The position numbers and the translations under genes were made by a program. From a virus (Duplodnaviria; Heunggongvirae; Uroviricota; Caudoviricetes), in IMG/VR virus record IMGVR_UViG_3300047546_003220: DNA of 64,000 bases; one strand, given 5' to 3'. This document shows, one piece after another, positions 1 through 64,000 of the stretch. Positions within the stretch are counted from its first letter, which is position 1, and each line of letters starts with the position of its first letter. The notes under the pieces were generated by a model. It searched no databases, had not been told where the DNA came from, and worked only from the letters and a program-made list of their open reading frames with translations.

Positions 1-36
1 AATAAGCTCATCACGATTAAAATTGTTTTTTTCATA

Positions 37-1608
37 TTAATCTATTGTAAATTTATCTGTATTAAAATAATTATTTTCCCAATAAGGTGGATTAATTTTT
101 TTTGGACTTACTTTTTTCAAAAACTCACCATTGATATCATAAACCTTAACTTTATCTAAGGGCCTCCCTGTTGCGAAATCAGCCTCAAAAATGTACTTGT
201 TTCCATCTTTCGATTTGACCACGTCAGTCCAAACGCCACTTCGGTAACCTCCTCGAAAACCACCTTCCGAGCGAATATCTCCATTGGGAAAATAATAAGT
301 CCATTTACCCAAGTATTTTCTCGAAGCTCCGATTTTACCAATGGCTTCAACTTTCCCTGTTCTTCCGTAGAAAATAGTTTGACCAAATGGGTAAAAATCC
401 GATTGGTTTCTTATCTGAGAAACATACCTTATCCTACCTGTACTTGTATAACCCGTTTGAGTCATATCTGAATAATTCATATTCTTATAAACTCCGTCAT
501 AATCACCCATAGTCCAAAGACCTTCAAATTTTCCGTTGCTATTGTACGTACCTTTTCTGTAGGTTCTTCCGTTTCTGAAATTCTCTTCATATTCCCCAAC
601 TAAACCAACATCTCTCAAACGAGTACCCTTCACTTCAATTCCCCCGTTAGAGTAATACTTAACAAAAGGTCCATCCTCTTCACCATTTTTATAAGTATGA
701 ATTCCAGCAAGTTGTCCTCCCCCATAGAAGTATTTCCACAAACCTTGCTTTCTTCCTTTCTTGTCTTCAAAACCATTATCTTTGACGGGAATTTCGAATT
801 GACTTGGGAAATTTTCAGCATCAATACTGTATTTTGGTACCCTATCACCAACAAATTTGAAAAAATCTATTTGTTTTATCTTATGACTTTCATAGTCATT
901 TTTGTCCATGAACTGACCTGACTCGTGGTGTAATTGATAAGGAGACCTTCTATCATCCAAATTGAATAACAAAAAATAACTTGAACCTTTTGGGTCGTTA
1001 AGATAACTTTTGAAGTAACTGTATTGACCTATGGTACATATATCAATTTTGGCACCTTTGTCTCTTCCCTTACATCTCCCGAGAATGTCTCTATACAATT
1101 TCCAAACATCTTTGTTAACACCAAAAACTTCGAATACCTGATACTTGTAGTCACCGTTATCATAAACCCCCAAATATTTGATTCCACCCGAAGATTGCAA
1201 TTTCTCGATATCATTTTGTGAAACGAAATTATCTTTACCCTGAATCTCATCAAAGACAATATTTCCCTCTCTAAGTTTAACAATCTCTTGTAAAAATTTC
1301 TTAACGTCTTCGGCTGTCTTGTATAGGTGAATGTCTTTATGTTCAAACTTCTTCTTGTTCTTCTCGTATAGGTCAAAGTATTCTTTGTATTTGTAGATGT
1401 CTTCAGCTTTGATAATTCCTGTTCCGACCTTTTTTGTAAGCCAACTAAGTAAGTAAAATTTGTCCCCCGTTACCTCAACCAATTTGTTGAAGTCTTCTTC
1501 AGAAATAGGCTTACCTTCACCAACATATTTGTTTTTCAAATTGATGGTGTTTTGGTCTACTTGTTCTCTGAGTAGTTTCCAAATAAGTGAGCGTAATTCC
1601 ATACCCAT
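37..1608 (-). CDS. MORN-variant (YwqK-like) repeat protein. The true start is probably the internal ATG at 1606-1608 (MGMELRSLIWKLLREQV), not the 1680 ORF-track start.
   Basis: The C-terminal half carries repeated G-x-W-x-YY-x-NG and G-x-Y-x-NG units typical of MORN_2 repeats. Starting at 1608 removes the overlap with the upstream gene and exposes the N-terminal motif shared with other proteins here. Confidence 0.5.
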   Translation of the reverse strand: MGMELRSLIWKLLREQVDQNTINLKNKYVGEGKPISEEDFNKLVEVTGDKFYLLSWLTKKVGTGIIKAEDIYKYKEYFDLYEKNKKKFEHKDIHLYKTAEDVKKFLQEIVKLREGNIVFDEIQGKDNFVSQNDIEKLQSSGGIKYLGVYDNGDYKYQVFEVFGVNKDVWKLYRDILGRCKGRDKGAKIDICTIGQYSYFKSYLNDPKGSSYFLLFNLDDRRSPYQLHHESGQFMDKNDYESHKIKQIDFFKFVGDRVPKYSIDAENFPSQFEIPVKDNGFEDKKGRKQGLWKYFYGGGQLAGIHTYKNGEEDGPFVKYYSNGGIEVKGTRLRDVGLVGEYEENFRNGRTYRKGTYNSNGKFEGLWTMGDYDGVYKNMNYSDMTQTGYTSTGRIRYVSQIRNQSDFYPFGQTIFYGRTGKVEAIGKIGASRKYLGKWTYYFPNGDIRSEGGFRGGYRSGVWTDVVKSKDGNKYIFEADFATGRPLDKVKVYDINGEFLKKVSPKKINPPYWENNYFNTDKFTID

Positions 1609-1615
1609 AAATACT

Positions 1616-2329
1616 CTAAAGAAATAGTTTGTGAACACTATCCTGTTGGAACTTGAGACAAAGGTATGAACCACCGTCATCTTTGTTGATTAGTTTTGTT
1701 ATACCGTTATTCAGATGAACTCTGACTCTTAGACCTAAGTCAAGTTTGTCTCCATCAGGAGAAACACATAATACTTTCCAAGAGGTTTTACCTTTCGTTG
1801 TGTCTGATAGAATTAACTTGTATCCTTCGGACATTAGTCTGAAGATTTTTGGATTTAATAGGTGAAGAGTCTTTGTACTTTCCTCTAAAAGAATGAGTTT
1901 CAATGACTGACCTTTGTACTTTTCAATCACTTTGGACTTGAAGAGTTCCGTGAGAGTTTCAGGTGTTGTTTTAGATAGCTCCTCGTGAATTTTGGATTTA
2001 ATGGACTCAGCTCCTATTCGGTTACCCGATTTTCTGAACGTATCAATTAGGTGAATACTATCTTTGAATAGGTCTTTGTCGAAATTTGCAGTATTAACAT
2101 AATCAAAGGACCCAGTCTTAATTTGTTTTTTTCTTTTGAGTGAGAACACGGATAGTGTGTCGTCCTCAAACAGAATTTGGAAATCGATGGTGGTTTTCGT
2201 CCCACCAAGGTGAGTTATTTGTTTAACCGACTTACCGAATTTCTCCTCGAACCAAGGAGTGTACTCGTGGATGTTCTTTTCAGAATCAACCGCCGCCCAA
2301 TGATTTCTACCGTCTGAAGGAAATGCCAT
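1616..2329 (-). CDS. hypothetical protein
   Basis: A 237-aa ORF in the co-oriented gene train with an ATG start; no recognisable motif. Confidence 0.4.
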   Translation of the reverse strand: MAFPSDGRNHWAAVDSEKNIHEYTPWFEEKFGKSVKQITHLGGTKTTIDFQILFEDDTLSVFSLKRKKQIKTGSFDYVNTANFDKDLFKDSIHLIDTFRKSGNRIGAESIKSKIHEELSKTTPETLTELFKSKVIEKYKGQSLKLILLEESTKTLHLLNPKIFRLMSEGYKLILSDTTKGKTSWKVLCVSPDGDKLDLGLRVRVHLNNGITKLINKDDGGSYLCLKFQQDSVHKLFL

Positions 2330-2363
2330 AAGGCAAAGATAAGGGAAATATGTTAAAAATAAA

Positions 2364-2389
2364 AACCCCCGATTTCTCGGGGGATTTAC
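2364..2389 (-). terminator. rho-independent terminator (CCCCC gagaaatc GGGGG followed by a T-run on the minus strand)
   Basis: A GC hairpin followed by TTTTTATTTTT in minus orientation, downstream of the 2530..2982 and 2390..2497 unit. Confidence 0.55.
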
Positions 2390-2497
2390 TTATTTCTTTA
2401 TTTTAGAAACAAGTTTTAGAATATGTGGTCCCACCACAACTCCGACAACTACACCTAATAAAAAGTGCCAGTGCCATAAAAATTCTAATTGTTCCAT
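2390..2497 (-). CDS. small hydrophobic peptide (35 aa, MEQLEFLWHWHFLLGVVVGVVVGPHILKLVSKIKK)
   Basis: An ATG-initiated ORF between the OMP gene and the terminator with a single predicted TM helix. It falls below the ORF-track size cut-off. Confidence 0.25.
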   Translation of the reverse strand: MEQLEFLWHWHFLLGVVVGVVVGPHILKLVSKIKK

Positions 2498-2529
2498 AGT
2501 TTTTTAAAAAAGGTTTAATTTTGTTTAGA

Positions 2530-2982
2530 CTATAAATGATAGTTTAGACCCAAACCCACAAGGTTCGCATGCTTACCATCTTTTACAGTTCTTAGAATTG
2601 ATTGTTCTAAGCACCATTTATTGTTTATCTTGTATCCAATGGTAGGGACATAAGTAAATTGCCCTTTTTGACCATCGAACAAAGTAACACCCCCATCAAG
2701 ACCAACATATAGGTTCTTTTTAAGGTGCTTACGGTACCCAACTAACACAGGCATTCTTACAAAAGACGCCTTGTTTTGCATGAATTGGAAAGATACATTC
2801 AAATTCTTTTTATGAAAGTTAACTTTCTGACCCCATGCTTTTGAGTCCCAACCAACATTTCCAGCTAACGGTGCGTTCACAGTTGCCCCCACAGAGATGT
2901 CCCATCCCTTTTTATCGTGTTTTTGTGCAAATGTTACTAGCGAACATGTGATAGCAAGAAATAACAAAAATTGTTTCTTCAT
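2530..2982 (-). CDS. outer-membrane beta-barrel protein (OmpW/OmpA-like porin family) with a Bacteroidetes-type signal peptide
   Basis: The N-terminus MKKQFLLFLAITCSLVTFAQ is a signal peptide. The alternating hydrophobic beta-strand pattern and the C-terminal aromatic-rich end (…NLVGLGLNYHL) fit an outer-membrane barrel. Confidence 0.5.
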   Translation of the reverse strand: MKKQFLLFLAITCSLVTFAQKHDKKGWDISVGATVNAPLAGNVGWDSKAWGQKVNFHKKNLNVSFQFMQNKASFVRMPVLVGYRKHLKKNLYVGLDGGVTLFDGQKGQFTYVPTIGYKINNKWCLEQSILRTVKDGKHANLVGLGLNYHL

Positions 2983-3014
2983 TTTCGTTTTATTTAACGG
3001 TTTATAAATAAAAA

Positions 3015-3050
3015 TCCCATCTTCACCTACAACTTAGTTGAGATGGGATG
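3015..3050 (-). terminator. hairpin terminator (CCCATCT…AGATGGG stem, T-rich tail in minus orientation)
   Basis: An inverted repeat seen in the sequence, downstream of the 3097..3420 stop. Confidence 0.4.
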
Positions 3051-3096
3051 GGACTTATATTCTCTTATAAATATCTTTGAATTTATGAAAATCGAC

Positions 3097-3420
3097 TTAC
3101 AAGAACCTTTTGACTCTCATTCCCTTGGATGCAAAGTAATCTTTAAAAGCCTGTCTTGTACCAGAAGCTGTTAAATTGAACATATCCTGTATCTTATGGA
3201 AAAGTTCATCAGTTACAAATAAAATCTCATCACCTTTTTCGTATGCAATTTGATTTCTTTCGTTTCTACCGAAAAGAACTACATTTTTCTGTTCCTCAGG
3301 ACTGTAATCTTTCAAATACGAATCCAAAAATAAAAAAATCATTGTATTAACTTTGGATTCATCAATTCGGTTACTTTTCAAAAAGTCTTTTATTCTATTT
3401 TCTGTAATGATGTATCTCAT
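3097..3420 (-). CDS. small protein, member of a 4-gene paralogous family (N-terminus MRYIITENRIKDFL)
   Basis: Shares an N-terminal M-x-Y-I-I-T/S-E-N/E-R motif with 3417..3725 and 3734..4120. Its C-terminal 'IF..WF' motif is shared with 9229..9639. Confidence 0.45.
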   Translation of the reverse strand: MRYIITENRIKDFLKSNRIDESKVNTMIFLFLDSYLKDYSPEEQKNVVLFGRNERNQIAYEKGDEILFVTDELFHKIQDMFNLTASGTRQAFKDYFASKGMRVKRFL

Positions 3421-3725
3421 GGCTCGACAAATTCTATTTTAACATTGAATTTATTTTCAAACCATTGTTTGAGTAAAACTTTCATTCTTTCTTGACTTAA
3501 AGCAAACATATCGGTCAACATTTTTTGGAGATTACGGTTCACCCATAATCTTCCATCTGTATGGTCAAACTCAATAATATCCTCCCAATCATCCTCGTCA
3601 TCACCAATTCGTTGGGAGATAACAATATAAGGATGAAGACGGTTAACGACCTTTCTTTCGATGATATCGTTTAGATAGTCGATTATGAACTGATTTAACC
3701 TATTTTCTGATATTACGTATTTCAT
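3417..3725 (-). CDS. small paralog family protein. The ATG start is at 3725 (MKYVISENRL); the track start at 3746 is TTG.
   Basis: Shares the paralog N-terminal motif; codon 3744-3746 is the reverse complement of TTG. Confidence 0.45.
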   Translation of the reverse strand: MKYVISENRLNQFIIDYLNDIIERKVVNRLHPYIVISQRIGDDEDDWEDIIEFDHTDGRLWVNRNLQKMLTDMFALSQERMKVLLKQWFENKFNVKIEFVEP

Positions 3726-3733
3726 ATTGGATA

Positions 3734-4120
3734 TTAGTTGTCCCAACCAAAGTTATCGACTTTTTTTAATTCAAGTCCTGTATTCTTTTGAAACCACTCA
3801 ATAAAAATAGGTTTCCATCCTTCACCAAAATAAGCGTTCAAGGAATTTGCAATCGGGTCAGGAATCAAAACAATTGGACAATCCTCTTTTTTCAAACTTA
3901 CATTAGGATTTGTGTGAAGAGAATACCACATATGGTTATCATCATAATCATCCTCATCATCGGTGAAATGTAAAAAAAGCTCGTTATCGTTGAGTTTCAA
4001 TCCTTTTTTATACTCTTTGGTTGACTCCCATCCAATATAAGGCGTTAGGTTATCGTCAAGATATTTGATGATTTGTTTTACCAACCTTCTGTTTTGTTCC
4101 TCTGTTATTATATAAATCAT
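3734..4120 (-). CDS. small paralog family protein. The ATG start is at 4120 (MIYIITEEQNRRLVKQII); the track start at 4132 is TTG.
   Basis: Shares the paralog N-terminal motif; the C-terminal GEGWKPIFIEWFQKN resembles the DKWVPIFKEWFEK of 9229..9639. Confidence 0.45.
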   Translation of the reverse strand: MIYIITEEQNRRLVKQIIKYLDDNLTPYIGWESTKEYKKGLKLNDNELFLHFTDDEDDYDDNHMWYSLHTNPNVSLKKEDCPIVLIPDPIANSLNAYFGEGWKPIFIEWFQKNTGLELKKVDNFGWDN

Positions 4121-4545
4121 ACTTTCGTCCAATTTAATGAATAGACATCCACGTCGAGAGGTGTCCCATAATACGTTACATCAATATTGAAAAAGGACTT
4201 TAGGTCTTTGAATATTTCCCTTTTGGTTACAGCGGCCCAATTTCTATCATTTTCCATATTATTGAAATCAAAATAAAACTTCAGATTTGGTTTTTGAATT
4301 GAAAAGTTTTCATGCCCATAGTGAGAGGGTTTCTCCTTAATCTCAATCTTTACCAATAATTCACTGTACTTAGATTCGAAGTAATCAACTATCCTTGGAA
4401 TAATACTTTCAATATGACTTTTATATTCTTTAATGAACTCAACTCTACCTTCCGTTGGTAAGCTGTGAAACTTAACCACCCAATCTGGAGTATCAGGTTC
4501 CACTTTGAGAGCTTCCTTTAAAACCTTTCTTATGAGTTCTTTCAT
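4117..4545 (-). CDS. hypothetical protein carrying the shared N-terminal motif (MKELIRKVLKEALKVE)
   Basis: An ATG start at 4543-4545. The N-terminus is nearly identical in pattern to MRELIRNIIREQV of 9668..10609. Confidence 0.45.
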   Translation of the reverse strand: MKELIRKVLKEALKVEPDTPDWVVKFHSLPTEGRVEFIKEYKSHIESIIPRIVDYFESKYSELLVKIEIKEKPSHYGHENFSIQKPNLKFYFDFNNMENDRNWAAVTKREIFKDLKSFFNIDVTYYGTPLDVDVYSLNWTKV

Positions 4546-4574
4546 ATCTTATAAATACGAATGAAAATAAAAAA

Positions 4575-4594
4575 CCCCTCCGTTTCGGGAGGGG
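4575..4594 (-). terminator. rho-independent terminator CCCCTCC-GTTTC-GGGAGGGG (identical core to the one at 8360..8379)
   Basis: A perfect 7-8 bp GC stem with a T-run in minus orientation immediately after the 4601 stop. Confidence 0.7.
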
Positions 4595-4600
4595 TCTGAA

Positions 4601-5803
4601 TTAGTTTCCTTTGGTAGGGAACCTTGTCCAACCGTTAGTCCAAGTTGGTTTGGATAGTAAATCCATTTCCTCTTTGGTATATTGTTTTTCTAAATTACCT
4701 TCGGATAGTGCCTTGGTTTTCATGTCTGTTGCTGTAAACACTGTAGAGGTAGATTTGAAATTGAGAAGTGGGTCAAATGCCTGAATCTCATTATTCAAAA
4801 ATTTAGAGACCCCGTCCTTGTAAGACTGAGCAGTTTCATTACTTTCAATTGAAAATGAACCCTTTTGATATCCAAGTATTTTTGAGTTTGTTATTGTAAA
4901 CTGTGTTGCTCTTCTCCATCTCAAACCTAAATTATGGTTTGATAAAGAAGTGTTGCTGAATGGTCCAATCAAAATCATTTGGTTTAACTTTGGATGTGTG
5001 AATGGTTGTGCAGATGAACCTGTTCCATCGTTATCACATTCAACACCATTTCCTGCATCTCCGTTATCAACAAATAAAGGGTCTCTTTTGGAAACACCGT
5101 AATTAAGTTCACCTGTATAACCAAAGTCAAAGTCATAATCATCATCTGCTGTTGCGAATGCATAAAGATATCTTGGTGATACAGTTCCACCGAAGAATTC
5201 AAAAGCGTCGTCGTTAGCGTAAATTGTTTGAACATATTGAATAATTGTTCCTCTACCAACCGCACCTAACGTCAAAGCATTTATCTCCGAATTTGGAAGT
5301 GCTGCGATTCCAGCGTACTCAATTCTAACATACTTGATTATACCACTGTTGTCTTCATCATTTGTCCCGCCATAAGGTCTTCCGATTCCACCTTCAATTG
5401 TTGGTTCAGAACTTCTGTTTGTTTTTGCTCTACCAAGAATTACAATTCCACCCCAATCACCAGGACTTCTTTGTCCTTCAGGTTGACCTGATGTGAAAAC
5501 AATTGGTCTATCAGGTGTGCCTTCAGCAATTATCTTTGCACCTCTCTCAATACATAGTGCACCTTTTTCTGCAACATCTGATTTGATTACAGTTCCTGGT
5601 TGGATGATTAATGAAGCCCCATCTGTTACATAGACATAACCCTTCAATGTCCATACTTTGTCTGAAGTCAAAGTTGTTGTTGCATTGATGTTACCTGTAA
5701 GAGTAGTTGATGATGGTACGTTTATTGGTCCCTCATCACCTCCAAGGTCTTTAGTACAACTGATAAATGATAATAAAGTCAGAGAAAATAATAATTTTTT
5801 CAT
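4601..5803 (-). CDS. surface lipoprotein (lipobox LSFISC) encoded downstream of a TonB-dependent-receptor-like gene
   Basis: The N-terminus MKKLLFSLTLLSFISCTKD is a signal peptidase II lipobox with Cys at +1. The protein is 400 aa and beta-rich; gene order TBDR then lipoprotein is typical of Bacteroidetes outer-membrane uptake pairs. Confidence 0.5.
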   Translation of the reverse strand: MKKLLFSLTLLSFISCTKDLGGDEGPINVPSSTTLTGNINATTTLTSDKVWTLKGYVYVTDGASLIIQPGTVIKSDVAEKGALCIERGAKIIAEGTPDRPIVFTSGQPEGQRSPGDWGGIVILGRAKTNRSSEPTIEGGIGRPYGGTNDEDNSGIIKYVRIEYAGIAALPNSEINALTLGAVGRGTIIQYVQTIYANDDAFEFFGGTVSPRYLYAFATADDDYDFDFGYTGELNYGVSKRDPLFVDNGDAGNGVECDNDGTGSSAQPFTHPKLNQMILIGPFSNTSLSNHNLGLRWRRATQFTITNSKILGYQKGSFSIESNETAQSYKDGVSKFLNNEIQAFDPLLNFKSTSTVFTATDMKTKALSEGNLEKQYTKEEMDLLSKPTWTNGWTRFPTKGN

Positions 5804-8277
5804 AGATTTAAATTAATTGATAGAGAGATTGATTGTTCGTTGTTTGTTTTAATCAAATCCCTATTGTTTATTTTTTGATAAAATCTTGTTGGTTGTGCTA
5901 GCAAATCCCCAACAGATAATTTTATTTCTCCTTTTTTTAATTTTCTTAATATAACCATGTCTACAACATCTCTTGAGTTTTCGAAGATATCAGGATATCC
6001 TTGAAATCCAACTGCAGATATTCTTTCTCCGATTCTATTATATGTTATTGAAACAGAGTTGTTGTTCTTGTGGAAGTTTAATCCACCGTTGATAATGTAA
6101 TTTGATTGTCCTTGTAATTGTCTTTTGATTTGACCGACATTCACATTTGAATTGATAAGTGCTGAGTTTGTGTAAACATCAAGCCACTCGCTCATTTTTT
6201 TTCTAAATTCAAATTCAATTCCCATTACAGATGCTTGATTTGGATTTGTATATGTTAGAAGAAGATTTGATGGTACTGAACCGTCAGCAACTATTTGTTC
6301 AATTGGTCTGATAAAGTTTTTCGAGAAAACTCCAATTGAAAAGTTTTCACCGAGTTTTGGGTAGTGTTCCCACTTCAAATCGAAGTTATAGATATCAGTC
6401 TTTTCGAGGTTTGGATTACCTAAAAGTTGTGCGTTTCTAACAAAGTCATAGTATGCAAAGTTTGCTACTTCTCTGAACTCAGGTCTTGCTAATGTTTTGG
6501 ACATTGAAAATCTAAACTTATCTTTGTCCAAGTTATAAGATATGTTAGCTGAGGGTAAGAAGTCCAAGTATTCTCTGTTAACTCTCACTCTCGTACCACT
6601 GAAATCTGATGTGTTAACTTGAAATACATTGTACTCTGTTCTAAGACCACCATTAAATTTCCATTTGTTCCATGTCTTATCGTATTGGACATAACCATTC
6701 GAAAGGTCAAAGTCGGCAGAATATCTATCAGTGTTGTTTGTAATTTCGTTTAATAGGTCAACAGCATCATATCTGAATATTCTTGCTTGAAAGTTTCTGA
6801 ACTTTTTTAGGTGTCCTACACCTACTTTAAAGTCACCAAAGTCTTTGTCTACCGAACCATTAAATTGGTTTTCATCCATTACCGACCAAAACCTATAGGT
6901 GTCTCTCCAAGCAACTGAGAAGTTATCATTTGTTCCCAATGACTTTGTTATTGGATTAACTCTATAATCAGGTTGGTCTCTTAACATCAAATTATAACCC
7001 AAGATGAAATCCCATGTCTTTATCTTACCTTCGAACTGAGAGTTGAAGATTGTTTTAACCACCGTGTTTGATGAATTACTTTTAACATATTGAACGTTAT
7101 CATAATTCTCACCGTTTCTTTGTAGATAAGAACGTTCAACCTGATGATTCAAAATTGACTTCCAAGAGAATTTATTATCACCAATATAAGTTAGGTTGAA
7201 TAATCCACTCACAGAACTGTTATCAGTAAACAAAGTGTCTCTGTATTTGTAAGCAAGCTCTGTTGAACTTTGATAGTCCAATCTATCTGTGTAGTTAAGA
7301 CCAAATGATTTTCTCGCGTTTGAGCTAAACAAGTAATTCCACTTGGACTTTTTCAAACCAAATGAAAGACCTCCATTAAAGTTTGGCGTGGATAGGAAGT
7401 TACGTTCATTTCCATCAACCACTAGTTTTGTGTATGCCCTTCTGTCTCCGATTGTTCCAACTCTGAATTTGTATGTTGACGGAAACTTGGTGGGGAAGGT
7501 TATATTTTCCACCAATCTGAAATCTCTTAAACTCGAAACCGTTCCATAACTTGTTCCGAATGATAAGGACAAAAAATTGTCGTTTACCTCCTTTGTTGTA
7601 ACTTGAACAACTCCACCAGCGAAGTCACCAGGAAGTGATGGAGAAGCCGATTTCAATACCATCACGTTATCTATAAGACCCGCTGGTATGATATCAAAAG
7701 AAAATGACCTTCTATCTGGCTCTGTCGAAGGTAAAATTGTTTTATTTAAAAATGAAAGGTTATATCTATCAGAGAGTCCTCTTACCAAAACAAACTTATC
7801 GTTTTGGATTGTAACCCCATTAACCCTTTTCAATACGTCACCAACTGTTCTATCAGGAGTCTTCTTAATGTATTCAATCGATACTCCATCAGATACAACA
7901 TTGTTGTTTCTTATTGTTCTGATAACAGAAACTTCAGTAACTTTCTGTGGGACACTCCTTACTACAACCTCATTTAATTGAGTTGTATTGTCTTCAAATA
8001 CGATATCATAATTCATATCACCCTGAACCAATAAGTCCTGTAGATACTCCTTATATCCAACGTAGGTTGCTTTAATTTGGTACTTACCCTCGGCTAAAGT
8101 GATTGAGTAAATTCCGTCCTTGTCTGATAATGTAGTGAAGACCTCACCTTTTTCGTTCTTAAAAGTAATGTGAGAAAAATAGATTGTCTCAGTCTTTGAT
8201 TTTGTTACCCCTTTGATGTTCACTTGAGAGAACAAAAGGTTTGGTAAAATTAGAAATAAAAATAAAAGTTGTTTCAT
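5800..8277 (-). CDS. TonB-dependent receptor-like outer-membrane protein with an N-terminal carboxypeptidase-regulatory-like domain. The ATG start is at 8277; the track start at 8331 is an upstream extension.
   Basis: Signal peptide MKQLLFLFLILPNLLFSQ; a CarbopepD_reg-like segment (…YSITLAEGKYQIKATYVGYKEYLQ…); a plug-like region (…DRTVGDVLKRVNGVTIQ…FVLVRGL…); and a long C-terminal barrel of alternating strands. I verified 'cat' at 8275-8277. Confidence 0.6.
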   Translation of the reverse strand: MKQLLFLFLILPNLLFSQVNIKGVTKSKTETIYFSHITFKNEKGEVFTTLSDKDGIYSITLAEGKYQIKATYVGYKEYLQDLLVQGDMNYDIVFEDNTTQLNEVVVRSVPQKVTEVSVIRTIRNNNVVSDGVSIEYIKKTPDRTVGDVLKRVNGVTIQNDKFVLVRGLSDRYNLSFLNKTILPSTEPDRRSFSFDIIPAGLIDNVMVLKSASPSLPGDFAGGVVQVTTKEVNDNFLSLSFGTSYGTVSSLRDFRLVENITFPTKFPSTYKFRVGTIGDRRAYTKLVVDGNERNFLSTPNFNGGLSFGLKKSKWNYLFSSNARKSFGLNYTDRLDYQSSTELAYKYRDTLFTDNSSVSGLFNLTYIGDNKFSWKSILNHQVERSYLQRNGENYDNVQYVKSNSSNTVVKTIFNSQFEGKIKTWDFILGYNLMLRDQPDYRVNPITKSLGTNDNFSVAWRDTYRFWSVMDENQFNGSVDKDFGDFKVGVGHLKKFRNFQARIFRYDAVDLLNEITNNTDRYSADFDLSNGYVQYDKTWNKWKFNGGLRTEYNVFQVNTSDFSGTRVRVNREYLDFLPSANISYNLDKDKFRFSMSKTLARPEFREVANFAYYDFVRNAQLLGNPNLEKTDIYNFDLKWEHYPKLGENFSIGVFSKNFIRPIEQIVADGSVPSNLLLTYTNPNQASVMGIEFEFRKKMSEWLDVYTNSALINSNVNVGQIKRQLQGQSNYIINGGLNFHKNNNSVSITYNRIGERISAVGFQGYPDIFENSRDVVDMVILRKLKKGEIKLSVGDLLAQPTRFYQKINNRDLIKTNNEQSISLSINLNL

Positions 8278-8359
8278 GTCCACAATAATTATGAACTCAA
8301 CTTTACATGCCCATAGTTTTTGTATTAACAAATGGTTAAGATATCAATAAATAAAAAAA

Positions 8360-8379
8360 CCCCTCCGTTTCGGGAGGGG
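8360..8379 (-). terminator. rho-independent terminator CCCCTCC-GTTTC-GGGAGGGG (second copy)
   Basis: Sequence identical to 4575..4594 with flanking A/T runs; downstream of the 8387 stop. Confidence 0.7.
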
Positions 8380-8386
8380 TTGGCTC

Positions 8387-9136
8387 TTAGATTGTTTCTA
8401 CAATCGAAGCGGTTACGCCATCCCACTTCTTGATTTGAGTTTTGGGAACCCAAAACTCCATCTCACCAATCTCCTCAACACGCTTCAGGTACTCCTCACG
8501 GAAACGCTGAGCCTGAGATTTGTCGGTGATGTACTCCACACCCACATGTTTAGCACAAATCTTACCGAACCCAGTCAACATTGAAAACTCATCAGTCAAA
8601 GTCTTCAAACAACAAGTACAAACATCACCACGCTTGATAGTCAACTTACCTGTGAAAAGAACCGCCTTTGGAGACACAGCTTTAAGAGCTGTGATGTCGA
8701 TAAGGATTGGGTTGAACTTGAGACCATACTTCTCTTTGAGTTCGACGCCCTTCTTACGACCAAGTTTGATGGTTTCTCCGATTGTTGGCCAGTTCATACG
8801 AACTGTCTTTTCTTTGTCCTCCTCCTTTTGAATCTGAGCCACAGCGGCTGAGATTTGCTTTGAGGTAAGTGTACCCCACTTTTCGAATTTGGAAGCGATG
8901 TCCTTAACGAATGGGTTCTCACCCTTGTACTCGACGATACGCTTCACGTCCTCAGGAAGTTCGGCTTTGTTGATGGTCTTAACTTCAGAGTTAAGAGCCT
9001 TCTCGGTAGCCATGAGTTGCTTTGGGGTTAAACCTCCCCACTTCTTGAGAGCGTCTTTCATGTTGAGGATAAAACGGTTTTGACCTTGGTAGTTACGAAC
9101 TTTGTCTTGAACTGAAACTTGGGTTGTGGTAGTCAT
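8387..9136 (-). CDS. hypothetical protein with an internal duplication (…KKWGGLTPKQLMATEKAL… / …EKWGTLTSKQISAAVAQI…). The ATG start is at 9136; the track start at 9160 is TTG.
   Basis: 9158-9160 is the reverse complement of TTG. A -7 promoter box lies 22-29 nt upstream of the ATG at 9136. Confidence 0.45.
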   Translation of the reverse strand: MTTTTQVSVQDKVRNYQGQNRFILNMKDALKKWGGLTPKQLMATEKALNSEVKTINKAELPEDVKRIVEYKGENPFVKDIASKFEKWGTLTSKQISAAVAQIQKEEDKEKTVRMNWPTIGETIKLGRKKGVELKEKYGLKFNPILIDITALKAVSPKAVLFTGKLTIKRGDVCTCCLKTLTDEFSMLTGFGKICAKHVGVEYITDKSQAQRFREEYLKRVEEIGEMEFWVPKTQIKKWDGVTASIVETI

Positions 9137-9157
9137 GGTGGATGTGTTTTGTGAATA

Positions 9158-9165
9158 CAAAGATA
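9158..9165 (-). promoter_or_regulatory. Bacteroidetes sigma-A -7 element TAnnTTTG (TATCTTTG on the minus strand)
   Basis: CAAAGATA on the plus strand, 22-29 nt upstream of the ATG at 9136. The same motif class recurs at five or more other minus-strand starts. Confidence 0.5.
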
Positions 9166-9228
9166 ATCATTTCACACAATTCACCAAAATTATTTGACGA
9201 AATAAGTTATAAAATCTGATAAATAAAA

Positions 9229-9639
9229 TTATTGGTTTATCAAACTTTCTTTGGAGAATGGTATGATTGATTTAAACTCCTCATTTGATATTTTTTCGAA
9301 CCATTCTTTGAAAATAGGAACCCATTTATCAGAAAAGAATCCATTCAGTTTAGTGAGTTCTTTTGGGTGTATTTCAACAAACGGACAAATATTTTTAATT
9401 TCATCTAAAGTGAATTTCGGGAAATCATATTGGTAAATTCCCCACTTGGTCTCAGTGAAGTTTTCACAGTTGTACCAATTTAGTAAAACGATTGCATCTT
9501 CATCTCCTATTGGCTTGATTATTTGGAAAGTTTTACCCTGCAATGCATGATAACTTTCAAATCCTTCGGGTTCAAAAATATTTTTTATTTCAGTCAAAAT
9601 TAAATCATCCAAAGATTCTTCCTTTATCAATATTTTCAT
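9229..9639 (-). CDS. small protein, fourth member of the 3097..4120 paralog family (MKILIKEESLDDLILTEIKNIFE… DKWVPIFKEWFEK)
   Basis: The conserved C-terminal W-x-P-I-F-x-E-W-F block is shared with 3734..4120 and 3417..3725. Confidence 0.45.
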   Translation of the reverse strand: MKILIKEESLDDLILTEIKNIFEPEGFESYHALQGKTFQIIKPIGDEDAIVLLNWYNCENFTETKWGIYQYDFPKFTLDEIKNICPFVEIHPKELTKLNGFFSDKWVPIFKEWFEKISNEEFKSIIPFSKESLINQ

Positions 9640-9667
9640 AAGTAAATTTAATTAATTGGAAAATAAA

Positions 9668-10609
9668 TTATCCTTTGGTCATTTTGAAATTTCTTTCCTT
9701 GATTTGTTGAATCAAATTCGGTGATGCTGACCTATCAATCAAAATTGAACCCCCCACAAATTCCAAATTTCCTAAATCCTCAACACTAGATTTTCTTAGT
9801 CTTAGTTTTCCACCAACATATTTCAAGTCACCTAATGATTTTATATTTGGTGAAGTTATCACTAATTCATCACCAACGTACTCTAAGTCACCTAATGAAT
9901 TCAATTCTGTTAGGCCATCACCTAAAACACACTTACCCCAAACTTTGCGAAGTTTACCCAATGAATTGGTTTTTCCCGATTGTAATTTGAACTTACCTTT
10001 AACCTCAATTAAGGTATCAAGATTGTTGCAAACGCTAAGCGAACAATCTCCTTTTACAAATTCCAACCCACCCAAATAATCTAATTCCGCCCCCACCCAC
10101 AAATCACAAAAAACATTTTTTAGTCTTGATAAGTTATTGATACCACTAAAAGAAGGCCTTCCGTCAAACCACACTTTATCCCTGATGAGTACAATATTTC
10201 CACCAAGTTTACTGGGAATTGATTTCATATTCTCTGTTGCTAAAAATAATTTAGGGTCCTCATAAATCAAAAAAACTGAACCGCTGGAGTCTGACTGCAA
10301 ATCCAAAATATTTGAAATTTCTTCTAAATTCTTTCCAGCTACTTCTGATAAAATTGATATTATGTCCTCATCGGTATATCCAGCTAAATAAGTTCTGAGA
10401 TATGGGTCTTCTCTGTCTATAACCGCTTCTGCGGTATTTTTTTTATTAACCCACTCTATTTGGCCTGTTTCAATGTCTCTTCTTGCAAGAGTTATACCAC
10501 CCCCTACAGATTTAATTGTTAAACCTGATTCTTTAATGTAATTTAATAATTTACTCAAATATTTTTCAGAAACTTGTTCCCTTATTATGTTTCTTATCAA
10601 TTCTCTCAT
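9668..10609 (-). CDS. leucine-rich-repeat-like (BspA-type) protein with the shared N-terminal motif (MRELIRNIIREQVSE)
   Basis: The C-terminal half holds roughly 23-aa repeats (…SLGDLEYVGDELVITSPNIKSLGDLKYVGGKLRLRKSSVEDLGNLEFVGGSILID…). Confidence 0.4.
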   Translation of the reverse strand: MRELIRNIIREQVSEKYLSKLLNYIKESGLTIKSVGGGITLARRDIETGQIEWVNKKNTAEAVIDREDPYLRTYLAGYTDEDIISILSEVAGKNLEEISNILDLQSDSSGSVFLIYEDPKLFLATENMKSIPSKLGGNIVLIRDKVWFDGRPSFSGINNLSRLKNVFCDLWVGAELDYLGGLEFVKGDCSLSVCNNLDTLIEVKGKFKLQSGKTNSLGKLRKVWGKCVLGDGLTELNSLGDLEYVGDELVITSPNIKSLGDLKYVGGKLRLRKSSVEDLGNLEFVGGSILIDRSASPNLIQQIKERNFKMTKG

Positions 10610-10625
10610 CTAAAATAAATATAAA

Positions 10626-10648
10626 ACCCCCACCATTTGGTGAGGGTT
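10626..10648 (-). terminator. rho-independent terminator (CCCCCACC attt GGTGAGGG)
   Basis: A hairpin flanked by A/T runs between the 10669 stop and the 10609 start. Confidence 0.5.
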
Positions 10649-10668
10649 CAAATATAATGATTAATCTA

Positions 10669-11235
10669 TTAGTTTTTCATTACGTACGGAGTTAATTCAG
10701 TCTTAACTTTCTCAAATTGTTCCTGAGTAATCATTCCCAAATCGAGAAGTTCTTTTTGTTCTTTGAGTTTAGCAAGGGCATTTTCTCGGTTCATACCTAA
10801 AGATTTCAATTCACCCACCGCAAAAGCCTCCTCAATATTAATTAGATAATTTGGACACATACCACAGAGTCCTTTACTAATAATATAAATTCTAAAACCA
10901 GCTCTTTTTGTTCCTTGAGCGTAAATTCTTTTAATGACGGTGTTGTTACCACTTACACTTGCTAAAGTCGGAGTTAATGGAGTTCCCGCCAATGCACCTG
11001 CAACACCTGAATAATCTTCAATGAAAGTAAAAGTTTTATTAACAGAAGGTCTGCCAATTTTCAAAGTATCACCGACCTTATATGTATGTCCATCCAAAGC
11101 AACATATTGGTCGAAATCCGCAGCTTCGAAAGCACCTTTGGTGAATGTTTTCATTTGCTCCGCGGTGATTGTTTTTTGACCATAAGATTGAATCGATGCA
11201 ATTAGGGCGATTGCGACCACAAGGATTTGTTTCAT
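10669..11235 (-). CDS. secreted protein with a C-terminal SHOCT-like domain
   Basis: Signal peptide MKQILVVAIALIASIQSYGQ. The C-terminus LKEQKELLDLGMITQEQFEKVKTEL matches the SHOCT pattern (L..LL..G.IT.EEF…K..L). Confidence 0.45.
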   Translation of the reverse strand: MKQILVVAIALIASIQSYGQKTITAEQMKTFTKGAFEAADFDQYVALDGHTYKVGDTLKIGRPSVNKTFTFIEDYSGVAGALAGTPLTPTLASVSGNNTVIKRIYAQGTKRAGFRIYIISKGLCGMCPNYLINIEEAFAVGELKSLGMNRENALAKLKEQKELLDLGMITQEQFEKVKTELTPYVMKN

Positions 11236-11258
11236 GTTTATTTGTTTGATTTAGATTA

Positions 11259-11266
11259 CAAAGATA
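11259..11266 (-). promoter_or_regulatory. -7 element TATCTTTG inside a 20-nt motif (GATTTAGATTACAAAGATAA on the plus strand, 11248..11267) repeated at 49368..49387
   Basis: Lies 24-31 nt upstream of the ATG at 11235. An identical 20-mer recurs upstream of the 48604..49359 gene. Confidence 0.5.
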
Positions 11267-11290
11267 AGTGCATTGGTAATTACGGCAAAA

Positions 11291-12532
11291 TTAAATTTTA
11301 TCAGATTTTTTCAAGTTATCTTCCTTAAGTAAAAGTTGACCATTTTCAATTGTTGTCTCACCACCCAAGGTATATGGGTCAACGTGGTCAGCATGAACCA
11401 AATCACCATTCAAAACTTGTAATAAATCCATCTTTACTTCCGTTCCATCAAGTCTTTTGACGATACCTTTAGATTGTTGGTACATTTTGATTTTATCATC
11501 AATACTGAAAAGTCTTTTGTTATCCAACTTGATAAAGTACTCGTCGATATAAGGGATGAAATCCGAAATAATTCTATCTGACTTTTCCTTCAACTTCTTT
11601 GGAGCGTATCTAAGGTTGTTCTTCCAAGAATCGATTTCCATAAGTCTTTTACCTTCCAACTCAATGTAAGTTTTAGAGAATTCACTAACGGTCTTCTCAT
11701 TCAACTTTCTACCTGTGTTGTGGTAAATCTCATACAAGAAAACAAATAGGTTCATTACCAGGGATTTATCAATCTTGATTTTGTTTGTTCCCATGTTTTT
11801 CACAATTGTCTCCCATGCGGAAATTATTGTTTTGAACTCTTTTTCGTTATCGATACTTTTTCTTTCATAAAGAGACTTCAAGGATGCCACTGAGATGTTA
11901 GTTGAAGGATGTTGGTGATAAGCCAACATCATAGCATATAACTCATCGTCCTGCATTCTATTCTGATTAAGACCAGAAATCAGTTGTGTTGTGTTAGATT
12001 TGGATAAGTCGACAGATAAATCACGGATGAAATCAGAAACGTAACCAAAAATTGCATTTCGGTCTTCTTGTTTGTTCCAAGCAATACCTTTGTTGGTTCT
12101 GATTGCAATCAGATGCATATCAGCTCTTGAACAACTTCTGAAGATGGTCAAAGGAATTTGTCTCTCCCTGAAGAAAATCTCCTCATCAGGTTTCATATTT
12201 TCTTTATCCACAACCGCCCAAGAATCCAAACAATAGTTTGTTCTATTATTACCATCGATTGAAATATACTTGAAGTTCCTCTCCTTGACTTTTGTAAAAT
12301 AATCCAAGTCAAGTTGATTCTTTGTTATTTCAGCCTTTTCAATACAACTTTCAACCGACACCAAAATTATTGGATTCGCGATTGTGTTTTCAATAACAGA
12401 GGTTCTAAACCCAATCTTACTTGAGTCTTTCCAAACTTTTTTTCTTTGGAAACGTGGGTCTACATATGTTTTGAGAGCGTAACTTTTTACAAAGTTCTCA
12501 ATGGTGGTTTCGGTATTTTGTCTGTATATCAT
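11291..12532 (-). CDS. DUF262 (ParB-like nuclease, DGxxR motif) fused to an HNH/DUF1524-like nuclease; GmrSD-like. The ATG start is at 12532; the track start is TTG.
   Basis: …ISIDGNNRTN… resembles the DUF262 DGQQR motif. The C-terminus …VHADHVDPYTLGGETTIENGQLLL… is a His-Me finger. Confidence 0.45.
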   Translation of the reverse strand: MIYRQNTETTIENFVKSYALKTYVDPRFQRKKVWKDSSKIGFRTSVIENTIANPIILVSVESCIEKAEITKNQLDLDYFTKVKERNFKYISIDGNNRTNYCLDSWAVVDKENMKPDEEIFFRERQIPLTIFRSCSRADMHLIAIRTNKGIAWNKQEDRNAIFGYVSDFIRDLSVDLSKSNTTQLISGLNQNRMQDDELYAMMLAYHQHPSTNISVASLKSLYERKSIDNEKEFKTIISAWETIVKNMGTNKIKIDKSLVMNLFVFLYEIYHNTGRKLNEKTVSEFSKTYIELEGKRLMEIDSWKNNLRYAPKKLKEKSDRIISDFIPYIDEYFIKLDNKRLFSIDDKIKMYQQSKGIVKRLDGTEVKMDLLQVLNGDLVHADHVDPYTLGGETTIENGQLLLKEDNLKKSDKI

Positions 12533-12567
12533 CTGTCGTATTTTCAGCAAATATAAAGTAATTGTTG

Positions 12568-13833
12568 TTATGCCAAAAGTTTTTTTCCTGCCTTTTCTCT
12601 ATGAAATTTGATTGCAAATCTGTGAATCTCCTCTTGTATCACACCTAACACCGTCCATTGCATTGGATGTTGTTTACCATCAATCGTGTGGATGATATTA
12701 CTTCTGTGATTACCATCTTTGGAGATAGATATCAGGTCAACTTTACCAAGAAGGTTCAGTGATTCCAAAACACCTTTCGCGGTGTTTAATTGACCCTTTC
12801 CTCCGTCAATAATAACAAGGTTGGGTAGTTGACCCTTTTCATCCAAGAGTCTCTTAAAACGTCTATAAACCACCTCTTCGAAGGACGCACAGTCGTTACC
12901 TTTGTTCTCTCCATCACGGATGATGTACTTACGATACTGATTTTTCTCAGGTTTGTTGTTAACAAATCTTACAGAGGCTGCAACATTACAATCCCCCTGA
13001 TTATGGGAGTTATCGAACGCTTCAATGATGAGTGGCAATTGAGAAAGACCCAATACCTTCTTGATACCAAAAGCAATCTTGTTGTACTTACGTACTCGAA
13101 TTGGTTCAAGTTTGTCCTCAAGGAGTTTGATTTGGTTAACTCTATGAAGATAGTTGTCCGCTTTTTCAAATTCCAGATTCTTAGCAAACTCATGCATCTT
13201 ACCTGTGAGAAATGTCTTGAGCATCTTGTAATCGAGTTCAAAGATTTTTCTGACGATAAGTTGATACTTCAAGTAATACAAATTGGATTCAAGAGCAATA
13301 CAAGGAGCATTACAACGTCCAAGGTGATACTCAAGACAAGGTTTGAACTTACCCGCTTCGATATTCTCTTGATTGAGAGTATAGGAACAGGTTCTGAGTG
13401 GTAGGATGTCGTTGATAAGTTGCATTACCTCGTGAGCCCTCTGACCTGATGTGAAATTGATACCACGAGTCTCATCACCTTTACCGTGAGTGATTTGGAG
13501 TTTAGCATAAGGACCCTCAGTCAAAGACAAGTACCAAGTTCTTGTCTTGTCGTCCTTACCTTTGATGTTGAACTTTGGTTTGTAGATTTTGATGAGCTCT
13601 TCTTCCATGATAAGAGCCTCCGCTTCAGATGAAGCAATCTGATACTCAACATCACGGATTTGTTCAACAAGAGTTCTTGTTTTTTTGTCCTCGTGTTTTT
13701 TTGTGAAATAAGATGATACACGTTTTGGAAGGAACTTCGACATCCCAACATAGATAACCTGGTCTTTATCATCTTTGTAGATGTAACAACCAGGGTATTT
13801 GGGAGCCGACTTTATTTTTTCTTTGAGTTCCAT
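12568..13833 (-). CDS. truncated UvrC-like dual nuclease (GIY-YIG domain, Cys cluster and RNase-H-like UvrC endonuclease domain, with no UvrB-binding or HhH region)
   Basis: N-terminus PGCYIYKDDKDQVIYVGMSKFLPKRVSSYF is GIY-YIG. PCLEYHLGRCNAPC is the UvrC Cys cluster. EAFDNSHNQG…VIIDGGKGQLNTAKGVL is the UvrC C-terminal endonuclease motif. At 421 aa it is far shorter than the roughly 600-aa UvrC. Confidence 0.6.
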   Translation of the reverse strand: MELKEKIKSAPKYPGCYIYKDDKDQVIYVGMSKFLPKRVSSYFTKKHEDKKTRTLVEQIRDVEYQIASSEAEALIMEEELIKIYKPKFNIKGKDDKTRTWYLSLTEGPYAKLQITHGKGDETRGINFTSGQRAHEVMQLINDILPLRTCSYTLNQENIEAGKFKPCLEYHLGRCNAPCIALESNLYYLKYQLIVRKIFELDYKMLKTFLTGKMHEFAKNLEFEKADNYLHRVNQIKLLEDKLEPIRVRKYNKIAFGIKKVLGLSQLPLIIEAFDNSHNQGDCNVAASVRFVNNKPEKNQYRKYIIRDGENKGNDCASFEEVVYRRFKRLLDEKGQLPNLVIIDGGKGQLNTAKGVLESLNLLGKVDLISISKDGNHRSNIIHTIDGKQHPMQWTVLGVIQEEIHRFAIKFHREKAGKKLLA

Positions 13834-14042
13834 TCTTTTTTGTGTCTATAAAACCAAATAAGGTGAATAACAATAACGCACGAATTTACAACAATTGTTG
13901 GACCTGCAGAAATTCCAACACCATAAATAATCCAAAAACAAGCACCGATTGTATTAATCAGTCTTAAACGGAAAATGTTCTCAACTAAGAATGAACTTAG
14001 AATGAGAACAGTTCCAATGTATCCAAATATTTCCCAACTCAT
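13812..14042 (-). CDS. small 2-TM membrane protein
   Basis: Two hydrophobic helices (IGTVLILSSFLV…; FWIIYGVGISAGPTIVVNSCVIVIHLIWF) and a basic C-terminus; 76 aa. Confidence 0.35.
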   Translation of the reverse strand: MSWEIFGYIGTVLILSSFLVENIFRLRLINTIGACFWIIYGVGISAGPTIVVNSCVIVIHLIWFYRHKKEWNSKKK

Positions 14043-14494
14043 TTCGCGAATGCCTTATCTGCCCAAGTCTTAGCCCCAACCAAAGTCCACAAATTCATAT
14101 CACACATATCAGGGAAAGACTGTCTCATAGTTCCCACAGTGATTACCTTTAAAAAACCAAGGTCGATTGAATACCACTTACCACCTTTGGTAGTGTAAAC
14201 GTTCATCCACTGACCGTATTCGTTCTTAGCTTGAATGTTAACCAAAGAATTCTTACCATACCCACGGATTACGTCAACGGTTCCTTTGGTGTCGTGGATG
14301 TTGATGAACCCCGCCTTGCATTTGCCTGCAATACGGAATTCATATTCCTTGTTGATATCTTTCAGGTGGTTTGAAACTGAAACGTCGAGAGATTTACCTT
14401 TAACGTAAGTTCTGAATGAACCGTAAAAAACGTCAGAAGAATAGGCGTTGTTGGTGTTGATGTGAAGTGCGGGGATGGTGATGGTTTGGGTCAT
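14039..14494 (-). CDS. hypothetical beta-rich protein
   Basis: ATG at 14492-14494 and a -7 box 23-30 nt upstream. Confidence 0.4.
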   Translation of the reverse strand: MTQTITIPALHINTNNAYSSDVFYGSFRTYVKGKSLDVSVSNHLKDINKEYEFRIAGKCKAGFINIHDTKGTVDVIRGYGKNSLVNIQAKNEYGQWMNVYTTKGGKWYSIDLGFLKVITVGTMRQSFPDMCDMNLWTLVGAKTWADKAFAK

Positions 14495-14516
14495 AGTGTG
14501 TTTGTTTTTGTGAATA

Positions 14517-14524
14517 CAAATATA
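14517..14524 (-). promoter_or_regulatory. -7 element TATATTTG (minus strand) for the 14039..14494 gene
   Basis: CAAATATA on the plus strand, within GTGAATACAAATATA (compare GTGAATACAAAGATA at 9151). Confidence 0.45.
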
Positions 14525-14625
14525 CGACCCTCAAAGTTACCAGCCAAAAAATTTTATATGGACTTCAAAATTTCTTTGACGTTGAGCCATTCTATCCCTC
14601 TCCCTGTGCCAGTCGATGTAGTTCA

Positions 14626-15048
14626 TCATACCTTATCACAGATGTGAGGTTGGTAACAACCTTGACCTCCACCTTCAACATATCCAACTCTATCGTTGAT
14701 GTTTGTTGAACGAAGATATGGTGTCTCTTGACCACAGATTACACATCTGTCTTTCTCATCCATCTTTGGGTCTCCTTGAAGAATACATCCTAAGTGGTCG
14801 TAACCTACGAGGTAATCGTACTCAACTTCTGAGGTATCTTTACCGCAGATGGAACAAGTCCAAGGTCTAATAATTTTTTTGACGGTTCCGTCAGGGGCAA
14901 TATCCAAAAAGAAATGTTCATCATCTCTTGGTGGACCTTCTTGATTTCTTCTTTCTTGCCAATACTTGTTTCTCACAAGTTCCCCTAAAGCATAGTTATT
15001 TGAATTACTGAGAATTTCTTCTGATGTGATGGTCACTGTAATGCTCAT
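14626..15048 (-). CDS. zinc-ribbon protein (two CxxC pairs). The ATG start is at 15048 (MSITVTITSEEIL).
   Basis: …WTCSICGKD…DRCVICGQE… and a further C…C pair. Confidence 0.35.
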   Translation of the reverse strand: MSITVTITSEEILSNSNNYALGELVRNKYWQERRNQEGPPRDDEHFFLDIAPDGTVKKIIRPWTCSICGKDTSEVEYDYLVGYDHLGCILQGDPKMDEKDRCVICGQETPYLRSTNINDRVGYVEGGGQGCYQPHICDKV

Positions 15049-15107
15049 ATGATTTGTTTTTAAAAAAATATGATACAAAAACAAAAAAACAAATCTATTT
15101 ATATGTT

Positions 15108-15521
15108 ATGGAAAAAAAATCACAAGAGTGGTTAGAAAAGTTCAGAAATACATTGGGTGAAAAGTATAAGTACATCTTAACTTCAGAGCTCAAAAATTAT
15201 GAAGTGCTAAGTTGTTTTTGTGATGAAGTGATTTTAGATAAAAATGACGAGTTGATAGAAATAAGTTTGGATATCCATGTGGATTTCATGGGTGGGTGTA
15301 ATGGTGATTCATATTCAATCGGTTACATGATAAACCAAATGAACGATGACTTAAGAGCTGTATTATATGAATTTATTGTTGATAAAAAAACTTTAAAATT
15401 CAGAAAAGCAAGTGAAAATGACCCAATGTTAAATGACGGATTATTTTTAGACTTCATTTATAAAATTGATGAGAAACACGAAGCCAAGATTTTTTATAAA
15501 TACGAATACGAAGAGTTATAA
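15108..15521 (+). CDS. hypothetical protein (first gene of a plus-strand island). The ATG is at 15108; the track start at 15054 is probably an extension.
   Basis: ORF with an ATG start; divergent from the 14626..15048 gene. Confidence 0.35.
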   Translation: MEKKSQEWLEKFRNTLGEKYKYILTSELKNYEVLSCFCDEVILDKNDELIEISLDIHVDFMGGCNGDSYSIGYMINQMNDDLRAVLYEFIVDKKTLKFRKASENDPMLNDGLFLDFIYKIDEKHEAKIFYKYEYEEL

Positions 15522-16387
15522 TGATAAGTAACGAAAAGATATATAAGATTGCCAAGAATTTACATGAGTTCACGGGACTACACACTTACAGTTCCCCAAC
15601 CAATGTAATTACCCTTTTCAAAAATAGGAGGGACCAAACAACAGAATACATAAGAAATTTCGGACCAGATAATTTCGTTAAGATTTGTATTGCAATGTGG
15701 GGAATATCAAGTCAGGCATCATTTGAAGAAATTGAAAGATGGTATGAGGAATTGTTTTTTGCAACTGTGTTTTACACAGATGGGGATTACCATGAAAATG
15801 AGTGTGATGACTGTAGCGGGAATGGAAGTGTAGACTGTGATTATTGTGATGGGAATGGAAGAATTGATTGTGATGACTGTGACGGAAGCGGTAAAATTAG
15901 TTGTGATACATGTGATGGAGATGGTGAGGTTGAGGATGGTGGTGATACGAAGACTTGTGAAACTTGTGATGGTGATGGTGATGTATATTGTGATACTTGT
16001 GACGGTGACGGCTACGAAACATGTGACCAATGTTCGGGTGGAGGTAGTGAAGAATGTAGTGAATGTGATGGTAGTGGTACAATAGTATCTGATTTTGAAA
16101 AGAATTATTATGTCCAATTAATCGCATCTTGGAATCCAACACTCAAAACTAAATGTGAATTAGAAGAGGAAACAATGAAGCCAATAACCTCTCAAACCAA
16201 ATTTGAATCTCTAAATTCCGTGATGATATTAAACACCGATGAAAGCTATGCTGAATTAGATACTGAGGTTCAAGAACATAAAATATACTGTTTGCAGTTT
16301 ATGGGAGACTCACCAAGATTAAGTCTATCTCCATTTGATACTAAAATAGATATGGTAGCTTGGGACGCTGACCACCTTTATTTATGA
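15521..16387 (+). CDS. protein with about ten tandem CxxCxGxG zinc-finger repeats of the DnaJ cysteine-rich type
   Basis: …CDDCSGNGSVDCDYCDGNGRIDCDDCDGSGKISCDTCDGDGEV…CETCDGDGDVYCDTCDGDGYETCDQCSGGGSEECSECDGSG…. Confidence 0.55.
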   Translation: MISNEKIYKIAKNLHEFTGLHTYSSPTNVITLFKNRRDQTTEYIRNFGPDNFVKICIAMWGISSQASFEEIERWYEELFFATVFYTDGDYHENECDDCSGNGSVDCDYCDGNGRIDCDDCDGSGKISCDTCDGDGEVEDGGDTKTCETCDGDGDVYCDTCDGDGYETCDQCSGGGSEECSECDGSGTIVSDFEKNYYVQLIASWNPTLKTKCELEEETMKPITSQTKFESLNSVMILNTDESYAELDTEVQEHKIYCLQFMGDSPRLSLSPFDTKIDMVAWDADHLYL

Positions 16388-16872
16388 GTGAAGTAAATTA
16401 TTTTTTGAAGGTTTTATCGAAAGAAGGATATCCAAATCCTGATGTAAAATCTATTGCCGCAATGATGGATTATAATATAGAATTATTTCTATTAGACCTA
16501 AAACAAGAAATCGGTGAAGATGGTGTAGTTGATTTTTGTGAGAAAGCAATAGAAAAACTTACAGGTAAAGAAGGTCTTAGAGTTGATTTGGATGGACCAA
16601 ACGGTGATGAATATTGTTATATACACATATACCCAATATATTACCACGAGGATGAATCTGAAAATGATGTTATAAGTAAACATGTTTGGGGTGACTCAAA
16701 AATTTTGAGTACAAATGAAGAAGGTGAAGGGGAATATATGACTATTCAAGAGGTCATTGATAATACAGACATGGGTGGTTGGTCTGATTTAGACGACCTA
16801 CTCGACCATATCAAAGAGAAAGCATACAACAAAGTATATCAAAACTGTGGTTTTGGTATATGGTGGGAATAA
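16384..16872 (+). CDS. hypothetical acidic protein
   Basis: A 162-aa ORF that overlaps the previous gene by 4 nt, suggesting translational coupling. Confidence 0.35.
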   Translation: MSEVNYFLKVLSKEGYPNPDVKSIAAMMDYNIELFLLDLKQEIGEDGVVDFCEKAIEKLTGKEGLRVDLDGPNGDEYCYIHIYPIYYHEDESENDVISKHVWGDSKILSTNEEGEGEYMTIQEVIDNTDMGGWSDLDDLLDHIKEKAYNKVYQNCGFGIWWE

Positions 16873-16875
16873 AAA

Positions 16876-16895
16876 ATGGGAGACCGAAGTCTCCC
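16876..16895. terminator. bidirectional hairpin terminator (TGGGAGAC cgaa GTCTCCCA)
   Basis: A perfect 8-bp stem with a T-run on the minus-strand side. It sits between the convergent 16384..16872 (+) and 16938..17237 (-) genes. Confidence 0.55.
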
Positions 16896-16937
16896 ATAGG
16901 GGCTGTACGGTTTTAACAGCCACTCCACCACCAAGTT

Positions 16938-17237
16938 TTACTTAACTTGGAAATCATTTCTAAAAATAAGATTAGCAATAAATTCCACTTGTTTGGAATC
17001 CTGATAGCCTAAAACATCATCGTTGGCTTCAGGGACATAGTATTTTGTAACAAAGTCCCGAGTTTCCTCATCTAAGATGGCAATCTCAAAATCATTCTCG
17101 AAATCTCCGTATAAACCCTGAGCACCTCCCACAATTGAAAGAGCGACTTTACCATCGGAAAGGACCGTTTGACGAGCTCCTTCCATTCTATTTGAGTGAG
17201 GCTTAGAGTAAGATATTATGTCTTTAATTGTAATCAT
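16938..17237 (-). CDS. hypothetical protein
   Basis: A 99-aa ORF with an ATG start at 17235-17237. Confidence 0.35.
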   Translation of the reverse strand: MITIKDIISYSKPHSNRMEGARQTVLSDGKVALSIVGGAQGLYGDFENDFEIAILDEETRDFVTKYYVPEANDDVLGYQDSKQVEFIANLIFRNDFQVK

Positions 17238-17500
17238 TTTGAGTTCAAAAGTTGTTTTAATTTAATTTCAAGAAGTTCGATGTTGTCCTTATCCTTACGG
17301 TTCTTGTTAGGTTTCATTCGAATACAATCAATAATCTCACGGATATAATCCGCTTCAGATTGCTCAACAGGTTCGGGAGAACCTTTGAGAAGTTTGTCTT
17401 CATTTTCAACATCGTCCTTAGCATTTCTCTCGCCAAGTTTGTACGCCCCGTACACAAGCGCTCCGAAGAACGCATATCTTAGAATTTGTTTGGTGTTCAT
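17234..17500 (-). CDS. small membrane-anchored protein
   Basis: N-terminal TM segment ILRYAFFGALVYGAYKL. Confidence 0.35.
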   Translation of the reverse strand: MNTKQILRYAFFGALVYGAYKLGERNAKDDVENEDKLLKGSPEPVEQSEADYIREIIDCIRMKPNKNRKDKDNIELLEIKLKQLLNSK

Positions 17501-17778
17501 TTGGTTACCTCCGCTTCGATTTTAGATTTATTAACAAGATGGTCAGTTAGAGTGTACATATCAAGTTTAGTGGTAACGATTGAGTTAACCAAGTGCTTAT
17601 ATGGTATATGAACCAAAAAATCGGTTCCATTGAAAAATGTGAGGTCGTTTTTTGTCTCGATACAACCTTGTACGAGTTTCAAGAACAACTTAAATTGACT
17701 AGCATTTACAAAGGTCTCTTCCAAAAGAATTCCGAAAGTCTCGTGTTGAATTTTTACGTGATGGCTGTGTAGGTTCAT
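17497..17778 (-). CDS. hypothetical protein. The ATG start is at 17778 (MNLHSHHVKIQ); the track start at 17808 is TTG.
   Basis: A -7 box TATCTTTG lies 18-25 nt upstream. Confidence 0.35.
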   Translation of the reverse strand: MNLHSHHVKIQHETFGILLEETFVNASQFKLFLKLVQGCIETKNDLTFFNGTDFLVHIPYKHLVNSIVTTKLDMYTLTDHLVNKSKIEAEVTK

Positions 17779-17795
17779 ATCGTTTTTATTTACAA

Positions 17796-17803
17796 CAAAG
17801 ATA
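17796..17803 (-). promoter_or_regulatory. -7 element TATCTTTG
   Basis: CAAAGATA on the plus strand upstream of the ATG at 17778. Confidence 0.4.
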
Positions 17804-17834
17804 AACAATTATTCGGTACCACAAAAATTATTTT

Positions 17835-18374
17835 TTAAATCTGTGGTGATATAGGTGTAACTACTTCTTTACCATCAGAAATAATTCTATAAGTGGTAAT
17901 TTCACCCAAATCAGGGAAACTTATCAGTTCGACTCTAATTCCCCATCTTCCCACTTGATTGTTGACTTCAGGTGTTACAATAGAAGTTAAATCCACCAAG
18001 TCCTCCCAAGTTGTACCTTCGACCATATCACGAATAATACCTTGAGTTGTATCAACCAATACGTCATTTGCATGCATTACCCCCAAGAGAAATTTTTCAA
18101 CATCGTAGATATGATATCTAACAATACTTGATAACACAACACTTTTTTCATCCAAGGAAGTAACAGTTTGTGGTTTCAAATTTACCGTTTGGGTAATAAC
18201 AGGGGTTACCCAAATCTTATCAAAGAAAGGGAGTTTAAAATTTAAACCTGGATAAACTACTTTCTTGAATTTACCAAAGGATAAATGCACGCCTTGTTCC
18301 CATTGGTCAACTATTTTGAATGGAAGGATATCGTGAATGAAAGTAACAACGACTTCTATTAATTTATCAAACAT
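17835..18374 (-). CDS. SPFH/band-7 (prohibitin/HflC-like) domain protein. The ATG start is at 18374; the track start at 18395 is GTG.
   Basis: …QGVHLSFGKFKKVVYPGLNFKLPFFDKIWVTPVITQTVNL…VLSSIVRYHIYDVEKF… follows an SPFH-domain pattern. Confidence 0.5.
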   Translation of the reverse strand: MFDKLIEVVVTFIHDILPFKIVDQWEQGVHLSFGKFKKVVYPGLNFKLPFFDKIWVTPVITQTVNLKPQTVTSLDEKSVVLSSIVRYHIYDVEKFLLGVMHANDVLVDTTQGIIRDMVEGTTWEDLVDLTSIVTPEVNNQVGRWGIRVELISFPDLGEITTYRIISDGKEVVTPISPQI

Positions 18375-18394
18375 ATAATTTGGGTTTTGTACCA

Positions 18395-18402
18395 CAAATA
18401 TA
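18395..18402 (-). promoter_or_regulatory. -7 element TATATTTG
   Basis: CAAATATA on the plus strand, 21-28 nt upstream of the ATG at 18374. Confidence 0.4.
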
Positions 18403-18428
18403 CGAAAAAATTTTGAATATTAATAAAA

Positions 18429-19382
18429 TTATTTGTATTTGAGTAGTCTATCGCTTTGAATCATGTATACATACTCGGGCAAGAATTCTTCAATTTCCTT
18501 ATAGAATTTTTTACAGTCTTTGACTCTTTCACTTTCATCGTAATTGTACACAATTTTTCTGAACCATATGTGGTCCCAATTAAGTTCTTCTTTTGACTTA
18601 TCATGAGATAACATATAGAAAAATGGGTCTGCTCTTCCTACCTCCGAATCAACATATTCTGTATCAGCCAAAAATACCCTATCTGTTAAAGTTTGTGGTA
18701 AGACATTATTGTTTCTGAGTGATTGACCAAATAGTCCTTGGTCTGTTACAAGCCAAAACCATTCAGGAACTTCATTTTTGGTGTTTACCGCTTTCAAATG
18801 TTCTTCAAGATATTCTTTCTGAACTGTCTCGTCATTGATATAAAGAAACGAAGTATTGGGTATTAACATCTTATAAGAATAACCGTCCTTTGGTTTCCAA
18901 TGTTTGATTTCTGAATATTGTTGTTCTGTTGGATAATAATAACCTCTTGGGATTTCCCAATAAGGAATTGTGATTTTTGAATCAAAGACCCATTCAGGGA
19001 GCCTTTGTCTGACGATAAAATCCAAATCCAAAAAAACAAAAGGACCTTTTTCTTTTCCGATTACAAAAGATTTACCCGAAGTCCAAAATTGACCAGCATC
19101 AACATAATCGTAGTTTTCAAGGGTATGAACATCAATTTCATCCCACAACTTAATCATGTTGTTTTTTCTATAATATTCGAAACCAGTTTTGTCGGTGAAA
19201 AGTTTTGTTGGTCCATTGAATCTTTTCCAATAACCAACCGCCAATATGGTGAACAATAACTCTTGGTCTGTGGTCATGTAGACATCGGACTCTTGAGCTC
19301 TATAAACACTGAAAGCATGACCTCTCAGCCTTTTTCTCTCAACGTAAGGTTTCGTCCAATTTACGAAAACACCCTTCATCAT
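18429..19382 (-). CDS. possible GT-A-fold glycosyltransferase-like protein (paralog of 19339..20277)
   Basis: …KGPFVFLDLDFIV… is a DxD-like motif after a hydrophobic strand and matches …KGPTTVFDLDFRLF… in the neighbouring gene. Assigning a GT-A fold is an inference. Confidence 0.3.
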   Translation of the reverse strand: MMKGVFVNWTKPYVERKRLRGHAFSVYRAQESDVYMTTDQELLFTILAVGYWKRFNGPTKLFTDKTGFEYYRKNNMIKLWDEIDVHTLENYDYVDAGQFWTSGKSFVIGKEKGPFVFLDLDFIVRQRLPEWVFDSKITIPYWEIPRGYYYPTEQQYSEIKHWKPKDGYSYKMLIPNTSFLYINDETVQKEYLEEHLKAVNTKNEVPEWFWLVTDQGLFGQSLRNNNVLPQTLTDRVFLADTEYVDSEVGRADPFFYMLSHDKSKEELNWDHIWFRKIVYNYDESERVKDCKKFYKEIEEFLPEYVYMIQSDRLLKYK

Positions 19383-20277
19383 CTTTTAAATTATAGATTT
19401 CATTGAGAATTTCAAGACCTCTCACGTCGTTTAAAGAATACTCTGCGTAGTTTCTTATTGTTTCAATTTCAGGTTTATAATATTCACCGTTCAAACTGAA
19501 ATCTTTTTTATTGTTACCATAATGATAAATAAAATTGGATGAATTTTCCAACGTGATATCTAAGTCAACAGCATATTCGGGAAGTGGTCCATCTTGTTCA
19601 TCATTAATGAGAACAGCAACCTTTTTGTTATTTTTCTTGATTAACTGTGCCAGCATATACTGTTCAGCAAATAATATATAGTTTTCACAGTAATCTATAT
19701 TTTTGTTTTTATTAACACTACTCCACTGATACATATAATCCAACGCAAAATCACAATATTGATTTTTAAAATCATTGTCCTTAATGTAAAGGCATGAAAC
19801 ATTTAATGAATAACCATCCCACTCAAAGTCACTTCCTATAACAATATCTTTTAGACAATGTTCAGGAGTGGAGTAATAGTACTTACCCTCGATTGATTCG
19901 AAAGAATATGCACCAACGTCGTGATTGAAAAATCCAATTTTTGAAATGTCTTTAAACAATCTGAAATCCAAATCAAAAACTGTCGTAGGTCCTTTTGTTG
20001 CCCTTTGAGCTAAAATTTTTGAATATGCCCAAAAAAACTTTGGACTTATTTTATATTCTTTATTTAAAACTGAATCGTTAATTTCATTAAAAAGGGATGT
20101 GATTCTGAAATTCCCCAAATACTTTCTTGTGTGGTCATCACAAAAAAGAATTCGATTAAAACTTGGAAAAAATTTTTTTACAAAAAGCACATTGGATACC
20201 AAAGACATTAACTCTGGTTTGGATTGTTTCCAACTCGAATCCTTATATCTATCATGGGCGACCCATATTGCGTTCAT
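19339..20277 (-). CDS. possible GT-A-fold glycosyltransferase-like protein (paralog of 18429..19382)
   Basis: The N-terminus MNAIWVAHDRY resembles GT8-like starts, and the DLD motif is shared with the neighbour. Confidence 0.3.
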   Translation of the reverse strand: MNAIWVAHDRYKDSSWKQSKPELMSLVSNVLFVKKFFPSFNRILFCDDHTRKYLGNFRITSLFNEINDSVLNKEYKISPKFFWAYSKILAQRATKGPTTVFDLDFRLFKDISKIGFFNHDVGAYSFESIEGKYYYSTPEHCLKDIVIGSDFEWDGYSLNVSCLYIKDNDFKNQYCDFALDYMYQWSSVNKNKNIDYCENYILFAEQYMLAQLIKKNNKKVAVLINDEQDGPLPEYAVDLDITLENSSNFIYHYGNNKKDFSLNGEYYKPEIETIRNYAEYSLNDVRGLEILNEIYNLKDDEGCFRKLDETLR

Positions 20278-20311
20278 GATAGAAAAATAATAAATGATGG
20301 GAAATAAAAAA

Positions 20312-20330
20312 CCCCAAGTTTAACTTGGGG
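20312..20330. terminator. hairpin terminator CCCCAAGTT-taa-CTTGGGG flanked by A-runs and T-runs on both sides
   Basis: A perfect stem between the 20340 stop and the 20277 start. Confidence 0.55.
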
Positions 20331-20339
20331 TTATATTTT

Positions 20340-20930
20340 TTAGAATAAATCAGGGTCTTTTTTGTCTGTAGTTTCTATTGGAACATTAGTTGGAACGGTC
20401 CCATCAAGTGGTACCGTATTTGTAGCATCATTGGCTACGGTGCCAGTGTTTGTTGAATTGTTGGTCAATGTAGTTGGTTCTGTTGAGGAATATACAGCGT
20501 CTGCCCCTTGGAAGTCGTCAACCCCCATCACATCTGTGTCGACCACTGTCGGATTGAGATATTCATTTTTATAACTACTCCAAGCCTTATTAGTTCTCGG
20601 ACCAAATCTTCCATAACCTCTTCCTTTATTCACTTTACCATCGGCGTATCCTGTAGCCCAACCCGCTTTGTTGATGTCTAACCAATCCTGAAATTTTTTA
20701 ACTCCTTCAGAATTTGCTAGTTCTGTTGGGATTTGTATACTAGGTCCCGAGCCACCACCTGAACCACTACCTGAACCACCACCTGAACCACCACCTGAAC
20801 CACCGAACCCTGTCGGGTCAGTAATATTAATTTGTTCCGAAATGAATAAATTTTCCGAATCAGTTTTTCTTATATCGTAGACCATAAATTTCTTCATAGT
20901 CTGAATTTCATTGATAATTTCTCTTTTCAT
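20340..20930 (-). CDS. protein with a Gly/Ser linker and a peptidoglycan-binding-like (PG_binding_1-like) domain
   Basis: A (GGSGGGSGGGSGSGSGGGSG) linker, then VKKFQDWLDINKAG…YADGKVNKGRGYGRFGPRTNKAW, which resembles a PG-binding repeat; the tail is Thr/Asn-rich. Confidence 0.4.
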   Translation of the reverse strand: MKREIINEIQTMKKFMVYDIRKTDSENLFISEQINITDPTGFGGSGGGSGGGSGSGSGGGSGPSIQIPTELANSEGVKKFQDWLDINKAGWATGYADGKVNKGRGYGRFGPRTNKAWSSYKNEYLNPTVVDTDVMGVDDFQGADAVYSSTEPTTLTNNSTNTGTVANDATNTVPLDGTVPTNVPIETTDKKDPDLF

Positions 20931-20931
20931 A

Positions 20932-21732
20932 TTACGCTTTTAAAACCCATTCCGTTTTATTTTTCAAACCTCCTGGTTCATCAGGTCCTGACGCAACGCA
21001 CTCACACTTTGCCGACCAAGTTTTTCCACCTTTTTTCAAAAGAACGTTAGCTTCATTTGGGTAACCCGCGATAGCACTACCATTCAAGAAAAAACTAAGT
21101 TCACCACCTTTATAAGGTACTTTACCATGTTGTTTATCTCCTTCACCATAAACCTGATATCCAGTTACGCCCTCTAAACATTTGAAAAAGTTTGCCACGA
21201 CTGTTGTTTGGGCATTTGGTGTAGGTGTTGGTGTTGGAGTAACTGCGGTTTTTGCCACATCTTGTTTATCCTTATCAGCCTCTAACCAATTCATTAATGT
21301 TCTACGAGTTTCTTTACCTGTAGAACCATATCTCGACTGATATAGACTTTTCAAATCATCATAAAGGCTATCACCTTCATCGTCTTCATACATCTCCATA
21401 AATCGTTTAAGACAAGGTCTTACTACAGCCTCATCCGAAACTTTACAATACTTACCCTTATATTTCTCTAAGATTTTTTTTATTTCATTGAGGTCAGATT
21501 CTGATGTCCATCCCGCACCTCCAGTTACAATGCCAGCTAGTTTACCTGTGAAACCCGCAGTTCCATCCATTAAATCTACGACACGTTCAACGTCGTCCAT
21601 CAAATCAGTATCTGTAAATGGGTCTTGAGCCGTTCCTGTTCCCTCTTTGATTAAAGATTTTGTTTCAACTAAAGATTTTTTGATTAAGTTGATTAGTTGA
21701 GACTCTGTTAGTCTTATTTTTCTTTTATCCAT
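20932..21732 (-). CDS. hypothetical protein with the shared N-terminal motif (MDKRKIRLTESQLINLIKKSLVE) and a TPTPTPTP linker
   Basis: ORF with an ATG start at 21730-21732. Confidence 0.4.
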   Translation of the reverse strand: MDKRKIRLTESQLINLIKKSLVETKSLIKEGTGTAQDPFTDTDLMDDVERVVDLMDGTAGFTGKLAGIVTGGAGWTSESDLNEIKKILEKYKGKYCKVSDEAVVRPCLKRFMEMYEDDEGDSLYDDLKSLYQSRYGSTGKETRRTLMNWLEADKDKQDVAKTAVTPTPTPTPNAQTTVVANFFKCLEGVTGYQVYGEGDKQHGKVPYKGGELSFFLNGSAIAGYPNEANVLLKKGGKTWSAKCECVASGPDEPGGLKNKTEWVLKA

Positions 21733-21796
21733 GAGTTCTTTATTTTATAAATATATTTCAAAATTGATTTTATTTTCTTATAAATATACTGCAAAC

Positions 21797-21828
21797 AAAA
21801 AAACCCCAACGTAGATACGAAGGGGTTT
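21797..21828 (-). terminator. rho-independent terminator (AAACCCC…GGGGTTT with a T-run in minus orientation) closing the tRNA/ncRNA transcription unit
   Basis: The hairpin is followed on the minus strand by TTTTTTTGTTTG. It lies upstream of the 21732 start, so it ends the RNA unit coming from higher coordinates. Confidence 0.55.
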
Positions 21829-21839
21829 GGCAAAAAACT

Positions 21840-22890
21840 CTGAGAATACAAGTTTTATTGAGAATCTTTAGAAGGATTATTTGTTCCCTTCATTTCCACT
21901 TCCTTTTGAGAAGTAATCCTCAGTCACGGTCAATTAGATTAACCAATCCTTAAGTTGTGTACTACTCTCTCTTTACTCATCACTCTTCGACCCTGCCGAG
22001 CCAATTCATCCTTGCGGGATTAGAGAATTTTCGAAAAACTCATGTCGGGTTTGGGACCCTTCACGGCAATGAACCTCTCATTACTATGTAGTGACCTGTT
22101 GTCCACAACTGACGAGCACTTTTCCTTTATTGATTTTATTAGATTTTCACCAATTGAAATTAATAATAGGTTGGTTTACGGATGAGGAAGGTAGCGGCCC
22201 GTCAGAAGCCATGCCATCTTTTGAACGACACGATACTAAACTACCCTCTGAAGTCTCCCGACCTCCATGTTTTACGACAACTTCATAACTCATACCCTTG
22301 GTAGGGTCAAGGTTAAGGTTGAATCAGCACCACCTGTTTTTCAACATACCTTTCGGTTTTAAGTCACCGTTTACATTGGAAAACGTGATTGTGATGGTGG
22401 ATGCCATCAATTCTCACATATATCCTTCAGGTTATTCTTATTGGTCTTCCGACCTCAACCAAACGACCCGTATCGCTTGGTCACCCAACCACGTTCCCTA
22501 CAGTGTTACCCTCGGTAGTAAAGGTTAGATGATATCCTGATTGTCTACACGAGTTCCACCCGAAGATGAAACCGCAGAAATCACCAAACCAGTGATTCCC
22601 ACTTTATACTGCTTTCACAGTTTATTTAACGACCATAGACGGCCAATATCTTAAAACAAAGAACTATCTAATTTGGAAAGAAGAGGTATCTTTACGACCC
22701 ACCGAAGTTGGAACATTTACAACCCCTTCCTTCCAATTGTCTTACAAAGTTAAGAAAGATTTTGGAATCAGTCAAATCCTTATAAAACTTTTTTTGAAAT
22801 TTTTTCATTTAATTCCGAAGACCCCCTACTCTTAATAGGACAGGTTTAAATGAAATATTTCAAAGAACTAATCAGGTCTCCCTGATTGTA
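21840..22890 (-). ncRNA. candidate large structured non-coding RNA of about 1.05 kb between tRNA-Met and a terminator; identity unknown (GOLLD/ROOL-like large ornate RNA, intron or degenerate tRNA array)
   Basis: No ORF above 76 aa on either strand across 1.05 kb in an otherwise gene-dense genome. GC content is visibly higher than in flanking coding DNA. The stretch is co-oriented with the adjacent tRNA and bounded by the minus-strand terminator at 21797..21828. Confidence 0.25.
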
Positions 22891-22891
22891 G

Positions 22892-22963
22892 TTGCGAGGG
22901 TAGGATTCGAACCTACGACCCCAAGGTTATGAGCCTTGTGAGCTACCGCTGCTCTACCTCACG
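22892..22963 (-). tRNA. tRNA-Met (anticodon CAT), initiator-like: C1:A72 mismatch, A73 discriminator, T-loop TTCGAAT, CCA not encoded
   Basis: Sense sequence CGTGAGG-TA-GAGC-AGCGGTA-GCTC-A-CAAGG-CTCATAA-CCTTG-GGGTC-GTAGG-TTCGAAT-CCTAC-CCTCGCA-A folds into a canonical cloverleaf. It is strongly similar in layout to E. coli tRNA-fMet. Confidence 0.85.
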
Positions 22964-23070
22964 ATATAAGTTAATGATAAACTCCTACTACCCCACGGTC
23001 ACCTATCCACGTCATGCGCTGGTTGTACCAGCAGGAGCTATCAATATTTTTAAGAACTTAATTTGAAAAA

Positions 23071-23118
23071 GAAGTCCCACAAATCTAAGGAGATTTTCTC
23101 AAATAACCAAATTCGTGG
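23071..23118. other. perfect 7-bp inverted repeat (GTCCCAC…GTGGGAC) with a 34-nt loop, upstream of the tRNA
   Basis: Seen directly in the sequence; it could be an operator or processing site for the tRNA/ncRNA unit. Confidence 0.3.
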
Positions 23119-23384
23119 GACTGAAATTTCGAGATTACTATTTTATTCATCTCGGTGTTTCACTTTTTGAAAAAACTCTCGTTCTGTCGTATGTAGTGAA
23201 ACATTTTTTGGGGTGTTCGTCCTTTCGGACATGAACATATAAATATTCCCAAAATGACGAAAAGTAACCTTTGTAAAAAAAATATTTTACAAATCCATGT
23301 CGTCGATATTCTTTTTTATTTGTCTTTCGATATCCCACCAACAGTAAAGACCAAAAGCAATTACTCCTACAAATATAATCCAAA

Positions 23385-23804
23385 TCATTTTAATATAATT
23401 TCAGCGAGTTTATGCATATATTCACCCGAAGTTTCAGGTTTTACCTCATCGATTGTGAAATATCCCCAATCTGTATGTTCTTCACCGTCAATAGCGTTTT
23501 CTAAATCAGGTTCAATACATTTTTCGACTTCTAACAAATAAACATACATTAAACCTTTTACCTTTTTTCCATCACGGGTATGTCTTGGAATTAGTCCGAT
23601 GAACTTTAATTCAAGTCCATCAATATCTTTAGCTGTTTCTTCGAAGAATTCTCTTCGAGCACCTTCTTGGGTTGATTCATTTTCTTCAAGTTTACCACCT
23701 GGAATGGACCACATACCAGGAAAAGAACCAAGATTATTTCTTTTACATAGGAGGATTTTATCTCCACATTTGACCATCACACCAACGTACCTTTGTTGTT
23801 TCAT
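23385..23804 (-). CDS. Nudix hydrolase
   Basis: Nudix box GGKLEENESTQEGARREFFEETA (Gx5Ex7REUxEExGU). Confidence 0.75.
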   Translation of the reverse strand: MKQQRYVGVMVKCGDKILLCKRNNLGSFPGMWSIPGGKLEENESTQEGARREFFEETAKDIDGLELKFIGLIPRHTRDGKKVKGLMYVYLLEVEKCIEPDLENAIDGEEHTDWGYFTIDEVKPETSGEYMHKLAEIILK

Positions 23805-23818
23805 TGTATTTATTAAAT

Positions 23819-24166
23819 ATGATTGTTGAAATTAACGAAAATTATTTTAAAGTTAAAACTTTAACAGACCCAAAATCACAAAAAGTTGGGATGATGAATA
23901 AAGTTTTTGATGACTCATTTAATGGTTTATTATTTTTAATGGGTGGAAAGAAACAATGTTTTTGGATGAAAAATTGTATCATTCCGCTCGACATAATTAT
24001 TATAAAAAATAATGTAATAGTCAACATTCACCACGATTGTCCTCCATGTTTAGAGGAGCCTTGTCCAAGTTATTGTGGTAATGGTAATATTGTTTTGGAA
24101 GTTGAAGGTGGTACTTGTGAGTTGCTTGGTATTGAGGCTGGCGATTCGGTTGAATATCACATTTAG
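23819..24166 (+). CDS. DUF192 (COG1430) family protein. The ATG is at 23819; the track start at 23804 is TTG.
   Basis: …NGLLFLMGGKKQCFWMKNCIIPLDIIII…VNIHHDCPPC… matches the conserved DUF192 core pattern. Confidence 0.4.
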   Translation: MIVEINENYFKVKTLTDPKSQKVGMMNKVFDDSFNGLLFLMGGKKQCFWMKNCIIPLDIIIIKNNVIVNIHHDCPPCLEEPCPSYCGNGNIVLEVEGGTCELLGIEAGDSVEYHI

Positions 24167-24702
24167 TTTTTCCAAATAGTTTCGTTCACGTCTTCTCTAT
24201 TTCCAATAAATCTTGCCAAAACAAAGAAGAAATCACTTAATCTGTTAAGATAGATTGTGATTGGGTGTAGTTTTTCGAAATTATCCAATACTTTACATTC
24301 TAATACTTCAATTTCAGTTCTTCTTGCAATTGTTCTACAAATATGTGCTAAACAACTAGCTCTTGTACCTTTTGGTAAGATAAAATTTTTCAGTGGTGGT
24401 AACTTTTGATTCATCACATCCATAGCATCCTCTAACAACTTTACATCCTCTTCGGTAACTTCAGTTAATTCTGTTTTATTATCGTTGATAATCATGGACC
24501 CCGCATTGAAAAGATTCCATTGGATTATTTCCAAATCAGCATGTGAATTATAGGTCTCACTTCGGAGTAATCCTACAAATGAGTTAAGTTCATCGAGTGA
24601 ACCTACAGCCTTAATTTCTTGAATTGTTTTGGGAACCCTTCGGCCTGATAACAAACTTGTTGTGCCGTCGTCACCTTTTTTTGTGTATACTTTGTTTGCC
24701 AT
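24163..24702 (-). CDS. PduO-type ATP:cob(I)alamin adenosyltransferase. The ATG start is at 24702 (MANKVYTKKGDDGTTSL); the track start is TTG.
   Basis: The N-terminal motif VYTKKGDDGTTSLLSGRRVPK…AVGSLDELNSFVGL is the signature of the PduO/MMAB family. Confidence 0.7.
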   Translation of the reverse strand: MANKVYTKKGDDGTTSLLSGRRVPKTIQEIKAVGSLDELNSFVGLLRSETYNSHADLEIIQWNLFNAGSMIINDNKTELTEVTEEDVKLLEDAMDVMNQKLPPLKNFILPKGTRASCLAHICRTIARRTEIEVLECKVLDNFEKLHPITIYLNRLSDFFFVLARFIGNREDVNETIWKN

Positions 24703-24720
24703 ACACAAATAATAAGTCAA

Positions 24721-26136
24721 TTATTGTTCGACTTCAACTTTTGAGGAATTAATTTTTTCTTTGATTTTTTCAACCATTTTCTTTCCCACTTCCTTCATAA
24801 ACTTTATATAGGGCACATCGGGTTTGTCGGGTGAATATCTATATGGGTCTTCGGATGGTCTTGTTTTTCTACCTAAATAATTGAGACCTGAAATATTTGT
24901 AATACACTTATGTCCTCCAGATTGAGATTGAATAAAGTCCCACATGTTAATTCCAACTTTATCTAACACATTTTTTTCCTCTTCAGTTAACTCAGAAAAA
25001 GGTTTGTCCATAATTGGTTTCAATTTGGATATAATTTCTTCTCCTCCCTCAATCATTTGAAATTTACCCCCAAATAGTGCATCAAAATCCTTAAATGTAA
25101 ATCCAACACTTTCAGGTCCAACAGAAATTTCACTTATCCATTTCAAAGTTGAAAGAGGTATTACTCTTTTTTTCAGTGCAGGTTCATATTCCAATAAAAC
25201 TTCTTGTGCTATCTCCCCCAAATTAACTCCCTTAAGTTGTCTTTCTTTTTTAAAAGGGTTACAAGATGCCTGTAATAGTCCCATTGGCCACAATAAAACT
25301 AAAAAGTCTGCATCAGGGTGAACTCTGAATGGAGTATATCTATCATAGGAACCACTTTTCATACTTCCAGCTCCATATTGGAAAATTATTCCGTCTTGAT
25401 AAACTCTTTTTGGATAATTTTTCATTTGTTCGTGATAATCTTCTGACCTTTTTTGTAGAACATCAACTGTTTCTGCATTGGTAGCTTTCATCCACGATTT
25501 AATGTTATTCAATATTGAAAGTAATGATGGTTCTGAATTCATTACAAGGTCTTCCATGAAACCTTTTTTATTCTTGAAGGCTAATATTAGTTTGTTAATA
25601 ACTAATCCAAGTAACATCTTGTTTTTAGACAGTGTCTTATCTTTATCAAGTCTAAAAATGTAATTAACTACATCTTCAGGATTCAAACCTTGCTTCACAA
25701 AGTCAGCCGAATCTACAGTGCTAATTAACGTGATGTCCTGAGAGGGAAATAAATCTTTTGGTGATACTATTTGTGAAATTGTCTCTACGTTGGAACGAGC
25801 TTGTCTGAATGATTTTGATGCTTCTTTTTCCGCACCAACTTGCTTATCATGGTGGTCAGTGTGTATTTTAAACATTGGTTTACCATGTGCAAAATCCACT
25901 AAAACTGGCATTGTATCACCTTCCGCATCATTTTTTTTAATAGCGAATTCTTTGTCCCCGTATTGAATGACGTGAGCTCCGACAACTTCTATACCATTAT
26001 CCTCAAGATATTTTTTCATGGCAATTGCGGTGGTCACACCATCTAAATCTTGGTGAAAATAAATTTCGGCTTTGGGATATCTCTTCCTCAAAGCCGATAT
26101 ATCTCTGAGACCTGACTCAACAATTACTCTTTTCAT
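24721..26136 (-). CDS. DHH/DHHA1-family phosphoesterase (NrnA/RecJ-like catalytic core with an inserted region)
   Basis: N-terminal FHQDLDGVTTAIAM (DHH motif I), …FKIHTDHHDKQ (DHH motif III) and C-terminal …QSGGHKCIT… (the DHHA1 GGH motif). Confidence 0.6.
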   Translation of the reverse strand: MKRVIVESGLRDISALRKRYPKAEIYFHQDLDGVTTAIAMKKYLEDNGIEVVGAHVIQYGDKEFAIKKNDAEGDTMPVLVDFAHGKPMFKIHTDHHDKQVGAEKEASKSFRQARSNVETISQIVSPKDLFPSQDITLISTVDSADFVKQGLNPEDVVNYIFRLDKDKTLSKNKMLLGLVINKLILAFKNKKGFMEDLVMNSEPSLLSILNNIKSWMKATNAETVDVLQKRSEDYHEQMKNYPKRVYQDGIIFQYGAGSMKSGSYDRYTPFRVHPDADFLVLLWPMGLLQASCNPFKKERQLKGVNLGEIAQEVLLEYEPALKKRVIPLSTLKWISEISVGPESVGFTFKDFDALFGGKFQMIEGGEEIISKLKPIMDKPFSELTEEEKNVLDKVGINMWDFIQSQSGGHKCITNISGLNYLGRKTRPSEDPYRYSPDKPDVPYIKFMKEVGKKMVEKIKEKINSSKVEVEQ

Positions 26137-26450
26137 TACTTCAATTCAATCGAAAAAATTTCAAATTTTTTCTTTGTTTTAGGCTCATATCCGAACATTC
26201 TCTCACCGTCTTTACCCATTTCAAACATGAACGTACCCTTTGGTAAAGCTGTTTTAACCTTCATAGATTGTTCACGACCTGTTTCAGTTCTAACAACTAA
26301 AATTTTGTTCCCCTCAGAGTCCATTTTTATTTCCGCTTCTGCATTAGCACCTGGTGTTACAATTGATATTTTTTTGTCTTTTTGTTCGCGGATTATTCTC
26401 TTAACAATTCTATTTAAATCCGATTCAGTTAATTTGATAATTTTTGCCAT
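26136..26450 (-). CDS. hypothetical protein with the shared N-terminal motif (MAKIIKLTESDLNRIVKRIIREQ)
   Basis: ORF with an ATG start at 26448-26450. Confidence 0.4.
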   Translation of the reverse strand: MAKIIKLTESDLNRIVKRIIREQKDKKISIVTPGANAEAEIKMDSEGNKILVVRTETGREQSMKVKTALPKGTFMFEMGKDGERMFGYEPKTKKKFEIFSIELK

Positions 26451-26821
26451 TAGTATTTGAGTGTTAAAAGGTATTTTGATTTATTTATTAAAGCTAGCAT
26501 TTCATCTCGTAGATTTAGTAAATCAGTATCATATCTAGAGTCCAATTGGTCAGTCATACCAACCATAAATTCAGTAATACCATCCATAAAGTTTTGAATA
26601 CTCAATGCACTTATGTCTTGAAACATAAGAGCGAACTCAGGTTCAAACTCAGGCCTACCGTATTTACCCATCATAGTTTCTGTAAAATTATCAATGAGTG
26701 CATCAAGTCCTTCGTATATTTGGCCATAAGTCTTATGTTTTGCATCACCAAATGTCTGCCAATGAAGAAATCTCCATTGTAATTGAATTTGTACAAATTT
26801 TTTTATTATTTCTTCTTTCAT
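26450..26821 (-). CDS. hypothetical protein with a weak ferritin/Dps-like helix pattern
   Basis: …LHWQTFGDAKHKTYGQIYEGLDALIDNFTETMMG… loosely resembles the Dps helix A-B pattern; this is only suggestive. Confidence 0.3.
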   Translation of the reverse strand: MKEEIIKKFVQIQLQWRFLHWQTFGDAKHKTYGQIYEGLDALIDNFTETMMGKYGRPEFEPEFALMFQDISALSIQNFMDGITEFMVGMTDQLDSRYDTDLLNLRDEMLALINKSKYLLTLKY

Positions 26822-26833
26822 AAATTATAAATA

Positions 26834-28066
26834 TTATATTCCTGGTATTGGATTCAATCTTCCCAATAACATACTTTTGAGGAATCCAGCTAATGGGTCT
26901 CCGTCAGATGACCCTGAAGATGAAACAGGTGTACTTACTTGAGGCTCTGAAGTTTGTTGTTGAGGTGCAGATGAAGTTGATGTTTGGGGTTGTTCCCTGT
27001 TGAATTTTACTATCTCACCATACTTCTTCTCTTGTTCACCTTTTCTATCATACTTACCAAACTCGTCGTCGAAGTTTTCCAAGGCTTGTGGAGTCTGATT
27101 ATATTGTTCAATTTTTTTCATCATTTGAGCTTCTCCCATTTGAGTTGATAGTTCCTCAGGTCCAACAAAATTTCCCACTCCAATATAGTCTAAGAAACCC
27201 AACCACCATTTTGTCTGTCCCATCAAAATTTTGACTCTTCTACCCTCTGGACTTCTGAATAATCTTGGAATGCCACCAAAGAAAACTTGACTTAACATTC
27301 CAGGTTTAGATAAAGTTGCCACATCAAATATTTTGGTATTTTTCACAGCGCTTATTAAATTTTCAACATCAGCGGCTTTAGCCGTTCCTCTAGCAAATTT
27401 ACCTCCCAAAGTGGTTGCCAAACCTTTTACGTTCACACTTTTCTTTCCCGCGTTGGCTAGAAGTTTCAAATAGTCCGTCATCATATTTTTTAAACCATTA
27501 AATGGTCCCAACGGTAAAGAATCTATCACACCAATAACATTGTCCCCTGTCTTCCCTCCAAGTTTTTGTATCAATTTTCCAAGCGCGTTTGGTGCTTTTG
27601 CAAAATCGTCCACTAATTTAGCTGCAGAAAGATATTGTTTACTACCAGGAGCTGCGGTTTTCATTATTTTCAAAGCCTTATCCAAGGCTTTAGTTGAACT
27701 TGTACCTAATTTGGCTGCTCCCATTACAGACTTACCTACGAAGTCTCCAAACATTGGAATCGCACTTACCAAACTTAATATACCGTAAAGGGTATCTCCT
27801 TGAGAGAAATAGGAAATGGCGTTGATTGAGTCGGTAATTGGCGTAGGGTCAACTATTCCTAAAAAATCCATGGCAGTATTATACCACTTAGCTTCTTTGA
27901 TGTTTTTCTTCTGAGGGTACAGATGGTTCAAAACATCCATCACCACTTTTTGTTCCTCAACACTAAGTTTTTCCCATTTGTTTTTGATAGAATCATATGG
28001 GCTCTCATTTACTATTTGGTTCTGAATGAGTTCTAATTGAGTTTGGGAAATTATGTATTCAGCCAT
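26834..28066 (-). CDS. hypothetical 410-aa protein with a Ser/Pro/Thr-rich C-terminus and the shared N-terminal motif (MAEYIISQTQLELIQNQIVNE)
   Basis: ORF with an ATG at 28064-28066. Confidence 0.4.
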   Translation of the reverse strand: MAEYIISQTQLELIQNQIVNESPYDSIKNKWEKLSVEEQKVVMDVLNHLYPQKKNIKEAKWYNTAMDFLGIVDPTPITDSINAISYFSQGDTLYGILSLVSAIPMFGDFVGKSVMGAAKLGTSSTKALDKALKIMKTAAPGSKQYLSAAKLVDDFAKAPNALGKLIQKLGGKTGDNVIGVIDSLPLGPFNGLKNMMTDYLKLLANAGKKSVNVKGLATTLGGKFARGTAKAADVENLISAVKNTKIFDVATLSKPGMLSQVFFGGIPRLFRSPEGRRVKILMGQTKWWLGFLDYIGVGNFVGPEELSTQMGEAQMMKKIEQYNQTPQALENFDDEFGKYDRKGEQEKKYGEIVKFNREQPQTSTSSAPQQQTSEPQVSTPVSSSGSSDGDPLAGFLKSMLLGRLNPIPGI

Positions 28067-28107
28067 CGAGGGAATTTTCTTTTATAAATATCCAAACAAA
28101 TAAAAAA

Positions 28108-28125
28108 AAGGGTCTTATGACCCTT
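28108..28125 (-). terminator. hairpin terminator (AAGGGTC ttat GACCCTT) overlapping the MTase stop codon
   Basis: An inverted repeat with flanking A-runs and T-runs. Confidence 0.45.
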
Positions 28126-28969
28126 TCATTTCCAATTTCAATTGTTTGTTCCTGTCGACAAAGTGTTGAACTCTATCATTTGCAACCTCACAATAGTTTT
28201 GACTGAGTTCAATTCCAATCCATTTCCTGTGAAGTATCTCAGCAGCCGCAAGGCTTGTTCCTGAACCACAGAATGGGTCTAATACCAAATCATTTTTATA
28301 TGTTAATATCTTGATGGCTTTCATGGGAATATCCATTGAGAAAGTAGCTTTAGTCATTTGTTTTGTGTCGGCAAAATAATCCCACTGACCATATACTAAT
28401 TCCATGAACTCTTTTTTATCTTCATCTTGGTATACAGTCTTTTTCTTTATCGTTCCGTCTTCTTGTTGTAAATCAATTATGTCTCCCTTCCATTGAGTTT
28501 CCCCTTTGATTTTTTTGATGTGATTTTTTTTATAAGCTAGAATTACACATTCTTTTGGATTATAGATATAAGGTGCGGATGGAGACATCCACGAACCCCA
28601 AGCAGTGGTTTTACTCCTATGTGGTGAATTTTCATTCAGGTCTACAAGTCCATAAAATTTATATCCTATGTCCTGCATAATTTTCCAAAGTTCTGCCACC
28701 ATGAAAATTCTACCTCCCTTGTCTTGACGGTTTATTTCGTAAGGAATGTTAAGTGCGATTCTCCCGTCATCTTTCAGAACCCTAAAAGCCTCCGACAACC
28801 ATAATACTGAAAATTCTTTGTATTCACTAAAAGGGACATCATCATTGTGGGTATCGTATTCGATACCAACACCATAGGGTGGTGAAGTTACTATGAGGTC
28901 AATTGAATTTTCAGGGAAAGTTTTCATGACCTCAATACAATCTCCATTATATATTTTATTTGTTTCCAT
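28115..28969 (-). CDS. beta-class amino DNA methyltransferase (N4-cytosine or N6-adenine; SPPY catalytic motif precedes the FxGxG AdoMet motif)
   Basis: …DLIVTSPPYGVGIEYD… (motif IV) followed by …LDPFCGSGTSLAAAE… (motif I). No partner restriction enzyme is visible, so it appears to be an orphan. Confidence 0.75.
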   Translation of the reverse strand: METNKIYNGDCIEVMKTFPENSIDLIVTSPPYGVGIEYDTHNDDVPFSEYKEFSVLWLSEAFRVLKDDGRIALNIPYEINRQDKGGRIFMVAELWKIMQDIGYKFYGLVDLNENSPHRSKTTAWGSWMSPSAPYIYNPKECVILAYKKNHIKKIKGETQWKGDIIDLQQEDGTIKKKTVYQDEDKKEFMELVYGQWDYFADTKQMTKATFSMDIPMKAIKILTYKNDLVLDPFCGSGTSLAAAEILHRKWIGIELSQNYCEVANDRVQHFVDRNKQLKLEMKGS

Positions 28970-29370
28970 TAAAGTTTCCCCTCTTGTTTTAATTGTTCAC
29001 GAATTTTAGTCGCAGATATCTCTCCAACTTCTTGAGGTGGTATGTGTTCAATAATATCATATCCAACTCCTCTCCCAAAATTAACCGATTCAATATCAGG
29101 TATGATAATAACTTTAACTGTTTCATCACCCAAAAGTTTCCAAAGTTCATTTTTTATATTCCTTTCAACCTCTTGTGCGGTGAAAGGATTTTTTTCATCT
29201 GGCTGAATGTCTCGAATACAAATCAAAACATTTTTTCCTTCGTTAAGTCTTTGGTCAATTAACCACCTATGACCTGCGTGCCAAGGTTGCCATCTACCTA
29301 TGAACATTGAATATTGTTTTGACCCCGTGTTTTTTAATTTAGGGTCACCCTCTACGTGAATTTTTTGCAT
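28969..29370 (-). CDS. HxGH-type nucleotidyltransferase (cytidylyltransferase-like fold; the NMN-adenylyltransferase NadM-like motif GRxQPxHxGH)
   Basis: …FIGRWQPWHAGHRWLI… matches the (T/H)xGH nucleotidyltransferase signature. It is short at 133 aa; the substrate is unknown. Confidence 0.5.
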   Translation of the reverse strand: MQKIHVEGDPKLKNTGSKQYSMFIGRWQPWHAGHRWLIDQRLNEGKNVLICIRDIQPDEKNPFTAQEVERNIKNELWKLLGDETVKVIIIPDIESVNFGRGVGYDIIEHIPPQEVGEISATKIREQLKQEGKL

Positions 29371-29794
29371 ACTCTAATACTTTTTTTGTTGATTCTTCAA
29401 CACTCTCATTGGTGGTGTTGATACTGAGATATCTTTCTGTTGGTTTTTCATATTCCTTAACAAAAAAATCTTCTCTACCTCTGATTTCTGTAGTGTGTAT
29501 ATAAACTTCAACAAGATTATCTCCCATTTTATCTTTGAACCTATCTCTTTGGTCTTTATAAGGTGAAACCAAAGAAACTAATACGTCTTTACCTTGATTA
29601 TGAAGGTATTGGGCTATCTGTTGAGCTAACTCAATATTTTTTCTTCGACCCGTCTCGGAGTAGTCTTTATTTTCAAACAAATCTCTGAGGTCGTCTCCGT
29701 CAATATGAAAAACTCTATGGTCTCTAAGTCTTAGAATTTCCTCACAGATGGTAGTTTTTCCTGAACCAGGTTGTCCTGTTAACCAAATAATCAT
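29345..29794 (-). CDS. cysC: adenylylsulfate (APS) kinase-like P-loop kinase
   Basis: MIIWLTGQPGSGKTTI… (Walker A), then …HIDGDDLRDLF…ETGRRKNIELA…VLVSLVSPYKDQRD…, which aligns block for block with E. coli CysC (LWFTGLSGSGKST…LDGDNVRHGL…DRKENIRRVGEVA…LTAFISPHRAER). Confidence 0.65.
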   Translation of the reverse strand: MIIWLTGQPGSGKTTICEEILRLRDHRVFHIDGDDLRDLFENKDYSETGRRKNIELAQQIAQYLHNQGKDVLVSLVSPYKDQRDRFKDKMGDNLVEVYIHTTEIRGREDFFVKEYEKPTERYLSINTTNESVEESTKKVLEYAKNSRRG

Positions 29795-30021
29795 TTTTCT
29801 AAGTTTGTTATTTTTCTGTTTAGATAGAAAGCGGCCTTTTTCAGGTCTTCCAATTCTTTTGTTTGGTCTTTCTTTCCTGCACGGGCAACATATTTTACCA
29901 CATTGAAAAGATAAGCATCTTTATCTAATTCCCAAGCCTCACATACTTTAATTACTTCGTAAGGATTGTCTGCCCCACCATAATGTTTGGGACCATTTAC
30001 CATTTCATTTTCAGAATGCAT
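29791..30021 (-). CDS. DUF3310 phage protein
   Basis: …PKHYGG…PYEVIKV…NVVKYVARAGKK…DLKKAAFYL… matches the conserved HY / KY.WR.G.K / DL.KA..YL blocks of this phage-associated family. Confidence 0.55.
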   Translation of the reverse strand: MHSENEMVNGPKHYGGADNPYEVIKVCEAWELDKDAYLFNVVKYVARAGKKDQTKELEDLKKAAFYLNRKITNLEK

Positions 30022-30111
30022 ATTAAGTTGTTTTTAAAAGATATATAATTATTACCAACCAACTTACAACTAGAGCTGTCCAAAAGTATAATAGGTCCCT
30101 ATCTAATTTTT

Positions 30112-30696
30112 TCATTTTTTCCAAGAATTTTTATCATACCCGAGAAGTTCAAAATAGTATGAGTTATTATAATATATTAAATCAGCTAATTTTTTATCAA
30201 TTACTGGTCTGTTTGTATAAACTTTGTTTTTGAATGGATTGTTATTGATAAGTTTTTCCATTTCACCTGACTTATAAAATTCAGAGTATCTTATGAAAGG
30301 GATTTTCAAATAATCTTCCAAGAGATTTTCCACTCTGATGAAATAATCAGGTTTTCTGTATTTTAAAAAATTATAAAAGTTGATGTGATAATCACTTTGA
30401 TATGTTTCTTCTAAACTTTTTATGAGATTTTCTTGAGCTCCAGCTCCGTCGAAACCAGCAGTACAACTTGTGTAGGGATTTCTGCAGGTCATAATAAGTT
30501 CATAATCTAAATGGTTTTCAGGGAGTCCAATATAGTGATTGTGCTCAAAACCTTTTTTCCAAATCTTACCCCCTTTACTTACATTGTAAGAAACAAAATC
30601 AAAATTATCGAAAATCTTGCACGCAAGCCTTGATGCTGTGTGTGCAGGAGTCCACGTAACAACTTTATTTTTTTCTGATATGTTTATTGCTTGCAT
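30112..30696 (-). CDS. hypothetical protein; weak sulfotransferase-like cues (…VVTWTPAHTAS… and …CRNPYTSC…)
   Basis: Motif resemblance only, and tentative. It is placed first in the operon that contains the APS kinase. Confidence 0.2.
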   Translation of the reverse strand: MQAINISEKNKVVTWTPAHTASRLACKIFDNFDFVSYNVSKGGKIWKKGFEHNHYIGLPENHLDYELIMTCRNPYTSCTAGFDGAGAQENLIKSLEETYQSDYHINFYNFLKYRKPDYFIRVENLLEDYLKIPFIRYSEFYKSGEMEKLINNNPFKNKVYTNRPVIDKKLADLIYYNNSYYFELLGYDKNSWKK

Positions 30697-30813
30697 TTTT
30701 ACCCCACTTGTTTTCCATGTATTCTATGTACCTATGGGTCTTATTACCGTTATAGAGCATCCAAGCAAAATAGTAATCAAACCACCATTCAATTTTCTTA
30801 AGAAATTTATTCA

Positions 30814-31029
30814 TTAAGCAAAGTATTTGGAAATTGCCTCCAATTTATCATCAGCATCCACCAACATTTGTAGAGCTTCTTCTGCATTTTTATAGAAATC
30901 TCCTGTTGAGTGGTCTCCAATACCGCTCGCGTGATTTGATAATAGTTCCAAGGTTAAAAGCGCTTTAGCTTTTTGTGCTTCCGCATCCAAACGGAGCATC
31001 TCGATTAAATGAATTTTTACGTTTCCCAT
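30814..31029 (-). CDS. hypothetical small protein
   Basis: A 71-aa ORF in the gene train. Confidence 0.3.
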   Translation of the reverse strand: MGNVKIHLIEMLRLDAEAQKAKALLTLELLSNHASGIGDHSTGDFYKNAEEALQMLVDADDKLEAISKYFA

Positions 31030-31286
31030 TATTTTGATTTTTTTCTAGTTTTTACAAAAGGTTCATTGGAAGGTTGTCCATCCATTTGTTTAGGATTAGG
31101 TTTCTTTTTTTGTTCAAGTTCCTCTTCCTTTGGTTTTGGTTTTCTTGTTTGTAATTTCCATTCAGACTTGGGAGCGTAAGCCCAATATCCTGATTTAACT
31201 TTGAGTTCGGCTTCTACATCATCAATTCTGGTAATGTGTCCGAGTTCAGTGTTCTTTGTTTCTCTAATTGATTTAATACACTTCAT
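31029..31286 (-). CDS. hypothetical small basic protein
   Basis: An 85-aa ORF with a Lys/Pro-rich tail. Confidence 0.3.
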   Translation of the reverse strand: MKCIKSIRETKNTELGHITRIDDVEAELKVKSGYWAYAPKSEWKLQTRKPKPKEEELEQKKKPNPKQMDGQPSNEPFVKTRKKSK

Positions 31287-31524
31287 TGGTTTTTTCCTCC
31301 ATGTTTTTATTTATTGTTTGTAAAATTTCTGAGTCAGTTTTACCTTGTTTAAAGAGTTCATAAATCAATGAACTAGTATCATCTTCAAAGATTAACATAT
31401 CACTTTTACCATAATAACCTTTGAGATTATTACTCTCGAGTGCCTTTATACATCTTTCAAGGTCTACATATCTTTTATTGAATCCCATGGGAATAATAAT
31501 AAGAAACTTATAAATCAGAGTCAA
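31273..31524 (-). CDS. hypothetical small protein
   Basis: An 83-aa ORF. Confidence 0.3.
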   Translation of the reverse strand: MTLIYKFLIIIPMGFNKRYVDLERCIKALESNNLKGYYGKSDMLIFEDDTSSLIYELFKQGKTDSEILQTINKNMEEKTNEVY

Positions 31525-32287
31525 AGTTATTTATCTTTTCCAAGTTAACAATTTGGAAAATATATGCCATAATTTTCCTTTTCATTATTGGGATAAATGT
31601 TTGTTCCATTGGGAAATCTTGAAGAGCTCGGACTTCAAATATTGGGAATTCTTTACAAATTTCCTCAGAGTTCCATGAAGAGAAATTTTCAATGATTGAA
31701 ACAAGAGTTGTTTCATTTGGCTCAGACTCATAAATGTGTCTTAAATAAATTTTGTTGTTAAGGGGTTCGTCATCAGGTGATTTAATTTCAAACTCCCATA
31801 TTGTGATAATGTGGTCAGATTTTCTGTAATGATAGGCAAAACCTCTTCTTTCCGATAATCTTTGTTTATTTTTTTTGAGAGAAACTTCAATGTTATCATA
31901 GGCTAAATTCCATATTGATTTTGCCATGTTGAAAGCATCAAACAACTTATTACCTGAATATTTTATTGTTTTTTCTAACTCATCATGTTCATTATCAGAA
32001 AGTTGTCTTGGCTTTTTTGGTACAAGTTCTTTCAGTAATATCTCATCATCACATGATTCAAAAATTTTGTTAGTTAAAAGTAATTTGTTTTCTTTTACTA
32101 ATGATTGAATGTTTGCCAAGTGCAAGGATAATTCTACAAAGTCAGGATAAATTTCTAACTTATTGAATCTCCTTTCACATTTTTGAAGATAGTCCAATAG
32201 AGTATATTTGTTGAATTCAAAATCAACAGGTTTTTTTAACATCCATTCAGGGTCTAATTCAAAAGATTGTTTTTTCTGTTTAGCCAT
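31508..32287 (-). CDS. hypothetical protein
   Basis: A 259-aa ORF. Confidence 0.35.
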   Translation of the reverse strand: MAKQKKQSFELDPEWMLKKPVDFEFNKYTLLDYLQKCERRFNKLEIYPDFVELSLHLANIQSLVKENKLLLTNKIFESCDDEILLKELVPKKPRQLSDNEHDELEKTIKYSGNKLFDAFNMAKSIWNLAYDNIEVSLKKNKQRLSERRGFAYHYRKSDHIITIWEFEIKSPDDEPLNNKIYLRHIYESEPNETTLVSIIENFSSWNSEEICKEFPIFEVRALQDFPMEQTFIPIMKRKIMAYIFQIVNLEKINNFDSDL

Positions 32288-32314
32288 TTGTAAAAAAATA
32301 ACATTATTTTCTCT

Positions 32315-34075
32315 TTAATCAATTCTCATTACCCAAAACCAAGTTCCTTGGACTTTAACTTCATCTGCGGTTCCGTCATATCCATTAAGTGTATGTCCAT
32401 ATCCGTCAGCATCGATAACTCCTTGAATAAACTCATCTTTATCTATGAAATCTGACCAATCAAAACCATGTTCGTTAAGAAATGCTTCAGGGTCGCTTTT
32501 AGCGTCTTCAACCAATTCTTCAATTTTTTCTTGTATCAAATCATCAGGGAAATCACCTTGAGGGTCGTCTTTTATTGATTCAATCTCATCTTCCATTTCT
32601 GTTCTAATATCTTGTAGTTCAGATATTTTTTCTTGGATTTCCTCTTCATTTTCATCGTTGATTATTTCCTCGAGATTTTCAATTTCTTTATCAGTTTTGG
32701 TAATTCTGTACTCCAAAACGCTTATTTCTCTTTCTTGCACGTCTGAAATTTCTCTATCACTCTCGTCCAAATAAACCTCGGGATTATTATAAACGTCATC
32801 AGACCAATAATCGTCTGCTTTGTTAGCAACTTCGTCAACATCGATGTAGGATTGTGCAAATCCACGACTGAATCCTTCGTAACCTATATCATCAATCAAA
32901 CTATCTACTCTATCATAACAACTTCTTTGTACTTCGTCCTCATCACCTACCGCATATCTTCGGTCATCCAATCCAGCATCAATCACTTCAAATTCAGTCA
33001 TATCATAATGCTCTCCTGTTGGTATTATGTTATAGACATCAATTTTGTCTTCTAACTCCTGAAGTTCCTCTTCCAAATCACTTATTTTATCCAATAAATC
33101 TGTTTCAACGTCTTCACTTTCATCATATTGTCTTTGCAATCTTTCAATCTCTCCTTTCAATCTATCTATTTCAACCCTATCTTCAGGTGTTTTTACCTCA
33201 ACCTCGGAATTATCAGATAACCATTCTAATAATGCGTGGGCTTTAAGACCTTCTTCAGGACAATTCGGACCAAGCTCCCATTCGTTTTCTATCCTTCTAT
33301 CTAAAGCTTCCTCTCTTCTATCGTTTAATATTCTTGCTTGTCTCAAAGCTTCTTGTCTCTCCCTTTCTTTCTTTGCCTCTTCCTTATCTTTGAATATTTT
33401 GATTTGCTCAGAATATTGGCTATTCATATAATTTTCAATCTGAGTCATCATTTCTGTAAATTTATTTGTACCCATTTGTGCAGGTAACAATGAGGTGACT
33501 TGGTCTACAGCATCCCAAAATGTGTGATTTCCATCGAATTTTTTCAAAAATGCCACCTTGTAAAAAGGGTCTGATGAATCCAAATTTCTATCGAGTATAT
33601 AAAACAGTTTACCATCTTTGTTGTAGGTTTGGAATTGATAATCTGAATCAGCAACAGTACACCATTTTGTACCCCTACCATAAACGCAGGATGCCTGATG
33701 AGTTTCAGGGTTTACAACAAAATACCTCCCGTCGTCGAATACCACATTCCCCCCTTCAACTTTTTGGTAATCCCTTTTTGGTCTTTTACTGTACTCATCC
33801 AAAGCTTTATAAATCTCTTCAACACTTTTGTACGAATTTATGTCCGTTAGGGGTAAATTGGATGAAATCTTTTCGAACTCTCTTAACTTAGTAACCAAGT
33901 TAGAAAAATTTTGGTCAAAATTTATGGTATCAAAATTTTTTCCAACCCAATCCAAAAACTTCTGAGGAACATTGTCTATAATCTTTTGTAACTGTTGGGG
34001 GTCAAATTTTTTAGCGTACTTCTGCTGGAAGTCTTCAACTCTACTTTCTTTTAATATTTGAAAAAATTTCATCAA
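32315..34075 (-). CDS. 586-aa protein with an N-terminal domain homologous to the N-terminus of 49710..51029 (conserved …CxYGxxTKWCT…YxKDGxLFYIL…) and a highly acidic coiled-coil C-terminus
   Basis: Block-wise alignment with the 49710 protein: FLDWVGKNF / YVQWLIKNY; LREFEKISSNLPLTDINSY…YKALDEY / LKKFERFKGRLPKEMRDINNLTPDQLYDAVKDF; ASCVYGRGTKWCTVADSDYQFQTYNKDGKLFYIL / AACFYGGNNKETRWCTSAPGASWFDRYIKDGPLYVIF. Confidence 0.45.
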   Translation of the reverse strand: MMKFFQILKESRVEDFQQKYAKKFDPQQLQKIIDNVPQKFLDWVGKNFDTINFDQNFSNLVTKLREFEKISSNLPLTDINSYKSVEEIYKALDEYSKRPKRDYQKVEGGNVVFDDGRYFVVNPETHQASCVYGRGTKWCTVADSDYQFQTYNKDGKLFYILDRNLDSSDPFYKVAFLKKFDGNHTFWDAVDQVTSLLPAQMGTNKFTEMMTQIENYMNSQYSEQIKIFKDKEEAKKERERQEALRQARILNDRREEALDRRIENEWELGPNCPEEGLKAHALLEWLSDNSEVEVKTPEDRVEIDRLKGEIERLQRQYDESEDVETDLLDKISDLEEELQELEDKIDVYNIIPTGEHYDMTEFEVIDAGLDDRRYAVGDEDEVQRSCYDRVDSLIDDIGYEGFSRGFAQSYIDVDEVANKADDYWSDDVYNNPEVYLDESDREISDVQEREISVLEYRITKTDKEIENLEEIINDENEEEIQEKISELQDIRTEMEDEIESIKDDPQGDFPDDLIQEKIEELVEDAKSDPEAFLNEHGFDWSDFIDKDEFIQGVIDADGYGHTLNGYDGTADEVKVQGTWFWVMRID

Positions 34076-34090
34076 CTTTTATTTAATAAA

Positions 34091-34098
34091 TATCTTTG
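34091..34098 (+). promoter_or_regulatory. plus-strand -7 element TATCTTTG upstream of the small gene 34158..34343
   Basis: TAnnTTTG on the plus strand about 60 nt upstream of the ATG. Confidence 0.35.
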
Positions 34099-34157
34099 GA
34101 CAATTATAATTGGTTTGAGGTAATATTTATATCTATAAACAAAAAAATCTATTCATT

Positions 34158-34343
34158 ATGGGATGCGGATGTAAAAACAAAGGAAATCAGGCTCAACCAA
34201 CAGCTGAACAACAAAAAATGCAACAGGAAGCCATTCAAAAAGCAGCAATCGTTAGAAATGACGCACTAAAAGAGTCTATCAAAAAAACTGTTGAAAAATA
34301 CTACAACGTACAAAAAAAAACTAACGGATATATTCCTGAATAA
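34158..34343 (+). CDS. small protein (61 aa) starting MGCGCKNKG…, on its own plus-strand unit
   Basis: ATG start with a strong plus-strand terminator immediately downstream; the N-terminal Gly-Cys-Gly-Cys might be an acylation site. Confidence 0.4.
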   Translation: MGCGCKNKGNQAQPTAEQQKMQQEAIQKAAIVRNDALKESIKKTVEKYYNVQKKTNGYIPE

Positions 34344-34366
34344 TAACGGTAGTTGAAATATAATTG

Positions 34367-34392
34367 AAAGGGGCAAATTTGCCCCTTTTTTT
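34367..34392 (+). terminator. rho-independent terminator AAAGGGGCAAATTTGCCCCTTTTTTT
   Basis: A perfect GC stem followed by a T-run on the plus strand. Confidence 0.7.
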
Positions 34393-34404
34393 GTATTTAT
34401 ATAC

Positions 34405-35406
34405 ATGGAATATTCATTAGAAGATTTTGTGGAGATGTTCAATAACGATGATTTGGATGTCGAAAAGTATTTCAACGACTACGATACTTTTTTTTCTATA
34501 TTGAATAGAAAAGGTCTAATGGGTGAAATAGACCCACACAATGCAGGTAACGGTGATGTATGGCAAAATCAATATCTTATTTGGTTATATAACAATGATA
34601 AAGTAGAATTTTACAAATGGATGAAAGAATTGTTAAATGATATCGACTTCAAGGACCAAGTATATTGGGAGGGAGATAGAGAGGATTTAGCGAGACTTTT
34701 TTGTGATGGGGCAAGATATGATTTAAGTCGCGACACTGTTGAGAGTATTTTGAAAGGTGATGATGTTTTTGAACCATATTGGGATACAACTGATGATGTT
34801 GTAAGAGACGTAATTGAAGAATTAACACCTCAAAATTTGGAGCTCTTCAAACAAAGAGTACTGAAGGAATTAGAGGGTAAAAAACTTTCCCCCGAAACAG
34901 AAGAAATGGAATTAATTGCAGCTGAACAGGGACATGAGGATTTTTGGGTAATAACTCCTGAAAATGTAGCAAGAATTATTGATAATGATGAGTCAATCAA
35001 AACCTTATTAAAGGATGAACTAAGTGATATAAAAAGTGATTTATATTCAATTCATTCAAGTGCCTACAATTCCGCTTATGAACATGAGGTTTATGATAAT
35101 ATATTCCATGAACTTGATGATTATTTCGATACTGAAAAAGGTGAATGGGTCTATACACAACACCCCTACAAGAAAGATGTAAAAATAGAAAAATATAGAT
35201 TACCAATTCGAGACTTCGAAGGTCTTGTTGTAGATTACTTGGATAATAACAAGGGTTATGGAAATTCAGGAACATTAGAATATCACGGTAGTTTTCTTGG
35301 TATAATTGAAGCGGATAAAGATTGTTTAAGTGTACAAGCTCCAGATTATCCTGACCACAGATTAGTAGATAAAAACATAAACGAATATTTTGGAGACCAC
35401 TTCTAA
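34405..35406 (+). CDS. hypothetical acidic protein
   Basis: A 333-aa ORF that begins a 3-gene plus-strand block. Confidence 0.4.
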   Translation: MEYSLEDFVEMFNNDDLDVEKYFNDYDTFFSILNRKGLMGEIDPHNAGNGDVWQNQYLIWLYNNDKVEFYKWMKELLNDIDFKDQVYWEGDREDLARLFCDGARYDLSRDTVESILKGDDVFEPYWDTTDDVVRDVIEELTPQNLELFKQRVLKELEGKKLSPETEEMELIAAEQGHEDFWVITPENVARIIDNDESIKTLLKDELSDIKSDLYSIHSSAYNSAYEHEVYDNIFHELDDYFDTEKGEWVYTQHPYKKDVKIEKYRLPIRDFEGLVVDYLDNNKGYGNSGTLEYHGSFLGIIEADKDCLSVQAPDYPDHRLVDKNINEYFGDHF

Positions 35407-36191
35407 TGGCATACATAAAATATACATTATTGGAACAGAGAGGGTTCTCCCCTTCCAAAAAGCCACCAAAGAATATTAATAATATTCTTTCTCAGATTGA
35501 ACTATTTGAAATGTATCCAAAGATTTTTGCTTTGGTTATCAAAGATGATAGGTTAAGAGCAAGAGTCTTCATGAGATATCAAGAATTTTATGAGTCGGAT
35601 TCAGAAACTTTCAGAGGTAAAGGTTTTAAGTGGTATGATTACGTAAAGTATTATAAGGAAAAAACTAAAAAAGATTATTTCTCTTATCATGAAGATTGGG
35701 CTGGTTATAACATACCATGTGATTCAATAGAATCATGTATGAAATTAATACCTGATATAAATTATTATGATTTAATAATGTTCAGTGTAATTGATACCAT
35801 CAGAGAAATAGTTGGAAACGACAACTTTTATTTGATTGGAATCGACCAAAGCAATGGTGAAGACCCTTCTTTGATTTTTCACGAAGTTGCACATGGTCTT
35901 TATTATTCTTCACCAAACTATAAAAACAAGCAGTTAAAAAACATAGAAAGACTCAACCCGAATATCAGAGAAAACTTGTCTAAAAAAATAAGTACCATGG
36001 GATATGGTGAAAATGTAATAAATGATGAGATACAAGCCTATTTATCTACAGGGGTAGATTATCCAATGACTGCAATTAAAGGTATTAAAGAAGCCCAAAT
36101 TCCTTTTAAAGAGGTTTTTGATTCATATGCAGGGAAAATCAAACCGAAAAAAATTAAAATAGATTGGTCCACAGACCTTAATAATGATTAG
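35406..36191 (+). CDS. hypothetical protein with an HExxH motif (…LIFHEVAHGLYY…); possible zinc metallopeptidase
   Basis: HEVAH is seen in the sequence with a Glu about 40 residues downstream; peptidase identity is not established. Confidence 0.3.
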   Translation: MAYIKYTLLEQRGFSPSKKPPKNINNILSQIELFEMYPKIFALVIKDDRLRARVFMRYQEFYESDSETFRGKGFKWYDYVKYYKEKTKKDYFSYHEDWAGYNIPCDSIESCMKLIPDINYYDLIMFSVIDTIREIVGNDNFYLIGIDQSNGEDPSLIFHEVAHGLYYSSPNYKNKQLKNIERLNPNIRENLSKKISTMGYGENVINDEIQAYLSTGVDYPMTAIKGIKEAQIPFKEVFDSYAGKIKPKKIKIDWSTDLNND

Positions 36192-37029
36192 ATTCGTAAA
36201 CATATTAACAAACCTGATTTCCGAAGCCAAGAGATATAAATTTTCTCCTGAAACTTTGGATAAAATCAACAAGATGGTAGATAAACTTTGGTCCGAAAGA
36301 GGTAAAGACCTCCAAAGACGCAAAGAACTTATGGGTGTTATTCCTGTTAAAACCGCCAATGGTGTTGATGGTTTGGTAAGAGTTTACGTTAATCCCAGAT
36401 TATCATACATAGGTTTTATGGATTTAAGACCTTCAAAATCATTGGACCCAGCAGATTTAGTTATCGAGGTGAACCCAAAATATTATGAGTCAAAAAAGAA
36501 CCTTTATCTTACTTTATACCATGAAATGTTACACGCTGTTGACCCAACTCAAAGTGTACATTGGTCTCCAAGACACATGATGAATTATGACGAAAAATCT
36601 GATGAGAATTATTGGGGTCATCCTGTTGAATTTTTTGCGATTTCCAATGAATTTTTGGAAGGTTTGGTAAAAGAATTTGCAAGAAGAGTTAAGAGAACAC
36701 GTAAGCCTGAAAATATAGAATTTTTGAATAATTCACTTAAAAACATTTTGAATTACTTTGCAAAAGGTGAACCGTTAAGTCCATTAAGTAAGGATATTCT
36801 TTTCAGAGTAAATGACGAACACGTCAGTGAAGAGACTCCGAAAGCTTTAAAAAATTGGACTGCAGATATGCCTCATTTGGCCGACTTCATGACTCGTGGA
36901 GAGGAAGAACCTTACTATCTCTATTATGTGCAAATGATTAAGAAATTCAATCCAGAAATTTGGAAGAAGTTTCTAAGTATGTTGTACGATACAACATTCG
37001 AGATTAAAGATTTAATTAATAAAAAATAA
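36184..37029 (+). CDS. hypothetical protein with an HExxH motif (…LYHEMLHAVDP…); possible zinc metallopeptidase
   Basis: A second HExxH protein directly adjacent, overlapping the previous gene by 8 nt. Confidence 0.3.
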   Translation: MIRFVNILTNLISEAKRYKFSPETLDKINKMVDKLWSERGKDLQRRKELMGVIPVKTANGVDGLVRVYVNPRLSYIGFMDLRPSKSLDPADLVIEVNPKYYESKKNLYLTLYHEMLHAVDPTQSVHWSPRHMMNYDEKSDENYWGHPVEFFAISNEFLEGLVKEFARRVKRTRKPENIEFLNNSLKNILNYFAKGEPLSPLSKDILFRVNDEHVSEETPKALKNWTADMPHLADFMTRGEEEPYYLYYVQMIKKFNPEIWKKFLSMLYDTTFEIKDLINKK

Positions 37030-37031
37030 GG

Positions 37032-39608
37032 TTAGATTCCCAAACTTTTTTCTAAAATCTCTAATTTCTTCTCATTATAATCTAAGATTTCACTTTGTTC
37101 TTTGATTGCTTCCAAACACGCAGCAATCAACGAGTCATATTTTACAACTAACACATTTTCGTCATCTTCTTTACCTGCCACCAATTCAGGGAAGGCAACT
37201 TGTAATTCTTGGGCAATGAAACCAACATCAACTAAACCATCATTTGTTTTTTCGTTGTTCCAGTTGTAATTTACCCCTCTTATCTTGGATATTTTATCTA
37301 TAGCGTTAGTGATAGGTCGGATATTTGTTTTATATCTTATATCTGACGGACCCGTAGGTCCCGTAGGACCTGGAGCTCCTTGTGCACCTTGAGGTCCTGT
37401 AGAACCACCAGGACCAGCAGGTCCTTGTGAACCTTGTGAGCCTTGGGCTCCTTGGTTACCAGGAGGTCCTCCAACACCTTGAGCACCCTGACCACCTTGG
37501 GCTCCTTGAGCCCCTTGTCCACCTGTTGGTCCTTGTGCTCCTTGAGGTCCTTTTGGTCCTTGTGTACCTTGGGCACCTTGTCCACCACCAGGTCCTTGAG
37601 CTCCAACACTACCTTGGGCTCCTTGTCCTCCTTGAGCACCTTGCCCGCCACCAGGTCCTGTGGCTCCTTGAGCGCCTTGTCCTCCCTGAGAACCTTGTGA
37701 ACCTTGACCACCCTGAGACCCTTGAGCACCCTGAGCTCCTTGAGCACCTTGACCTCCTTGAGCACCCTGTCCACCTTGTGACCCTTGAGCTCCTTGAGCA
37801 CCCTGTCCACCTTGTGCTCCTTGAGCACCCTGTCCACCTTGTGCACCTTGGGGCCCTGTTTGACCCTGAGCACCTTGGGCTCCTTGCGCCCCTTGTCCAC
37901 CTTGTGAACCCTGATTACCCGTTGCACCTTGAGCTCCTTGACCACCTTGTGCTCCCTGTCCACCCTGTGAACCTTGAGCACCTTGTCCTCCTTGAGACCC
38001 TTGAGCTCCCTGAGCACCTTGACCTCCTTGTGCTCCTTGTCCTCCTTTGGCGCCTTGTGAACCTTGAGCACCTTGAGCACCTTGTCCTCCTTGAGAACCT
38101 TGAGCACCTTGTCCTCCTTGGCTACCCTGAGCCCCTTGAGCGCCTTGTCCACCTTGTGAGCCTTGGTTACCCACGGGACCTTGTGAACCTTGAGCTCCTT
38201 GAGCACCTTGTCCACCTTGTGAACCTTGGGCTCCTTGAGCTCCTTGACCTCCTTGCGAACCTTGAGCTCCTTGTCCTCCTTGTGAACCTTGACCTCCTTG
38301 AGCGCCCTGTCCACCCTGAGCTCCTTGTGCTCCTTGTCCTCCTTGTGAACCTTGAGCTCCTTGAGCACCTTGACCTCCTTGAGCTCCTTGAGCACCTTGT
38401 CCTCCTTGTGAACCTTGAGCTCCTTGAGCACCTTGACCTCCTTGAGCTCCTTGAGCACCTTGTCCTCCTTGAGAACCTTGTGAACCAGTGTTACCTTGTG
38501 AACCAACAGCTCCTTGAGAACCTTGACCACCCTGAGAACCTTGGGCACCTTGTGCTCCCTGTCCACCTTGCGCTCCTTGAGCACCTTGTCCTCCTTGGCT
38601 ACCCTGTGACCCCGTATTTCCTTGGGAACCAACTGCACCTTGTGAACCTTGTCCTCCTTGGGAACCCGTTGCACCTTGTGCACCCTGTCCTCCTTGAGCA
38701 CCTTGAGCTCCTTGTCCACCTTGACTTCCTTGTGACCCAGTATTACCTTGAGAACCTTGTCCACCTTGGGCACCTTGACCACCTTGGGAACCAGTTGCAC
38801 CTTGTGCTCCTTGTCCTCCTTGAGCACCTTGAGCTCCTTGTCCCCCTTGGGAACCTTGGGACCCCGTATTTCCTTGAGAACCTTGTCCTCCTTGAGCACC
38901 TTGACCACCTTGGGAACCAGTTGCACCTTGCGCTCCTTGTAACCCTTGAGCCCCTTGAGCACCTTGTCCACCTTGGCTACCCTGTGAACCTGTATTACCC
39001 TGAGAACCTTGTCCTCCTTGAGAACCCTGACCACCTTGTGAGCCAGTAGCACCTTGTGCTCCCTGACCCCCTTGAGCACCTTGGGCTCCTTGTCCACCTT
39101 GGCTACCCTGTGAACCTGTATTACCTTGCGCCCCTTGACCTCCTTGAGAACCTTGACCTCCTTGAGAACCTTGCGCTCCCTGACCACCTTGTGCACCCTG
39201 GCCTCCTGTTGAACCTTGAGCACCCACCGCTCCTTGTGAACCTGTTGCACCCGAGGCTCCTGTAGGTCCAACTGAACCTTGAGCACCTGTGGGACCTTGA
39301 GCACCCGTTGGTCCGACTGAGCCTTGAGCACCTGTAGGACCTTGAGCTCCTTGTGGTTCGGGATTTCCCAACCAACCGACTGAAGTTATCAATGGGTCTA
39401 AAGCATTGTTAACTAACTTGGTAGTCAACTTCAAATCCGCGTCACTAACCCTAAATGTTGGAGCGGCTGAATTCCATGTAAGATAGGTTGTTGCACCTCT
39501 TTTCCATTGGAGAGTACCACTAGATACAACAAGTAGAGTTGATGTACTTCCAGTGTCCAAAAAATCTATCTGTCCACTACCTGGGGTTATTATAATATCT
39601 TCAGCCAT
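37032..39608 (-). CDS. collagen-like (Gly-X-Y) fibre protein 1 with a C-terminal endosialidase-chaperone (Peptidase_S74) autoproteolytic domain
   Basis: N-terminal globular domain ([13 protein letters not shown]…), about 670 aa of GAQ/GSQ/GGQ triplets, then …[32 protein letters not shown]…VGFIAQELQ…, the S74 intramolecular chaperone signature (S-D-x-R-x-K-x-N-I … Y/F-x-W). Confidence 0.8.
37347..39355. repeat. Gly-X-Y triplet tandem repeat tract of fibre 1, with a super-repeat of about 126 bp
   Basis: Continuous (GNN)n coding with recurring 42-residue units ([42 protein letters not shown]). Confidence 0.8.
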
Positions 39609-42315
39609 TTATTTTTTCTTTCAATAAATTTATTCTCTTCAAAATATTGTCGATTCTGACTTGTTGTTCTTTTATTGCTCCGATTCCAAATGCAACCATT
39701 GAATCATAGTCAACAGACTTAAATCCTTCATCATCAGTCCAAACGACTTCGGGAACAACTTTTTCTAAGTCTTGAGCAATGAATCCGACAGAACCTCCCG
39801 TAAAGGCATATGGTGTAGCAATATTTGGGTCTTCAACGATTTTTTTATGGGGTAACCAATCAAATCTAACTCCCTGAATTAATTTTATGGTATCCATAAC
39901 ATCCTGTAAAGGTTTGATGTTATCCTTTAATCTTTGGTCTGATGGTGGACCAGTTGGACCTGTAGGGCCTTGTGACCCTTGAGCTCCCTGACCCCCTTGT
40001 GACCCTTGACCACCTGTGGCGCCTTGTGCTCCTGTTGAGCCTTGTGCTCCTGTTGGACCGTTGTTAGGTCCTGGTGCTCCACCTGGACCTTGAGCACCCT
40101 GAGCTCCTGTATTTGCACCTTGAGCTCCTTGAGCACCTTGGTTACCTGGTAATCCTTGAGCACCTTGTGCTCCAGTGTTAGCACCTTGAGCACCTTGGGC
40201 TCCTTGAGCTCCTTGAGCACCAACGTTACCTTGGGCTCCTGTGTTTGCACCTTGGGCTCCTTGTGAACCTTGAGCACCTGTTCTTCCTGTTGCACCTTGG
40301 GCTCCTGTACTTGCTCCTTGTGCACCTTGGGCTCCTTGAGCTCCTTGAGCACCTATGTTTCCTTGAGCTCCTGTAGGGGTTCCTTGTGCACCTTGGGCTC
40401 CTTGCGCACCCGTTGAACCAACAGCTCCTTGAGCTCCTTGAGGTCCTCCTTGAGCTCCTGTTGAACCTTGGGCTCCCTGAGCTCCAACCGCACCTTGTGA
40501 ACCTTGGCTAGCTCCTTGAGCTCCTTGTGAACCTTGAGCACCTTGAGCTCCTGTATTACCTTGAGCACCTGTACTAGCTCCTTGAGCACCTTGAGCTCCT
40601 GTGTTACCTTGAGCACCTGTAGCACCTTGGGCTCCTGTGCTAGCACCTTGGGCTCCTTGAGAACCTTGAGCTCCCTGTGCTCCTGTCGCGCCTTGAGCAC
40701 CTGTACTTGCTCCCTGAGCTCCTTGAGCTCCTGTGCTACCTTGAGCACCTGTAGCACCTTGGGCTCCCGTACTCGCTCCCTGTGCACCTTGACCACCTTG
40801 TGAACCTTGAGCTCCTGTTGCTCCTTGTGCTCCTGTACTTGCTCCCTGAGCTCCTTGTGCACCTTGTGCTCCCGTATTACCTGTGGCACCTTGAGCACCT
40901 GTGGTTCCACCCTGTGCTCCTTGTGCACCTTGTGCTCCCGTATTACCTGTCGCCCCTTGAGCACCTGTGGTTCCACCCTGTGCTCCTGTAGCACCTTGTG
41001 CACCTGTGTTACCTGTAGCACCTTGAGCACCTGTAGTTCCTCCCTGAGCTCCTGTAGCACCTTGGGCACCTGTGTTACCTGTAGCACCTTGAGCACCTGT
41101 AGTTCCACCTTGAGCTCCTTGTGCACCTTGACCTCCTTGTGCACCTTGACCTCCTTGGGCGCCTGTACTTGCTCCCTGAGCTCCTTGTGCTCCTTGAGCA
41201 CCTGTATTTCCTGTGGCTCCTTGTGCTCCCGTTGTGCCTCCTTGCGCTCCTTGAGCTCCCTGTCCTCCTTGGGCTCCTTGACCTCCCTGAGCACCTGTAC
41301 TTGCTCCCTGAGCTCCTTGCGCCCCTTGAGCGCCTGTATTCCCTGTGGCTCCTTGTGCTCCCGTTGTACCACCCTGAGCTCCTTGTGCTCCTTGACCACC
41401 TTGAGCTCCAGTTGAACCTTGAGCACCTGTAGTTCCTCCTTGAGCACCCTGAGCTCCTTGAGCACCTGTATTCCCTGTGGCTCCTTGTGCTCCTGTTGGT
41501 CCACCTTGAGCTCCTTGAGCTCCCTGTCCTCCTTGGGCTCCTGTACTACCTTGTGCTCCCGTAGTTCCTCCCTGAGCACCCTGAGCTCCTTGAGCACCTG
41601 TATTACCTGTAGCACCTTGGGCTCCTGTAGTACCACCTTGAGCTCCTTGGGCTCCTTGACCACCTTGGGCACCTGTACTACCCTGTGCACCTGTACTTGC
41701 TCCTTGGGCTCCTTGAGAACCTTGAGCGCCTGTGTTACCTGTAGCACCTTGTGCTCCTGTCGTACCACCTTGAGCGCCTTGGGCTCCTTGACCACCCTGA
41801 GCTCCTGTACTACCCTGTGCACCTGTACTTGCTCCTTGGGCTCCTTGAGCACCAGTGTTACCAGTGGCTCCCTGTGAACCTTTTGCCCCTTGAGCACCTT
41901 GTCCACCTTTTGCTCCTTGCGAACCTTGTCCACCTTGAGCACCTTGTCCTCCCTGAGCTCCTTGACCACCTTGTGCTCCCTGACCTCCCTGTGCTCCTTG
42001 AGCTCCCTGACCTCCCTGTGCTCCTTGAGCACCTGCGATACCCGCTGTTGGTCCTGCCCATGTACCATCAGAGTTAACCATCTTAACACCACCAACATAT
42101 AAACCTTTGCCTGTACCTGTAACAGAACTTCCACTTACAGTTACTGTTGCTCCAAGTGTTGCAATATTGGAGTTAGTCGTAGATGAAACAACAACTACCC
42201 CGTCAGCTCCTACGTTGAGTTGGATTCTTCCACCACTCGCATCTTCAAATACAGTATGTGGAGCGGTGTTACCACCAGCATTTCCATTAGGATATATTAT
42301 AACGTTAGTGGGCAT
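39601..42315 (-). CDS. collagen-like fibre protein 2 with a C-terminal Peptidase_S74 chaperone domain
   Basis: N-terminus [15 protein letters not shown]…; a GXY tract with a periodic one-residue interruption (GGTT or GAST) every 22 residues; C-terminus …[32 protein letters not shown]…VGFIAQDLE…. Confidence 0.8.
39943..42040. repeat. Gly-X-Y tract of fibre 2 with a super-repeat of about 66 bp (22-residue unit [22 protein letters not shown])
   Basis: Regular repeats visible in both nucleotide and protein sequence. Confidence 0.8.
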
Positions 42316-45184
42316 TTTTCAATTTTAATTCTAAATCTTTTATTTGATTTTCAATATCATCAATAAATAGTTGTTGTTCCTTTATACCCTCAACTAATAC
42401 TGCATTCAATTTAACATATTCAATATAATAGTAACCTTGGTGGTTGACTTTTACTACCGTCGGATAAAACTCTTTTACGTTTTGAGCTATCAAACCAACT
42501 GAGTGAATCTTTTTGAGTCCATTAATATCTCTATATTTTCCGTCAGTTAATTTTTCATTCCAATCGAATTCAACAGTATCAATCTGAAGAATTTTATTTA
42601 AAGAGTCCTCAAGAGTTACAATATTTCTTTTAAGTCTCCTATCCGAACAGAAGTAGTTGTAAATATAGTATCCACCACTTCCTGTATATCCAGCACAAGA
42701 ACTACCTTGGTATCTCACGTTCCTTGCACCTGCGGTCCACTGACTACAATCTGAAGCGGTATATAACTGTACGTCAGCACATCCACTCCATGAAACTGTT
42801 GTATAATAGTAGAACGAACCACAACTGTATGGATAATTACATAATGAATATTGAGTACAGTTTGACCATACCAAGTTGGCATTACAAGTTCCACTTGGTC
42901 CTGTTGGACCTGTTGGACCTTGAGCCCCTTGAGCACCTGTATTTCCTGTAGCACCTTGTGTTGAACCAACGTATCCTGTACCACCTTTCGCACCTTGAGC
43001 ACCTTGTGGTCCTGGTGAACCTCCAGGTCCTTGTGAACCTGTCGCACCCGTTGAACCTTGAGCTCCTGGATGACCTGTATTTCCTGCTGGTCCTGTAGGT
43101 CCTGTTGCACCTACAGCTCCTTGTGCTCCTGGGTGTCCTGTTGCACCCTGAGCTCCTTGAGAACCCCCTGAGTTTGTAGCACCTTGCGCTCCTGGATGTC
43201 CCGTGGCTCCTTGTGACCCTTGAGAACCTCCTGTTCCTGTATTTCCTTGTGCACCTGTGTTTCCGACAGCTCCCTGTGAACCTTGATTACCTCCAGCCCC
43301 TGTATTTCCTTGAGCACCTGTATTACCTGTGGCACCTTGGACCCCTTGTGGCCCTGTAATGTTTGCGGCTCCTGTCGGTCCTTTAGCTCCCTGTGAACCT
43401 GTAGCACCCTGAGAACCTGCAGCGTTTGGTGCTCCTTGAGCACCTGTATTACCTGTGGCCCCTTGAGCTCCTGTTGAACCTCCGCCTCCTGTGGCGCCTT
43501 GTGCTCCCGTATTACCCACCGCACCTTGGGAACCAGTATTTCCTGCAGCTCCTCCACCACCCTGTGCTCCTGTATTACCTGTTGCTCCTTGAGCTCCTGT
43601 TGAACCAGCAGCACCTCCCGCACCTTGTGCTCCTGTGTGACCAACAGCACCTTGAGAACCAGTATTTCCGCCTGCTCCTCCTGCACCTTGTGCTCCTGTA
43701 TGCCCTGTGTTTCCTTGAGCACCTGCAGAACCTCCTCCACCTGTAGCACCTTGTGCTCCTGTGTGTCCTACAGCCCCTATGGAACCTTGAGCCCCTGTGG
43801 GACCTCCCGCGCCTGTTGGACCTACTGCTCCTGTGTTTCCCGTTGCACCTTGTGAACCTGTCGCTCCTACAGCTCCTGTTGGACCTACTGACCCTGTTGG
43901 ACCGACAGCACCTTGTGAGCCAGTTGGACCTGTTGCACCTGTTGGTCCAACTGCACCTGTTGGTCCTGTTGCTCCTTGAGAACCAGTCGGACCTGTTGCA
44001 CCTGTTGGCCCCACATTACCTTGAGCTCCAGTGGGTCCTTGTGCTCCTGTATTACCTGTAGCACCTTGTGCTCCTGTATTACCTGTGGCACCAATTGAAC
44101 CCTGAGCTCCCGTTGGACCAGTATCACCTGTTGGACCTACGTTACCTTGTGCACCCGTTGGACCTTGAGCACCTGTATTACCTATAGCTCCTTGTGCACC
44201 TGTATGTCCTTGTGCACCTGTCGAACCTTGGGCTCCTGTAGGACCTACAGCTCCTGTTGGACCTACGTTACCTTGTGCACCCGTTGGACCTTGTGCTCCT
44301 GTTGGACCAACCGCACCTGTCGGACCAACCGCACCTTGTGCTCCTGTTGAGCCTTGAGCACCTGTCGGACCAACTGCTCCTGTTGGACCTACGTTACCCT
44401 GTGCACCCGTTGGACCCTGAGCACCTGTTGGACCTACCGAACCTGTCGGACCAACCGCACCTTGTGCTCCTGTTGAGCCTTGAGCACCTGTTGGACCTAC
44501 TGCTCCTGTTGGACCTACGTTACCTTGTGCTCCTGTCGGACCTTGAGCACCTGTATTACCTATGGCTCCTTGTGCTCCTGTGTGTCCTTGAGCACCTGTA
44601 GAACCTTGGGCTCCTGTCGGACCAACCGCTCCCGTTGGACCTACGTTACCTTGAGCTCCTGTTGGACCTTGTGCTCCTGTGTTACCTGTGGCACCTTGAG
44701 CACCTGTATTTCCTGTAGCACCTTGAGCTCCTGTTGGACCTGTGTCTCCTGTAGCTCCTTGAGCTCCTGTATCACCTGTGGCACCTTGAGCACCTGTAGA
44801 ACCTTGAGCACCTGTGTTTGCACCTTGAGCACCTGTATTACCTGTAGCTCCTTGTGAACCTGTGGCACCTTGAGCACCCGTTGGACCCGTGGCTCCTTGC
44901 GCTCCAGCAATTCCTGTGTCGGGACCAATCCAATTGGCAGTACCATCGATTACCTGTACTCCTCCAATTGTAAAATTGTTTCTAACGTTCAACGATACCA
45001 CAGATATAATCGCATTAGAAATTTGAACCGATACGGTATTGACTTGAGTAGGAGAACTAATATTGATTGTTGAGCCTGATACGACTTTCCAACTACTCGT
45101 ACTGTTGTTTACCCAGTTAATATACGGTATACGGTCGGGTTGCGGAGCTAACGTATTACTTGGAACTATTAAGATATCGCCCAT
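42305..45184 (-). CDS. collagen-like fibre protein 3 with a Cys-rich module and a C-terminal Peptidase_S74 chaperone domain
   Basis: N-terminus [15 protein letters not shown]…; GPT/GAQ/GNV triplets; a Cys-rich segment (…[30 protein letters not shown]…[15 protein letters not shown]…SSCAGYTG…); then …[31 protein letters not shown]…[11 protein letters not shown]…. Confidence 0.8.
42916..44920. repeat. Gly-X-Y tract of fibre 3 ([28 protein letters not shown]… super-repeats)
   Basis: A (GNN)n tract with recurring 42-residue units. Confidence 0.75.
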
Positions 45185-45283
45185 GAATGTTTTTTTCTGT
45201 ATCTATAAATACAATTAACTATGGATTTGTATTCATTTTTATTTTTATAATTTATATGATTGTTCAAATAATAATTACATCGA

Positions 45284-46006
45284 ATGAACTTAAAAAAAAT
45301 AGGCGGAAAGAAATTTCTTGTAAATCTACTTTCTGACTTTATTCTCAGTAAAATACCACCTGAAGAGAAATCAATTATCAAGGTTATTGATTGTGAAAAT
45401 TTTTACGTGTTAAAAGGAAAAACCTCATCAAAAGAGGTTTTATTCATTCCAAACATAATTTCAGAGTTCAAAGAAAAATATTCCGAATACATAGAAAATA
45501 AATCTATAACTCACACTATAGATTTAATTGAGTACGACTCAGAACTTAATGAAACTTTAGAAATCGAACATACTTTCCACAATAACACTCCAAACTGTTC
45601 ATATCATTGGAAAGAAGTTGAAGGTTTTGAAGGTTACATCGAAATTGATGAAATTGTTTATGTGTCTGAATTCCCTTATGGGTATTCATTGCAACAGGGT
45701 AGAGACTTATATTATTACATGAAATACATTTTTTATAATATACCCTCAAATTACCCTGTAACTTCTTTAACTCTCACCTTATCCAAAGAAAAAAATGAAG
45801 ATGGTGACCAAGGCTTGATTGTGTTTGATGAGTTTTTCAAATCGGAGGATGAAAGGTTAAAGTCAGCAATCTTAGATGTGTTTGATTTTAATTTTGATAG
45901 ATTAAGTGAAAAAATGAAAAAAGTGGATTGGAGTATTGAACTCACGAATCCACTTGAAGAACATTCAGAATTAAAAGAAGTCGTAAAGGACTTTATTATT
46001 ATTTAA
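45284..46006 (+). CDS. hypothetical protein (plus strand, divergent from the fibre genes)
   Basis: A 240-aa ORF with an ATG start. Confidence 0.35.
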   Translation: MNLKKIGGKKFLVNLLSDFILSKIPPEEKSIIKVIDCENFYVLKGKTSSKEVLFIPNIISEFKEKYSEYIENKSITHTIDLIEYDSELNETLEIEHTFHNNTPNCSYHWKEVEGFEGYIEIDEIVYVSEFPYGYSLQQGRDLYYYMKYIFYNIPSNYPVTSLTLTLSKEKNEDGDQGLIVFDEFFKSEDERLKSAILDVFDFNFDRLSEKMKKVDWSIELTNPLEEHSELKEVVKDFIII

Positions 46007-46301
46007 TAAGTCCCAATTTTTTTTGGTGTCCTTTGATAATATCAACCGCTTCTGTTAGTTGATTATAATTTTTCTCAGGTACATAGGTAAATGACTCATA
46101 GTTATCTGAATCACCCTCAATTATCAACATCGCTGGGACCATATCGTTGTTAGTGATTTCAGAGAACAAATCATACTCTTTTTTATACTTGTCGATATCT
46201 CTGTCGAAAAATTTTATTTTTGCTTCTTTCAACATTTTTTTGAAATCAACGCAGTGAGGACAACCCTCCATCGTATAAACAATAACATTTAAGTCTTTCA
46301 T
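45999..46301 (-). CDS. glutaredoxin/NrdH-like thiol-disulfide oxidoreductase (CPHC active site)
   Basis: …VIVYTMEGCPHCVDFKKML… is a thioredoxin-fold N-terminal CxxC. Confidence 0.55.
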   Translation of the reverse strand: MKDLNVIVYTMEGCPHCVDFKKMLKEAKIKFFDRDIDKYKKEYDLFSEITNNDMVPAMLIIEGDSDNYESFTYVPEKNYNQLTEAVDIIKGHQKKLGLIK

Positions 46302-46302
46302 G

Positions 46303-46623
46303 CTAGTCCAATAAATTTAGAACTTCAACGGGAGACATAACACCAGGTTTAGAAAAAACCTCTTGTCCCGATTTGAATATTTTTATAGTTGGAACACTTC
46401 TAACATTGAGTTCATTAACAACGTATTCTCTGTCTGAATCAATATCATATTTGTAGATATTATACTTTGGTTGTGATGACTCCAAAATAAGAGCTTCGTT
46501 TACTTTTGATAAGTTATTCAACATAACTTTACAAGGTCCACACCAAGTTGCATATAAATCTAATACAAAATTTTCACCTTGATTAATTTTTTCCTTCAGT
46601 TGTTGTGTCGTTAGTTGTTCCAT
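46303..46623 (-). CDS. trxA: thioredoxin
   Basis: …FVLDLYATWCGPCKVM… is the canonical WCGPC motif; 106 aa. Confidence 0.8.
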   Translation of the reverse strand: MEQLTTQQLKEKINQGENFVLDLYATWCGPCKVMLNNLSKVNEALILESSQPKYNIYKYDIDSDREYVVNELNVRSVPTIKIFKSGQEVFSKPGVMSPVEVLNLLD

Positions 46624-46945
46624 CTTTTATAGGTTTTAATATTTGAGTTGTAAAATATATAAGTTCTTTTCGGTTTTCCGCTTTATAATAAATATTGAGC
46701 CAATACCGTTCGTCGTCTTCAGTATCATTTATGAAATGTAAGTAGAAGGGTTGCGCTGTTTTGAATATAACCTCAATCCATTTAGCCTTTCCACTTGTTT
46801 TGACGGCACCTTCCTCATATACCCTCTCATAGTTTTTTTCATCCAAATATTTAAGAGCAATTAAATCGAACATATGAAATCTCATTATGGACAGAACCCC
46901 GTCCTTCCTTTCAATGTCCAATATGTAATCAGGTTTGTTTACCAT
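46583..46945 (-). CDS. hypothetical protein
   Basis: A 120-aa ORF that overlaps the thioredoxin start by 41 nt. Confidence 0.3.
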   Translation of the reverse strand: MVNKPDYILDIERKDGVLSIMRFHMFDLIALKYLDEKNYERVYEEGAVKTSGKAKWIEVIFKTAQPFYLHFINDTEDDERYWLNIYYKAENRKELIYFTTQILKPIKDGTTNDTTTEGKN

Positions 46946-48558
46946 TCGTCGTAATATGATTCTACTTTATGTTTTTTATTTGTCCAAGTCAAATTTCCAT
47001 TTTCATCAAAGTGTGAGTCAGAAGCTAATATTGTTCCATTTGCACATAACTTTGATATTTTAACAGATTCGAAGTTTTTTTCTTGATGGCAAGATAACAC
47101 AATTTCGTCTAATTTAAATAGAACTTCATTCCAAGTTTCATCCAAACGTTGATTGTATTTACCAAGTGTTTGGACTCTATCAACATGAATTTTACCGAAG
47201 TTTTTCAGGTATAAAATTCTATATTCAATAGTAGCTCTTGTTTCTGATTCAAGTTCACCTTTCCTTAATGATATAATCATTGAACTTACCCTTCCAATAT
47301 AACCCTTAACGCAGTTTTGTTGAATGTAACTCTCTTTGTTATATTCTTCACTACTTTTGAGAATAACAGGAAAATACCCATCAATCTCTTTTTCAATTGA
47401 ATCATAAAAATACTGAGGATATGTCCTTGTGTAGCTTCCCTTCCGATAATGGTCTAATTTTTCAGACCACAAATAATGTTCCTCTTGAAATTTTTTGTAA
47501 TCAGTGCCATCAGATAACCATTTTAAATCTGTTTCACCGTAATCTTTGAGCTTTGAGTAGGTATTAATATGGTCTTGGAATGTCCAAGCATTCAAATAAT
47601 CACCGTTGATTGTTTCTTTGAATGAAGAATAGACCTTTCTGAGTTCCTCTAAGGACATACTACTTTTGAAATTTTCAGGAACTTTAAAAGTTTGCGGTGT
47701 GTAACTCAAAACAGTTTTTATAAAATCTCCATCTTGATTCATCCAATCATCACCAAAAAGTTCATTAGCAAATATGTAGCAGTGAATATTAATTGAGTCA
47801 ATTTCGTGAAGATATTTTTTTACCTTCTTTCCTTTGATTCCCCAAAGTTGCATAAAAGTATCAACAATCCTTAGCTGATTCTTCTTGAGCACCTTTCTGT
47901 AGTCTTTACCCCACATAAATTCAGAGAACACCCAAAAGTTGTTTGGATATTTGAAACCCTTTTTATCCAAATAAAACTTCATCAACCTTTGGTCACTATC
48001 CATACCAATATGTTCAGGACAGATGTTATTCAAAAATTTGGATGAAACTTCAAATAAAATTTCAGAGGGATTGGGATGATACGAATTAAGAATGTTTTTC
48101 AACTTTGAAAAAGTAGAAGAAACAGGTTTACCTAAGAAATAATTTCTTCTAATGGATTTGGTAAACTTTCTCTTTTTTTGATAGTTGTGAAGGTAACCAA
48201 AATAAAAATCTCCTGTCTTTCTGTTCACAGTCAAAAACTCAACGTTTTTAGTTCTTCTGAACCAAGTCTTTCCAACTCTTCTATCTTTACCTCCCCAAAA
48301 AATTTTAAGTGAAATTTTTTCTTCCTTCTCTTCAATTACAACCATAAGATGCTCTCTCTGAACAGAATACATCGGATTACCAAAATTATCTACAAATGTT
48401 TGCTCATCCGTGAATACTTTTTCACGAGTGAAATAGGGATGTTTGGGTGAATAATCACTTAAGTATAACTGAGTATCAGGGTCATTCAAAGATGTAAAAT
48501 CTTTGAACTTCTCAGAATGATGTTTGTTAAAACTTATTTTAAAAATTTCATTGCTCAT
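46939..48558 (-). CDS. large hypothetical protein, possibly PcfJ-like. The ATG start is at 48558 (MSNEIFKISF); the track extension runs through the terminator hairpin.
   Basis: …YIQQNCVKGYIGRVSSMIISLRKGE… weakly resembles the PcfJ core (…HCV..Y……I.SLR); it is adjacent to the DUF932 gene. Confidence 0.25.
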   Translation of the reverse strand: MSNEIFKISFNKHHSEKFKDFTSLNDPDTQLYLSDYSPKHPYFTREKVFTDEQTFVDNFGNPMYSVQREHLMVVIEEKEEKISLKIFWGGKDRRVGKTWFRRTKNVEFLTVNRKTGDFYFGYLHNYQKKRKFTKSIRRNYFLGKPVSSTFSKLKNILNSYHPNPSEILFEVSSKFLNNICPEHIGMDSDQRLMKFYLDKKGFKYPNNFWVFSEFMWGKDYRKVLKKNQLRIVDTFMQLWGIKGKKVKKYLHEIDSINIHCYIFANELFGDDWMNQDGDFIKTVLSYTPQTFKVPENFKSSMSLEELRKVYSSFKETINGDYLNAWTFQDHINTYSKLKDYGETDLKWLSDGTDYKKFQEEHYLWSEKLDHYRKGSYTRTYPQYFYDSIEKEIDGYFPVILKSSEEYNKESYIQQNCVKGYIGRVSSMIISLRKGELESETRATIEYRILYLKNFGKIHVDRVQTLGKYNQRLDETWNEVLFKLDEIVLSCHQEKNFESVKISKLCANGTILASDSHFDENGNLTWTNKKHKVESYYDEW

Positions 48559-48579
48559 AAAACAAATATAGAATAAAAA

Positions 48580-48602
48580 AAGAAGGGGGTAAACCCCCTT
48601 CA
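48580..48602 (-). terminator. hairpin terminator (GAAGGGGGT aaa CCCCCTTC)
   Basis: A perfect stem preceded by an A-run, directly downstream of the 48604 stop. Confidence 0.55.
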
Positions 48603-48603
48603 A

Positions 48604-49359
48604 CTAAACACAGTAAGACTCTGCTAACTCCCAAAGGTTCGTGTTAATCTTATTGATGTTCTGAAAGTTTTTGAGTTCTTTCATAGTCACCAATCGACCT
48701 CTCTTGGATTGGTACTGAGTACCTCCACGAACAAATTTCTCTTGGATTACATTGAATACCTTCCAAACTGAATTCCCTTGGTCTTCGTTTCTCTCAGGAG
48801 AAATCAAGTCGGTTAGTTTTAGTGTCGATGGAACAGAACCTTTTTCCCAACGAATCAAAGATGCCTTAGACAATAAGTCCATAGTTCTTTCTTCATTGAG
48901 GGTGGTTGACTCCATACAACCAACTGACCTTTGAATAACAGGGAGACGGTCTGCAAATTCGTCTGTAATCATTCTTACAGCACCCATATCAACTTTCATG
49001 TGCTTCACAGTGATTGCATCCGCAACTGAAGTTGGGACTGTGAGACCATTTGAACATACAAGTCGGAAAAGACCTGCACTTACAGAAAACGTGCTCATAC
49101 CATTATGAGAGTTTCTGATAACCGCCTCGACAAGTGAATCACCAACCTGTGGTAAATCACCGTTACGGAGACGAAGCTCGTGGCTTGAGAACTGACCACC
49201 ACCCAATTGTTTCGCTGAATATACCTTCCAACCCTCACGGTCGAAATTTTCAAGAATTTCAATCGTGGGAACGAAAGTGTACTTGTTGGACATCTTTGGA
49301 GATGGTGATGTAGAGAATACTGACGGAGTTAGATTACGGAGAGTTTCGAGTGTTAACAT
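48604..49359 (-). CDS. DUF932 (phage/plasmid-associated) protein. The ATG start is at 49359 (MLTLETLRNL).
   Basis: …AVIRNSHNGMSTFSVSAGLFRLVCSNGLTV… matches the conserved NSHDGS…G.FRLVCSNG core of DUF932. A -7 box lies 20-27 nt upstream of that ATG. Confidence 0.5.
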   Translation of the reverse strand: MLTLETLRNLTPSVFSTSPSPKMSNKYTFVPTIEILENFDREGWKVYSAKQLGGGQFSSHELRLRNGDLPQVGDSLVEAVIRNSHNGMSTFSVSAGLFRLVCSNGLTVPTSVADAITVKHMKVDMGAVRMITDEFADRLPVIQRSVGCMESTTLNEERTMDLLSKASLIRWEKGSVPSTLKLTDLISPERNEDQGNSVWKVFNVIQEKFVRGGTQYQSKRGRLVTMKELKNFQNINKINTNLWELAESYCV

Positions 49360-49378
49360 ATTTGACTGATTTAGATTA

Positions 49379-49386
49379 CAAAGATA
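49379..49386 (-). promoter_or_regulatory. -7 element TATCTTTG within the repeated 20-mer GATTTAGATTACAAAGATAA (49368..49387)
   Basis: Identical to the motif at 11248..11267. Confidence 0.5.
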
Positions 49387-49411
49387 ATCACCTCGAATCA
49401 AACTGCCAAAA

Positions 49412-49690
49412 TTAATTTAAACAAATGAGACCAAATTTTGTCTTCATGAAATTTGCTGGTATTTCGACAGGTTCCAATTTCTTTTCATTAAGTTCTCTAC
49501 AAACATCAATTAATTGAACTCTAGTAAGACTTACTTCCTTTCCTTTTTCAAAGTTCTCCAAAGCAACTTCACGGATTCTATCATAAAACTCATCTTCCTT
49601 GTGTTTGGGTACAAGGTTCAATAAGTCTTTTTCATTCTGTTTGAAGAACTTGATGATGTTATTCATATAGATATCAACATCAACACTCAT
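49412..49690 (-). CDS. hypothetical small protein
   Basis: A 92-aa ORF. Confidence 0.3.
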   Translation of the reverse strand: MSVDVDIYMNNIIKFFKQNEKDLLNLVPKHKEDEFYDRIREVALENFEKGKEVSLTRVQLIDVCRELNEKKLEPVEIPANFMKTKFGLICLN

Positions 49691-49709
49691 ATAATAAATT
49701 TAATGATTA

Positions 49710-51029
49710 CTAATCTTGTAAATCCCACATTCCATTACCCATATCAGTACCTTTCGACTTGATACTTTCAGGAACCTGCACATTATCACTTCCCTTGAGA
49801 TTCAAGAAGAATAAGTTAGGCAAGTTTCCAATACAATCAGGAATGCTCTTAAGTTTTGGGTTATTGATAAGAGCCAAGAATTTCAACTTAGGCAATTCAC
49901 ATATTGAATCAGGGACACTATCAATACAGTTATCTAATAGAACCATCTGAAGATTTTGGAATCTTGAGATTGATTCAGGAATTGAGATATTGATTTCGTT
50001 TTTGTTGTCTCTGTTTTGAATTTGGAACTCTTTCAATGATTCAGGTAAGTTATCAATGAGGTCATCAAGGCCATAAAGACCGATAAATTTACCGATGGCA
50101 CCATGACTGAAACTATCGATAACCAATTTTTCTCCACCAACAGTAAGACCTTTTGCAAACTCAGGCTTGAATATAGATTTCAACTCAACCATTGGACCAT
50201 TCAACATCTTAATTAGGTCTACACTACGGTCGTCTTTATCCATGAATTGACCTGATGGGAAATGGAATTGATATCTTTCAACAGGTAATCCTGTTTCAGG
50301 AGCAATTTTAGGGTCGTTAGGGTTGAAAATTACATATAATGGTCCGTCTTTGATATATCTATCAAACCAACTTGCACCTGGAGCTGAAGTACACCATCTT
50401 GTTTCTTTGTTATTTCCACCGTAGAAACAAGCCGCTTCTTTACCTGTAGCACCTTTGTTCTCAATTTCAATAACTCTCCAATTTTCACCATCATAAAGTA
50501 ATTTAGCACCAGGGTGAACAGGTGCACTTTTTCTTTCAGATTTTGTAGTTGTCGCTAAAGTCAAATCGAAATCCTTAACCGCATCATATAGTTGGTCAGG
50601 AGTCAAGTTATTGATATCCCTCATTTCTTTAGGTAATCTACCTTTGAATCTTTCGAATTTTTTTAAGTCATCGGAAACCTTATACAAGTCTTCCATGAAA
50701 GTTTCTTTGACTTGCTTAACTTCTTTTTCGTAACCTGTATCACCAGGGGCTCTCTCTGTTCTTGGATTCAAATAATTTTTGATTAACCACTGAACATATC
50801 CACCAGCCTTGATTTTAGCAAGTTCCTTTGAGTCGGCAGTCTCAGGGTCAACGTTGTTCAATCTTGTTGTTGGGTCAGCTTGTACCAATTGCAAAAACTC
50901 ACCGATAGACATCTTAGGCTTTTGTTTTTCACCCTTCTTATCTGTGGTTGGTTTTGTAAGAGCATCTCTCAAAATCTCAAACCTCGATTGCTCCAAAATA
51001 ACTTGTCTCAAAATTGATGTAAATTTCAT
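49710..51029 (-). CDS. 439-aa protein with an N-terminal domain homologous to 32315..34075 and a C-terminal canonical leucine-rich repeat region
   Basis: C-terminal LRRs (…LPESLKEFQ…IPESISRFQNLQMVLLDNCIDSVPDSICELPKLKFLALINNPKLKSIPDCIGNLPNLFFLNLKGS…) and the shared WCT-motif domain. Confidence 0.45.
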   Translation of the reverse strand: MKFTSILRQVILEQSRFEILRDALTKPTTDKKGEKQKPKMSIGEFLQLVQADPTTRLNNVDPETADSKELAKIKAGGYVQWLIKNYLNPRTERAPGDTGYEKEVKQVKETFMEDLYKVSDDLKKFERFKGRLPKEMRDINNLTPDQLYDAVKDFDLTLATTTKSERKSAPVHPGAKLLYDGENWRVIEIENKGATGKEAACFYGGNNKETRWCTSAPGASWFDRYIKDGPLYVIFNPNDPKIAPETGLPVERYQFHFPSGQFMDKDDRSVDLIKMLNGPMVELKSIFKPEFAKGLTVGGEKLVIDSFSHGAIGKFIGLYGLDDLIDNLPESLKEFQIQNRDNKNEINISIPESISRFQNLQMVLLDNCIDSVPDSICELPKLKFLALINNPKLKSIPDCIGNLPNLFFLNLKGSDNVQVPESIKSKGTDMGNGMWDLQD

Positions 51030-51073
51030 CTACCGTGAATTTATTAATAAATATATTGTTGAGACAAAAATAA

Positions 51074-51913
51074 CTAATAATTCAATATCAAAAGCTCTTC
51101 TCCCATATTTTGTTTTACACCTTTTTTTGCCGCCGCAGCTTTAGCAAATTCTTTTTTCTCCCATCTGAATCTGTCTGAAGGATACCATTGGTGTAATAAT
51201 TCAAAATCGTAGTAGGATAAACTGAATTTACTTTGAACTGAATTTAAACATGTTGCTAGTCTTTCGTGGTCCCCTCTATCAAAATCATGATTGGAATAAT
51301 AATTTTCAGTTTTCCAATAGGGTGGGTCTAAATAAATGTATGTTGAAGGGGAATCATACTTTTCAATCACTTGTTGGAAATCCATGTTCTCAACGTTAGT
51401 AATTTTGATAAAGTGTTCAACCCAATCAGGTTTGGAAAGTTTGTCCCTGAATGTAAGATACTTCGAACGATACTCACCTTTTAAGTCAATAAATGATGAT
51501 GTTTCTGGTTTACTTCCACTGAACACTTGAGTTACAACATAAACATATTTTGCTGCAACTTCATAATCTGGATAATTTATTGTAAACCCTGAAGAAAATA
51601 ATTCTGTCTGATATTCTCTAAATCTATCTTTGAAACTGAAATCAGTCACATACACACCTCTTTGTTGTACTGGTATTGCATCCATTGCTCTTTGTAGTTC
51701 AGATGGATTCTGAACACATTGGAACAAGTTGTAATTTAAAGGGTTGAAGTCATTGTAGACAACTCTCTTGAGATTTGGGAATTGTCCCAAGTCCATATTA
51801 AAGAAACACCAAAACATTCCCCCGAATGTTTCTACATACGTTTCCATGTCTCTGAGATAGTAATCCACTATCCATTTTCCGATTTTTGATTTTCCACCAA
51901 TATAACTTAACAT
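51074..51913 (-). CDS. Dam-like (D12 class) N6-adenine DNA methyltransferase
   Basis: N-terminal MLSYIGGKSKIGKWIVDY (the AdoMet-binding IGGK motif of the D12 class) and the catalytic …YIYLDPPYWKTE… (DPPY). Confidence 0.7.
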   Translation of the reverse strand: MLSYIGGKSKIGKWIVDYYLRDMETYVETFGGMFWCFFNMDLGQFPNLKRVVYNDFNPLNYNLFQCVQNPSELQRAMDAIPVQQRGVYVTDFSFKDRFREYQTELFSSGFTINYPDYEVAAKYVYVVTQVFSGSKPETSSFIDLKGEYRSKYLTFRDKLSKPDWVEHFIKITNVENMDFQQVIEKYDSPSTYIYLDPPYWKTENYYSNHDFDRGDHERLATCLNSVQSKFSLSYYDFELLHQWYPSDRFRWEKKEFAKAAAAKKGVKQNMGEELLILNY

Positions 51914-51949
51914 AAGTTAATAATAGTAAAAAAAACAAAAAAAGCAAAT

Positions 51950-52126
51950 TTACTTATAACAATTTTTGTACGGACGACAAGAAGCCTTTTGTGTAAATCC
52001 CATCTTGGAACATGGGGTTGATTTACAATAAGATTGACTATACTTACGAGGTTTCTTAAATTTCTTTTGTTCTTTCTCGTCAAGATATTGATAAAGAACT
52101 CTCTTAATAATTTGCTCGTTAATCAT
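51950..52126 (-). CDS. small basic Cys-containing protein (58 aa; C-x4-C…C-x5-C)
   Basis: An ATG ORF (MINEQIIKRVLYQYLDEKEQKKFKKPRKYSQSYCKSTPCSKMGFTQKASCRPYKNCYK) not present in the track. Confidence 0.25.
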   Translation of the reverse strand: MINEQIIKRVLYQYLDEKEQKKFKKPRKYSQSYCKSTPCSKMGFTQKASCRPYKNCYK

Positions 52127-52136
52127 AATTATAAAT

Positions 52137-52301
52137 ATGTCCGAAGAACAAGGTTGTAAAAAATGTAAACAAAAAAATACAAATCTAAAACAGTGGGCTA
52201 CTGGCGCTTTAGGTTTTTGGGTTCTTGGAACATCTATCTATGGAACTATAGTTTTGGTAAGACATCTTACCGAATACCTTAGACAGGTCTTTGGAATTTA
52301 A
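52137..52301 (+). CDS. small membrane protein (54 aa; CKKC pair plus one TM helix)
   Basis: An ATG ORF MSEEQGCKKCKQKN…WATGALGFWVLGTSIYGTIVLV…; it is divergent from the previous small ORF with only a 10-nt spacer, so at most one of the two is likely real. Confidence 0.2.
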   Translation: MSEEQGCKKCKQKNTNLKQWATGALGFWVLGTSIYGTIVLVRHLTEYLRQVFGI

Positions 52302-53193
52302 CGTTGAGTTTGATATACATATCTCCTCCATTGTAACCTTTACCTCTTAGTCTTAATGGTCTTGATGTATCAAATATTTTTGGTGCATCCATACTCAAAT
52401 TTCCGTCGGGATGTGGGATAATATACTTTTCTTGAGTAACTCCGCTTAAATCCAAGAATAGATTATAAATTAAATCATTATTTAATTTCTCAAAACCATC
52501 TTTCGGTATTAGTTCAATTTGAATTACTAAGTCACCTACATCACCATTTTTGAAGTCTCCCAAACTTTGTAATTTCAAAAATTGACCATTATCACACCCT
52601 GTAGGTATTTTAATTCGAATATCACTTACAGTTTGACTTGTACCTCTACCACCACATAAATAACATCTCTCTGTAATCATTTGCCCTTGACCATTACAGG
52701 TTGGACAAACTGTTCTAATCTGTTGGACCATAAAACCAGTACCAAATGTTTTTATATGGAAACCGTAACCACTACAATGTGAACATGGGACTTTATCTCC
52801 ACCCGAACCCCCACATGAATTACAGGCCAAGTCTCTTGTATATTGTATCTCTTTTTCCAAACCCAAATAAGATTCTATAGGGTTGATTTGGAGTTTTATA
52901 ATTTTATCAGGTGCGGATTTTTTTCTTTGTGGTTGTTGTTGTCGATTGAACATATTATCGAAAAAACTTTCAAATTGACTTCCTTGAAAAGGATTTTTTC
53001 TTTGGAAATCATATGTTTGTTTCTTTTCTTTGTTACCCAAGATTTCATAAGCTTCATTTATTTCTTTGAATTTTTCAGCTCCCTGAGGGTTCACATCAGG
53101 ATGGAATTTTTTAGAAAGATTTCTGTAGCTCTTTTTAATTTCTTCATCTGACGCATTCTCTTCAACTTCTAAAATATTGTAGTAATTTTTCAT
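52279..53193 (-). CDS. dnaJ: DnaJ-like co-chaperone (J domain, four CxxCxGxG zinc-finger motifs and a C-terminal substrate-binding domain)
   Basis: J domain YYNILEVEENASDEEIKKSYRNLSKKFHPDVNP…; CNSCGGSGG…CSHCSGYGF…CPTCNGQGQ…CYLCGGRGT. Confidence 0.75.
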   Translation of the reverse strand: MKNYYNILEVEENASDEEIKKSYRNLSKKFHPDVNPQGAEKFKEINEAYEILGNKEKKQTYDFQRKNPFQGSQFESFFDNMFNRQQQPQRKKSAPDKIIKLQINPIESYLGLEKEIQYTRDLACNSCGGSGGDKVPCSHCSGYGFHIKTFGTGFMVQQIRTVCPTCNGQGQMITERCYLCGGRGTSQTVSDIRIKIPTGCDNGQFLKLQSLGDFKNGDVGDLVIQIELIPKDGFEKLNNDLIYNLFLDLSGVTQEKYIIPHPDGNLSMDAPKIFDTSRPLRLRGKGYNGGDMYIKLNVKFQRPV

Positions 53194-53294
53194 ATATGGC
53201 CAACTATTCTGTAGTTCTTTTCAAAAATAAAAAAAAGAAAAAAATAATAAACAAGTTTATAACCCCACAAAAGGCTCACTTACTCTATAAAAAA

Positions 53295-53834
53295 ATGATG
53301 AATGAGAGTCAGGAAGTTATATTCGAAACCCAAGTTGAATCGGGTAGTGATTGTAGTTATGAGTTAGGTATCGTACATATGAGTTCAGAACAAAAGGAAC
53401 CAGTATATCTTACAGATGAACTCGGTAGATTTCAAAGGGTAAGATTGGATGAAAAGGGGATGACTTTGATTTTGATTGAGCCATATAAAAAAGAAGAATA
53501 CCTTTACGACCTACAGGAAAACAAAAAAATTAACTTGAATTATTTTGTAAAAACATATCTAAAAGGTGATGGGATAAAAATGGTCTCAACTCTAAATAAT
53601 AAAGTGGTGGTGCAGGATGACGACAAATTTTCTTTATTTACTGTTAAATCGGAAAACGAATCTTTAAGGTTTGTTGAGTGTATGTCTTCTTACTTTCATA
53701 AAATAAAGAGGGGTGATTGCCTTTTCATAAAAGACACATCCACCCCTCAAAGAAAATATTTGTACGCCCTTTTAGAATCGAAAGGGTTTGATAAAAAAGT
53801 TCTTTATAGAAAATTTACTTCACTTCCTCAGTAA
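53295..53834 (+). CDS. hypothetical protein. The ATG is probably at 53295 (MMNESQ…); the track start at 53196 would abut the DnaJ start codon.
   Basis: Plus-strand ORF; starting at 53295 leaves about 100 nt of divergent promoter space. Confidence 0.3.
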   Translation: MMNESQEVIFETQVESGSDCSYELGIVHMSSEQKEPVYLTDELGRFQRVRLDEKGMTLILIEPYKKEEYLYDLQENKKINLNYFVKTYLKGDGIKMVSTLNNKVVVQDDDKFSLFTVKSENESLRFVECMSSYFHKIKRGDCLFIKDTSTPQRKYLYALLESKGFDKKVLYRKFTSLPQ

Positions 53835-54045
53835 GAACAAAATGAAACTCAGTTCCTGAAATATCGATTGAGAACTGTTTGTGATGTCTATCTATTTCTC
53901 TGAAATGATTTATAACGGATTTAAATTCATCACTCTCAAGTTCGAAAACTATTGTTGCCTTACCTTTGAAAATTGTCTGAACAGAGTCAGCGATAAGGGC
54001 TAACTTCTCTAAGTCCCCAGAAGTAGTATTTTTATTTTCTGCCAT
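53815..54045 (-). CDS. hypothetical small protein
   Basis: A 76-aa ORF. Confidence 0.3.
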   Translation of the reverse strand: MAENKNTTSGDLEKLALIADSVQTIFKGKATIVFELESDEFKSVINHFREIDRHHKQFSIDISGTEFHFVLTEEVK

Positions 54046-54200
54046 AGTGATAATTTTTTTGGTTTTGGAAATAAGTCCTCCTTATTCAATTTTTTTATTT
54101 GTTTGATAAGTTTTTCTTTTTCCTTTTCAAGTTCTCGGCTATCTTTATTTTTCTCACTGTTCAACCAACTCAATATTTTCTCCGCTCTCTGACTCATCAT
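54009..54200 (-). CDS. hypothetical small Lys/Glu-rich protein
   Basis: A 63-aa ORF. Confidence 0.25.
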   Translation of the reverse strand: MMSQRAEKILSWLNSEKNKDSRELEKEKEKLIKQIKKLNKEDLFPKPKKLSLWQKIKILLLGT

Positions 54201-54588
54201 TAATTGTTAGGTTTGTATCCTCTACTTCGAAATCAAAATAAAGTTTTTTTAATTTATCTAAATCAGTTTTTTCAAAAGTTTCTTTCAAATGTTCAATTGT
54301 TTGTTTGAATAATTTTTCCTTTATTTCTCTCTCTTTGTTCAATTTAATAATTTTCAAAACTTTTGTTAACGTATTATTTATTGCAGTTTCATTCAATTCT
54401 GAAACGAATGAAATACCTTTTAAATTTGAGTCTTCAGTCTCAAATGGTACAATTTGATTTTCATCCACCATAGATTTTGGTAAAGTCCATTTTGCTGGGA
54501 ATTCCAAATCAAAACTCAAGTAATTTTTAAGTTTTCTAATTGAACGAAGGTAGTCTGCGAAACTTGATATTTCTTTGTAAAAACTCAT
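54154..54588 (-). CDS. hypothetical acidic protein
   Basis: A 144-aa ORF. Confidence 0.3.
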   Translation of the reverse strand: MSFYKEISSFADYLRSIRKLKNYLSFDLEFPAKWTLPKSMVDENQIVPFETEDSNLKGISFVSELNETAINNTLTKVLKIIKLNKEREIKEKLFKQTIEHLKETFEKTDLDKLKKLYFDFEVEDTNLTINDESESGENIELVEQ

Positions 54589-54797
54589 AGTGAAATAATG
54601 TAAGTGATGATATAACTCAATGATAAACCAAGGAAGATAAGTTCCCTGTTACTATAAACCAATGGTCTTGGTTCCTTTTGTAACAGGGCACTTAAAAACT
54701 TCGCGACATTTTTTAATGTTACTAATATTGTAAAAACAAATATAAAAAGGTATATTGTTTCAATATTATGCATTAGTTTCTGTCTTTTTGTGCTCAA
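54585..54797 (-). CDS. small membrane protein
   Basis: TM helix IYLFIFVFTILVTL…; 70 aa. Confidence 0.3.
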   Translation of the reverse strand: MSTKRQKLMHNIETIYLFIFVFTILVTLKNVAKFLSALLQKEPRPLVYSNRELIFLGLSLSYIITYIISL

Positions 54798-54948
54798 GGA
54801 TTTCTCCTCTTAATTTTTGAAGAAGAGCTTTCAATTCTTGTGCGGTTTTTCTTGCTCTTGTTCCTGCACTCTTGTTTCCTTTGAAAAACTTAGTTGTATC
54901 TACAGATAACAACTCAGCCATTTCTTTGATTTGTTCTAATGTTTCCAT
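54766..54948 (-). CDS. histone H1-like DNA-binding protein (Bacteroidetes type)
   Basis: METLEQIKEMAELLSVDTTKFFKGNKSAGTRARKTAQELKALLQKLR… closely follows the pattern (…KGNKAAGTRARKA.QELK.L.QE.R…) of the small histone-H1-like proteins of Flavobacteriia. Confidence 0.5.
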   Translation of the reverse strand: METLEQIKEMAELLSVDTTKFFKGNKSAGTRARKTAQELKALLQKLRGEILEHKKTETNA

Positions 54949-55029
54949 TTTTCGAGTTATTGAAAAAAGTTTATTTATATTCTAATTTTAACTTTTTTTG
55001 GTCTGGTGTAAATAAAAACGAGGTTTTTT

Positions 55030-55497
55030 TTATTCCATATTTTTCTCTATCAGTTTATACAACTCTGTAAGAATATCTAAGTCAGATTTTGAAAATGGTT
55101 TTTCTACATCAAAAACATCTTTTAAAAATTCTGGAATTGAAATTCGCACGTTTTCTTGAGATTGATTATAAAAACTGTCCAAAAAAAATTGTTTGAAATA
55201 TTCTTTGTGGTCCCCGTTTGATTTAATTTGAATGTTTTCTTTTCTAAATGTTTTGATTAAAGTATTCCAACACCATTCAAAATGATTCTCTTTATCTTCT
55301 TGGCTCAAAGTGATTTTTGTTTCACCTTCAGTCTCCCCCATATATGTATCAACAATTATTTGGTTGAGACTTTTGAATATATCTCCAAATAACTCAATTT
55401 TTTCATAATTCATGTTGTGCACACTGAACCACACCAAAACTTCCTCATCAGGTATTGTTTTAGACATCCAATTAAAAAAATTCTCCATAGAGCTCAT
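55030..55497 (-). CDS. hypothetical protein
   Basis: A 155-aa ORF. Confidence 0.3.
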   Translation of the reverse strand: MSSMENFFNWMSKTIPDEEVLVWFSVHNMNYEKIELFGDIFKSLNQIIVDTYMGETEGETKITLSQEDKENHFEWCWNTLIKTFRKENIQIKSNGDHKEYFKQFFLDSFYNQSQENVRISIPEFLKDVFDVEKPFSKSDLDILTELYKLIEKNME

Positions 55498-55537
55498 CTA
55501 TGGAGAATTATAGTTAAATTAAAAAATTTGTGAATTT

Positions 55538-57205
55538 TTATTGTGTTTTTCTGTTATACGAAATCAAGTTTTTCATCTTATTCATTTCTTCAGTAACAAT
55601 TTTCAATTTCTTATCTTCTACTGATTCTAACTTATTAAGAATACTACTTGCCTTCTTTGTAGATGACCCCTTGAATTTTGCAAGTCCCCCTTGTGTTTTT
55701 TCTTCACCTGCAGTTTCAATAGGCATAGGTTGTCTTTTATAAGAAGTGTTCATTTGTTCAGCACCATATAAGTTGTCCTTATAGTTTTTCATGAATTTTT
55801 CACCTACCTCACTCGGAACAACATTACCCAAAGCCTTACCGTCTTTATCTTTTACAGCGTTACCTGTTTTAGAATCACCTTTCAAATACATTTCAATCTT
55901 TTCATCTTCTGGTTTGATTTCATCAAAAACAAGATTTGTTTGACCAGGATATGCAAATGCATCTATGTATTCATCTACCGCTTGGGAAGGATGGTATTTC
56001 TTTGTTTTTTCTTTCATTCCTGAAAGGTCATAATTACTCTCTGGAAATTCCTCAGGGTTTTCTTTAAATTCACCGTTAGAACCTGCTTTGACGTATTCTT
56101 TCATTTTTTTAACAACCTCTTTAGCGTAGTCTTCATTTTCTTTCTTAGAACCTGCTAAAGCCTTTTCTGTCTTTTTCAGTCCCTCAGGTTTTTTCTTTGA
56201 AATATTTTCTTTTTCTGCTTTATCTTTTACCTGTTGCTCTAAAACAATATTCTCGATGAAATCAATCAATTCATCCTCACTGAAAGAGATTGTATTTGCA
56301 CTTTCTTTTATTCCTTTCAAAGTCAAAGCCAAGTTTACTTGTTTCAGTAACTTTGAATCGGAAGCCGATAATTTTTTATCTCCCTCGGCCTTTTTCATAA
56401 GTTCTTTTTTCAGCGACTTCAATTTCGCCTGTGGGATTTTTTCATCTTGAGGTACATCTAATTTCTTATGTAGAGCACCTTTTTTCATATCTGTTTTTTG
56501 AATCCAATTCTTTTCTTCTTTAACATTGAATTTTTTTCCGTCAACTTCAAAGGAGTCTTTACCACTTTCTTTTGCTTTAGCTAAAGCACCTGTGAAAGCA
56601 TTACCTTCTTCTGTTTCCGCCTCTTCACCCAGGTCTTTCATTTTTCTAACCCTGAAAGGAACCCCACCAAATTTTTCTTGGTATTTTGAGAAAAATTTTT
56701 CACCATCGTTAGGACTGAACCATGATTGTTTTTTTCCGTATTTAGACATCAAAGAATCAAATGTTGGAAAAACCTCTTCATCATAATCAAAGTCAAATTC
56801 ATCAGTGAATTGTCTATCCTTATCATCAAACCAACCGTGTTCATCATCGAAAGAACCAAAGATTCTGTTTCTTAAGTCAGCCTTGATTTTATTATCTTTC
56901 AATCCTTTACCAACGTAAGTTGGTTCGTCCTGAGATTTTTCTTCAGCATCCTCGATTGAATCATCATTATAGAAAAATTCTTTAGTTTCTTTTTTCTTAG
57001 AACGAAGTTTTTTGAAATCGGCTGCGGTTAATTTACCCTTAGGTGCGGCAACGTCTAATTTTTTTTGTCCTCCTTTTAGGTCCTCATCAACTTCAATCTC
57101 TTGCCACTCACCCATCTCTTCAGAAATTGTTTTTACTTTTGTCTCAATTTCTTCATTGAGAATCTTCGTGATTAAACTATCAATATGTTTTTCAAACTTA
57201 CCCAT
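55538..57205 (-). CDS. large Lys/Glu-rich hypothetical protein (possible virion internal protein)
   Basis: A 555-aa low-complexity charged protein whose N-terminus MGKFEKHIDSLITKILNEEIE fits the shared motif. Confidence 0.35.
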   Translation of the reverse strand: MGKFEKHIDSLITKILNEEIETKVKTISEEMGEWQEIEVDEDLKGGQKKLDVAAPKGKLTAADFKKLRSKKKETKEFFYNDDSIEDAEEKSQDEPTYVGKGLKDNKIKADLRNRIFGSFDDEHGWFDDKDRQFTDEFDFDYDEEVFPTFDSLMSKYGKKQSWFSPNDGEKFFSKYQEKFGGVPFRVRKMKDLGEEAETEEGNAFTGALAKAKESGKDSFEVDGKKFNVKEEKNWIQKTDMKKGALHKKLDVPQDEKIPQAKLKSLKKELMKKAEGDKKLSASDSKLLKQVNLALTLKGIKESANTISFSEDELIDFIENIVLEQQVKDKAEKENISKKKPEGLKKTEKALAGSKKENEDYAKEVVKKMKEYVKAGSNGEFKENPEEFPESNYDLSGMKEKTKKYHPSQAVDEYIDAFAYPGQTNLVFDEIKPEDEKIEMYLKGDSKTGNAVKDKDGKALGNVVPSEVGEKFMKNYKDNLYGAEQMNTSYKRQPMPIETAGEEKTQGGLAKFKGSSTKKASSILNKLESVEDKKLKIVTEEMNKMKNLISYNRKTQ

Positions 57206-57230
57206 TTGTGTATTTTTTATATAAATATCA

Positions 57231-58247
57231 TTATTTAGCTCTTTTGTTTAGTTTGGAATATTCTTGTTCCAAAATAGATATGATAACATTTTCACCTATA
57301 TTATATTTCTTAGAAATAGAACGCACAGCTTCTTTTACTGATTCATTTTTACTTAAAATTAATGCATTTATATCTCCTTGATTACAATAAGGAAACTTTG
57401 TACACTTTTTTTTGACCTTTACAAATGAACCCCCAGGAACTTGTGTTTTTCTACTTGGTCCCCAATCTTTCTTTTTTGTCGACTTGGCCCACATCGATGG
57501 TGATTCATAACCACCTACGGACCCCGAACCAGTTGCTTCTTTGGTTTCTGCTTTTTCAACACCATGAAGGTCCATCGCATTTGTTGCGAGTCCTTCTTTA
57601 AGTTTGGGAGTTTCTTTGAAACTATTTCTCAAAAATTCACTGTCTTTGAAGGCTATCGGACCTGAAAATGCCCCTGATGAACCTGAACCCGTTGCCTCGA
57701 AAGCTTCTTCTTTACCAGGTCTACTCCATTTCCTTTTATTTATAAATGGGTCATCAACTGTAACATTAGGGGTTCCAAAATTGAAATCTCTGTATCCTTG
57801 TTTGTACTTTGCTCTTTTTTTAAAGTCTAAAAAATCTTTATCTAATTGTAAGTCCTTAGAAAATTGTTTCTTAGCAGTCATTTTTGGCTCCTTTGTTTTC
57901 TCGATTGAATTTAGTTTTTTATAATATTTTGGGTCTTCCGTTAAATGGTCAATCGCAATCTCCATTGCCTTTTTCAAATCATTTGTGTGTTCTCTTTCTA
58001 CTTCAACGCCCATATCAAATTGACTAACTAACTCCCAAAGACTAACTCCATGTTTTTTTGATAATTTTTTCAAAGTCATTTCATCTCCTACCCCTCCCTC
58101 TAATTCTTGTTGTTCTTTGAATGATTGTTTCAGAGCCATTGCATCTTTCATAGTTGAAGAATTTAACTTTACGTTTGGTTGAGTTGTGAATGCTTTATCA
58201 ACCGCATTTTTGAAATCTTTAGATGCGTCTTGTTTCATGTTATGCAT
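57231..58247 (-). CDS. hypothetical basic protein with a duplicated EATGSGS(S/V)G motif
   Basis: …EEAFEATGSGSSGAFSGP… and …KAETKEATGSGSVGGYESP… occur about 50 residues apart. Confidence 0.35.
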   Translation of the reverse strand: MHNMKQDASKDFKNAVDKAFTTQPNVKLNSSTMKDAMALKQSFKEQQELEGGVGDEMTLKKLSKKHGVSLWELVSQFDMGVEVEREHTNDLKKAMEIAIDHLTEDPKYYKKLNSIEKTKEPKMTAKKQFSKDLQLDKDFLDFKKRAKYKQGYRDFNFGTPNVTVDDPFINKRKWSRPGKEEAFEATGSGSSGAFSGPIAFKDSEFLRNSFKETPKLKEGLATNAMDLHGVEKAETKEATGSGSVGGYESPSMWAKSTKKKDWGPSRKTQVPGGSFVKVKKKCTKFPYCNQGDINALILSKNESVKEAVRSISKKYNIGENVIISILEQEYSKLNKRAK

Positions 58248-58485
58248 TTTTTAATCTTGGTTCCCAATAACTTCTGTTCATCCACATAAATTGATAAAAC
58301 TCACGGAACATTCTTAAGGTAATATCTTTTATATCACCCTCGAGCTTTCCCCTTTTAATTTCTTTTTGGATTTTATCCATGAGTTTGTCTTCAAACTGTC
58401 GAACAGTATTATTTTCCATAAAGTTTCTAATCTCTTTACGAATCATTACCTCGATTTCTTTAACTTCTGAATTTGTAAGTGCCAT
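58240..58485 (-). CDS. hypothetical small protein
   Basis: An 81-aa ORF. Confidence 0.3.
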   Translation of the reverse strand: MALTNSEVKEIEVMIRKEIRNFMENNTVRQFEDKLMDKIQKEIKRGKLEGDIKDITLRMFREFYQFMWMNRSYWEPRLKNA

Positions 58486-58895
58486 TAGTTTGTAATTAAA
58501 AAGAAGGTTAATACTGCTATTACACCTGTTCCCAATATGGATTTGAATTTATTTTTTACTTTTTCTTTTTTCAAATCAACCTCAAGTTTTTTTGAATATT
58601 TTTCCATTATATCAAACTTTTGTTTTTCAGAATCAATTATGGTTAAATAATTTGTTTCTTTGGCTCTCAGGGTTGTGATAACACTATCTTTTAAAGAAAC
58701 TTTCTTTTCAGTTTCCAACAATTGTTGTTCAGTTAACTTTAATTGAGTTTTAGCCTCGTCTCCACTAACCAAGTCCTTCATTATTTGTTTAACAACAGGA
58801 ATTGGAAAACATTTTTCAACCTTACTTGTATCTGTCTGTGAAAAAGCTATCGATTTCACGAGAAGTAAGCTTATCAATATTGCTAATTTTTTCAT
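58485..58895 (-). CDS. secreted or membrane protein (signal peptide MKKLAILISLLLVKSIAFSQ, C-terminal TM), candidate lysis accessory; the ATG is at 58895
   Basis: Bacteroidetes-type signal peptide; C-terminal ILGTGVIAVLTFFLITN. Confidence 0.35.
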   Translation of the reverse strand: MKKLAILISLLLVKSIAFSQTDTSKVEKCFPIPVVKQIMKDLVSGDEAKTQLKLTEQQLLETEKKVSLKDSVITTLRAKETNYLTIIDSEKQKFDIMEKYSKKLEVDLKKEKVKNKFKSILGTGVIAVLTFFLITN

Positions 58896-59184
58896 GATAT
58901 ATTTCTTTAACAATTGTTTTTTGATTTTTTATTTTGCTGATGGATTGGTCGACTTGTTCGATTTCATTATCGAACTCAGAGATTTTATCTTCCAATTTCA
59001 AATTGTCTTCATGTAATTGTTTGATGACTGAATTTAGTGAATCCAATTGTTGTTTTTGGTCAGCCGCCATTTGAACCCTTGGCGTTAGAAAAAATATAAG
59101 GTAGTATAAAATAAACAAACCGAAGACTACCTTCAGTATTGTTTTATAATATTCTTTAATAAAATTCAAAACTTTTGTTAACAT
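58822..59184 (-). CDS. type-II membrane coiled-coil protein (spanin/holin-antiholin-like candidate)
   Basis: N-terminal TM VVFGLFILYYLIFFL followed by a coiled coil. Confidence 0.3.
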   Translation of the reverse strand: MLTKVLNFIKEYYKTILKVVFGLFILYYLIFFLTPRVQMAADQKQQLDSLNSVIKQLHEDNLKLEDKISEFDNEIEQVDQSISKIKNQKTIVKEIYHEKISNIDKLTSREIDSFFTDRYK

Positions 59185-59185
59185 A

Positions 59186-59767
59186 TTACATTGGTGATTC
59201 TTTTGTCTTCTTTCTGCTTGCCAGTACTTTACCCCATTTAGATTTGAATTTTTGGTAAAACTGTTGAAGCTTGTTAATCATATCCAAAAATTCTTGGTCC
59301 ACTTTAACCATCTGTCCATTGATATAGATTCCACTATCTTCACCAATTGTGAATATGAATTCCAAATCTTCATCAATAACTTTACCTGACCATTCTACAT
59401 TATTTGGATATACATTCAAAACGTTGAAGTCAACTAAGTCTGAAACCTCCTCAACAAACTCATCCATGGTTTCCTGAAAGGCAACCTTATCATCGGTTGT
59501 TATGTCCAAGTCAGATTTATCTTTACCATGAAGGGCTAAAATACCTCCTGAGATTCTGTACTTTTGTACCCTATCCTCTTGAGTTGGTTGTTCATCTTGT
59601 TCAATGTCTGAAACAGCTGTTTCATATTCATTGTCTTGTGAAATTCTTTTTTCTAAATCCTTGGCAACGTTGACTTGAGTGTCTTGCTCAACTAACATCC
59701 TTGATTTTTTTAGGAGATTTTTAATCTCATCATATCTTTCATTCAGCATATTGTTGTTCATTTTCAA
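59186..59767 (-). CDS. hypothetical acidic protein
   Basis: A 193-aa ORF. Confidence 0.3.
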   Translation of the reverse strand: MKMNNNMLNERYDEIKNLLKKSRMLVEQDTQVNVAKDLEKRISQDNEYETAVSDIEQDEQPTQEDRVQKYRISGGILALHGKDKSDLDITTDDKVAFQETMDEFVEEVSDLVDFNVLNVYPNNVEWSGKVIDEDLEFIFTIGEDSGIYINGQMVKVDQEFLDMINKLQQFYQKFKSKWGKVLASRKKTKESPM

Positions 59768-60350
59768 AAAATTTTGCGAAGTTTTCGAAATTAAAAGATG
59801 GGTTCAAATCAGTATATCTACTATCGATATTACTTCTTGATATAATCCCATTCCATTTTGTAATACCTTCTATTTTGGTATTATGTCCAATGGACCTCTT
59901 TTCAATTTGAAGAGAATCAGTTAATTGGTTACATAACCCAGCAAGTGATTCAATTTGAACTTGGGTGTATGGTTGCCAAAAAAAGAAGTCTCTCCATTTC
60001 TTTTCGTAAACTTCTTCTTTATAAATACTCCCAATCCAGTTAATATAATGGTTTGATAATGGTTTCTTCTCGAGCCATCCCAAATTTTCTAAAGATATAA
60101 TTACTGAGTTTTGGTTGATGGTTTCTTTTGAAAAGAAATTGTTAACAGCGGTCTCAGGTAAGAGTTGTAATAACTGGCCGTTTCTTGTAATTACAAAGTG
60201 TGGAACCCTATCGAAACTACCATTATATCTAAGTTTAAGGGAGGTCAAGTATTCCTCGACCTCCCTTGATGTATGAGATAGTATAATTTGAGTTTTGGAC
60301 TTGTGTTTACCTTTGGGTTTGAACGTTCCGTATTTCTGAATATTAAGCAT
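59739..60350 (-). CDS. N-acetylmuramoyl-L-alanine amidase (Amidase_2/PGRP fold) endolysin
   Basis: …IILSHTSRE…RVPHFVITRNGQLLQLLPETAVNNFFSKETINQNSVIISLENLGW… is the typical Amidase_2 (T7-lysozyme-like) pattern. Confidence 0.65.
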   Translation of the reverse strand: MLNIQKYGTFKPKGKHKSKTQIILSHTSREVEEYLTSLKLRYNGSFDRVPHFVITRNGQLLQLLPETAVNNFFSKETINQNSVIISLENLGWLEKKPLSNHYINWIGSIYKEEVYEKKWRDFFFWQPYTQVQIESLAGLCNQLTDSLQIEKRSIGHNTKIEGITKWNGIISRSNIDSRYTDLNPSFNFENFAKFFENEQQYAE

Positions 60351-61071
60351 CCCTTCTAAGATAACTCAAAACTTTTTTTATCGGAGAAGGTTTAACTTCC
60401 TCCACTATAATGGGTTCAGGTAATGGTTGTTCCTCTTGAAGAGTTCCGAATTTCTTTTCATTTAATCTTCTTAATTCTTCCTCTAATTTCTCTAACTCTT
60501 CAGGGGATGGAGTGTATTTAGATTTTTCGACTTCAGCTTCTAATTTGCCTGCCTCTGTACTCAATTTTTCAATGTCTATTTCAAGGTCTTGAATGGGTAA
60601 CTTTTTCTTTTCCTCTTCTTCAAACTTAACTAACATGTGAAGGAAGGATAATGATATTATTGGTAACATTCCTCCTGCAAATAAAGCCAAAAATCTTTTG
60701 TGTCCAATTAAATCACCGCTTTCAACCCCTAAAAATTGAACAACGGGGTCTACCATATCAACCCAATCTTTGAAGGTCTGACTGTTCATATCAATGTATT
60801 GATATGCAAAGAATATATTACCAATAAATTGGATGAGAGTGACGATAATAAAAGGAAAATAAACTTTTTTACCCATTTGAGCTGCGATTGCGGCAAGAGC
60901 CGATAATGCAGCGATTTCAACTCCAATTGAGAGGTATATCGACCAACTCAATGGATTAGAAATACCGTACCATTTTGTTACGTGAGAAATGGATACAATA
61001 GCAACTGTAATTATAGGTACAAGAAATGCAACATAAATCAGAGTTCTAAAATTTTTCTGAATCCAATTCAT
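60343..61071 (-). CDS. 4-TM membrane protein with a C-terminal coiled coil (holin or holin-spanin-like)
   Basis: Four hydrophobic helices followed by a charged coiled coil (…EEEKKKLPIQDLEIDIEKLSTEAGKLEAEVEKSK…). It overlaps the endolysin start by 8 nt. Confidence 0.4.
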   Translation of the reverse strand: MNWIQKNFRTLIYVAFLVPIITVAIVSISHVTKWYGISNPLSWSIYLSIGVEIAALSALAAIAAQMGKKVYFPFIIVTLIQFIGNIFFAYQYIDMNSQTFKDWVDMVDPVVQFLGVESGDLIGHKRFLALFAGGMLPIISLSFLHMLVKFEEEEKKKLPIQDLEIDIEKLSTEAGKLEAEVEKSKYTPSPEELEKLEEELRRLNEKKFGTLQEEQPLPEPIIVEEVKPSPIKKVLSYLRRDA

Positions 61072-61072
61072 T

Positions 61073-61354
61073 TTACTTTTTATTTAATTTTTTTATCTCC
61101 TCTTCTATTTCGGTTTGTCTTCTAACATCTAGCATGTTTCTATCTGTCGCTTGAATCATTCTTTTTTCTGCTTCGAGTCCCGAAATTTTGAGTTCTATAC
61201 TCAACTCTTCTTTTGTAAATGTTGAGTCTTTAATTGCCTTTATCTCTGATTTGATTTTAGCAATGTCTCTAGAGTCACCACAGCTCTTGAAAAAACTAAG
61301 TAATGCGATTATAAGAACAATCGTGGTGAAATTATTCTGAATAAACTTTTTCAT
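61073..61354 (-). CDS. small membrane-anchored coiled-coil protein (i-spanin-like candidate)
   Basis: N-terminal TM IVLIIALLSFF plus a coiled coil. Confidence 0.3.
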   Translation of the reverse strand: MKKFIQNNFTTIVLIIALLSFFKSCGDSRDIAKIKSEIKAIKDSTFTKEELSIELKISGLEAEKRMIQATDRNMLDVRRQTEIEEEIKKLNKK

Positions 61355-61424
61355 ATTTTTATAATTTTAGTACACCCTTAAATTATAAAAGGTGTACTTA
61401 ATAAATACACCCTTTACACTTTAA

Positions 61425-62222
61425 TTACATATAGTCGAACAGAGAACCTGTTTCATTTCTAAGTTTTCGAAGAGCCTTTTCCTTGATTTGTCTAACCCTT
61501 TCTTTGGTTAATTCGAAATCATTTCCAATATCTTCTAAAGTTCTTGTTGAACCAGACAGTCCGAAATAATCTTGAATAATTATTTTTTCTCTTTCATCGA
61601 GAACGTCTAAAAGGGACAACAATTTGTCTTTAAGGGTTTCGTCAGTTGTTAAACCCGCATCAGCAGATTCGGCATTTGGGTTAACAATTACATCTAAAAG
61701 AGTATCTCCCTCTTCGTTGAGAGGACTATCCAAGTTCATCATACTTGGAAGATTAACGAACTTTTCAGGTAATTCTGTACCGTTCAAATCCATTTCTTTC
61801 TTAGCTTTATGTAGTTCCTGAACTACGTTTACTGGGAGTCTTATAGTCCTTGCATTTTCATTTAAGGATTGGAGAATAGATTGTCTAATCCACCATACCG
61901 CATAGGATATGAATCTTAACTTTTTGGTCCAATCAAAATTTTCTATAGCCTTCATTAGACCATAATTTCCTTCGGCAATTAAATCAGGTAAGTCTAAACC
62001 CTGATTTTGATACTGTTTAGAAACTGTAATAACAAATCTTAAATTGCCTTCTAACAATTCTTTTTTTATTTCTTCCTTTTCTTTGAGGGAGATTTTTCCA
62101 GATAACATTCTATCTGCCAAAATTCTTTCTCTCTCAGGAGTCATTACTTTCAACTTTCTAACGTCTTTAAGGTAGACGCTTATTTCTTCTTGATTAATCG
62201 GAATAACACTTTTTTCTCTCAT
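61425..62222 (-). CDS. sigma-70 family RNA polymerase sigma factor (regions 2, 3 and 4)
   Basis: Region 2: LRFVITVSKQYQNQGLDLPDLIAEGNYGLMKAIENFDWTKKLRFISYAVWWIRQSI. Region 4.2: TLEDIGNDFELTKERVRQIKEKALRKLR. Confidence 0.8.
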   Translation of the reverse strand: MREKSVIPINQEEISVYLKDVRKLKVMTPERERILADRMLSGKISLKEKEEIKKELLEGNLRFVITVSKQYQNQGLDLPDLIAEGNYGLMKAIENFDWTKKLRFISYAVWWIRQSILQSLNENARTIRLPVNVVQELHKAKKEMDLNGTELPEKFVNLPSMMNLDSPLNEEGDTLLDVIVNPNAESADAGLTTDETLKDKLLSLLDVLDEREKIIIQDYFGLSGSTRTLEDIGNDFELTKERVRQIKEKALRKLRNETGSLFDYM

Positions 62223-62232
62223 ATTTTATTAA

Positions 62233-62757
62233 TTAATAATTTTTTGAATAGTATTCTAATGTTTCTTTTTCATATGGCGTCAAGGAATCAAATCCTTGCT
62301 TGGATATTTTATCTAAAATTTGGTCCAATGAAGGTTTTTTAACATTTCGTTTAACCTCATTTAATAGAAGTGCAACAAAATCGTCATCATCTTCATCATC
62401 TTCATTAATCCTTAAATTATTTTTTTCTACTCTCATGTCTATGAACATTTCAATATTCTCTGTGCTGTTTTCCAAATCCATCAAATGTTCTTTTATTTCC
62501 TTTGGCATGGAAAATGTAACCTTATCATTCAGTTCGGTTAATATGTAGGCTTCAGTAACACCAAAAAGGATACCCCCTACATAATCAAATATCTCCTCTT
62601 TTGAAACTTCAGTTGCAAAATGGAAAATTAATATTCCTTTTGTGTGTTGAAACTTGAGATTGGGTGAGTCTACGATTGGGGTTAATGAAATTGCCAATTC
62701 TTGGCATTCTTTTTCGGATTCAAAACTTCCGATTACAGTTAAAATATAATTTTTCAT
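62233..62757 (-). CDS. hypothetical acidic protein immediately upstream of the sigma factor
   Basis: A 174-aa ORF with a poly-Asp/Glu stretch. Confidence 0.3.
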   Translation of the reverse strand: MKNYILTVIGSFESEKECQELAISLTPIVDSPNLKFQHTKGILIFHFATEVSKEEIFDYVGGILFGVTEAYILTELNDKVTFSMPKEIKEHLMDLENSTENIEMFIDMRVEKNNLRINEDDEDDDDFVALLLNEVKRNVKKPSLDQILDKISKQGFDSLTPYEKETLEYYSKNY

Positions 62758-62781
62758 AAATTTAATTGATACAAATATAGG

Positions 62782-63321
62782 TTATACACGCTTAGATAAC
62801 CCAACAATTTGATAAAAATCTTTTTTTCCTTCACAATATTCTTTTACTAAATTGAGCAAACTGCGGAACATAAATGCTTCGTCAGATTGTTTTTCACACT
62901 TCGAAAAAAGTTCAACAAACGCAGTCAATGTTTCAATACTATAGTACCCCTCACCTTGTAAAGTATAATGTTTAGTAACCATCAATTTTGGATATTTCAA
63001 ATCGTAATTAATTCTCTCTTCGTGAGATTGAAATCTTACAGACTCATCATAGATTTTGATAAGGTCATTAACGTAGTTAAGAAGGTTGGTTGATTTGTGA
63101 ACAGTTCCCTTTGAACCTTTAACCAACAGGTCCACAATCCAATGTGTATGAGAGGGAGTTCTTAGTCTTTTACCTTCTTCCTTATATTTGACCACAAAAT
63201 CAAGTTCAGGATTCTCACCACGATTTCCTTGATAAATTGCAACTTCAGTTACAGAATCTGTTTTCCAAACTTTGATTGGTGTGTGTTCAATACCACCTTT
63301 TTTGAATGTTAAATGTTTCAT
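62782..63321 (-). CDS. hypothetical protein
   Basis: A 179-aa ORF. Confidence 0.3.
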   Translation of the reverse strand: MKHLTFKKGGIEHTPIKVWKTDSVTEVAIYQGNRGENPELDFVVKYKEEGKRLRTPSHTHWIVDLLVKGSKGTVHKSTNLLNYVNDLIKIYDESVRFQSHEERINYDLKYPKLMVTKHYTLQGEGYYSIETLTAFVELFSKCEKQSDEAFMFRSLLNLVKEYCEGKKDFYQIVGLSKRV

Positions 63322-63794
63322 AGATATACCCTCCCAACTTTCCCTGAATGTTGTTCATACCATTTTCCTTCAGCATCCATCCATACATATGGGTCTGCTG
63401 GATTTTCTGTCCATCCGTATTTCTGATAAAATTCAGGTTCTTTTTTTAATAGGTTTGCTCTGTGTGATGAATGAAATCTTTCATTACCGATAAAAGGTGG
63501 TAGTGTTACTTGGTCTTCGATATATTGTTCAAAATCCATTGTGTTTTTGAATCCACGAACAATCCATTCCGCGATTGCATAATTCATGTAAAGTTTGAGT
63601 GCGGGAACGTAATCTCTCCACATAACAGTACAAGGATGGTTTAACCATCCTTTGTATGGAGTTCCATCCAACTTAGGTCTACGAGTAATAGCTGAAATGA
63701 TTTGATATGTCTCAACACGTTGTTTTCCCAATCTTTTGTTATCAAGAGTTTGAAGGGACTTTCTCATATCGGAATAAGGGAGAAAAATTTGCAT
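63318..63794 (-). CDS. pyrimidine-dimer DNA glycosylase (Pyr_excise / T4 endonuclease V-like family)
   Basis: MQIFLPYSDMRKSLQTLDNKRLGKQRVETYQIISAI…KGWLNHPCTVMW…LKLYMNYAIAEWIVRGF… follows the conserved layout of the Pyr_excise family (M.LWSLHP.YLD…GL.ALWRE……GY.NHPQL..F…). Confidence 0.5.
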   Translation of the reverse strand: MQIFLPYSDMRKSLQTLDNKRLGKQRVETYQIISAITRRPKLDGTPYKGWLNHPCTVMWRDYVPALKLYMNYAIAEWIVRGFKNTMDFEQYIEDQVTLPPFIGNERFHSSHRANLLKKEPEFYQKYGWTENPADPYVWMDAEGKWYEQHSGKVGRVYL

Positions 63795-63833
63795 GGAGCA
63801 AATATAGGAAACAAACCCTCACAAAACAAATTT

Positions 63834-64000
63834 CTACTGACTTACTCTTGAGATATTGTCTGTTTTGGTGATTCTGACCACATTATTGGCCCAGTTGTTT
63901 ACCAATGGGTTGTGTGTGATAACAAATATCTTCTCGAAGTATTCTCTCATTTTCGAGAAGAATTCACCTACCATCTCCAAGTTATCATTTGAAATTTTTC
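63834..64000 (-). CDS. C-terminal fragment of a protein running off the window; possible SMC/SbcC-type ATPase (H-loop-like FVITHNP)
   Basis: The reading frame ends …KIFVITHNPLVNNWANNVVRITKTDNISRVSQ*; the upstream part lies beyond the window. Confidence 0.25.
   Translation of the reverse strand, partial: KISNDNLEMVGEFFSKMREYFEKIFVITHNPLVNNWANNVVRITKTDNISRVSQ

Follow-up and report, generated by a model that had tools for sequence, protein, structure and literature searches.

A phage GOLLD RNA of probable env-38 architecture with a predicted promoter of its own beside an initiator-like tRNA-Met

The 64,000-nucleotide stretch of phage DNA analysed here (the window) carries, on its minus strand and downstream of a tRNA-Met gene, a region that is very probably a phage GOLLD RNA of env-38 architecture, with the transcription and cage assembly set out below. 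GOLLD is a family of giant phage RNAs which builds RNA-only nanocages and whose biological role is a matter of conjecture; its original description, which covered Lactobacillales prophage GOLLDs, is said to be that of Weinberg et al. in 2009. The locus is an ordinary member of this known family and categorically nothing new, as any Rfam annotation would label it a GOLLD copy and it has a close homologue with a solved structure. Its value lies in the context, namely a cleanly delimited predicted transcription unit (promoter, leader and terminator; Table 1) for this family, and in regularities that lend themselves to experiments: the initiator-type tRNA neighbour, the leader motif GTTCTTTG, the extra hairpin 'P0' and the synteny with NUDIX, DHH-like and DUF192 genes.

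Identity and extent of the RNA

An Rfam covariance-model search aligned the GOLLD model RF02032 over its full length (positions 1-416 of 416) with the 3' part of the region, scoring 320 bits (gathering score 150) with an E-value of 7.7e-91. RF02032 is restricted to the conserved 3' half of the RNA, and the 400 nt lying 5' of the match align over their entire length with the 5' domain of env-38, whose sequence Kretsch et al. 2025 give in their Supplementary Table 4 (PMC12286853). The alignment runs end to end, with env-38 nt 4-810 corresponding to window positions 22645..21843, at an overall identity of 66% (62% in the 5' domain, env nt 1-420, and 70% in the 3' domain). Together the two alignments imply an RNA of about 812 nt, which agrees with the size expected of GOLLD (some 800 nt, including an internal linker that varies), and every testable sequence-level defining feature of the family is present in the window copy. 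The linker of this copy, J13/15, occupies poorly conserved columns of variable length and contains no tRNA detectable by ARAGORN; its env-38 counterpart is a disordered segment within the cage (PMC12286853).

An earlier note, made from the letters of the window, had proposed a large ornate phage RNA beside a tRNA, with GOLLD named first, and the full-length match at about twice the gathering score bears this out. It had treated about 1.05 kb as a single RNA, which holds for the 812 nt of structured RNA and fails for the other 242 nt, a promoter-bearing AT-rich spacer. In the same manner, the elevated GC content which it reported is real, if modest, for the RNA (0.419, versus 0.363 for the window) and absent from the spacer (0.322, 22649..22890); a value of 0.419 is reached by just 12% of segments of 812 nt, the most GC-rich of which all lie in the genes for collagen-like tail-fibre proteins. 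Its observation that 21840..22890 is free of ORFs longer than 76 aa on either strand was correct. By the criterion of 100-aa ORFs the largest non-coding gap of the window is 21733..23384 (1652 nt), and the next two gaps (811 and 624 nt) are occupied by chains of 71-99-aa ORFs.

Table 1. Features of the GOLLD locus; labels of the helices and loops follow env-38
Feature	Positions	Strand	Basis or remarks
Full-length GOLLD RNA, ~812 nt	21837..22648	minus	5' end by homology; mature ends predicted
GOLLD 5' domain, env-38 type, 'cap' of the cage, P1-P13	22249..22648	minus	env-38 alignment and homologues
GOLLD 3' domain, Rfam-modelled part, 'ring' of the env-38 cage, P14-P27	21837..22248	minus	RF02032 match
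Invariant CCGAAAGG hairpin, taken as L11a by position	22345..22360	minus	within the 5' domain
Variable A/U-rich internal linker J13/15	22126..22184	minus	alignment A1 columns ~575-638
J13/15 dinucleotide GG, partner of the L20 loop	22124..22125	minus	A1 columns 641-642 vs 717-718
L20 loop CCCAA, partner of J13/15 GG	22051..22055	minus	A1 columns 717-718
Twin hairpins L21b (CCCGCAAGG) and L21a (GGCUC-GGCA-GGGUC)	21989..22020	minus	labels assigned by position
Predicted GOLLD promoter, Bacteroidota sigma-A type, TTGACT-N17-TAACTTTG	22745..22775	minus	pattern match and relatives
Promoter -33 element TTGACT	22770..22775	minus	pattern match
Promoter -7 box TAACTTTG	22745..22752	minus	pattern match
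A-rich UP-like tract, upstream of the -33 element	~22776..22806	minus	
Transcribed leader, ~92 nt (predicted)	22649..22740	minus	
Long leader hairpin	~22673..22736	minus	-29.4 kcal/mol, z -3.7
Leader motif GTTCTTTG	22657..22664	minus	8 nt before the defined GOLLD start, 11 nt before P1
Intrinsic terminator hairpin	21801..21828	minus	U-run 21793..21800 (UUUUGUUUG); -14 kcal/mol, z -2.2
tRNA-Met(CAT), initiator-like, no encoded CCA	22891/2..22963	minus	ARAGORN; Rfam 63.5 bits
Hairpin right after the tRNA	22870..22887	minus	followed by AGTTCTTTGA, 22860..22869
Second predicted promoter, Bacteroidota type, TTG-N20-TAGATTTG, upstream of the tRNA	23080..23110	minus	pattern match

By scanning viral contigs with a gapped two-motif pattern from the 3' domain, together with local BLAST, we collected 77 full-length GOLLD homologues of 782-837 nt from IMG/VR viral contigs, and full-length homologues of the 5' domain, about 70% identical, were found at 88 viral loci. 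The nearest relatives are two copies at about 95% identity (L059 and L122) and two at 84% (L138 and L198), followed by a broad group at 65-75%. The 14-mer CTGCGGTTTCATCT, tried as a probe of viral contigs, was discarded, as nearly all of the 120 matches listed were due to chance and L059 alone was real.

From 60 non-redundant copies we built an alignment (A1), for which RNAalifold predicted a consensus structure of 220 pairs. In A1 94.9% of cells were paired, as against 77.7% after shuffling and 38-44% when the partners were slid; 163 of the 220 pairs showed changes on both sides (67-100 when slid), and the covariation score was 0.551 (0.08-0.12 when slid). In none of 500 shuffles did the covariation score, the paired cells or the cells with two-sided changes reach the observed values. 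As the structure came from A1 itself, the share of paired cells is inflated, and the two-sided counts and slid controls, which are less affected, constitute the stronger evidence. Compensatory changes are spread across the molecule: in the 5' domain (helices 1-5 and 8-23) they occur at 88 of 113 predicted pairs, and in the 3' domain (helices 24-42) at 75 of 101. Both domains have thus kept their helices by compensatory substitution while the 60 phage copies diverged. Two long-range helices, 6 and 7, which would join 5'-domain GAG/ACA to the 3'-terminal UCUCAG, displayed no two-sided changes and are not claimed. The two checks which the earlier note had proposed, a covariance-model search and a search for covariation among homologous phage regions, were both positive, the second strongly so.

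These results bear directly on a different reading, namely that a decayed tRNA array, the remnant of a self-splicing intron or a frameshifted protein pseudogene accounts for the stretch. A tRNA does adjoin it, and it is non-coding within a densely coding genome. Yet ARAGORN finds a single tRNA in the window, and at E<=1 the Rfam models match only GOLLD and tRNA in 21600..23500, with no match on either strand there to ROOL, HEARO, group I or II introns, RNase P or tmRNA, and the whole window has none to these that reaches the gathering score. Moreover, the length is kept at 782-837 nt among the homologues, 163 pairs are preserved through two-sided changes, and no reading frame exceeds 76 aa. 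On the ARAGORN, Rfam and covariation results we regard this reading as refuted, and would give it virtually no credence; the intron, RNase P, tmRNA, tRNA-array and pseudogene alternatives raised in the earlier note fall with it.

Predicted transcription unit, tRNA neighbour and host

A scan for sigma-70 promoters returned nothing convincing (2 sites versus 6.1 expected), and the GOLLD promoter was recognised solely through comparison with relatives. The spacer that separates the tRNA from GOLLD has a central part of 80 nt with matches at about 40 loci, frequently with several in one locus. A repeated 70-nt element of this spacer was considered as a tRNA remnant and rejected, since the alignment of its copies displays a promoter instead: in 55 copies the consensus is AAAAAAAAGTTT..TTGACA-N17-TTAnCTTTGTAAAAC. 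Of 56 relatives, 45 have a motif of the form TTG-N19-21-TAnnTTTG in the 260 nt preceding P1, where the background expectation is 0.044 per 260 nt. In Flavobacterium the sigma-A -7 box is TAnnTTTG at -12 to -5 (PMC9723704), and the promoter consensus of the window copy and its relatives fits this box. Transcription is predicted to start at about 22740. In the leader that would follow lies the motif GTTCTTTG, which 47 of 60 copies have at 4-118 nt before P1, and the long hairpin is retained in relatives despite different arm sequences, as judged by eye and uncounted. At the other end, the minus-strand terminator which the earlier note had placed beside the RNA is confirmed as a hairpin that begins 8 nt past the RNA 3' end and runs into UUUUGUUUG. 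The host sigma-A RNA polymerase, taken to be that of a Bacteroidota bacterium, would start at about 22740 and produce a primary transcript of about 940 nt; its structured leader of 92 nt probably undergoes trimming close to the conserved GTTCTTTG.

The tRNA-Met, located 242 nt upstream of GOLLD, is the only tRNA that ARAGORN finds in the window. Bacterial initiator tRNAs (tRNA-fMet) lack a Watson-Crick pair at 1:72, have a purine 11:pyrimidine 24 pair and three G:C pairs at 29-31:39-41, and carry A73. In the Rfam alignment the window tRNA has C1xA72, A11:U24, A73 and two of the three anticodon-stem G:C pairs (the exception being A29:U41), with U:G rather than C:G at 3:70; on balance these features favour the earlier description of it as initiator-like. 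A second promoter motif lies upstream of the tRNA, within a 7-bp inverted repeat (GTCCCAC/GTGGGAC, 23074..23080 and 23115..23121), with a predicted start at about 23075 and a leader of about 112 nt. Each gene thus has a predicted promoter of its own. Between them, the hairpin segment directly after the tRNA (22860..22887) is a weak terminator or a processing signal; as this hairpin would terminate poorly, read-through from the tRNA promoter may contribute to GOLLD synthesis, for which it is not needed.

This raises the question of whether most GOLLD arises as the 3' portion of a joint tRNA-Met-GOLLD transcript which begins at the upstream promoter, and is freed by tRNA-processing enzymes. The two genes share a strand at close range, and the post-tRNA hairpin is followed by AGUUCUUUGA rather than a U-run, as befits a weak terminator. 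Furthermore, ten of 59 non-redundant relatives have a same-strand tRNA-Met 8-18 nt past the GOLLD 3' end, and an eleventh has one at 98 nt; the 8-18-nt arrangement implies co-transcription and RNase P cleavage. Against this, between the tRNA and GOLLD the window carries a promoter of strong consensus together with an UP-like tract, a promoter motif precedes GOLLD in the 45 of 56 relatives noted above, and 36 of 59 relatives lack any same-strand tRNA in the 800 nt upstream. We consider the co-transcript unlikely as the main source, though it retains some weight, and favour initiation at the GOLLD promoter. Of the co-transcription asserted in the earlier note, which was an interpretation and not an observation, the shared strand survives; obligatory co-transcription with the tRNA is not supported, given the separate promoter between tRNA and RNA.

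The linkage to tRNA genes extends across the relatives, whose GOLLD genes adjoin tRNA-Met, tmRNA or tRNA arrays; in 7 of the 59 the nearest neighbour upstream of GOLLD is a tRNA-Met on the same strand. Among 26 GOLLD-adjacent tRNA(CAT) genes, including those of the window and of locus L242, 17 are initiator-like, 7 partial and 2 elongator-like under a crude classifier applied to short loci, which calls a tRNA initiator-like if it has no G:C at 1:72 and a purine 11:pyrimidine 24 pair. This initiator-tRNA linkage is a lead rather than a result. Our literature search found no paper linking GOLLD to an initiator tRNA, and a search for GOLLD together with 'huge phages' returned only irrelevant matches; we regard the linkage and the leader motifs as modestly new.

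As to the phage itself, the window encodes three collagen-like tail-fibre proteins, so that GOLLD here has both a phage location and tRNA proximity. The best matches of an 843-aa protein from the window are in uncultured phages, including the 635-kb LR745206.1, which carries a tRNA-Met and then a GOLLD (287 bits) in the same order as in the window; in a blastn search of GenBank phages this GOLLD-bearing genome was the one match beyond tRNA matches. Neither Pfam nor PHROGs matched the 266-aa gene just downstream of GOLLD or most large ORFs, and among the 20 ORFs scanned in all for PHROG families most other large proteins had none. Shine-Dalgarno cores are nearly absent (3 of 66 gene starts in the window; compare PMC6847099). 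This scarcity and the promoters with a -7 box both point to a host that is probably a member of Bacteroidota, and the clade probably consists of uncultured, partly huge phages infecting Bacteroidota. A scan of genome contigs with the 3'-domain pattern was uninformative about the host, giving chance matches and, among the matches listed, one weak GOLLD-like match in Mycobacterium.

Cage contacts, assembly and possible role

In env-38 the pairing of L20 with J13/15 was first noticed by covariation and forms the inter-subunit bridge B7 of the cage (PMC12286853). In A1 all 120 of 120 cells at these positions are paired, versus 4-63% in slid controls, with pair types CG 36, GC 23 and AU 1 at one position and GC 55 and UA 5 at the other. 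This contact covaries and is satisfied in the window copy. The L21a and L21b loops of env-38 make symmetric kissing contacts which join the half-shells (PMC12286853, PMC12990946). The L21a stretch GCTCGGCAGGGT is the same in the window copy and env-38, and its loop, GGCA, has an internal palindromic GC; no GC<->CG covariation was detected in the L21a of this clade, where the loop is GGCA or CGCA throughout A1.

The J13/15-L20 complementarity, the L21a palindrome and the identical L21a stretch make cage assembly of the window copy a reasonable inference. The mature RNA would fold into a 5' 'cap' and a 3' 'ring' with the floppy A/U-rich linker between them, and would then self-assemble, free of protein, into a closed homo-oligomeric cage held by loop-loop and A-minor contacts, among them J13/15 GG with L20 CC and the palindromic L21a. 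The most likely number of copies would be 14, as in env-38 (PDB 9MEE), which is a 14-mer of D7 symmetry, stable at nanomolar concentration (PMC12286853). Stoichiometry is unreadable from sequence, since the oligomer state varies within the family and identity to env-38 is only 66%.

For the same two reasons it may be asked whether this homologue forms a different assembly (a 12-mer, a 10-mer or an open oligomer) or depends on protein, in place of an RNA-only 14-mer. The full-length GOLLD of Streptococcus agalactiae forms a 12-mer, and the isolated 3' domain forms mainly a 10-mer (PMC12990946). The window copy lacks 'P0', which most relatives carry upstream of P1, and genes for NUDIX, DHH-like and DUF192 proteins and for a DNA methyltransferase recur beside GOLLD in 13-15 relatives, as might befit a protein partner. 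Set against these points, the alignment with env-38 is end to end with no large segment missing, P21b and the P11 branches, which set env-38 apart from the 12-mer form, are apparently present by position, and the contact nucleotides tested either covary or equal those of env-38; the recurring neighbours may merely mirror shared phage ancestry. We thus view a different or protein-dependent assembly as a minority reading, and retain the RNA-only 14-mer as the preferred one.

The mechanism proposed here is thus a self-assembling RNA cage that would be transcribed from its own promoter in the course of infection and be linked to translation or the handling of tRNA. Its cage part draws on homology, and the part concerning role on the gene neighborhood. 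GOLLD-ribosome pull-down is reportedly a published result. Together with the initiator-type tRNA-Met that adjoins the RNA and recurs in relatives, this leads us to a working guess, conjectural as it is, that GOLLD might act in phage control of translation or in tRNA handling during lytic growth. GOLLD expression goes up in phage lysis (PMC12286853). A more specific and quite doubtful version is that in this clade GOLLD is functionally coupled to the phage initiator tRNA, with the cage storing, shielding or delivering it and the leader being a new 5' module. If true, the phage would control translation initiation via cage-held initiator tRNA or initiation complexes, and the leader hairpin, GTTCTTTG and, in most relatives, 'P0' would constitute an undescribed processing or extension module at the 5' end of GOLLD.

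Comparison with known systems

The likeness to ROOL, an 8-mer nanocage, is a functional analogy only: it too is a large phage RNA found near tRNAs that forms an RNA-only cage, and its sequence and fold are unrelated to those of the window copy; at E<=1 the ROOL model finds nothing in 21600..23500. The mycobacterial GOLLDs share the tRNA association; they are reported to lie inside large tRNA arrays (Morgado et al. 2020, PMC7549688), whereas the window has a single flanking initiator-type tRNA. In Mycolicibacterium a tRNA-Phe is located within J13/15 (PMC12990946), unlike in the window copy, which has none embedded there. The GOLLDs of S. agalactiae (12-mer, PDB 9L0R) and of Lactobacillales prophages have the conserved 3' domain in common with the window copy, and are likewise prophage- or phage-borne and near tRNAs. 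They are about 700 nt long, lack P9, P11a-c and P21b and form 12-mers (PMC12990946), whereas the window copy is longer and of the env-38 type; their hosts are Bacillota, while that of the window phage is probably a member of Bacteroidota.

The closest known system is env-38 itself (JCVI_SCAF_1096627009515/1239-410, from a marine GOS scaffold; PDB 9MEE; PMC12286853), with which both domains align at full length. One third of the positions differ and the linker sequences are unrelated, and the cage seen by cryo-EM for env-38 is a prediction for the window copy. Nevertheless, the two are of similar length (about 830 and 812 nt) and share the identical strings CTGCGGTTTCATCTT, GAGGGTAACACT, CAATAAGAATAAC and GCTCGGCAGGGT, and the J13/15-L20 complementarity of env-38 is likewise kept. 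Here too the genomic layout is the same, as env-38 sits 'downstream of Met-tRNA' in the marine metagenome (PMC12286853).

Promoter module and elements at the 5' side of GOLLD

In the window the large phage RNA GOLLD is preceded by a predicted promoter module combining an A-rich tract, TTGACA and, 17 nt further on, TTAnCTTTGTAAAAC (see the table below), which fits the Bacteroidota -33/-7 consensus. The same module was recovered in about 40 related loci from uncultured viruses, for example L131:6676-7138 and L223:10964-11334, and in many uncultured phages it occurs in repeated copies, both ahead of GOLLD and between tRNAs. All five promoter-motif sites in the window lie on the minus (coding) strand and all five are upstream of genes.

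Between this promoter and P1, the first helix of GOLLD, further elements were detected. The motif GTTCTTTG(A) is found 4-118 nt upstream of P1 in 47 of the 60 non-redundant GOLLD loci, usually with a small hairpin just before it; over the whole window it shows no enrichment (4 matches versus 1.6 expected). It may mark a point of RNA processing or act as a terminator of unusual type. Most relatives additionally possess one more hairpin, termed P0 and about 65 nt long, which lies between GTTCTTTGAA and P1, directly 5' of the latter and outside the published GOLLD boundaries. P0 is carried by L138, L131, L143, L223 and about 45 other loci, and is missing from the window, L059, L126, L176, L185 and L204, where it was apparently lost via deletion between two AAGATATT repeats.

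Features of the window and of related loci
Feature	Position	Strand	Remarks
Promoter module	22745..22806	minus	strongly conserved among related loci
Further TTG-N20-TAnnTTTG sites	14517..14547, 23080..23110, 49379..49409, 63799..63829	minus	
GTTCTTTG(A)	22657..22664; 22860..22868	minus	former ahead of GOLLD P1, latter after post-tRNA hairpin
P0, example	L138:5640-5700		ATTATCC.TTCAG-(variable hairpin)-CTGATAAA.GATAAT
tRNA-like sequence	L138:5990-6060	minus	likewise in L198
Conserved leader, ~112 nt	22964..23075		
7-bp inverted repeat GTCCCAC/GTGGGAC	23074..23080 and 23115..23121		encloses tRNA promoter
49-nt element with GAAA-capped hairpin (ATATTTATATGTTCATGTCCGAAAGGACGAACACCCC)	~23210..23249; L223:10617-10665	minus in window	downstream of NUDIX gene
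NUDIX hydrolase, DUF192, 471-aa DHH-like protein, N6/N4 DNA methyltransferase	within 23385..28969		recurring GOLLD neighbors
Collagen-like tail-fibre genes (858, 904, 959 aa)	37032..45184	minus	three in tandem

The adjacent tRNA-Met and its surroundings

The GOLLD-adjacent tRNA(CAT) genes (that of the window at 22891..22963 and those in 24 loci) are situated upstream of GOLLD at a distance of 23-490 nt or follow it after 8-18 nt. By two criteria, the lack of a G:C pair at 1:72 and a purine 11:pyrimidine 24 pair, which amount to a crude classifier on short loci, 17 of the 26 are initiator-type and only 2 elongator-like. Where a tRNA-Met is expected by position, L138 and L198 show a sequence that resembles a tRNA: its anticodon arm carries CAT and its T arm is normal, but its D arm is aberrant, and neither ARAGORN nor Rfam returned a call for it.

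The inverted repeat around the tRNA promoter is kept in five related loci, with changes in the L223 version, and could serve as an operator or form an RNA structure. Promoter and repeat are followed by the conserved leader, which has no match in Rfam. The 49-nt hairpin element is 96% identical between the window and L223, although the GOLLD copies of the two share only about 68% identity. The genes that lie upstream of this tRNA are found again beside GOLLD in 13-15 related loci. This region also codes for a PduO-type cobalamin adenosyltransferase (24163..24720), an unusual gene for a phage.

Translation starts, composition and phage type

Across the whole window, the 25-nt stretches ahead of 66 ORF starts are poor in G, and only 3 of them contain a core of GGAG or GAGG between -20 and -4, consistent with initiation independent of Shine-Dalgarno sequences, as in Bacteroidota. 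The collagen-like tail-fibre genes have a GC content of about 0.58 versus 0.36 for the window, and account for the high-GC windows and many spurious overlapping ORFs.

The order tRNA-Met followed by GOLLD recurs in L242 (LR745206.1:417443-423649), a 635-kb uncultured "huge" phage that also encodes a protein homologous to the 843-aa one of the window. Together with several more GOLLD-bearing contigs of 150-385 kb, this implies that jumbo and huge phages commonly carry the GOLLD type of the window.

Follow-up and report, generated by a model that had tools for sequence, protein, structure and literature searches.

Why should proteins of unrelated size and sequence, encoded by one tailed phage, begin with the same short peptide? 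The question is raised by a 64,000-nucleotide stretch of Caudoviricetes DNA (hereafter the window), in which the initial annotation singled out 26386..26450, the first ~22 codons of the 104-aa minus-strand ORF p104 (26136..26450), as one instance of an N-terminal motif shared by ten or more proteins, and as a candidate virion-targeting or propeptide signal. Below we consider how far this leader peptide extends, what it is attached to, with which genes it shares a promoter class, and which function best accounts for it.

The leader and its carriers in the window

The module comprises ~22 residues, M-x-K-[IV]-[IV]-[KR]-L-T-E-S-D-L-x-R-[IL]-V-K-R-[VI]-I-x-E-[QS], and the consensus over 213 unique copies is K-I-I-[RK]-L-T-E-S-D-L-x-R-I-V-K-R-V-I-x-E-Q. 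In these copies the L-T-E triplet is nearly invariant (Leu in 206, Thr in 207 and Glu in all 213), I-x-E is strongly kept (Ile in 176, Glu in 195), and conservation is as strong at exposed polar positions (T, E, S, D, K, R, Q) as at the hydrophobic ones. Two shorter subtypes are also found, MKIIITExQ… (IIITE) and M[KR]ELIRxxI[KR]E….

Since a local HMMER search with a 21-column HMM was too insensitive for half-motifs, ungapped position-specific scoring matrices (PSSMs) with empirical nulls were used. With a first PSSM trained solely on p104 orthologs of other contigs, 7 of the 11 top window matches lie at residue 15 or earlier, where 6.6% of positions fall. Shuffling of the N-terminal 26 residues yields 0.6-0.9 proteins on average vs 6 in the real sequence (p<0.0005) and an interior-window control yields 0.1; this statistical enrichment rules out the generic low-complexity feature that the initial annotation had named as a possible refutation. 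A broader external PSSM, scored against an interior-position null, gives floor or near-floor p-values (6e-5 to 1.2e-4) for the ORFs at 4117..4545, 9668..10609, 49710..51029, 3734..4120, 20932..21732, 26136..26450 and 20340..20930, followed in rank by 51950..52126 (p = 3.6e-4). By this independently trained profile eight window proteins carry a significant N-terminal leader and 4-6 more are marginal, among them the ORFs at 58240, 9229, 26834 and 37..1608.

The shared motif is thus real and more widespread than first noted, but the literal pattern originally given, (I/L)xx(I/L)(I/L)(K/R)E(Q/E/A), matches only two window proteins and was replaced by the data-derived profiles. Among the examples first listed, the external PSSM upholds those at 4117, 9668, 26136, 20932 and 49710, leaves 37 and 26834 marginal, and gives no support to 55538 and 3097, nor to the ORF at 3417, although all three of the latter resemble an IIITE subtype that was validated on other contigs; the carriers at 20340..20930 and 51950..52126 were absent from that list. 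The bodies of the window carriers are unrelated, save for two weak pairs. Tandem arrays of carriers lie at 3097-4545 and 20340-21732, and such arrays also occur on contigs L083 and L138. Coordinates are collected in Table 1.

Table 1. Leader peptides and TATTTAT promoter boxes in the window
Feature	Position	Strand	Remarks
Archetypal full leader, residues 1-23 of p104	26382..26450	-	MAKIIKLTESDLNRIVKRIIREQ; 60 bits (PSSM)
Full leader of p266 (20932..21732)	21661..21732	-	MDKRKIRLTESQLINLIKKSLVET; HMM 16 bits, i-E 4.7e-4; PSSM 33 bits, floor p-value
IIITE-subtype leader of p128 (3734..4120)	4055..4120	-	MIYIITEEQNRRLVKQIIKYLD; PSSM 12.7-15.9 bits, floor p-value
Short helix-only leader of p142 (4117..4545)	4507..4545	-	MKELIRKVLKEAL; floor p-value; first gene of 4-gene leader operon, 4545 to 3097
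Short leader of p313 (9668..10609)	10571..10609	-	MRELIRNIIREQV; LRR-like repeat body; floor p-value
Short leader of p439 (49710..51029)	50985..51029	-	MKFTSILRQVILEQS; LRR body, Pfam matches under gathering threshold; floor p-value
Short leader of p196 (20340..20930)	20901..20930	-	MKREIINEIQ; raw p 1.2e-4; tandem with p266, one shared TATTTAT box
Short leader of p58 (51950..52126)	52094..52126	-	MINEQIIKRVL; raw p 3.6e-4
Weak IIITE-type leader of p410 (26834..28066)	28001..28066	-	MAEYIISQTQLELIQNQIVNES; marginal, corrected p 0.04; orthologs start MAEIIITERQLxLIK…
Marginal leader of p523 (37..1608)	1558..1608	-	MGMELRSLIWKLLREQV; MORN-repeat body; corrected p 0.08; start codon ambiguous because ORF runs on to 1680
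Doubtful leader of p555 (55538..57205)	57149..57205	-	MGKFEKHIDSLITKILNEE; PSSM unsupportive, corrected p 0.15
Small ORFs p107 and p102 (MRYIITENR…, MKYVISENR…)	3097..3725	-	p142 operon; PSSM not significant; N-termini resemble IIITE subtype validated on other contigs
TATTTAT box, 12 nt upstream of p123	26827..26833	-	drives overlapping p123-p104-p471 operon; stop/start overlaps at 26450 and 26136
TATTTAT box upstream of p266/p196 leader operon	21747..21753	-	
TATTTAT box upstream of p313	10615..10621	-	hairpin and T-run before box
TATTTAT box upstream of p142 operon	4551..4557	-	hairpin and T-run before box
TATTTAT box upstream of p439	51047..51053	-	
TATTTAT box upstream of p58	52131..52137	-	
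TATTTAT box upstream of p410	28084..28090	-	
TATTTAT box upstream of p555	57221..57227	-	box at -22
TATTTAT box upstream of collagen-like tail-fibre operon (45184 to 37032)	45205..45211	-	operon has Collagen and Peptidase_S74 domains

Distribution, bodies and selection

Beyond the window, clustering at the 50% identity level places the leader in 8,410 protein clusters, and in nearly every case it starts at residue 1. Matches in a library of 1.8 billion proteins reach 57-85 bits and begin at residue 1 in ~135 of the best 150, and the Leu of L-T-E is residue 7 in 247 of 286 N-terminal copies. The leader is virus-specific and nearly confined to viral DNA; a search of 185,579 cellular species genomes gave only 7 matches, each in a MAG or SAG. 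Leader genes make up 5-10% of ORFs.

What follows the leader is highly diverse. The bodies of 166 carriers fall into 112 families, with a median length of 146 aa and up to 500 or more, and have folded domains; known ones include PG_binding_1, LRR, MORN and GNAT, and many bodies are ORFans. The PG_binding_1 bodies, which include variants at the p104 locus, lack a signal peptide. At this locus the leader is kept in the orthologs while the body is swapped, and bodies homologous to the LRR-like p313 occur with all three leader subtypes or leaderless. Nor is the module confined to N-termini: multi-unit proteins on other contigs have internal and C-terminal copies, some but not all internal copies being preceded by hydrophobic-x-E-[NS], and there are leader-only micro-ORFs of 29-50 aa.

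Selection is on the peptide and not on the DNA. Identity at codon position 3 is 0.48 vs 0.77 at positions 1 and 2, synonymous codons vary freely, and Leu and Ser switch among their six-fold codons.

The peptide appears in no curated family that was searched. Pfam has no match over it, and PHROGs gave only weak matches (E 0.003-0.03) to the first 25-35 positions of the unknown-function PHROGs 6420, 27427 and 1664; a PDB sequence search with the leader returned chance matches to eL34 only, and Foldseek of the p104 body returned none at E<=0.001. Neither tblastn against GenBank phages, with the consensus leader and two-leader proteins as queries, nor megablast of the window against GenBank gave a match, and no cultured leader-bearing phage was found. 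A literature search found no paper with the motif strings or covering the leader, and two huge-phage/moraphage papers (one of them PMC12619734) are silent on N-terminal tags. A virus-specific 22-residue peptide in >8,000 clusters that lacks a curated family is a substantial unannotated feature, whatever its function.

Predicted structure of the leader

AlphaFold2 models of p104 show a helix at residues 9-24, a low-confidence segment at 26-36 (pLDDT <50) and a beta body at 38-100. In the p313 model residues 1-21 have pLDDT 32-43 and a solenoid at 160-300 is confident. The leader is left unpacked against the body, and the segment after the helix is presumably flexible, because AlphaFold2 cannot place it confidently. 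The predicted layout is a short strand-like stretch (MxK-hydrophobic-hydrophobic-[KR]-L) followed by an N-capped helix (T-E-S-D-L-x-R-I-V-K-R-V-I-x-E-Q) that is amphipathic (muH 0.6-0.72) with a net charge of about 0 to +1.

Promoter class and association with head genes

The TATTTAT box is strongly associated with leader genes (OR 7-8, p 1e-27 to 4e-30). At the operon level 86% of leader genes lie in units headed by it vs 37% of other genes; with 37% of non-leader genes in this promoter class, virion components are not its only members. A host-type TAnnTTTG box precedes 2% of leader genes vs 15% of others, and these host-type boxes lend independent support to a Bacteroidota host. The TATTTAT class is linked to structural genes inside the window by the box that precedes the tail-fibre operon, on contig L121 by boxes ahead of the protease, scaffold(+MCP) and tail genes, and in the cultured Flavobacterium phage immuto by boxes that precede the annotated terminase, portal, sheath, hub and tape-measure genes; immuto has the promoter and lacks the canonical leader. 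In these phages the box can serve as a sequence marker of the structural, presumably late, gene class, and the window encodes a phage sigma factor (61425..62222) that is a candidate for recognizing it. Judging from the promoters the leader genes are presumably co-expressed with the head genes as a late class.

Leader genes are found in 45 of 80 MCP-anchored loci. One leader-carrying contig, L121, encodes a Peptidase_S77 (E 2e-22; L121:18141-18857), a Gp23 (E 4e-71) and an acidic 519-aa scaffold-like protein, and its carrier p153 shows translational coupling to a tail/baseplate-like operon. In related moraphages the protease is a core gene (PMC12619734). The prohead protease for which the initial annotation had recommended a search was found on leader-carrying contigs, but the head genes of the window's own genome were not seen and no link leads from these contigs to the window: searches for shared genes and for a path in the tiling graph gave no connection between the window and the head-module contigs, a synteny route through contig L157 gave only one gene in common with the window, comparison with LR745206 and LR756502 and PHROG annotation of conserved window proteins gave no link, and look-ups of the window edge proteins returned short contigs only. 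The scaffold protein has a leader-like segment, EINQLVKESLSEQ, whose match is no more than suggestive (0.065 once corrected for length), and a leader-like MCP segment gave no significant match.

A proposed capsid-targeting function

A T4-like capsid-targeting and propeptide function is the best explanation of the leader, with a probability that we put at about 0.5, and is proposed here as a candidate. The phage TATTTAT promoter would drive the leader genes along with those for virion structure, and the leader would dock the nascent cargo on the prohead scaffolding core, as does the T4 capsid-targeting sequence (CTS). The S77 prohead protease would remove the leader after Glu, at L-T-E (residue 9) and/or at [VI]-I-x-E (residue 22), and the mature cargo would remain in the head and be co-injected with the DNA. 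We infer the core docking, cleavage, packaging and injection steps; the virion-targeting or propeptide reading of the initial annotation is partly supported. Counting against it, the internal and C-terminal copies, the leader-only ORFs and the large share of genes with a leader (5-10%) are awkward for a pure N-terminal signal, and hydrophobic-x-Glu arises easily in amphipathic K/E/I/L helices.

The closest parallel is T4 itself, whose internal proteins are diverse and have the CTS as their sole common part (PMC3012670), and whose gp21 protease cleaves Alt at ITE-6 and LTE-619 and removes CTS peptides of 10-20 aa (PMC5694885). In both systems (for T4, IPI, IPII, IPIII and Alt) a short N-terminal peptide is all that diverse, fast-evolving proteins share. 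The hydrophobic-x-Glu likeness remarked on at the outset holds at the level of sequence, where the invariant L-T-E (or ITE) and the I-x-E of the leader equal the motifs of the verified gp21 sites ITE-6, LTE-619 and IAE. Leader contigs such as L121 resemble T4 in encoding a gp23-type MCP, an S77 protease and an acidic scaffold-like protein, and expression with the head genes is likewise common to both, for the leader as judged from promoter boxes. However, T4 IPII and IPIII begin MKTYQEFIAE, and beyond M-K and the terminal hydrophobic-x-Glu no homology to the leader is seen, so that by sequence the leader should be treated as an analogue of the CTS and not as a homologue. It differs further in its length, about 22 aa with a conserved helix vs 10 aa, in its cargo, hundreds to thousands of families vs about 5 proteins in T4, and in its internal and C-terminal copies and leader-only ORFs.

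A second parallel is found in the phiKZ-like giant phages, which package many paralogous and diverse inner-head proteins with conserved N-termini cut after Glu at S/A/G-x-E sites (PMC5694885). The propeptides of their head and ejection proteins are 80-160 aa and family-specific, unlike one universal 22-aa leader, and their protease (phiKZ gp175 / SPN3US gp245) is of family S80, unlike the S77 enzyme of the leader contigs.

Cargo-loading peptides of bacterial microcompartments (BMCs) and encapsulins, which consist of a short amphipathic helix and a linker at either terminus of unrelated cargo, also bear comparison. These are weakly conserved and target a cellular shell, whereas the leader is strongly conserved and virus-specific; neither BMC nor encapsulin shell genes were observed.

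In the related huge phages LR756502 and LR745206 another recurrent, lineage-specific N-terminus, M[KR][YH][IL]Kx[YF]xxFxE, heads a large number of unrelated ORFs (13 of 64 in L082 vs 2 interior matches, for a pattern defined post hoc). It ends in hydrophobic-F-E and looks like the T4 MKTYQEFIAE; its sequence differs from that of the leader.

On this view the leader is attached by large Bacteroidota-infecting phages with T4-type heads to very diverse accessory proteins. A wider proposal, which we advance only tentatively, is that in a global group of such phages, from freshwater, marine and gut sources, one universal 22-residue tag loads hundreds of accessory proteins per lineage, among them LRR-like and peptidoglycan binders, acetyltransferases and many ORFans, into the prohead, where S77 would release them, and that this 5-10% of coding capacity would be co-injected effectors.

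Alternative explanations

The chief competitor, though unlikely, is that the leader is a docking or oligomerization peptide that is neither removed nor packaged and tethers late accessory proteins to another partner, such as the tail/baseplate, the capsid exterior, an assembly chaperone or a novel phage-built structure. Its occurrence in N-terminal, internal and C-terminal positions, its conserved exposed polar residues, which are typical of a specific binding epitope, and the coupling of the L121 carrier to a tail/baseplate-like operon all favor such a peptide, and a late promoter class is equally compatible with it; however, the rigid spacing from Met1, the identity of LTE and IxE with gp21 sites and the short 8-13-residue variants ending in hydrophobic-x-Glu are left unexplained, and no candidate receptor was identified. 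A generic cap or self-association helix, serving for example in dimerization and kept by descent in an expanded paralogous family with no targeting role, would fit the tandem arrays of carriers in the window and on L083 and L138, the multi-unit fusions and the amphipathic character of the helix. Such an origin is made improbable by the 112 unrelated body families, known domains included, by the one LRR-like body that carries three leader subtypes or none, by the extreme conservation of the leader on fast-evolving bodies, and by models in which leader and body are not packed together.

Routing to the envelope at lysis or infection, by non-classical export or a holin-dependent signal, is suggested by the PG_binding_1 bodies and by the late class of lysis genes, but is still less probable: the leader carries charges and lacks a hydrophobic core, nothing connects most bodies (LRR, MORN, GNAT, ORFan) with the envelope, 5-10% of genes exceeds the needs of lysis, and ejection from the virion accounts for PG-binding cargo just as well. 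A conventional Sec, Tat or lipoprotein signal peptide was rejected, the consensus being charged throughout, with K/R/E/D every 2-4 residues and no h-region of 7-15 uncharged residues; genuine Bacteroidota signal peptides in the window, e.g. at 2530, 4601 and 5800, differ from the leader. A RiPP precursor leader was likewise rejected, as the bodies are long and folded and no RiPP enzymes were seen in the neighborhoods. The strand-helix pattern and basic residues, together with very weak matches over the leader, one with the Omega repressor (E 0.19), the other with a PHROG annotated as "DNA binding protein" (E 0.024), recall half a ribbon-helix-helix element (strand and helix A) by which the proteins might bind phage DNA; this is very improbable given that every database match is non-significant, that the predicted single helix 9-24 is followed by a low-confidence segment in place of helix B, and that the helix has so little net charge. 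A complete ribbon-helix-helix domain, a dimer of about 45 aa with strand, helix A and helix B, was rejected as well. Although N-termini here are rich in I, K and L, as a compositional artefact of AT-rich N-termini would have them, that explanation and one invoking a DNA or RNA element (translation enhancer, recombination patch) are refuted by the shuffle and interior controls, by the codon position 3 divergence with Leu/Ser codon switching, and by the 57-85-bit library matches.

Implications for large Bacteroidota phages

Should the leader prove to be a capsid-loading tag, metagenomic sequence would reveal which of thousands of "dark" proteins of large Bacteroidota phages, environmental or from the gut, enter the host with the DNA, and likely first-strike anti-defence and takeover effectors would become identifiable. 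The CTS principle, which in T4 concerns about five proteins, would then apply to thousands of families, and lineage-specific loading tags would be a general feature of large phages. The leader would also be a new portable peptide with which foreign proteins could be packaged.

The leader and its distribution

Positions 26386-26450 are the first ~22 codons of p104, a 104-aa ORF that starts MAKIIKLTESDLNRIVKRIIREQ. Among p104 orthologs on other contigs the first ~23 residues (the leader) are near-invariant, and the remainder (the body) has diverged or been swapped for unrelated sequence. The pattern offered by the initial annotation, (I/L)xx(I/L)(I/L)(K/R)E(Q/E/A), fits only two window proteins when taken literally, but a real, longer motif exists. 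A 12-column PSSM, for which p104 orthologs on foreign contigs were the sole training set, placed 7 of its 11 top window hits at residue 15 or earlier, a region comprising 6.6% of positions; shuffling of the N-terminal 26 residues gave a mean of 0.6-0.9 proteins versus 6 observed (p<0.0005), and interior windows used as a control gave ~0.1. A broader profile of 213 unique leader copies from public proteins, with the consensus K-I-I-[RK]-L-T-E-S-D-L-x-R-I-V-K-R-V-I-x-E-Q, was scored in the window against a matched interior-position null for each truncation of the profile. Seven genes (4117, 9668, 49710, 3734, 20932, 26136 and 20340) have floor or near-floor p-values, with gene 51950 next below as an eighth carrier; genes 58240, 9229, 26834 and 37..1608 are marginal, and the profile gives no support for genes 55538, 3097 and 3417. 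Compositional and DNA-level explanations of the motif were both refuted. Codon identity across the leader is 48% at third positions versus 77% at positions 1 and 2, and its Leu and Ser residues switch between codon families, so selection acts on the peptide.

The leader is amphipathic as a helix (muH 0.6-0.72). AlphaFold2 predicts for p104 a helix at residues 9-24 and a small beta body, separated by a low-confidence segment at 26-36 (pLDDT <50) that may be read as a flexible linker, and for p313, an LRR-like carrier, a confidently modelled solenoid that the low-confidence N-terminus does not pack against.

Among 1.84 billion cluster representatives, 8,410 proteins match a leader-only profile at E<=1e-3, of which 102 reach E<=1e-10; nearly all of the best 150 of the 8,410 match from residue 1 onward, and of 286 N-terminal copies 247 have the Leu of L-T-E as residue 7. 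IMG/VR contains at least 600 matches to the leader pattern; a screen of 185,579 species genomes of bacteria and archaea found the leader at only 7 loci, all in MAGs or SAGs. Within 79 leader-anchored loci it is N-terminal on 167 of 1,684 ORFs, versus 6 with an interior hit, and the bodies of 166 carriers form 112 families. Eighty loci, being anchored on a capsid gene, were not selected for the leader; its density there is 4.9%, with at least one carrier in 45 of them. A gut subtype, RLTESDLHRI[IV]KESV…, is also present: the form RLTE[SG]DLH[RK]I[IV]KESVxR[VI]LxE, from gut or other habitats, occurs in L092 (a Prevotella sp. CAG:1092 scaffold), L091 (a fecal MAG, GC 0.22) and L087/L089 (UBA3650), probably phage contigs binned into MAGs, and the tag therefore reaches beyond freshwater phages. 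No Pfam family covers the leader, PHROG profiles touch it only by weak matches, the PDB has nothing for it, and its motif strings were not found in the literature searched. The leader is well supported as genuine and widespread, and no description of it was found in the libraries and papers searched.

The unrelated bodies behind a common N-terminus, as first described, were borne out, since carrier bodies in the window are unrelated save for two weak pairs; recognisable bodies are rare (PG_binding_1, LRR-like, MORN, GNAT). Three leader subtypes are distinguished: the full form, an MKIIITE[NSE]Q form, and a short form of 8-13 residues that ends in h-x-E and has Met in place of Leu after TESD, e.g. 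MRELIRNIIREQ. The LRR-like repeat body of the p313 family is found with each of the three, or without any; the subtypes are thus interchangeable, and the original grouping of these N-termini is vindicated. At a single syntenic position, directly upstream of the p471 homolog in L001-L080, one and the same leader precedes at least 5-6 different bodies, among them beta-rich (as in the window) and PG_binding_1-like (…AIQxFLNxxG…) ones, the bodies being exchanged like cassettes while the leader stays fixed. Copies of the module are also found inside and at the C-termini of multi-unit proteins: some public proteins (P0044-P0060, P0057, P0052, P0073) have 2-3 copies, with a fresh body segment after each, and a leader forms the end of some; gene fusions or polyproteins could account for them. 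Long contigs also contain leader-only ORFs of 29-50 aa, including micro-ORFs inside contigs >150 kb (P0249, P0242; 29-31 aa), possibly decoys, regulators or pseudogenes.

Gene content and host

The window has a GC content of ~35% and most of its genes are on the minus strand. Its products include a UvrC-like nuclease, DnaJ-like and Trx/Grx-like proteins (by sequence), and collagen-like tail fibres, at least one with a Peptidase_S74 intramolecular chaperone domain; GC in the fibre genes is 46-52% versus 33-35% elsewhere, and they therefore contain many long spurious ORFs in other frames. For p471, a conserved 471-aa protein, IMG/VR contains 463 relatives, the longest of their contigs reaching 183 kb, and among GenBank phages it matches only the uncultured huge phages LR745206, LR756502, LR756501 and LR756503 (634-735 kb). 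Several window genes are preceded by TAnnTTTG, the Bacteroidetes -7 promoter consensus (PMC6847099), which points to a Bacteroidota host. In gene content the window resembles aquatic "moraphages", for which Flavobacteriia hosts are predicted and whose T4-like structural core includes a prohead core protease; they also encode a sigma factor, and some of their genomes DnaJ/DnaK (PMC12619734). Signal peptides of Bacteroidota type are present on both the lipoprotein-like and the TonB-dependent-receptor-like protein, and the latter has CarboxypepD_reg, Plug and OMP beta-barrel domains; this SusC/SusD-like pair may be an auxiliary or superinfection-related module.

Features of the window and of contig L121, which carries a leader gene and a head module
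Feature	Position	Strand	Basis
Adjoining lipoprotein-like (400 aa) and TonB-dependent-receptor-like (825 aa) genes	4601..8277	-	
p313	9668..10609		
p471	24721..26136		
p104	26136..26450		
Three consecutive collagen-repeat tail-fibre-like genes, each ~900 aa	37032..45184	-	
Sigma-70-family factor	61425..62222		
DenV-like pyrimidine-dimer glycosylase	63318..63794	-	Pfam Pyr_excise, precomputed hits
TATTTAT boxes	4551, 10615, 21747, 26827, 28084, 45205, 51047, 52131, 57221		
Genes with upstream TAnnTTTG (examples)	8387..9136, 10669..11235, 14039..14494, 17497..17778, 17835..18374, 48604..49359, 63318..63794		
Scaffold-like protein, 519 aa, extremely acidic (D/E/M-rich), between S77 protease and MCP	L121:16218-17777	-	

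Promoter class and head module

Unbiased k-mer comparison of regions upstream of leader and other genes yields TATTTAT, found before 110 of 149 leader genes versus 294 of 1,143 others (OR 8, p 4e-30). The start of the box lies 11-15 or 21-25 nt ahead of the ATG (11-28 nt in the window); the sequence upstream of it is T-rich, often following a hairpin, and the sequence downstream is A-rich. At the operon level TATTTAT units hold 86% of leader genes versus 37% of others, and host-box units 2% versus 15%. The window has 37 occurrences versus 21 expected; the box lies upstream of the tail-fibre operon and of nearly all leader genes there. On L121 the box precedes the prohead protease gene, the scaffold-like gene, with the MCP directly downstream of the latter, and a tail/baseplate-like gene translationally coupled to a leader carrier; in the cultured T4-like Flavobacterium phage vB_FspM_immuto it stands before annotated terminase, portal, sheath, tail-completion, hub, tape-measure and structural genes. 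Because it precedes such genes in all three, TATTTAT is regarded as a promoter of structural genes, which we take to be a late class. The window has two promoter classes, the host-type TAnnTTTG, presumably early, and the phage TATTTAT on structural and leader genes, for which the phage sigma factor is a candidate reader.

T4 gp23 and gp21 as queries find homologs on leader contigs, and Pfam identifies Peptidase_S77 (2e-22) and Gp23 (4e-71) on L121; the nearest GenBank relatives of the MCP are the uncultured 484-kb phage LR756508, phage immuto and Microcystis phage Mel-JY01. The proposed search for a prohead protease thus succeeded on a leader contig but linked none to the window's own genome, and the contig comparisons attempted found no link placing window and head module on one genome. 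The only non-leader gene connecting them is the window glycosylase, 65% identical to a gene on L157, a contig whose other end runs into a T4-type head module. That the window genome also encodes an S77 protease is inferred from its having the same leader system and from the core genes of moraphages (PMC12619734).

Proposed function of the leader

Promoter class, head type and cleavage logic taken together make a T4-like capsid-targeting or propeptide signal the best-supported mechanism, with a probability of about one half. T4 capsid-targeting peptides of 10-20 residues are removed by gp21, and T4 Alt is cleaved at ITE-6 and LTE-619 (PMC5694885); T4 IPII and IPIII start MKTYQEFIAE|A. The most invariant leader tripeptide is L-T-E (I-T-E in the IIITE subtype), and the leader ends in [VI]-I-x-E, x being the most variable position. 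The N-terminus of the L121 scaffold-like protein contains AIAE, comparable to the T4 IAE sites, and from residue 37 it reads EINQLVKESLSEQ, which is leader-helix-like (p 1.3e-4 per position, 0.065 after length correction); the leader might therefore mimic a scaffold segment. Against the capsid-targeting reading, h-x-E arises easily in an amphipathic K/E/I/L helix, and 37% of non-leader genes are in the same promoter class. Copies at internal and C-terminal positions, leader-only ORFs and the very large number of carriers would be explained at least as well by a broader docking tag that binds a late assembly partner. Three other readings are disfavoured: a route to the envelope or in lysis, to which the PG-binding bodies might point; half of an RHH-like domain that binds nucleic acid; and a cap with a structural role alone.

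The T4 targeting sequence with its gp21 protease is the closest known system; the leader is not its homologue, since there is no sequence similarity, and it differs in length, in its conserved helix, in its positional flexibility and in scale, being on thousands of families and 5-10% of ORFs. A second analogue is found in giant-phage propeptides (phiKZ, SPN3US); with the peptides that target proteins to microcompartments and encapsulins the analogy is formal. Near their p471 homologs the huge phages L082 (LR756502.1 72483-114051 rc) and L081 (LR745206.1 85871-127592 rc) are without the LTESDL leader and have instead a recurrent N-terminus, M[KR][YH][IL]Kx[YF]xxFxE (e.g. MKYLKIFEDFVE, MKHLESYKIFES), on 13 of 64 L082 ORFs versus 2 interior matches. 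It resembles the T4 MKTYQEFIAE, and huge phages in general may have N-terminal tags specific to their lineage.

Follow-up and report, generated by a model that had tools for sequence, protein, structure and literature searches.

Candidate genes for PAPS synthesis and sulfate transfer in the gene array of a very large phage

Known sulfation systems and the layout of the phage array

The bifunctional PAPS synthases (metazoan PAPSS1/2; bacterial and fungal Sat-CysC, e.g. that of Aquifex, 2GKS) couple an APS kinase to an adenylyltransferase of the HxGH superfamily. In PAPSS the kinase is N-terminal and the adenylyltransferase C-terminal, and fusions in both domain orders occur among the PAPS synthases as a whole. 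Their adenylyltransferase has a catalytic unit of ~390 aa with a PUA-like domain. In ATP sulfurylase the RNP and GRD loops bind phosphosulfate (PMC3779200). In rhizobial Nod-factor sulfation (a NodH-type sulfotransferase with NodP/Q, i.e. CysD/CysN-C) the genes for sulfate activation, the sulfotransferase and a DUF2061 membrane protein are clustered, on a Mesorhizobium huakuii plasmid in the order sulfotransferase, DUF2061, cysD, cysN, and the acceptor is a lipochitooligosaccharide. Moreover, bacterial operons that combine a beta-hydroxylase-type 2OG-Fe(II) oxygenase, a sulfotransferase and a conventional PAPS synthetase were predicted to hydroxylate and then sulfate their substrates, for which tail-collar or collagen-like proteins were proposed (Iyer, Abhiman, de Souza, Aravind 2010; PMC2938197).

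We have analyzed a window of 64,000 nt, the complete stretch taken from a Caudoviricetes record (IMGVR_UViG_3300047546_003220). The ORF listing of the window contained the five minus-strand ORFs described in an earlier, sequence-only reading (28115-30696):

30112-30696, minus strand: g194, predicted sulfotransferase-fold protein, 194 aa
30022-30111, minus strand: intergenic gap between g194 and the DUF3310 gene, 90 nt
29791-30021, minus strand: DUF3310 protein, 76 aa (PF11753)
29345-29794, minus strand: short APS-kinase homologue, 149 aa (PF01583)
28969-29370, minus strand: minimal HxGH nucleotidyltransferase (NT), 133 aa (GRWQPWHAGH; CTP_transf_like)
28115-28969, minus strand: beta-class SPPY DNA methyltransferase, 284 aa (PF01555), last gene of the array
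28106-28127, minus strand: intrinsic-terminator-like hairpin (stem, loop and T-run)

As read from the letters, the DUF3310 and kinase genes meet in ATGA (4-nt overlap), the kinase and NT genes share 26 nt, and the NT and methyltransferase genes meet in TAATG (1-nt overlap). The proposal that all five genes overlap by 1-26 nt thus applies to four of them (4, 26 and 1 nt), whereas g194 stands 90 nt upstream. Nor is g194 the leading gene, as it had been called, since overlapping minus-strand ORFs precede it (30665-30814, 30814-31029 and others further upstream). Because the 90-nt gap includes TACTTTTG, which is similar to the Bacteroidota -7 promoter element, it may hold an internal promoter. The array is best read as a longer polycistronic unit of which g194, the kinase and the NT form the functional core. 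This gene trio of a very large phage most likely makes PAPS, the universal activated-sulfate donor, and transfers its sulfate.

The kinase and its nucleotidyltransferase partner

Sequence similarity places the kinase in the APS-kinase family. It matched PF01583 (APS_kinase) with 70.1 bits (gathering score 21.1), its top PDB relatives were APS kinases throughout (E as low as 7.6e-13), and it retains GQPGSGKT (7-14), DGDDLR (32-37), Tyr45, Arg50, Asn53, VSP (76-78) and YEKP (115-118). The block-for-block alignment with CysC that had been claimed holds over roughly the first 100 residues only, where the P-loop, DGD..R, aromatic, Arg, Asn and SP positions are kept; some 18 lid residues (RDxKGLYKKARxGxIxxFTG) are absent, and the score against TIGR00455 was 78.5 bits with a cut-off of 138.7. 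The dN/dS of the gene is 0.04-0.11. We propose that the protein is an APS 3'-kinase that would make PAPS.

Homologues of APS kinase can use substrates other than APS, as exemplified by Cj1415, and Campylobacter Cj1416/Cj1415 lead to 3'-phospho-CDP-amidate. The phage pair might similarly produce another 3'-phosphorylated nucleoside-diphosphate donor, such as that compound or a 3'-phospho-NAD-like one. The window kinase and its short fused counterparts (see below) are divergent, lack the lid and score under the equivalog cut-offs, which would be in line with such a role, as would the fact that the second substrate of the NT cannot be read from its sequence. Nevertheless, we regard this as rather improbable: the sulfotransferase-fold neighbours carry canonical PAPS-binding motifs, numerous homologues of the NT are joined to APS kinase domains that score high and are nearly complete, and in Mesorhizobium DUF2061 is linked with a sulfotransferase and cysDN.

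The GRxQPxHxGH signature recognized earlier in the NT is indeed present as GRWQPWHAGH (25-34), together with NPFT (61-64), GRGVGY (99-104) and ISATKIR (118-124). The protein matched CTP_transf_like with 23.4 bits, its AlphaFold model is poor (pLDDT 58) and its dN/dS is 0.01-0.06. It had been called NMNAT/NadM-like, and the archaeal and NadM-type NMNATs are in fact its nearest solved relatives (PDB 2qjt, 1f9a) and its top curated ones (NCBIfam NF002243, 4.5e-10), they share GRxQPxHxGH, NPFT and ISxTxxR with it, as does NadR, and the JGI annotation is NMNAT. NadR itself is a pairing of a P-loop kinase with an NMNAT and thus provides a precedent for NAD salvage, in which the phage kinase would act on nicotinamide riboside and the NT would be an NMN adenylyltransferase, so that the phage rebuilds NAD+; a Nudix gene lies 5 kb from the pair. 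Yet the scores against curated NMNAT models were only 37-39 bits where the cut-offs are 127-181, and the likeness to the solved structures covers the N-terminal half alone. The NT is ~40 residues shorter than NMNATs, their C-terminal half, which binds the substrate, is absent or replaced, and the segment past strand 3 has given way to an invariant GR(D/G)VGY loop (GRG in the window, mostly GRD in the family). Furthermore, the partner is specifically an enzyme of the APS-kinase family, with no NadR or Nrk structure among its PDB matches, and the context is one of sulfation: the neighbours are sulfotransferases and DUF2061 proteins, and none of the commonest neighbour clusters was recognized as NadV, PnuC or a fused Nudix. 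We therefore consider NAD salvage a poor candidate.

A comparison across the NT family (532 representatives at E<=1e-10, of which 85 were scanned for domains) points to a different partner function. An APS_kinase domain was fused, in either order, to 28 of the 85, whereas AAA_28 was matched by only four. Seven of ten individually examined fusions contain a near-full-length APS_kinase domain (139-231 bits), in five of them following the NT and in two preceding it. Individual, weak matches to the ATP-sulfurylase family PF01747 were obtained for 13 of the 85 (best E 6.4e-6, cut-off not reached); the window NT did not match it. More specifically, the RxQPxHxGH and YGR(D/G)VGY motifs of the family parallel the RNP and GRD loops of ATP sulfurylase, as do RxQPxH..H, GR(D/G) and ISxTxxR in a comparison with the PAPS synthases (PMC3779200). 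Taken together, the fusions and the ATP-sulfurylase matches suggest for the NT a role in adenylylating sulfate, as partner of the kinase, in preference to that of an NMNAT, and we propose that it is a sulfate adenylyltransferase (an ATP sulfurylase analogue) that would make APS. It differs from the PAPS synthases in that the family domain measures only ~105-130 aa and scores under the PF01747 cut-off, and in that two distinct genes, which overlap, encode the halves in the window, where the kinase moreover is without a lid.

In phrog_10255 the kinase and the NT form a single polypeptide. Such fusions are found in the Xylella phages Salvo, Sano and Bacata, in Xanthomonas, Stenotrophomonas and Clavibacter phages and in DLP_6, and the fusion profile had at least 472 matches among IMG/VR contigs and at least 297 among the genomes of bacteria. 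APS kinases were again the best match of the fused-family profile (E 1.6e-16), and the common order in phages, kinase N-terminal and NT C-terminal, is that of PAPSS. No cyanophage turned up when 50,697 cultured phage records were queried with either the fused gene or the kinase of the window. The recurrent fusion, together with the 26-nt overlap in the window, is evidence that the kinase and the NT are a functional pair, probably in sulfate activation. The stripped-down enzyme pair is also common in SAR11, a bacterium abundant in the ocean, and in many further phages, where it has apparently escaped study.

The sulfotransferase-fold protein and the neighbourhoods of the fused genes

The third member of the proposed core, g194, had no direct match in Pfam, PHROG or NCBIfam. 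The alignment of its family (n=50) revealed WLPxKTGS, which resembles the 5'-phosphosulfate-binding (PSB) loop, RNPYxRFxS, which resembles the 3'-phosphate-binding (3'-PB) motif, and an invariant His54; 14 family members matched Sulfotransfer_1 and nine Sulfotransfer_2 (best E 1.5e-6). Together with a confident AlphaFold model (pLDDT 95.1) this assigns a predicted sulfotransferase fold to g194, the sole ORF of the window with such a fold, in line with the 'weak sulfotransferase-like cues' of the sequence-only reading. The closest viral structural matches of the model are annotated but uncharacterised 'sulfotransferase family' proteins of ~190-240 aa from Prochlorococcus phage P-SSM7, Synechococcus phages S-T4 and ACG-2014f, Roseobacter phage SIO1 (gp5.1) and giant viruses; these matches were weak (best E 1.9e-3), and no sequence homologue of g194 was found in the 50,697 cultured phage records. 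The window copy itself has a PSB loop that reads TPAHTAS, with His for Lys and an Arg gained four residues further on, and a 3'-PB motif that reads RNPYTSCTA and has lost the Ser. The lack of both the canonical loop Lys, a catalytic residue, and the Ser of the 3'-PB motif counts against a sulfation reading. The dN/dS of g194 is ~0.1, with dS saturated. A sulfotransferase adjoins the kinase and the NT in about half of the relatives of the window clade, and in the other half that position is empty of one. We propose g194 as the sulfate-transferring enzyme.

The reading that we favour, and hold to be somewhat probable, is thus that of a split miniature PAPS synthase feeding the phage sulfotransferase g194. 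We infer its catalytic steps and acceptor from the gene structure, the family and fold assignments, the fusions and the neighbourhoods. The NT would adenylylate sulfate (ATP + sulfate -> APS + PPi), the kinase would phosphorylate the 3'-OH of APS to yield PAPS, thereby pulling the unfavourable first step forward, and g194 would use PAPS to sulfate an acceptor.

The neighbours of fused kinase-NT genes are in line with this reading. We examined 82 distant viral loci, all with a fused gene, and counted neighbours within 6 kb. A sulfotransferase was present in 26 loci, distributed over 8 of the 15 fused-gene clusters at 65% identity, 2OG-Fe(II)-type oxygenases in 30 and DUF2061 in 51; 62 of the 82 had one or more of these three. 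Several loci are tight operons, with the order 2OG oxygenase, sulfotransferase, fusion in L127 and sulfotransferase, Asp/Arg-hydroxylase, fusion, DUF2061 in L183, L179 and L198. Two of the neighbouring sulfotransferases, in which the HIPKTGGTS, His and RNPxxRxxS motifs are canonical, exceeded the Pfam Sulfotransfer_2 cut-off (55.7 and 40.3 bits). In some relatives of the window clade a 2OG-FeII_Oxy_3 gene (63.6 bits) separates the kinase gene from that of the NT. Since oxygenases of the 2OG-Fe(II) or Asp/Asn-hydroxylase type are so frequent in related modules, the acceptor would probably be a hydroxyl group set by such an enzyme on a protein, peptide or glycan. The window phage has three collagen-like tail-fibre genes (37032-45184), reminiscent of the substrates proposed for the bacterial operons; no oxygenase of the 2OG type was found among the window ORFs scanned, and no collagen-like ORF within 6 kb of the 82 fusions.

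The phage modules contain the same three kinds of components as the rhizobial cluster. On the symbiosis plasmid of M. huakuii a DUF2061 gene with 52% identity to the phage one lies between the sulfotransferase and cysD-cysN, and the DUF2061/cysDN genes adjoin nodBC-nodI and an ABC-transporter permease gene. There the activating enzyme is the CysD/CysN GTPase type, whereas the phage modules have the HxGH NT; the window has no DUF2061.

The pair could also be an auxiliary metabolic function in sulfur assimilation, making PAPS, or only APS, for a PAPS/APS reductase in hosts poor in sulfate assimilation. A nearby sulfotransferase is lacking in 56 of the 82 loci, no sulfotransferase or DUF2061 was found in the regions fetched around the fusions of Salvo and DLP_6 (5-7 kb per side), and in SAR11 the pair lies in a core-genome context with no sulfotransferase. 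For SAR11 genomes an APS kinase and aprBA have been reported, with sat only for HTCC9565 (PMC3448164; PMC2211403), which fits such a role. We nevertheless judge it unlikely, if worth some weight, considering the sulfotransferase-fold gene directly upstream in the window and the frequent sulfotransferase and oxygenase neighbours elsewhere, which often overlap the fused gene. No PAPS or sulfite reductase was recognized among the commonest neighbour clusters, a weak negative as few of these were Pfam-scanned.

The DUF3310 protein, the methyltransferase and the end of the array

Both remaining assignments of the sequence-only reading proved sound: the DUF3310 protein matched PF11753 (56.2 bits), and the methyltransferase matched PF01555 (119.2 bits) and has SPPY (29-32) before FCGSGT (233-238), the beta-class permutation. 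Gene order is conserved among the relatives of the window clade, where DUF3310 lies upstream of the kinase, and the kinase and NT are linked to the methyltransferase, in 80 out of 80. This conservation does not extend further, as the DUF3310, methyltransferase and DHH proteins of the window had no homologue within 6 kb of any of the 82 distant fusions. Thus, these three are co-transcribed or syntenic neighbours whose association with the kinase and NT is limited to a single, globally syntenic clade, which speaks against the five genes being one functional operon; DUF3310 is co-transcribed with the module and probably not part of it. The DHH protein (24721-26136) has HQDLDG, DHH and GGH motifs, scored 19.5 bits against Pfam DHH (cut-off 28.1) and returned no relative from the PDB by phmmer. 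The suggestion that it removes the PAP by-product is possible and finds no comparative support near the 82 fusions.

The same observations bear on the two pathways that had been offered for the array. The fusions and the sulfotransferase, oxygenase and DUF2061 neighbours favour PAPS-based sulfation. An undescribed DNA or nucleotide hypermodification by the kinase, NT and SPPY methyltransferase is, in contrast, highly improbable. Translational coupling to the methyltransferase in the window and all 80 relatives, and the matches of DUF3310 to PHROG families labelled 'nucleotide kinase', would agree with it; however, the association is confined to the one clade, even though an annotated DNA methyltransferase lies partly under the fused-gene match in the Casjensviridae record Bhz60, and no glycosylase, transferase or hydroxymethylase that would modify bases was detected in the array.

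The array is closed by a terminator-like structure, as had been noted. On the minus strand (28127-28106) AAAGGGTC-ATAA-GACCCTTT is followed by a T-run. Terminator-like sites numbered two in the 3.2-kb scanned region and 1.8 were expected in shuffled sequence; it is not by site count but by position that the hairpin is notable, its nine-pair stem enclosing a 4-nt loop that holds the methyltransferase stop codon.

Layout and conservation of the gene array

The genes under study lie on the minus strand, in the following order of transcription:

30112-30696, minus strand: g194, a 194-aa sulfotransferase-fold protein, no direct family match
29791-30021, minus strand: DUF3310 protein, 76 aa (PF11753, 56 bits)
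29345-29794, minus strand: kinase, a 149-aa APS-kinase homologue (PF01583 APS_kinase, 70.1 bits)
28969-29370, minus strand: NT, a 133-aa HxGH nucleotidyltransferase (PF01467, 23.4 bits; GRWQPWHAGH at residues 25-34)
28115-28969, minus strand: DNA methyltransferase, 284 aa (PF01555, 119.2 bits)

The sequence-only reading, which described five overlapping genes led by g194 and closed by a terminator, was largely right. All five ORFs are present, and a hairpin with a T-run, whose loop contains the methyltransferase stop codon, closes the array at 28127-28106 on the minus strand. However, overlap joins only four of the genes. The junctions, as read from the sequence, are ATGA between DUF3310 and the kinase (4-nt overlap), 26 shared nucleotides between the kinase and NT, and TAATG between NT and the methyltransferase (1-nt overlap), whereas 90 nt separate g194 from DUF3310. 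Moreover, g194 is not the leading gene: it is preceded by more overlapping small ORFs (30665-30814, 30814-31029 and beyond), and the array thus does not start at 30696. The 90-nt gap (30022-30111, minus strand) holds TACTTTTG, about 55 nt upstream of the DUF3310 start codon; this stretch resembles the TAnnTTTG -7 element of Bacteroidota, and there may be an internal promoter at that position. The assignment of the last gene to the beta-class DNA methyltransferases was borne out by its PF01555 score and by the position of SPPY (motif IV, residues 29-32) ahead of FCGSGT (motif I, FxGxG, residues 233-238). No recognisable nuclease was found in the adjacent ORFs.

A comparison of 80 syntenic IMG/VR loci, in which the kinase is 70-100% identical, showed that the order DUF3310-kinase-NT-methyltransferase is constant in all 80, as a check on gene order in relatives had called for. 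In nearly all of them a DUF5856 gene and a DHH-like gene come next; at locus L001, for instance, a 718-aa ORF is DHH-like (70% identity), so that the DHH gene is present there as well. A g194 homologue (28-80% identity) occurs in about half of the loci, always just upstream of DUF3310. Since the whole region is collinear within the clade, the conserved gene order alone says little on function. In eight relatives (L014, L034, L035, L037, L057, L059-L061; e.g. L057:2374-3129) a 251-aa 2OG-FeII_Oxy_3 gene (63.6 bits) is located exactly between the kinase and NT genes, and in three others (L038-L040) a 180-aa ORF without a family assignment occupies the same site. Homing endonucleases had been expected as inserts here; one of the two insert types proved to be the 2OG-Fe(II) oxygenase instead.

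The kinase and the nucleotidyltransferase as one probable unit

Outside the clade the two proteins are also encountered as a single polypeptide. In phrog_10255, a 230-aa family labelled 'kinase', the N-terminal half corresponds to the window kinase and the C-terminal half to the window NT. The fused gene occurs in the Xylella phages Salvo, Sano and Bacata, the Xanthomonas phages Seregon and AhaSv, the Stenotrophomonas phages Suzuki, BCU1, Bhz60 and DLP_6, and Clavibacter phage 33. With a profile of the fusion, at least 472 matches were obtained in IMG/VR and no fewer than 297 in bacterial genomes, most of the latter in Pelagibacteraceae; the pair is also present in SAR86 and in soil Alphaproteobacteria. 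Kinase and NT therefore very probably act together. The recurrent fusion, in either order, of an adenylyltransferase to an APS kinase is the architecture of the known PAPS synthases, and the sequence of ATP sulfurylase, APS kinase and sulfotransferase is the textbook logic of the pathway. By analogy, NT would form APS and the kinase would convert it in the reaction APS + ATP -> PAPS + ADP. That the pair activates sulfate to PAPS appears probable to us. New are the nature of the putative adenylyltransferase, a NadM-like domain of about 110-130 aa instead of a Sat or CysDN enzyme, the lid-less form of the kinase, and the phage-borne and widespread occurrence of the module. In the literature, we found no characterisation of PAPS synthesis by phages or of phage-encoded sulfation.

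The kinase scores well above the Pfam gathering score (70.1 versus 21.1 bits), but over profile positions 4-110 of 152 only, and it stays below every NCBIfam cut-off (e.g. 78.5 versus 138.7 bits for TIGR00455). The alignment with CysC, which had been described as running block for block, thus does not extend over the whole kinase. The residues that had been asked for are nevertheless there: GQPGSGKT (7-14), DGDDLR (32-37), Tyr45, Arg50, Asn53 and VSP (76-78) all align with canonical CysC positions, and their Arg, aromatic, Arg, Asn and (I/V)SP counterparts are those which, judging from APS kinase structures, we take to bind APS. Compared with three canonical CysC sequences, about 18 residues of the lid segment RDxKGLYKKARxGxIxxFTG are deleted, leaving RGREDFF..YEKP as a remnant. 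Because of the missing lid residues and the failed equivalog cut-offs, we refer to the protein as an APS-kinase homologue rather than a proven CysC. Down to an E-value of 7.4e-4 its PDB relatives are all APS kinases, the one other match being a marginal P-loop similarity to FtsH; the kinase half of the fusion profile likewise retrieves APS kinases (E 1.6e-16).

Stand-alone APS kinases are found in some jumbo phages. The 462-kb genome of an uncultured phage (LR756500.1, L086:5956-6498) encodes a full-length, canonical CysC whose lid is intact, and in the Ralstonia phages phiRSL1 and RsoM2USA the fusion query matched over the kinase half only. A further candidate (L085/H4, OQ572406.1, 'Pseudomonas phage Y4', UNVERIFIED) was rejected as a phage enzyme, as the record appears to be high-GC bacterial DNA; there, a canonical CysC is located beside a 414-aa sulfotransferase-like and a 591-aa glycosyltransferase-like ORF, plus a sensor kinase-like ORF (identified by eye from the translations).

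The description of NT as NMNAT/NadM-like held for its motifs, GRxQPxHxGH (25-34), NPFT (61-64) and ISxTxxR (118-124), and not for the curated scores or for a full-length alignment including the NMN-binding half. By sequence the protein is closest to archaeal and NadM-type NMNATs, over its N-terminal half only. It scores 37.4 bits against a cut-off of 181.2 for TIGR01527 and 39.4 against 127 for NF002243, over residues 21-96, and PDB alignments cover the N-terminal 50-70 residues. A direct link to ATP sulfurylase was sought as well. The window NT does not match the ATP-sulfurylase model PF01747, whereas 13 of the 85 NT-family representatives match it individually (best E 6.4e-6); the single match inspected scored 21.6 bits, under the cut-off of 24.3. 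A PDB profile search of the fused family retrieved NMNATs and no Sat catalytic domain.

More specifically, the loops of NT allow a comparison with ATP sulfurylase, in which the RNP loop (QxRNPxHxxH) and the GRD loop contact the sulfate and ribose of APS (PMC3779200). The window NT has GRWQPWHAGH, in which the Arg and Gln are present in swapped order relative to QxRNPxHxxH, and GRGVGY, where the family consensus at the GRD-like loop is YGRDVGY. The invariant family motifs GRxQPxHxGH, YGR(D/G)VGY and ISATxxR would parallel the RNP and GRD loops. An AlphaFold model of NT reached a pLDDT of 58, from an alignment of members at least 86% identical. In a 50%-identity representative library, 1215 relatives of NT were found at E<=0.001 and 532 at E<=1e-10, in three architectures: stand-alone, kinase-NT and NT-kinase. 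The APS_kinase domain (PF01583) is fused in 28 of the 85 representatives, and 7 of 10 fusions scanned singly, in both orders, contain a near-full-length APS kinase domain (139-231 bits). The NadR-type model AAA_28 is matched by only four of the 85.

The sulfotransferase-fold protein, the distant fusions and a possible acceptor

The predicted structure of g194 has a sulfotransferase fold; among viral structure predictions it is matched best by proteins of cyanophages, Roseobacter phage SIO1 and giant viruses that are annotated as belonging to the sulfotransferase family. At the level of profiles, g194 has no match to PF00685 or PF03567, and its family members give weak matches only (Sulfotransfer_1, Sulfotransfer_2). 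The only PDB profile matches of the 50-member family are two sulfotransferases, with non-significant E-values. In the family His54 is invariant, and the PSB and 3'-PB motifs resemble those of sulfotransferases. Its consensus for the 5'-PSB loop is LPxKTGS, to be compared with PK[ST]G[ST][ST], whereas the window copy (TPAHTAS) and its closest relatives read TP(A/M/P)(H/S)TAS(R/K)L and have lost the Lys. Exactly these sequences have gained an Arg/Lys four residues downstream, which looks like a compensatory change. In the window copy Arg72-Asn-Pro-Tyr of the 3'-PB motif is kept, as is His54; with respect to RxPxxRxxS, the second Arg is Ser77 and the Ser is Ala80. The nearest relatives have lost this Ser too. 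The dN/dS of g194 is about 0.1, a rough value with synonymous sites saturated, which argues against decay. No homologue of g194 or of a distant family member was found among 50,697 records of cultured phages. In relatives of about 317-321 kb the family is multi-copy (loci L088-L091, L102, L105, L107, L108, L114-L119, L122-L125), with paralogues upstream of DUF3310, beside a Band_7 gene some 3 kb beyond a Nudix gene, and elsewhere in tandem pairs or triplets; the copy beside Band_7 is missing from the window. On balance we lean slightly towards g194 being a sulfotransferase that consumes PAPS.

Certain neighbours of the fused gene recur. The comparison covered 82 viral loci at which the identity of this gene to the reference fusion is no more than 43-80%.

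Genes within 6 kb of the fused gene at 82 distant viral loci
Sulfotransferase-like ORF: 26 of 82
2OG-Fe(II) or Asp/Asn-hydroxylase-type oxygenase: 30 of 82
69-aa DUF2061 membrane protein (80.6 bits): 51 of 82
Any of the three: 62 of 82

The sulfotransferase neighbour is spread over 8 of the 15 sequence clusters of the fused gene, and many of the arrangements are tight operons. At L127 a 2OG oxygenase, a sulfotransferase and the fusion follow each other with gaps of 3 and 22 nt; L183, L179 and L198 have the order sulfotransferase, Asp/Arg-hydroxylase, fusion, DUF2061; and at L203 and L208 the start of the sulfotransferase overlaps the end of the fusion. Two of the neighbouring sulfotransferases exceed the Pfam Sulfotransfer_2 cut-off (55.7 and 40.3 bits) and have the canonical HIPKTGGTS, His and RNPxxRxxS motifs. 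A sulfotransferase next to the fusion scores 25.5 bits for Sulfotransfer_1 (cut-off 22), and the fused gene of a Hyphomicrobiaceae genome is immediately followed by a Sulfotransfer_1 gene. Among cellular homologues, the one closest to the phage DUF2061 protein (52% identity) is encoded on a symbiosis plasmid of Mesorhizobium huakuii (L294; NZ_CP050299, 418741-422981), between a sulfotransferase and cysD-cysN and beside nodBC-nodI and an ABC-transporter permease gene. This neighbourhood is a classical sulfation cluster, and DUF2061 may serve sulfate activation or uptake as a small membrane component; no functional study of it was found in the literature. When looked for in the window itself, neither DUF2061 nor a further sulfotransferase was found, nor, among the ORFs scanned, a 2OG oxygenase. 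Taken as a whole, the model in which NT would make APS, the kinase PAPS and g194 a sulfated acceptor is one that we consider reasonably likely.

With regard to the acceptor, the frequent P4H-type and Asp/Asn-hydroxylase-type oxygenases, together with an ORF near the fusion in 11 loci that resembles FAD-dependent tryptophan halogenases (a likeness in sequence only), suggest hydroxylation followed by O-sulfation of a protein, peptide or metabolite. The same order of reactions was predicted for bacterial operons in which such oxygenases and sulfotransferases occur with PAPS synthetases and with tail-collar or collagen-like proteins (Iyer et al. 2010; PMC2938197). The window encodes three collagen-like fibres 7-15 kb from the array, and these are no more than a lead as targets of sulfation or hydroxylation. 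As no collagen-like ORF was found near the 82 distant fusions, and no oxygenase among the window ORFs scanned, a tail-fibre acceptor stays speculative.

Two other proposals fared less well. A DHH/DHHA1 enzyme had been linked to the module as a means of removing the by-product PAP, which is reasonable chemistry that finds no support here. The protein shows the motifs HQDLDG, DHH and GGH by eye and its gene is conserved within the clade, but it scores 19.5 bits for DHH (cut-off 28.1), has no DHHA1 match and, by phmmer, no PDB relative. Homologues of this protein, of the window DUF3310 and of the methyltransferase are all absent near the 82 distant fusions. Nothing indicates the DNA hypermodification route that had been offered as an alternative to sulfation.

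Occurrence in SAR11 and in phages, and the genome of the window

In Pelagibacteraceae the kinase (136 aa) and NT (124 aa) are encoded by adjacent genes in a recurring chromosomal context (L225-L293; e.g. L251:4422-4832 and L279:7989-8363). Of the neighbours, enoyl-CoA hydratase was confirmed by Pfam and the others were identified by eye only. At 21 SAR11 loci NT is directly followed by a HalD/WelO5-like Fe/2OG enzyme. SAR11 genomes are reported to contain APS kinase and aprBA, with sat reported only for HTCC9565 (PMC3448164; PMC2211403), and SAR11 is a textbook example of gene loss in sulfur metabolism (PMC3448164). The NT beside the kinase could be a sulfurylase that has been overlooked there, and the pair may be an unnoticed sulfate-activating or APS-consuming enzyme.

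Considering the phage and SAR11 loci together, a broader reading is possible, to which we adhere only tentatively. The NT family of 105-130 aa would constitute a miniature class of ATP sulfurylase that has gone unrecognised, and would form the smallest known PAPS synthase with the short APS kinase. As parts of the same tentative reading, many uncultured freshwater and marine phages would employ this synthase along with sulfotransferases, 2OG oxygenases and a DUF2061 membrane protein of their own, and so sulfate a component of the virion or the host surface, and the pair in Pelagibacteraceae would be a sulfate-activating or APS-consuming enzyme of SAR11. Should the minimal NT prove to be an ATP sulfurylase, the capacity for sulfate activation has been under-annotated in genomes and viromes, SAR11 included. 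Moreover, given the high frequency of the pair in environmental phages, phages with their own PAPS synthesis and several sulfotransferase paralogues would point to a widespread and unstudied chemical modification, possibly of virions or of the infected cell surface, with effects on adsorption, host range or immunity. Since some cultured phages carry the fused gene (the Xylella phages Salvo and Sano, Stenotrophomonas phage DLP_6), the prediction is directly testable.

A nucleotide search of cultured phages gave a match limited to about 120 nt of DUF3310, and a close cultured relative is thus absent. In metagenomes, proteins near-identical to those of the window are very abundant. Some relatives of the kinase and g194 reside on IMG/VR contigs of 317-321 kb, and the window therefore probably derives from a jumbo phage. 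Its DNA is AT-rich, with about 35% GC outside one island (0.5-0.57, at 37-45 kb) that corresponds to three consecutive collagen-like tail-fibre genes, and it contains one tRNA-Met. The following further genes were recognised:

5800-8331, minus strand: TonB-dependent-receptor-like outer-membrane protein, 843 aa (CarboxypepD_reg, Plug, OMP_b-brl_3)
11291-12550, minus strand: 419-aa ORF with a terminal HNH motif, beside the UvrC-like ORF
12568-13833, minus strand: UvrC-like ORF (GIY-YIG and UvrC RNase H endonuclease domains, 143 bits)
15521-16387, plus strand: separate protein with a BSD2/DnaJ cysteine-rich domain
24163-24720, minus strand: PduO-type ATP:cob(I)alamin adenosyltransferase (PF01923, 167 bits; above the TIGR00636 cut-off)
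37032-45184, minus strand: the three collagen-like tail-fibre ORFs, 858-959 aa
51074-51913, minus strand: second DNA methyltransferase (D12/Dam class, 74 bits)
52279-53193, minus strand: full-length DnaJ (J domain, CXXCXGXG and C-terminal domains)

The PduO gene occurs in only a subset of the clade relatives. The TonB-dependent-receptor-like gene is an unusual cargo for a phage; being of the Bacteroidota type, it hints at a host from that phylum.
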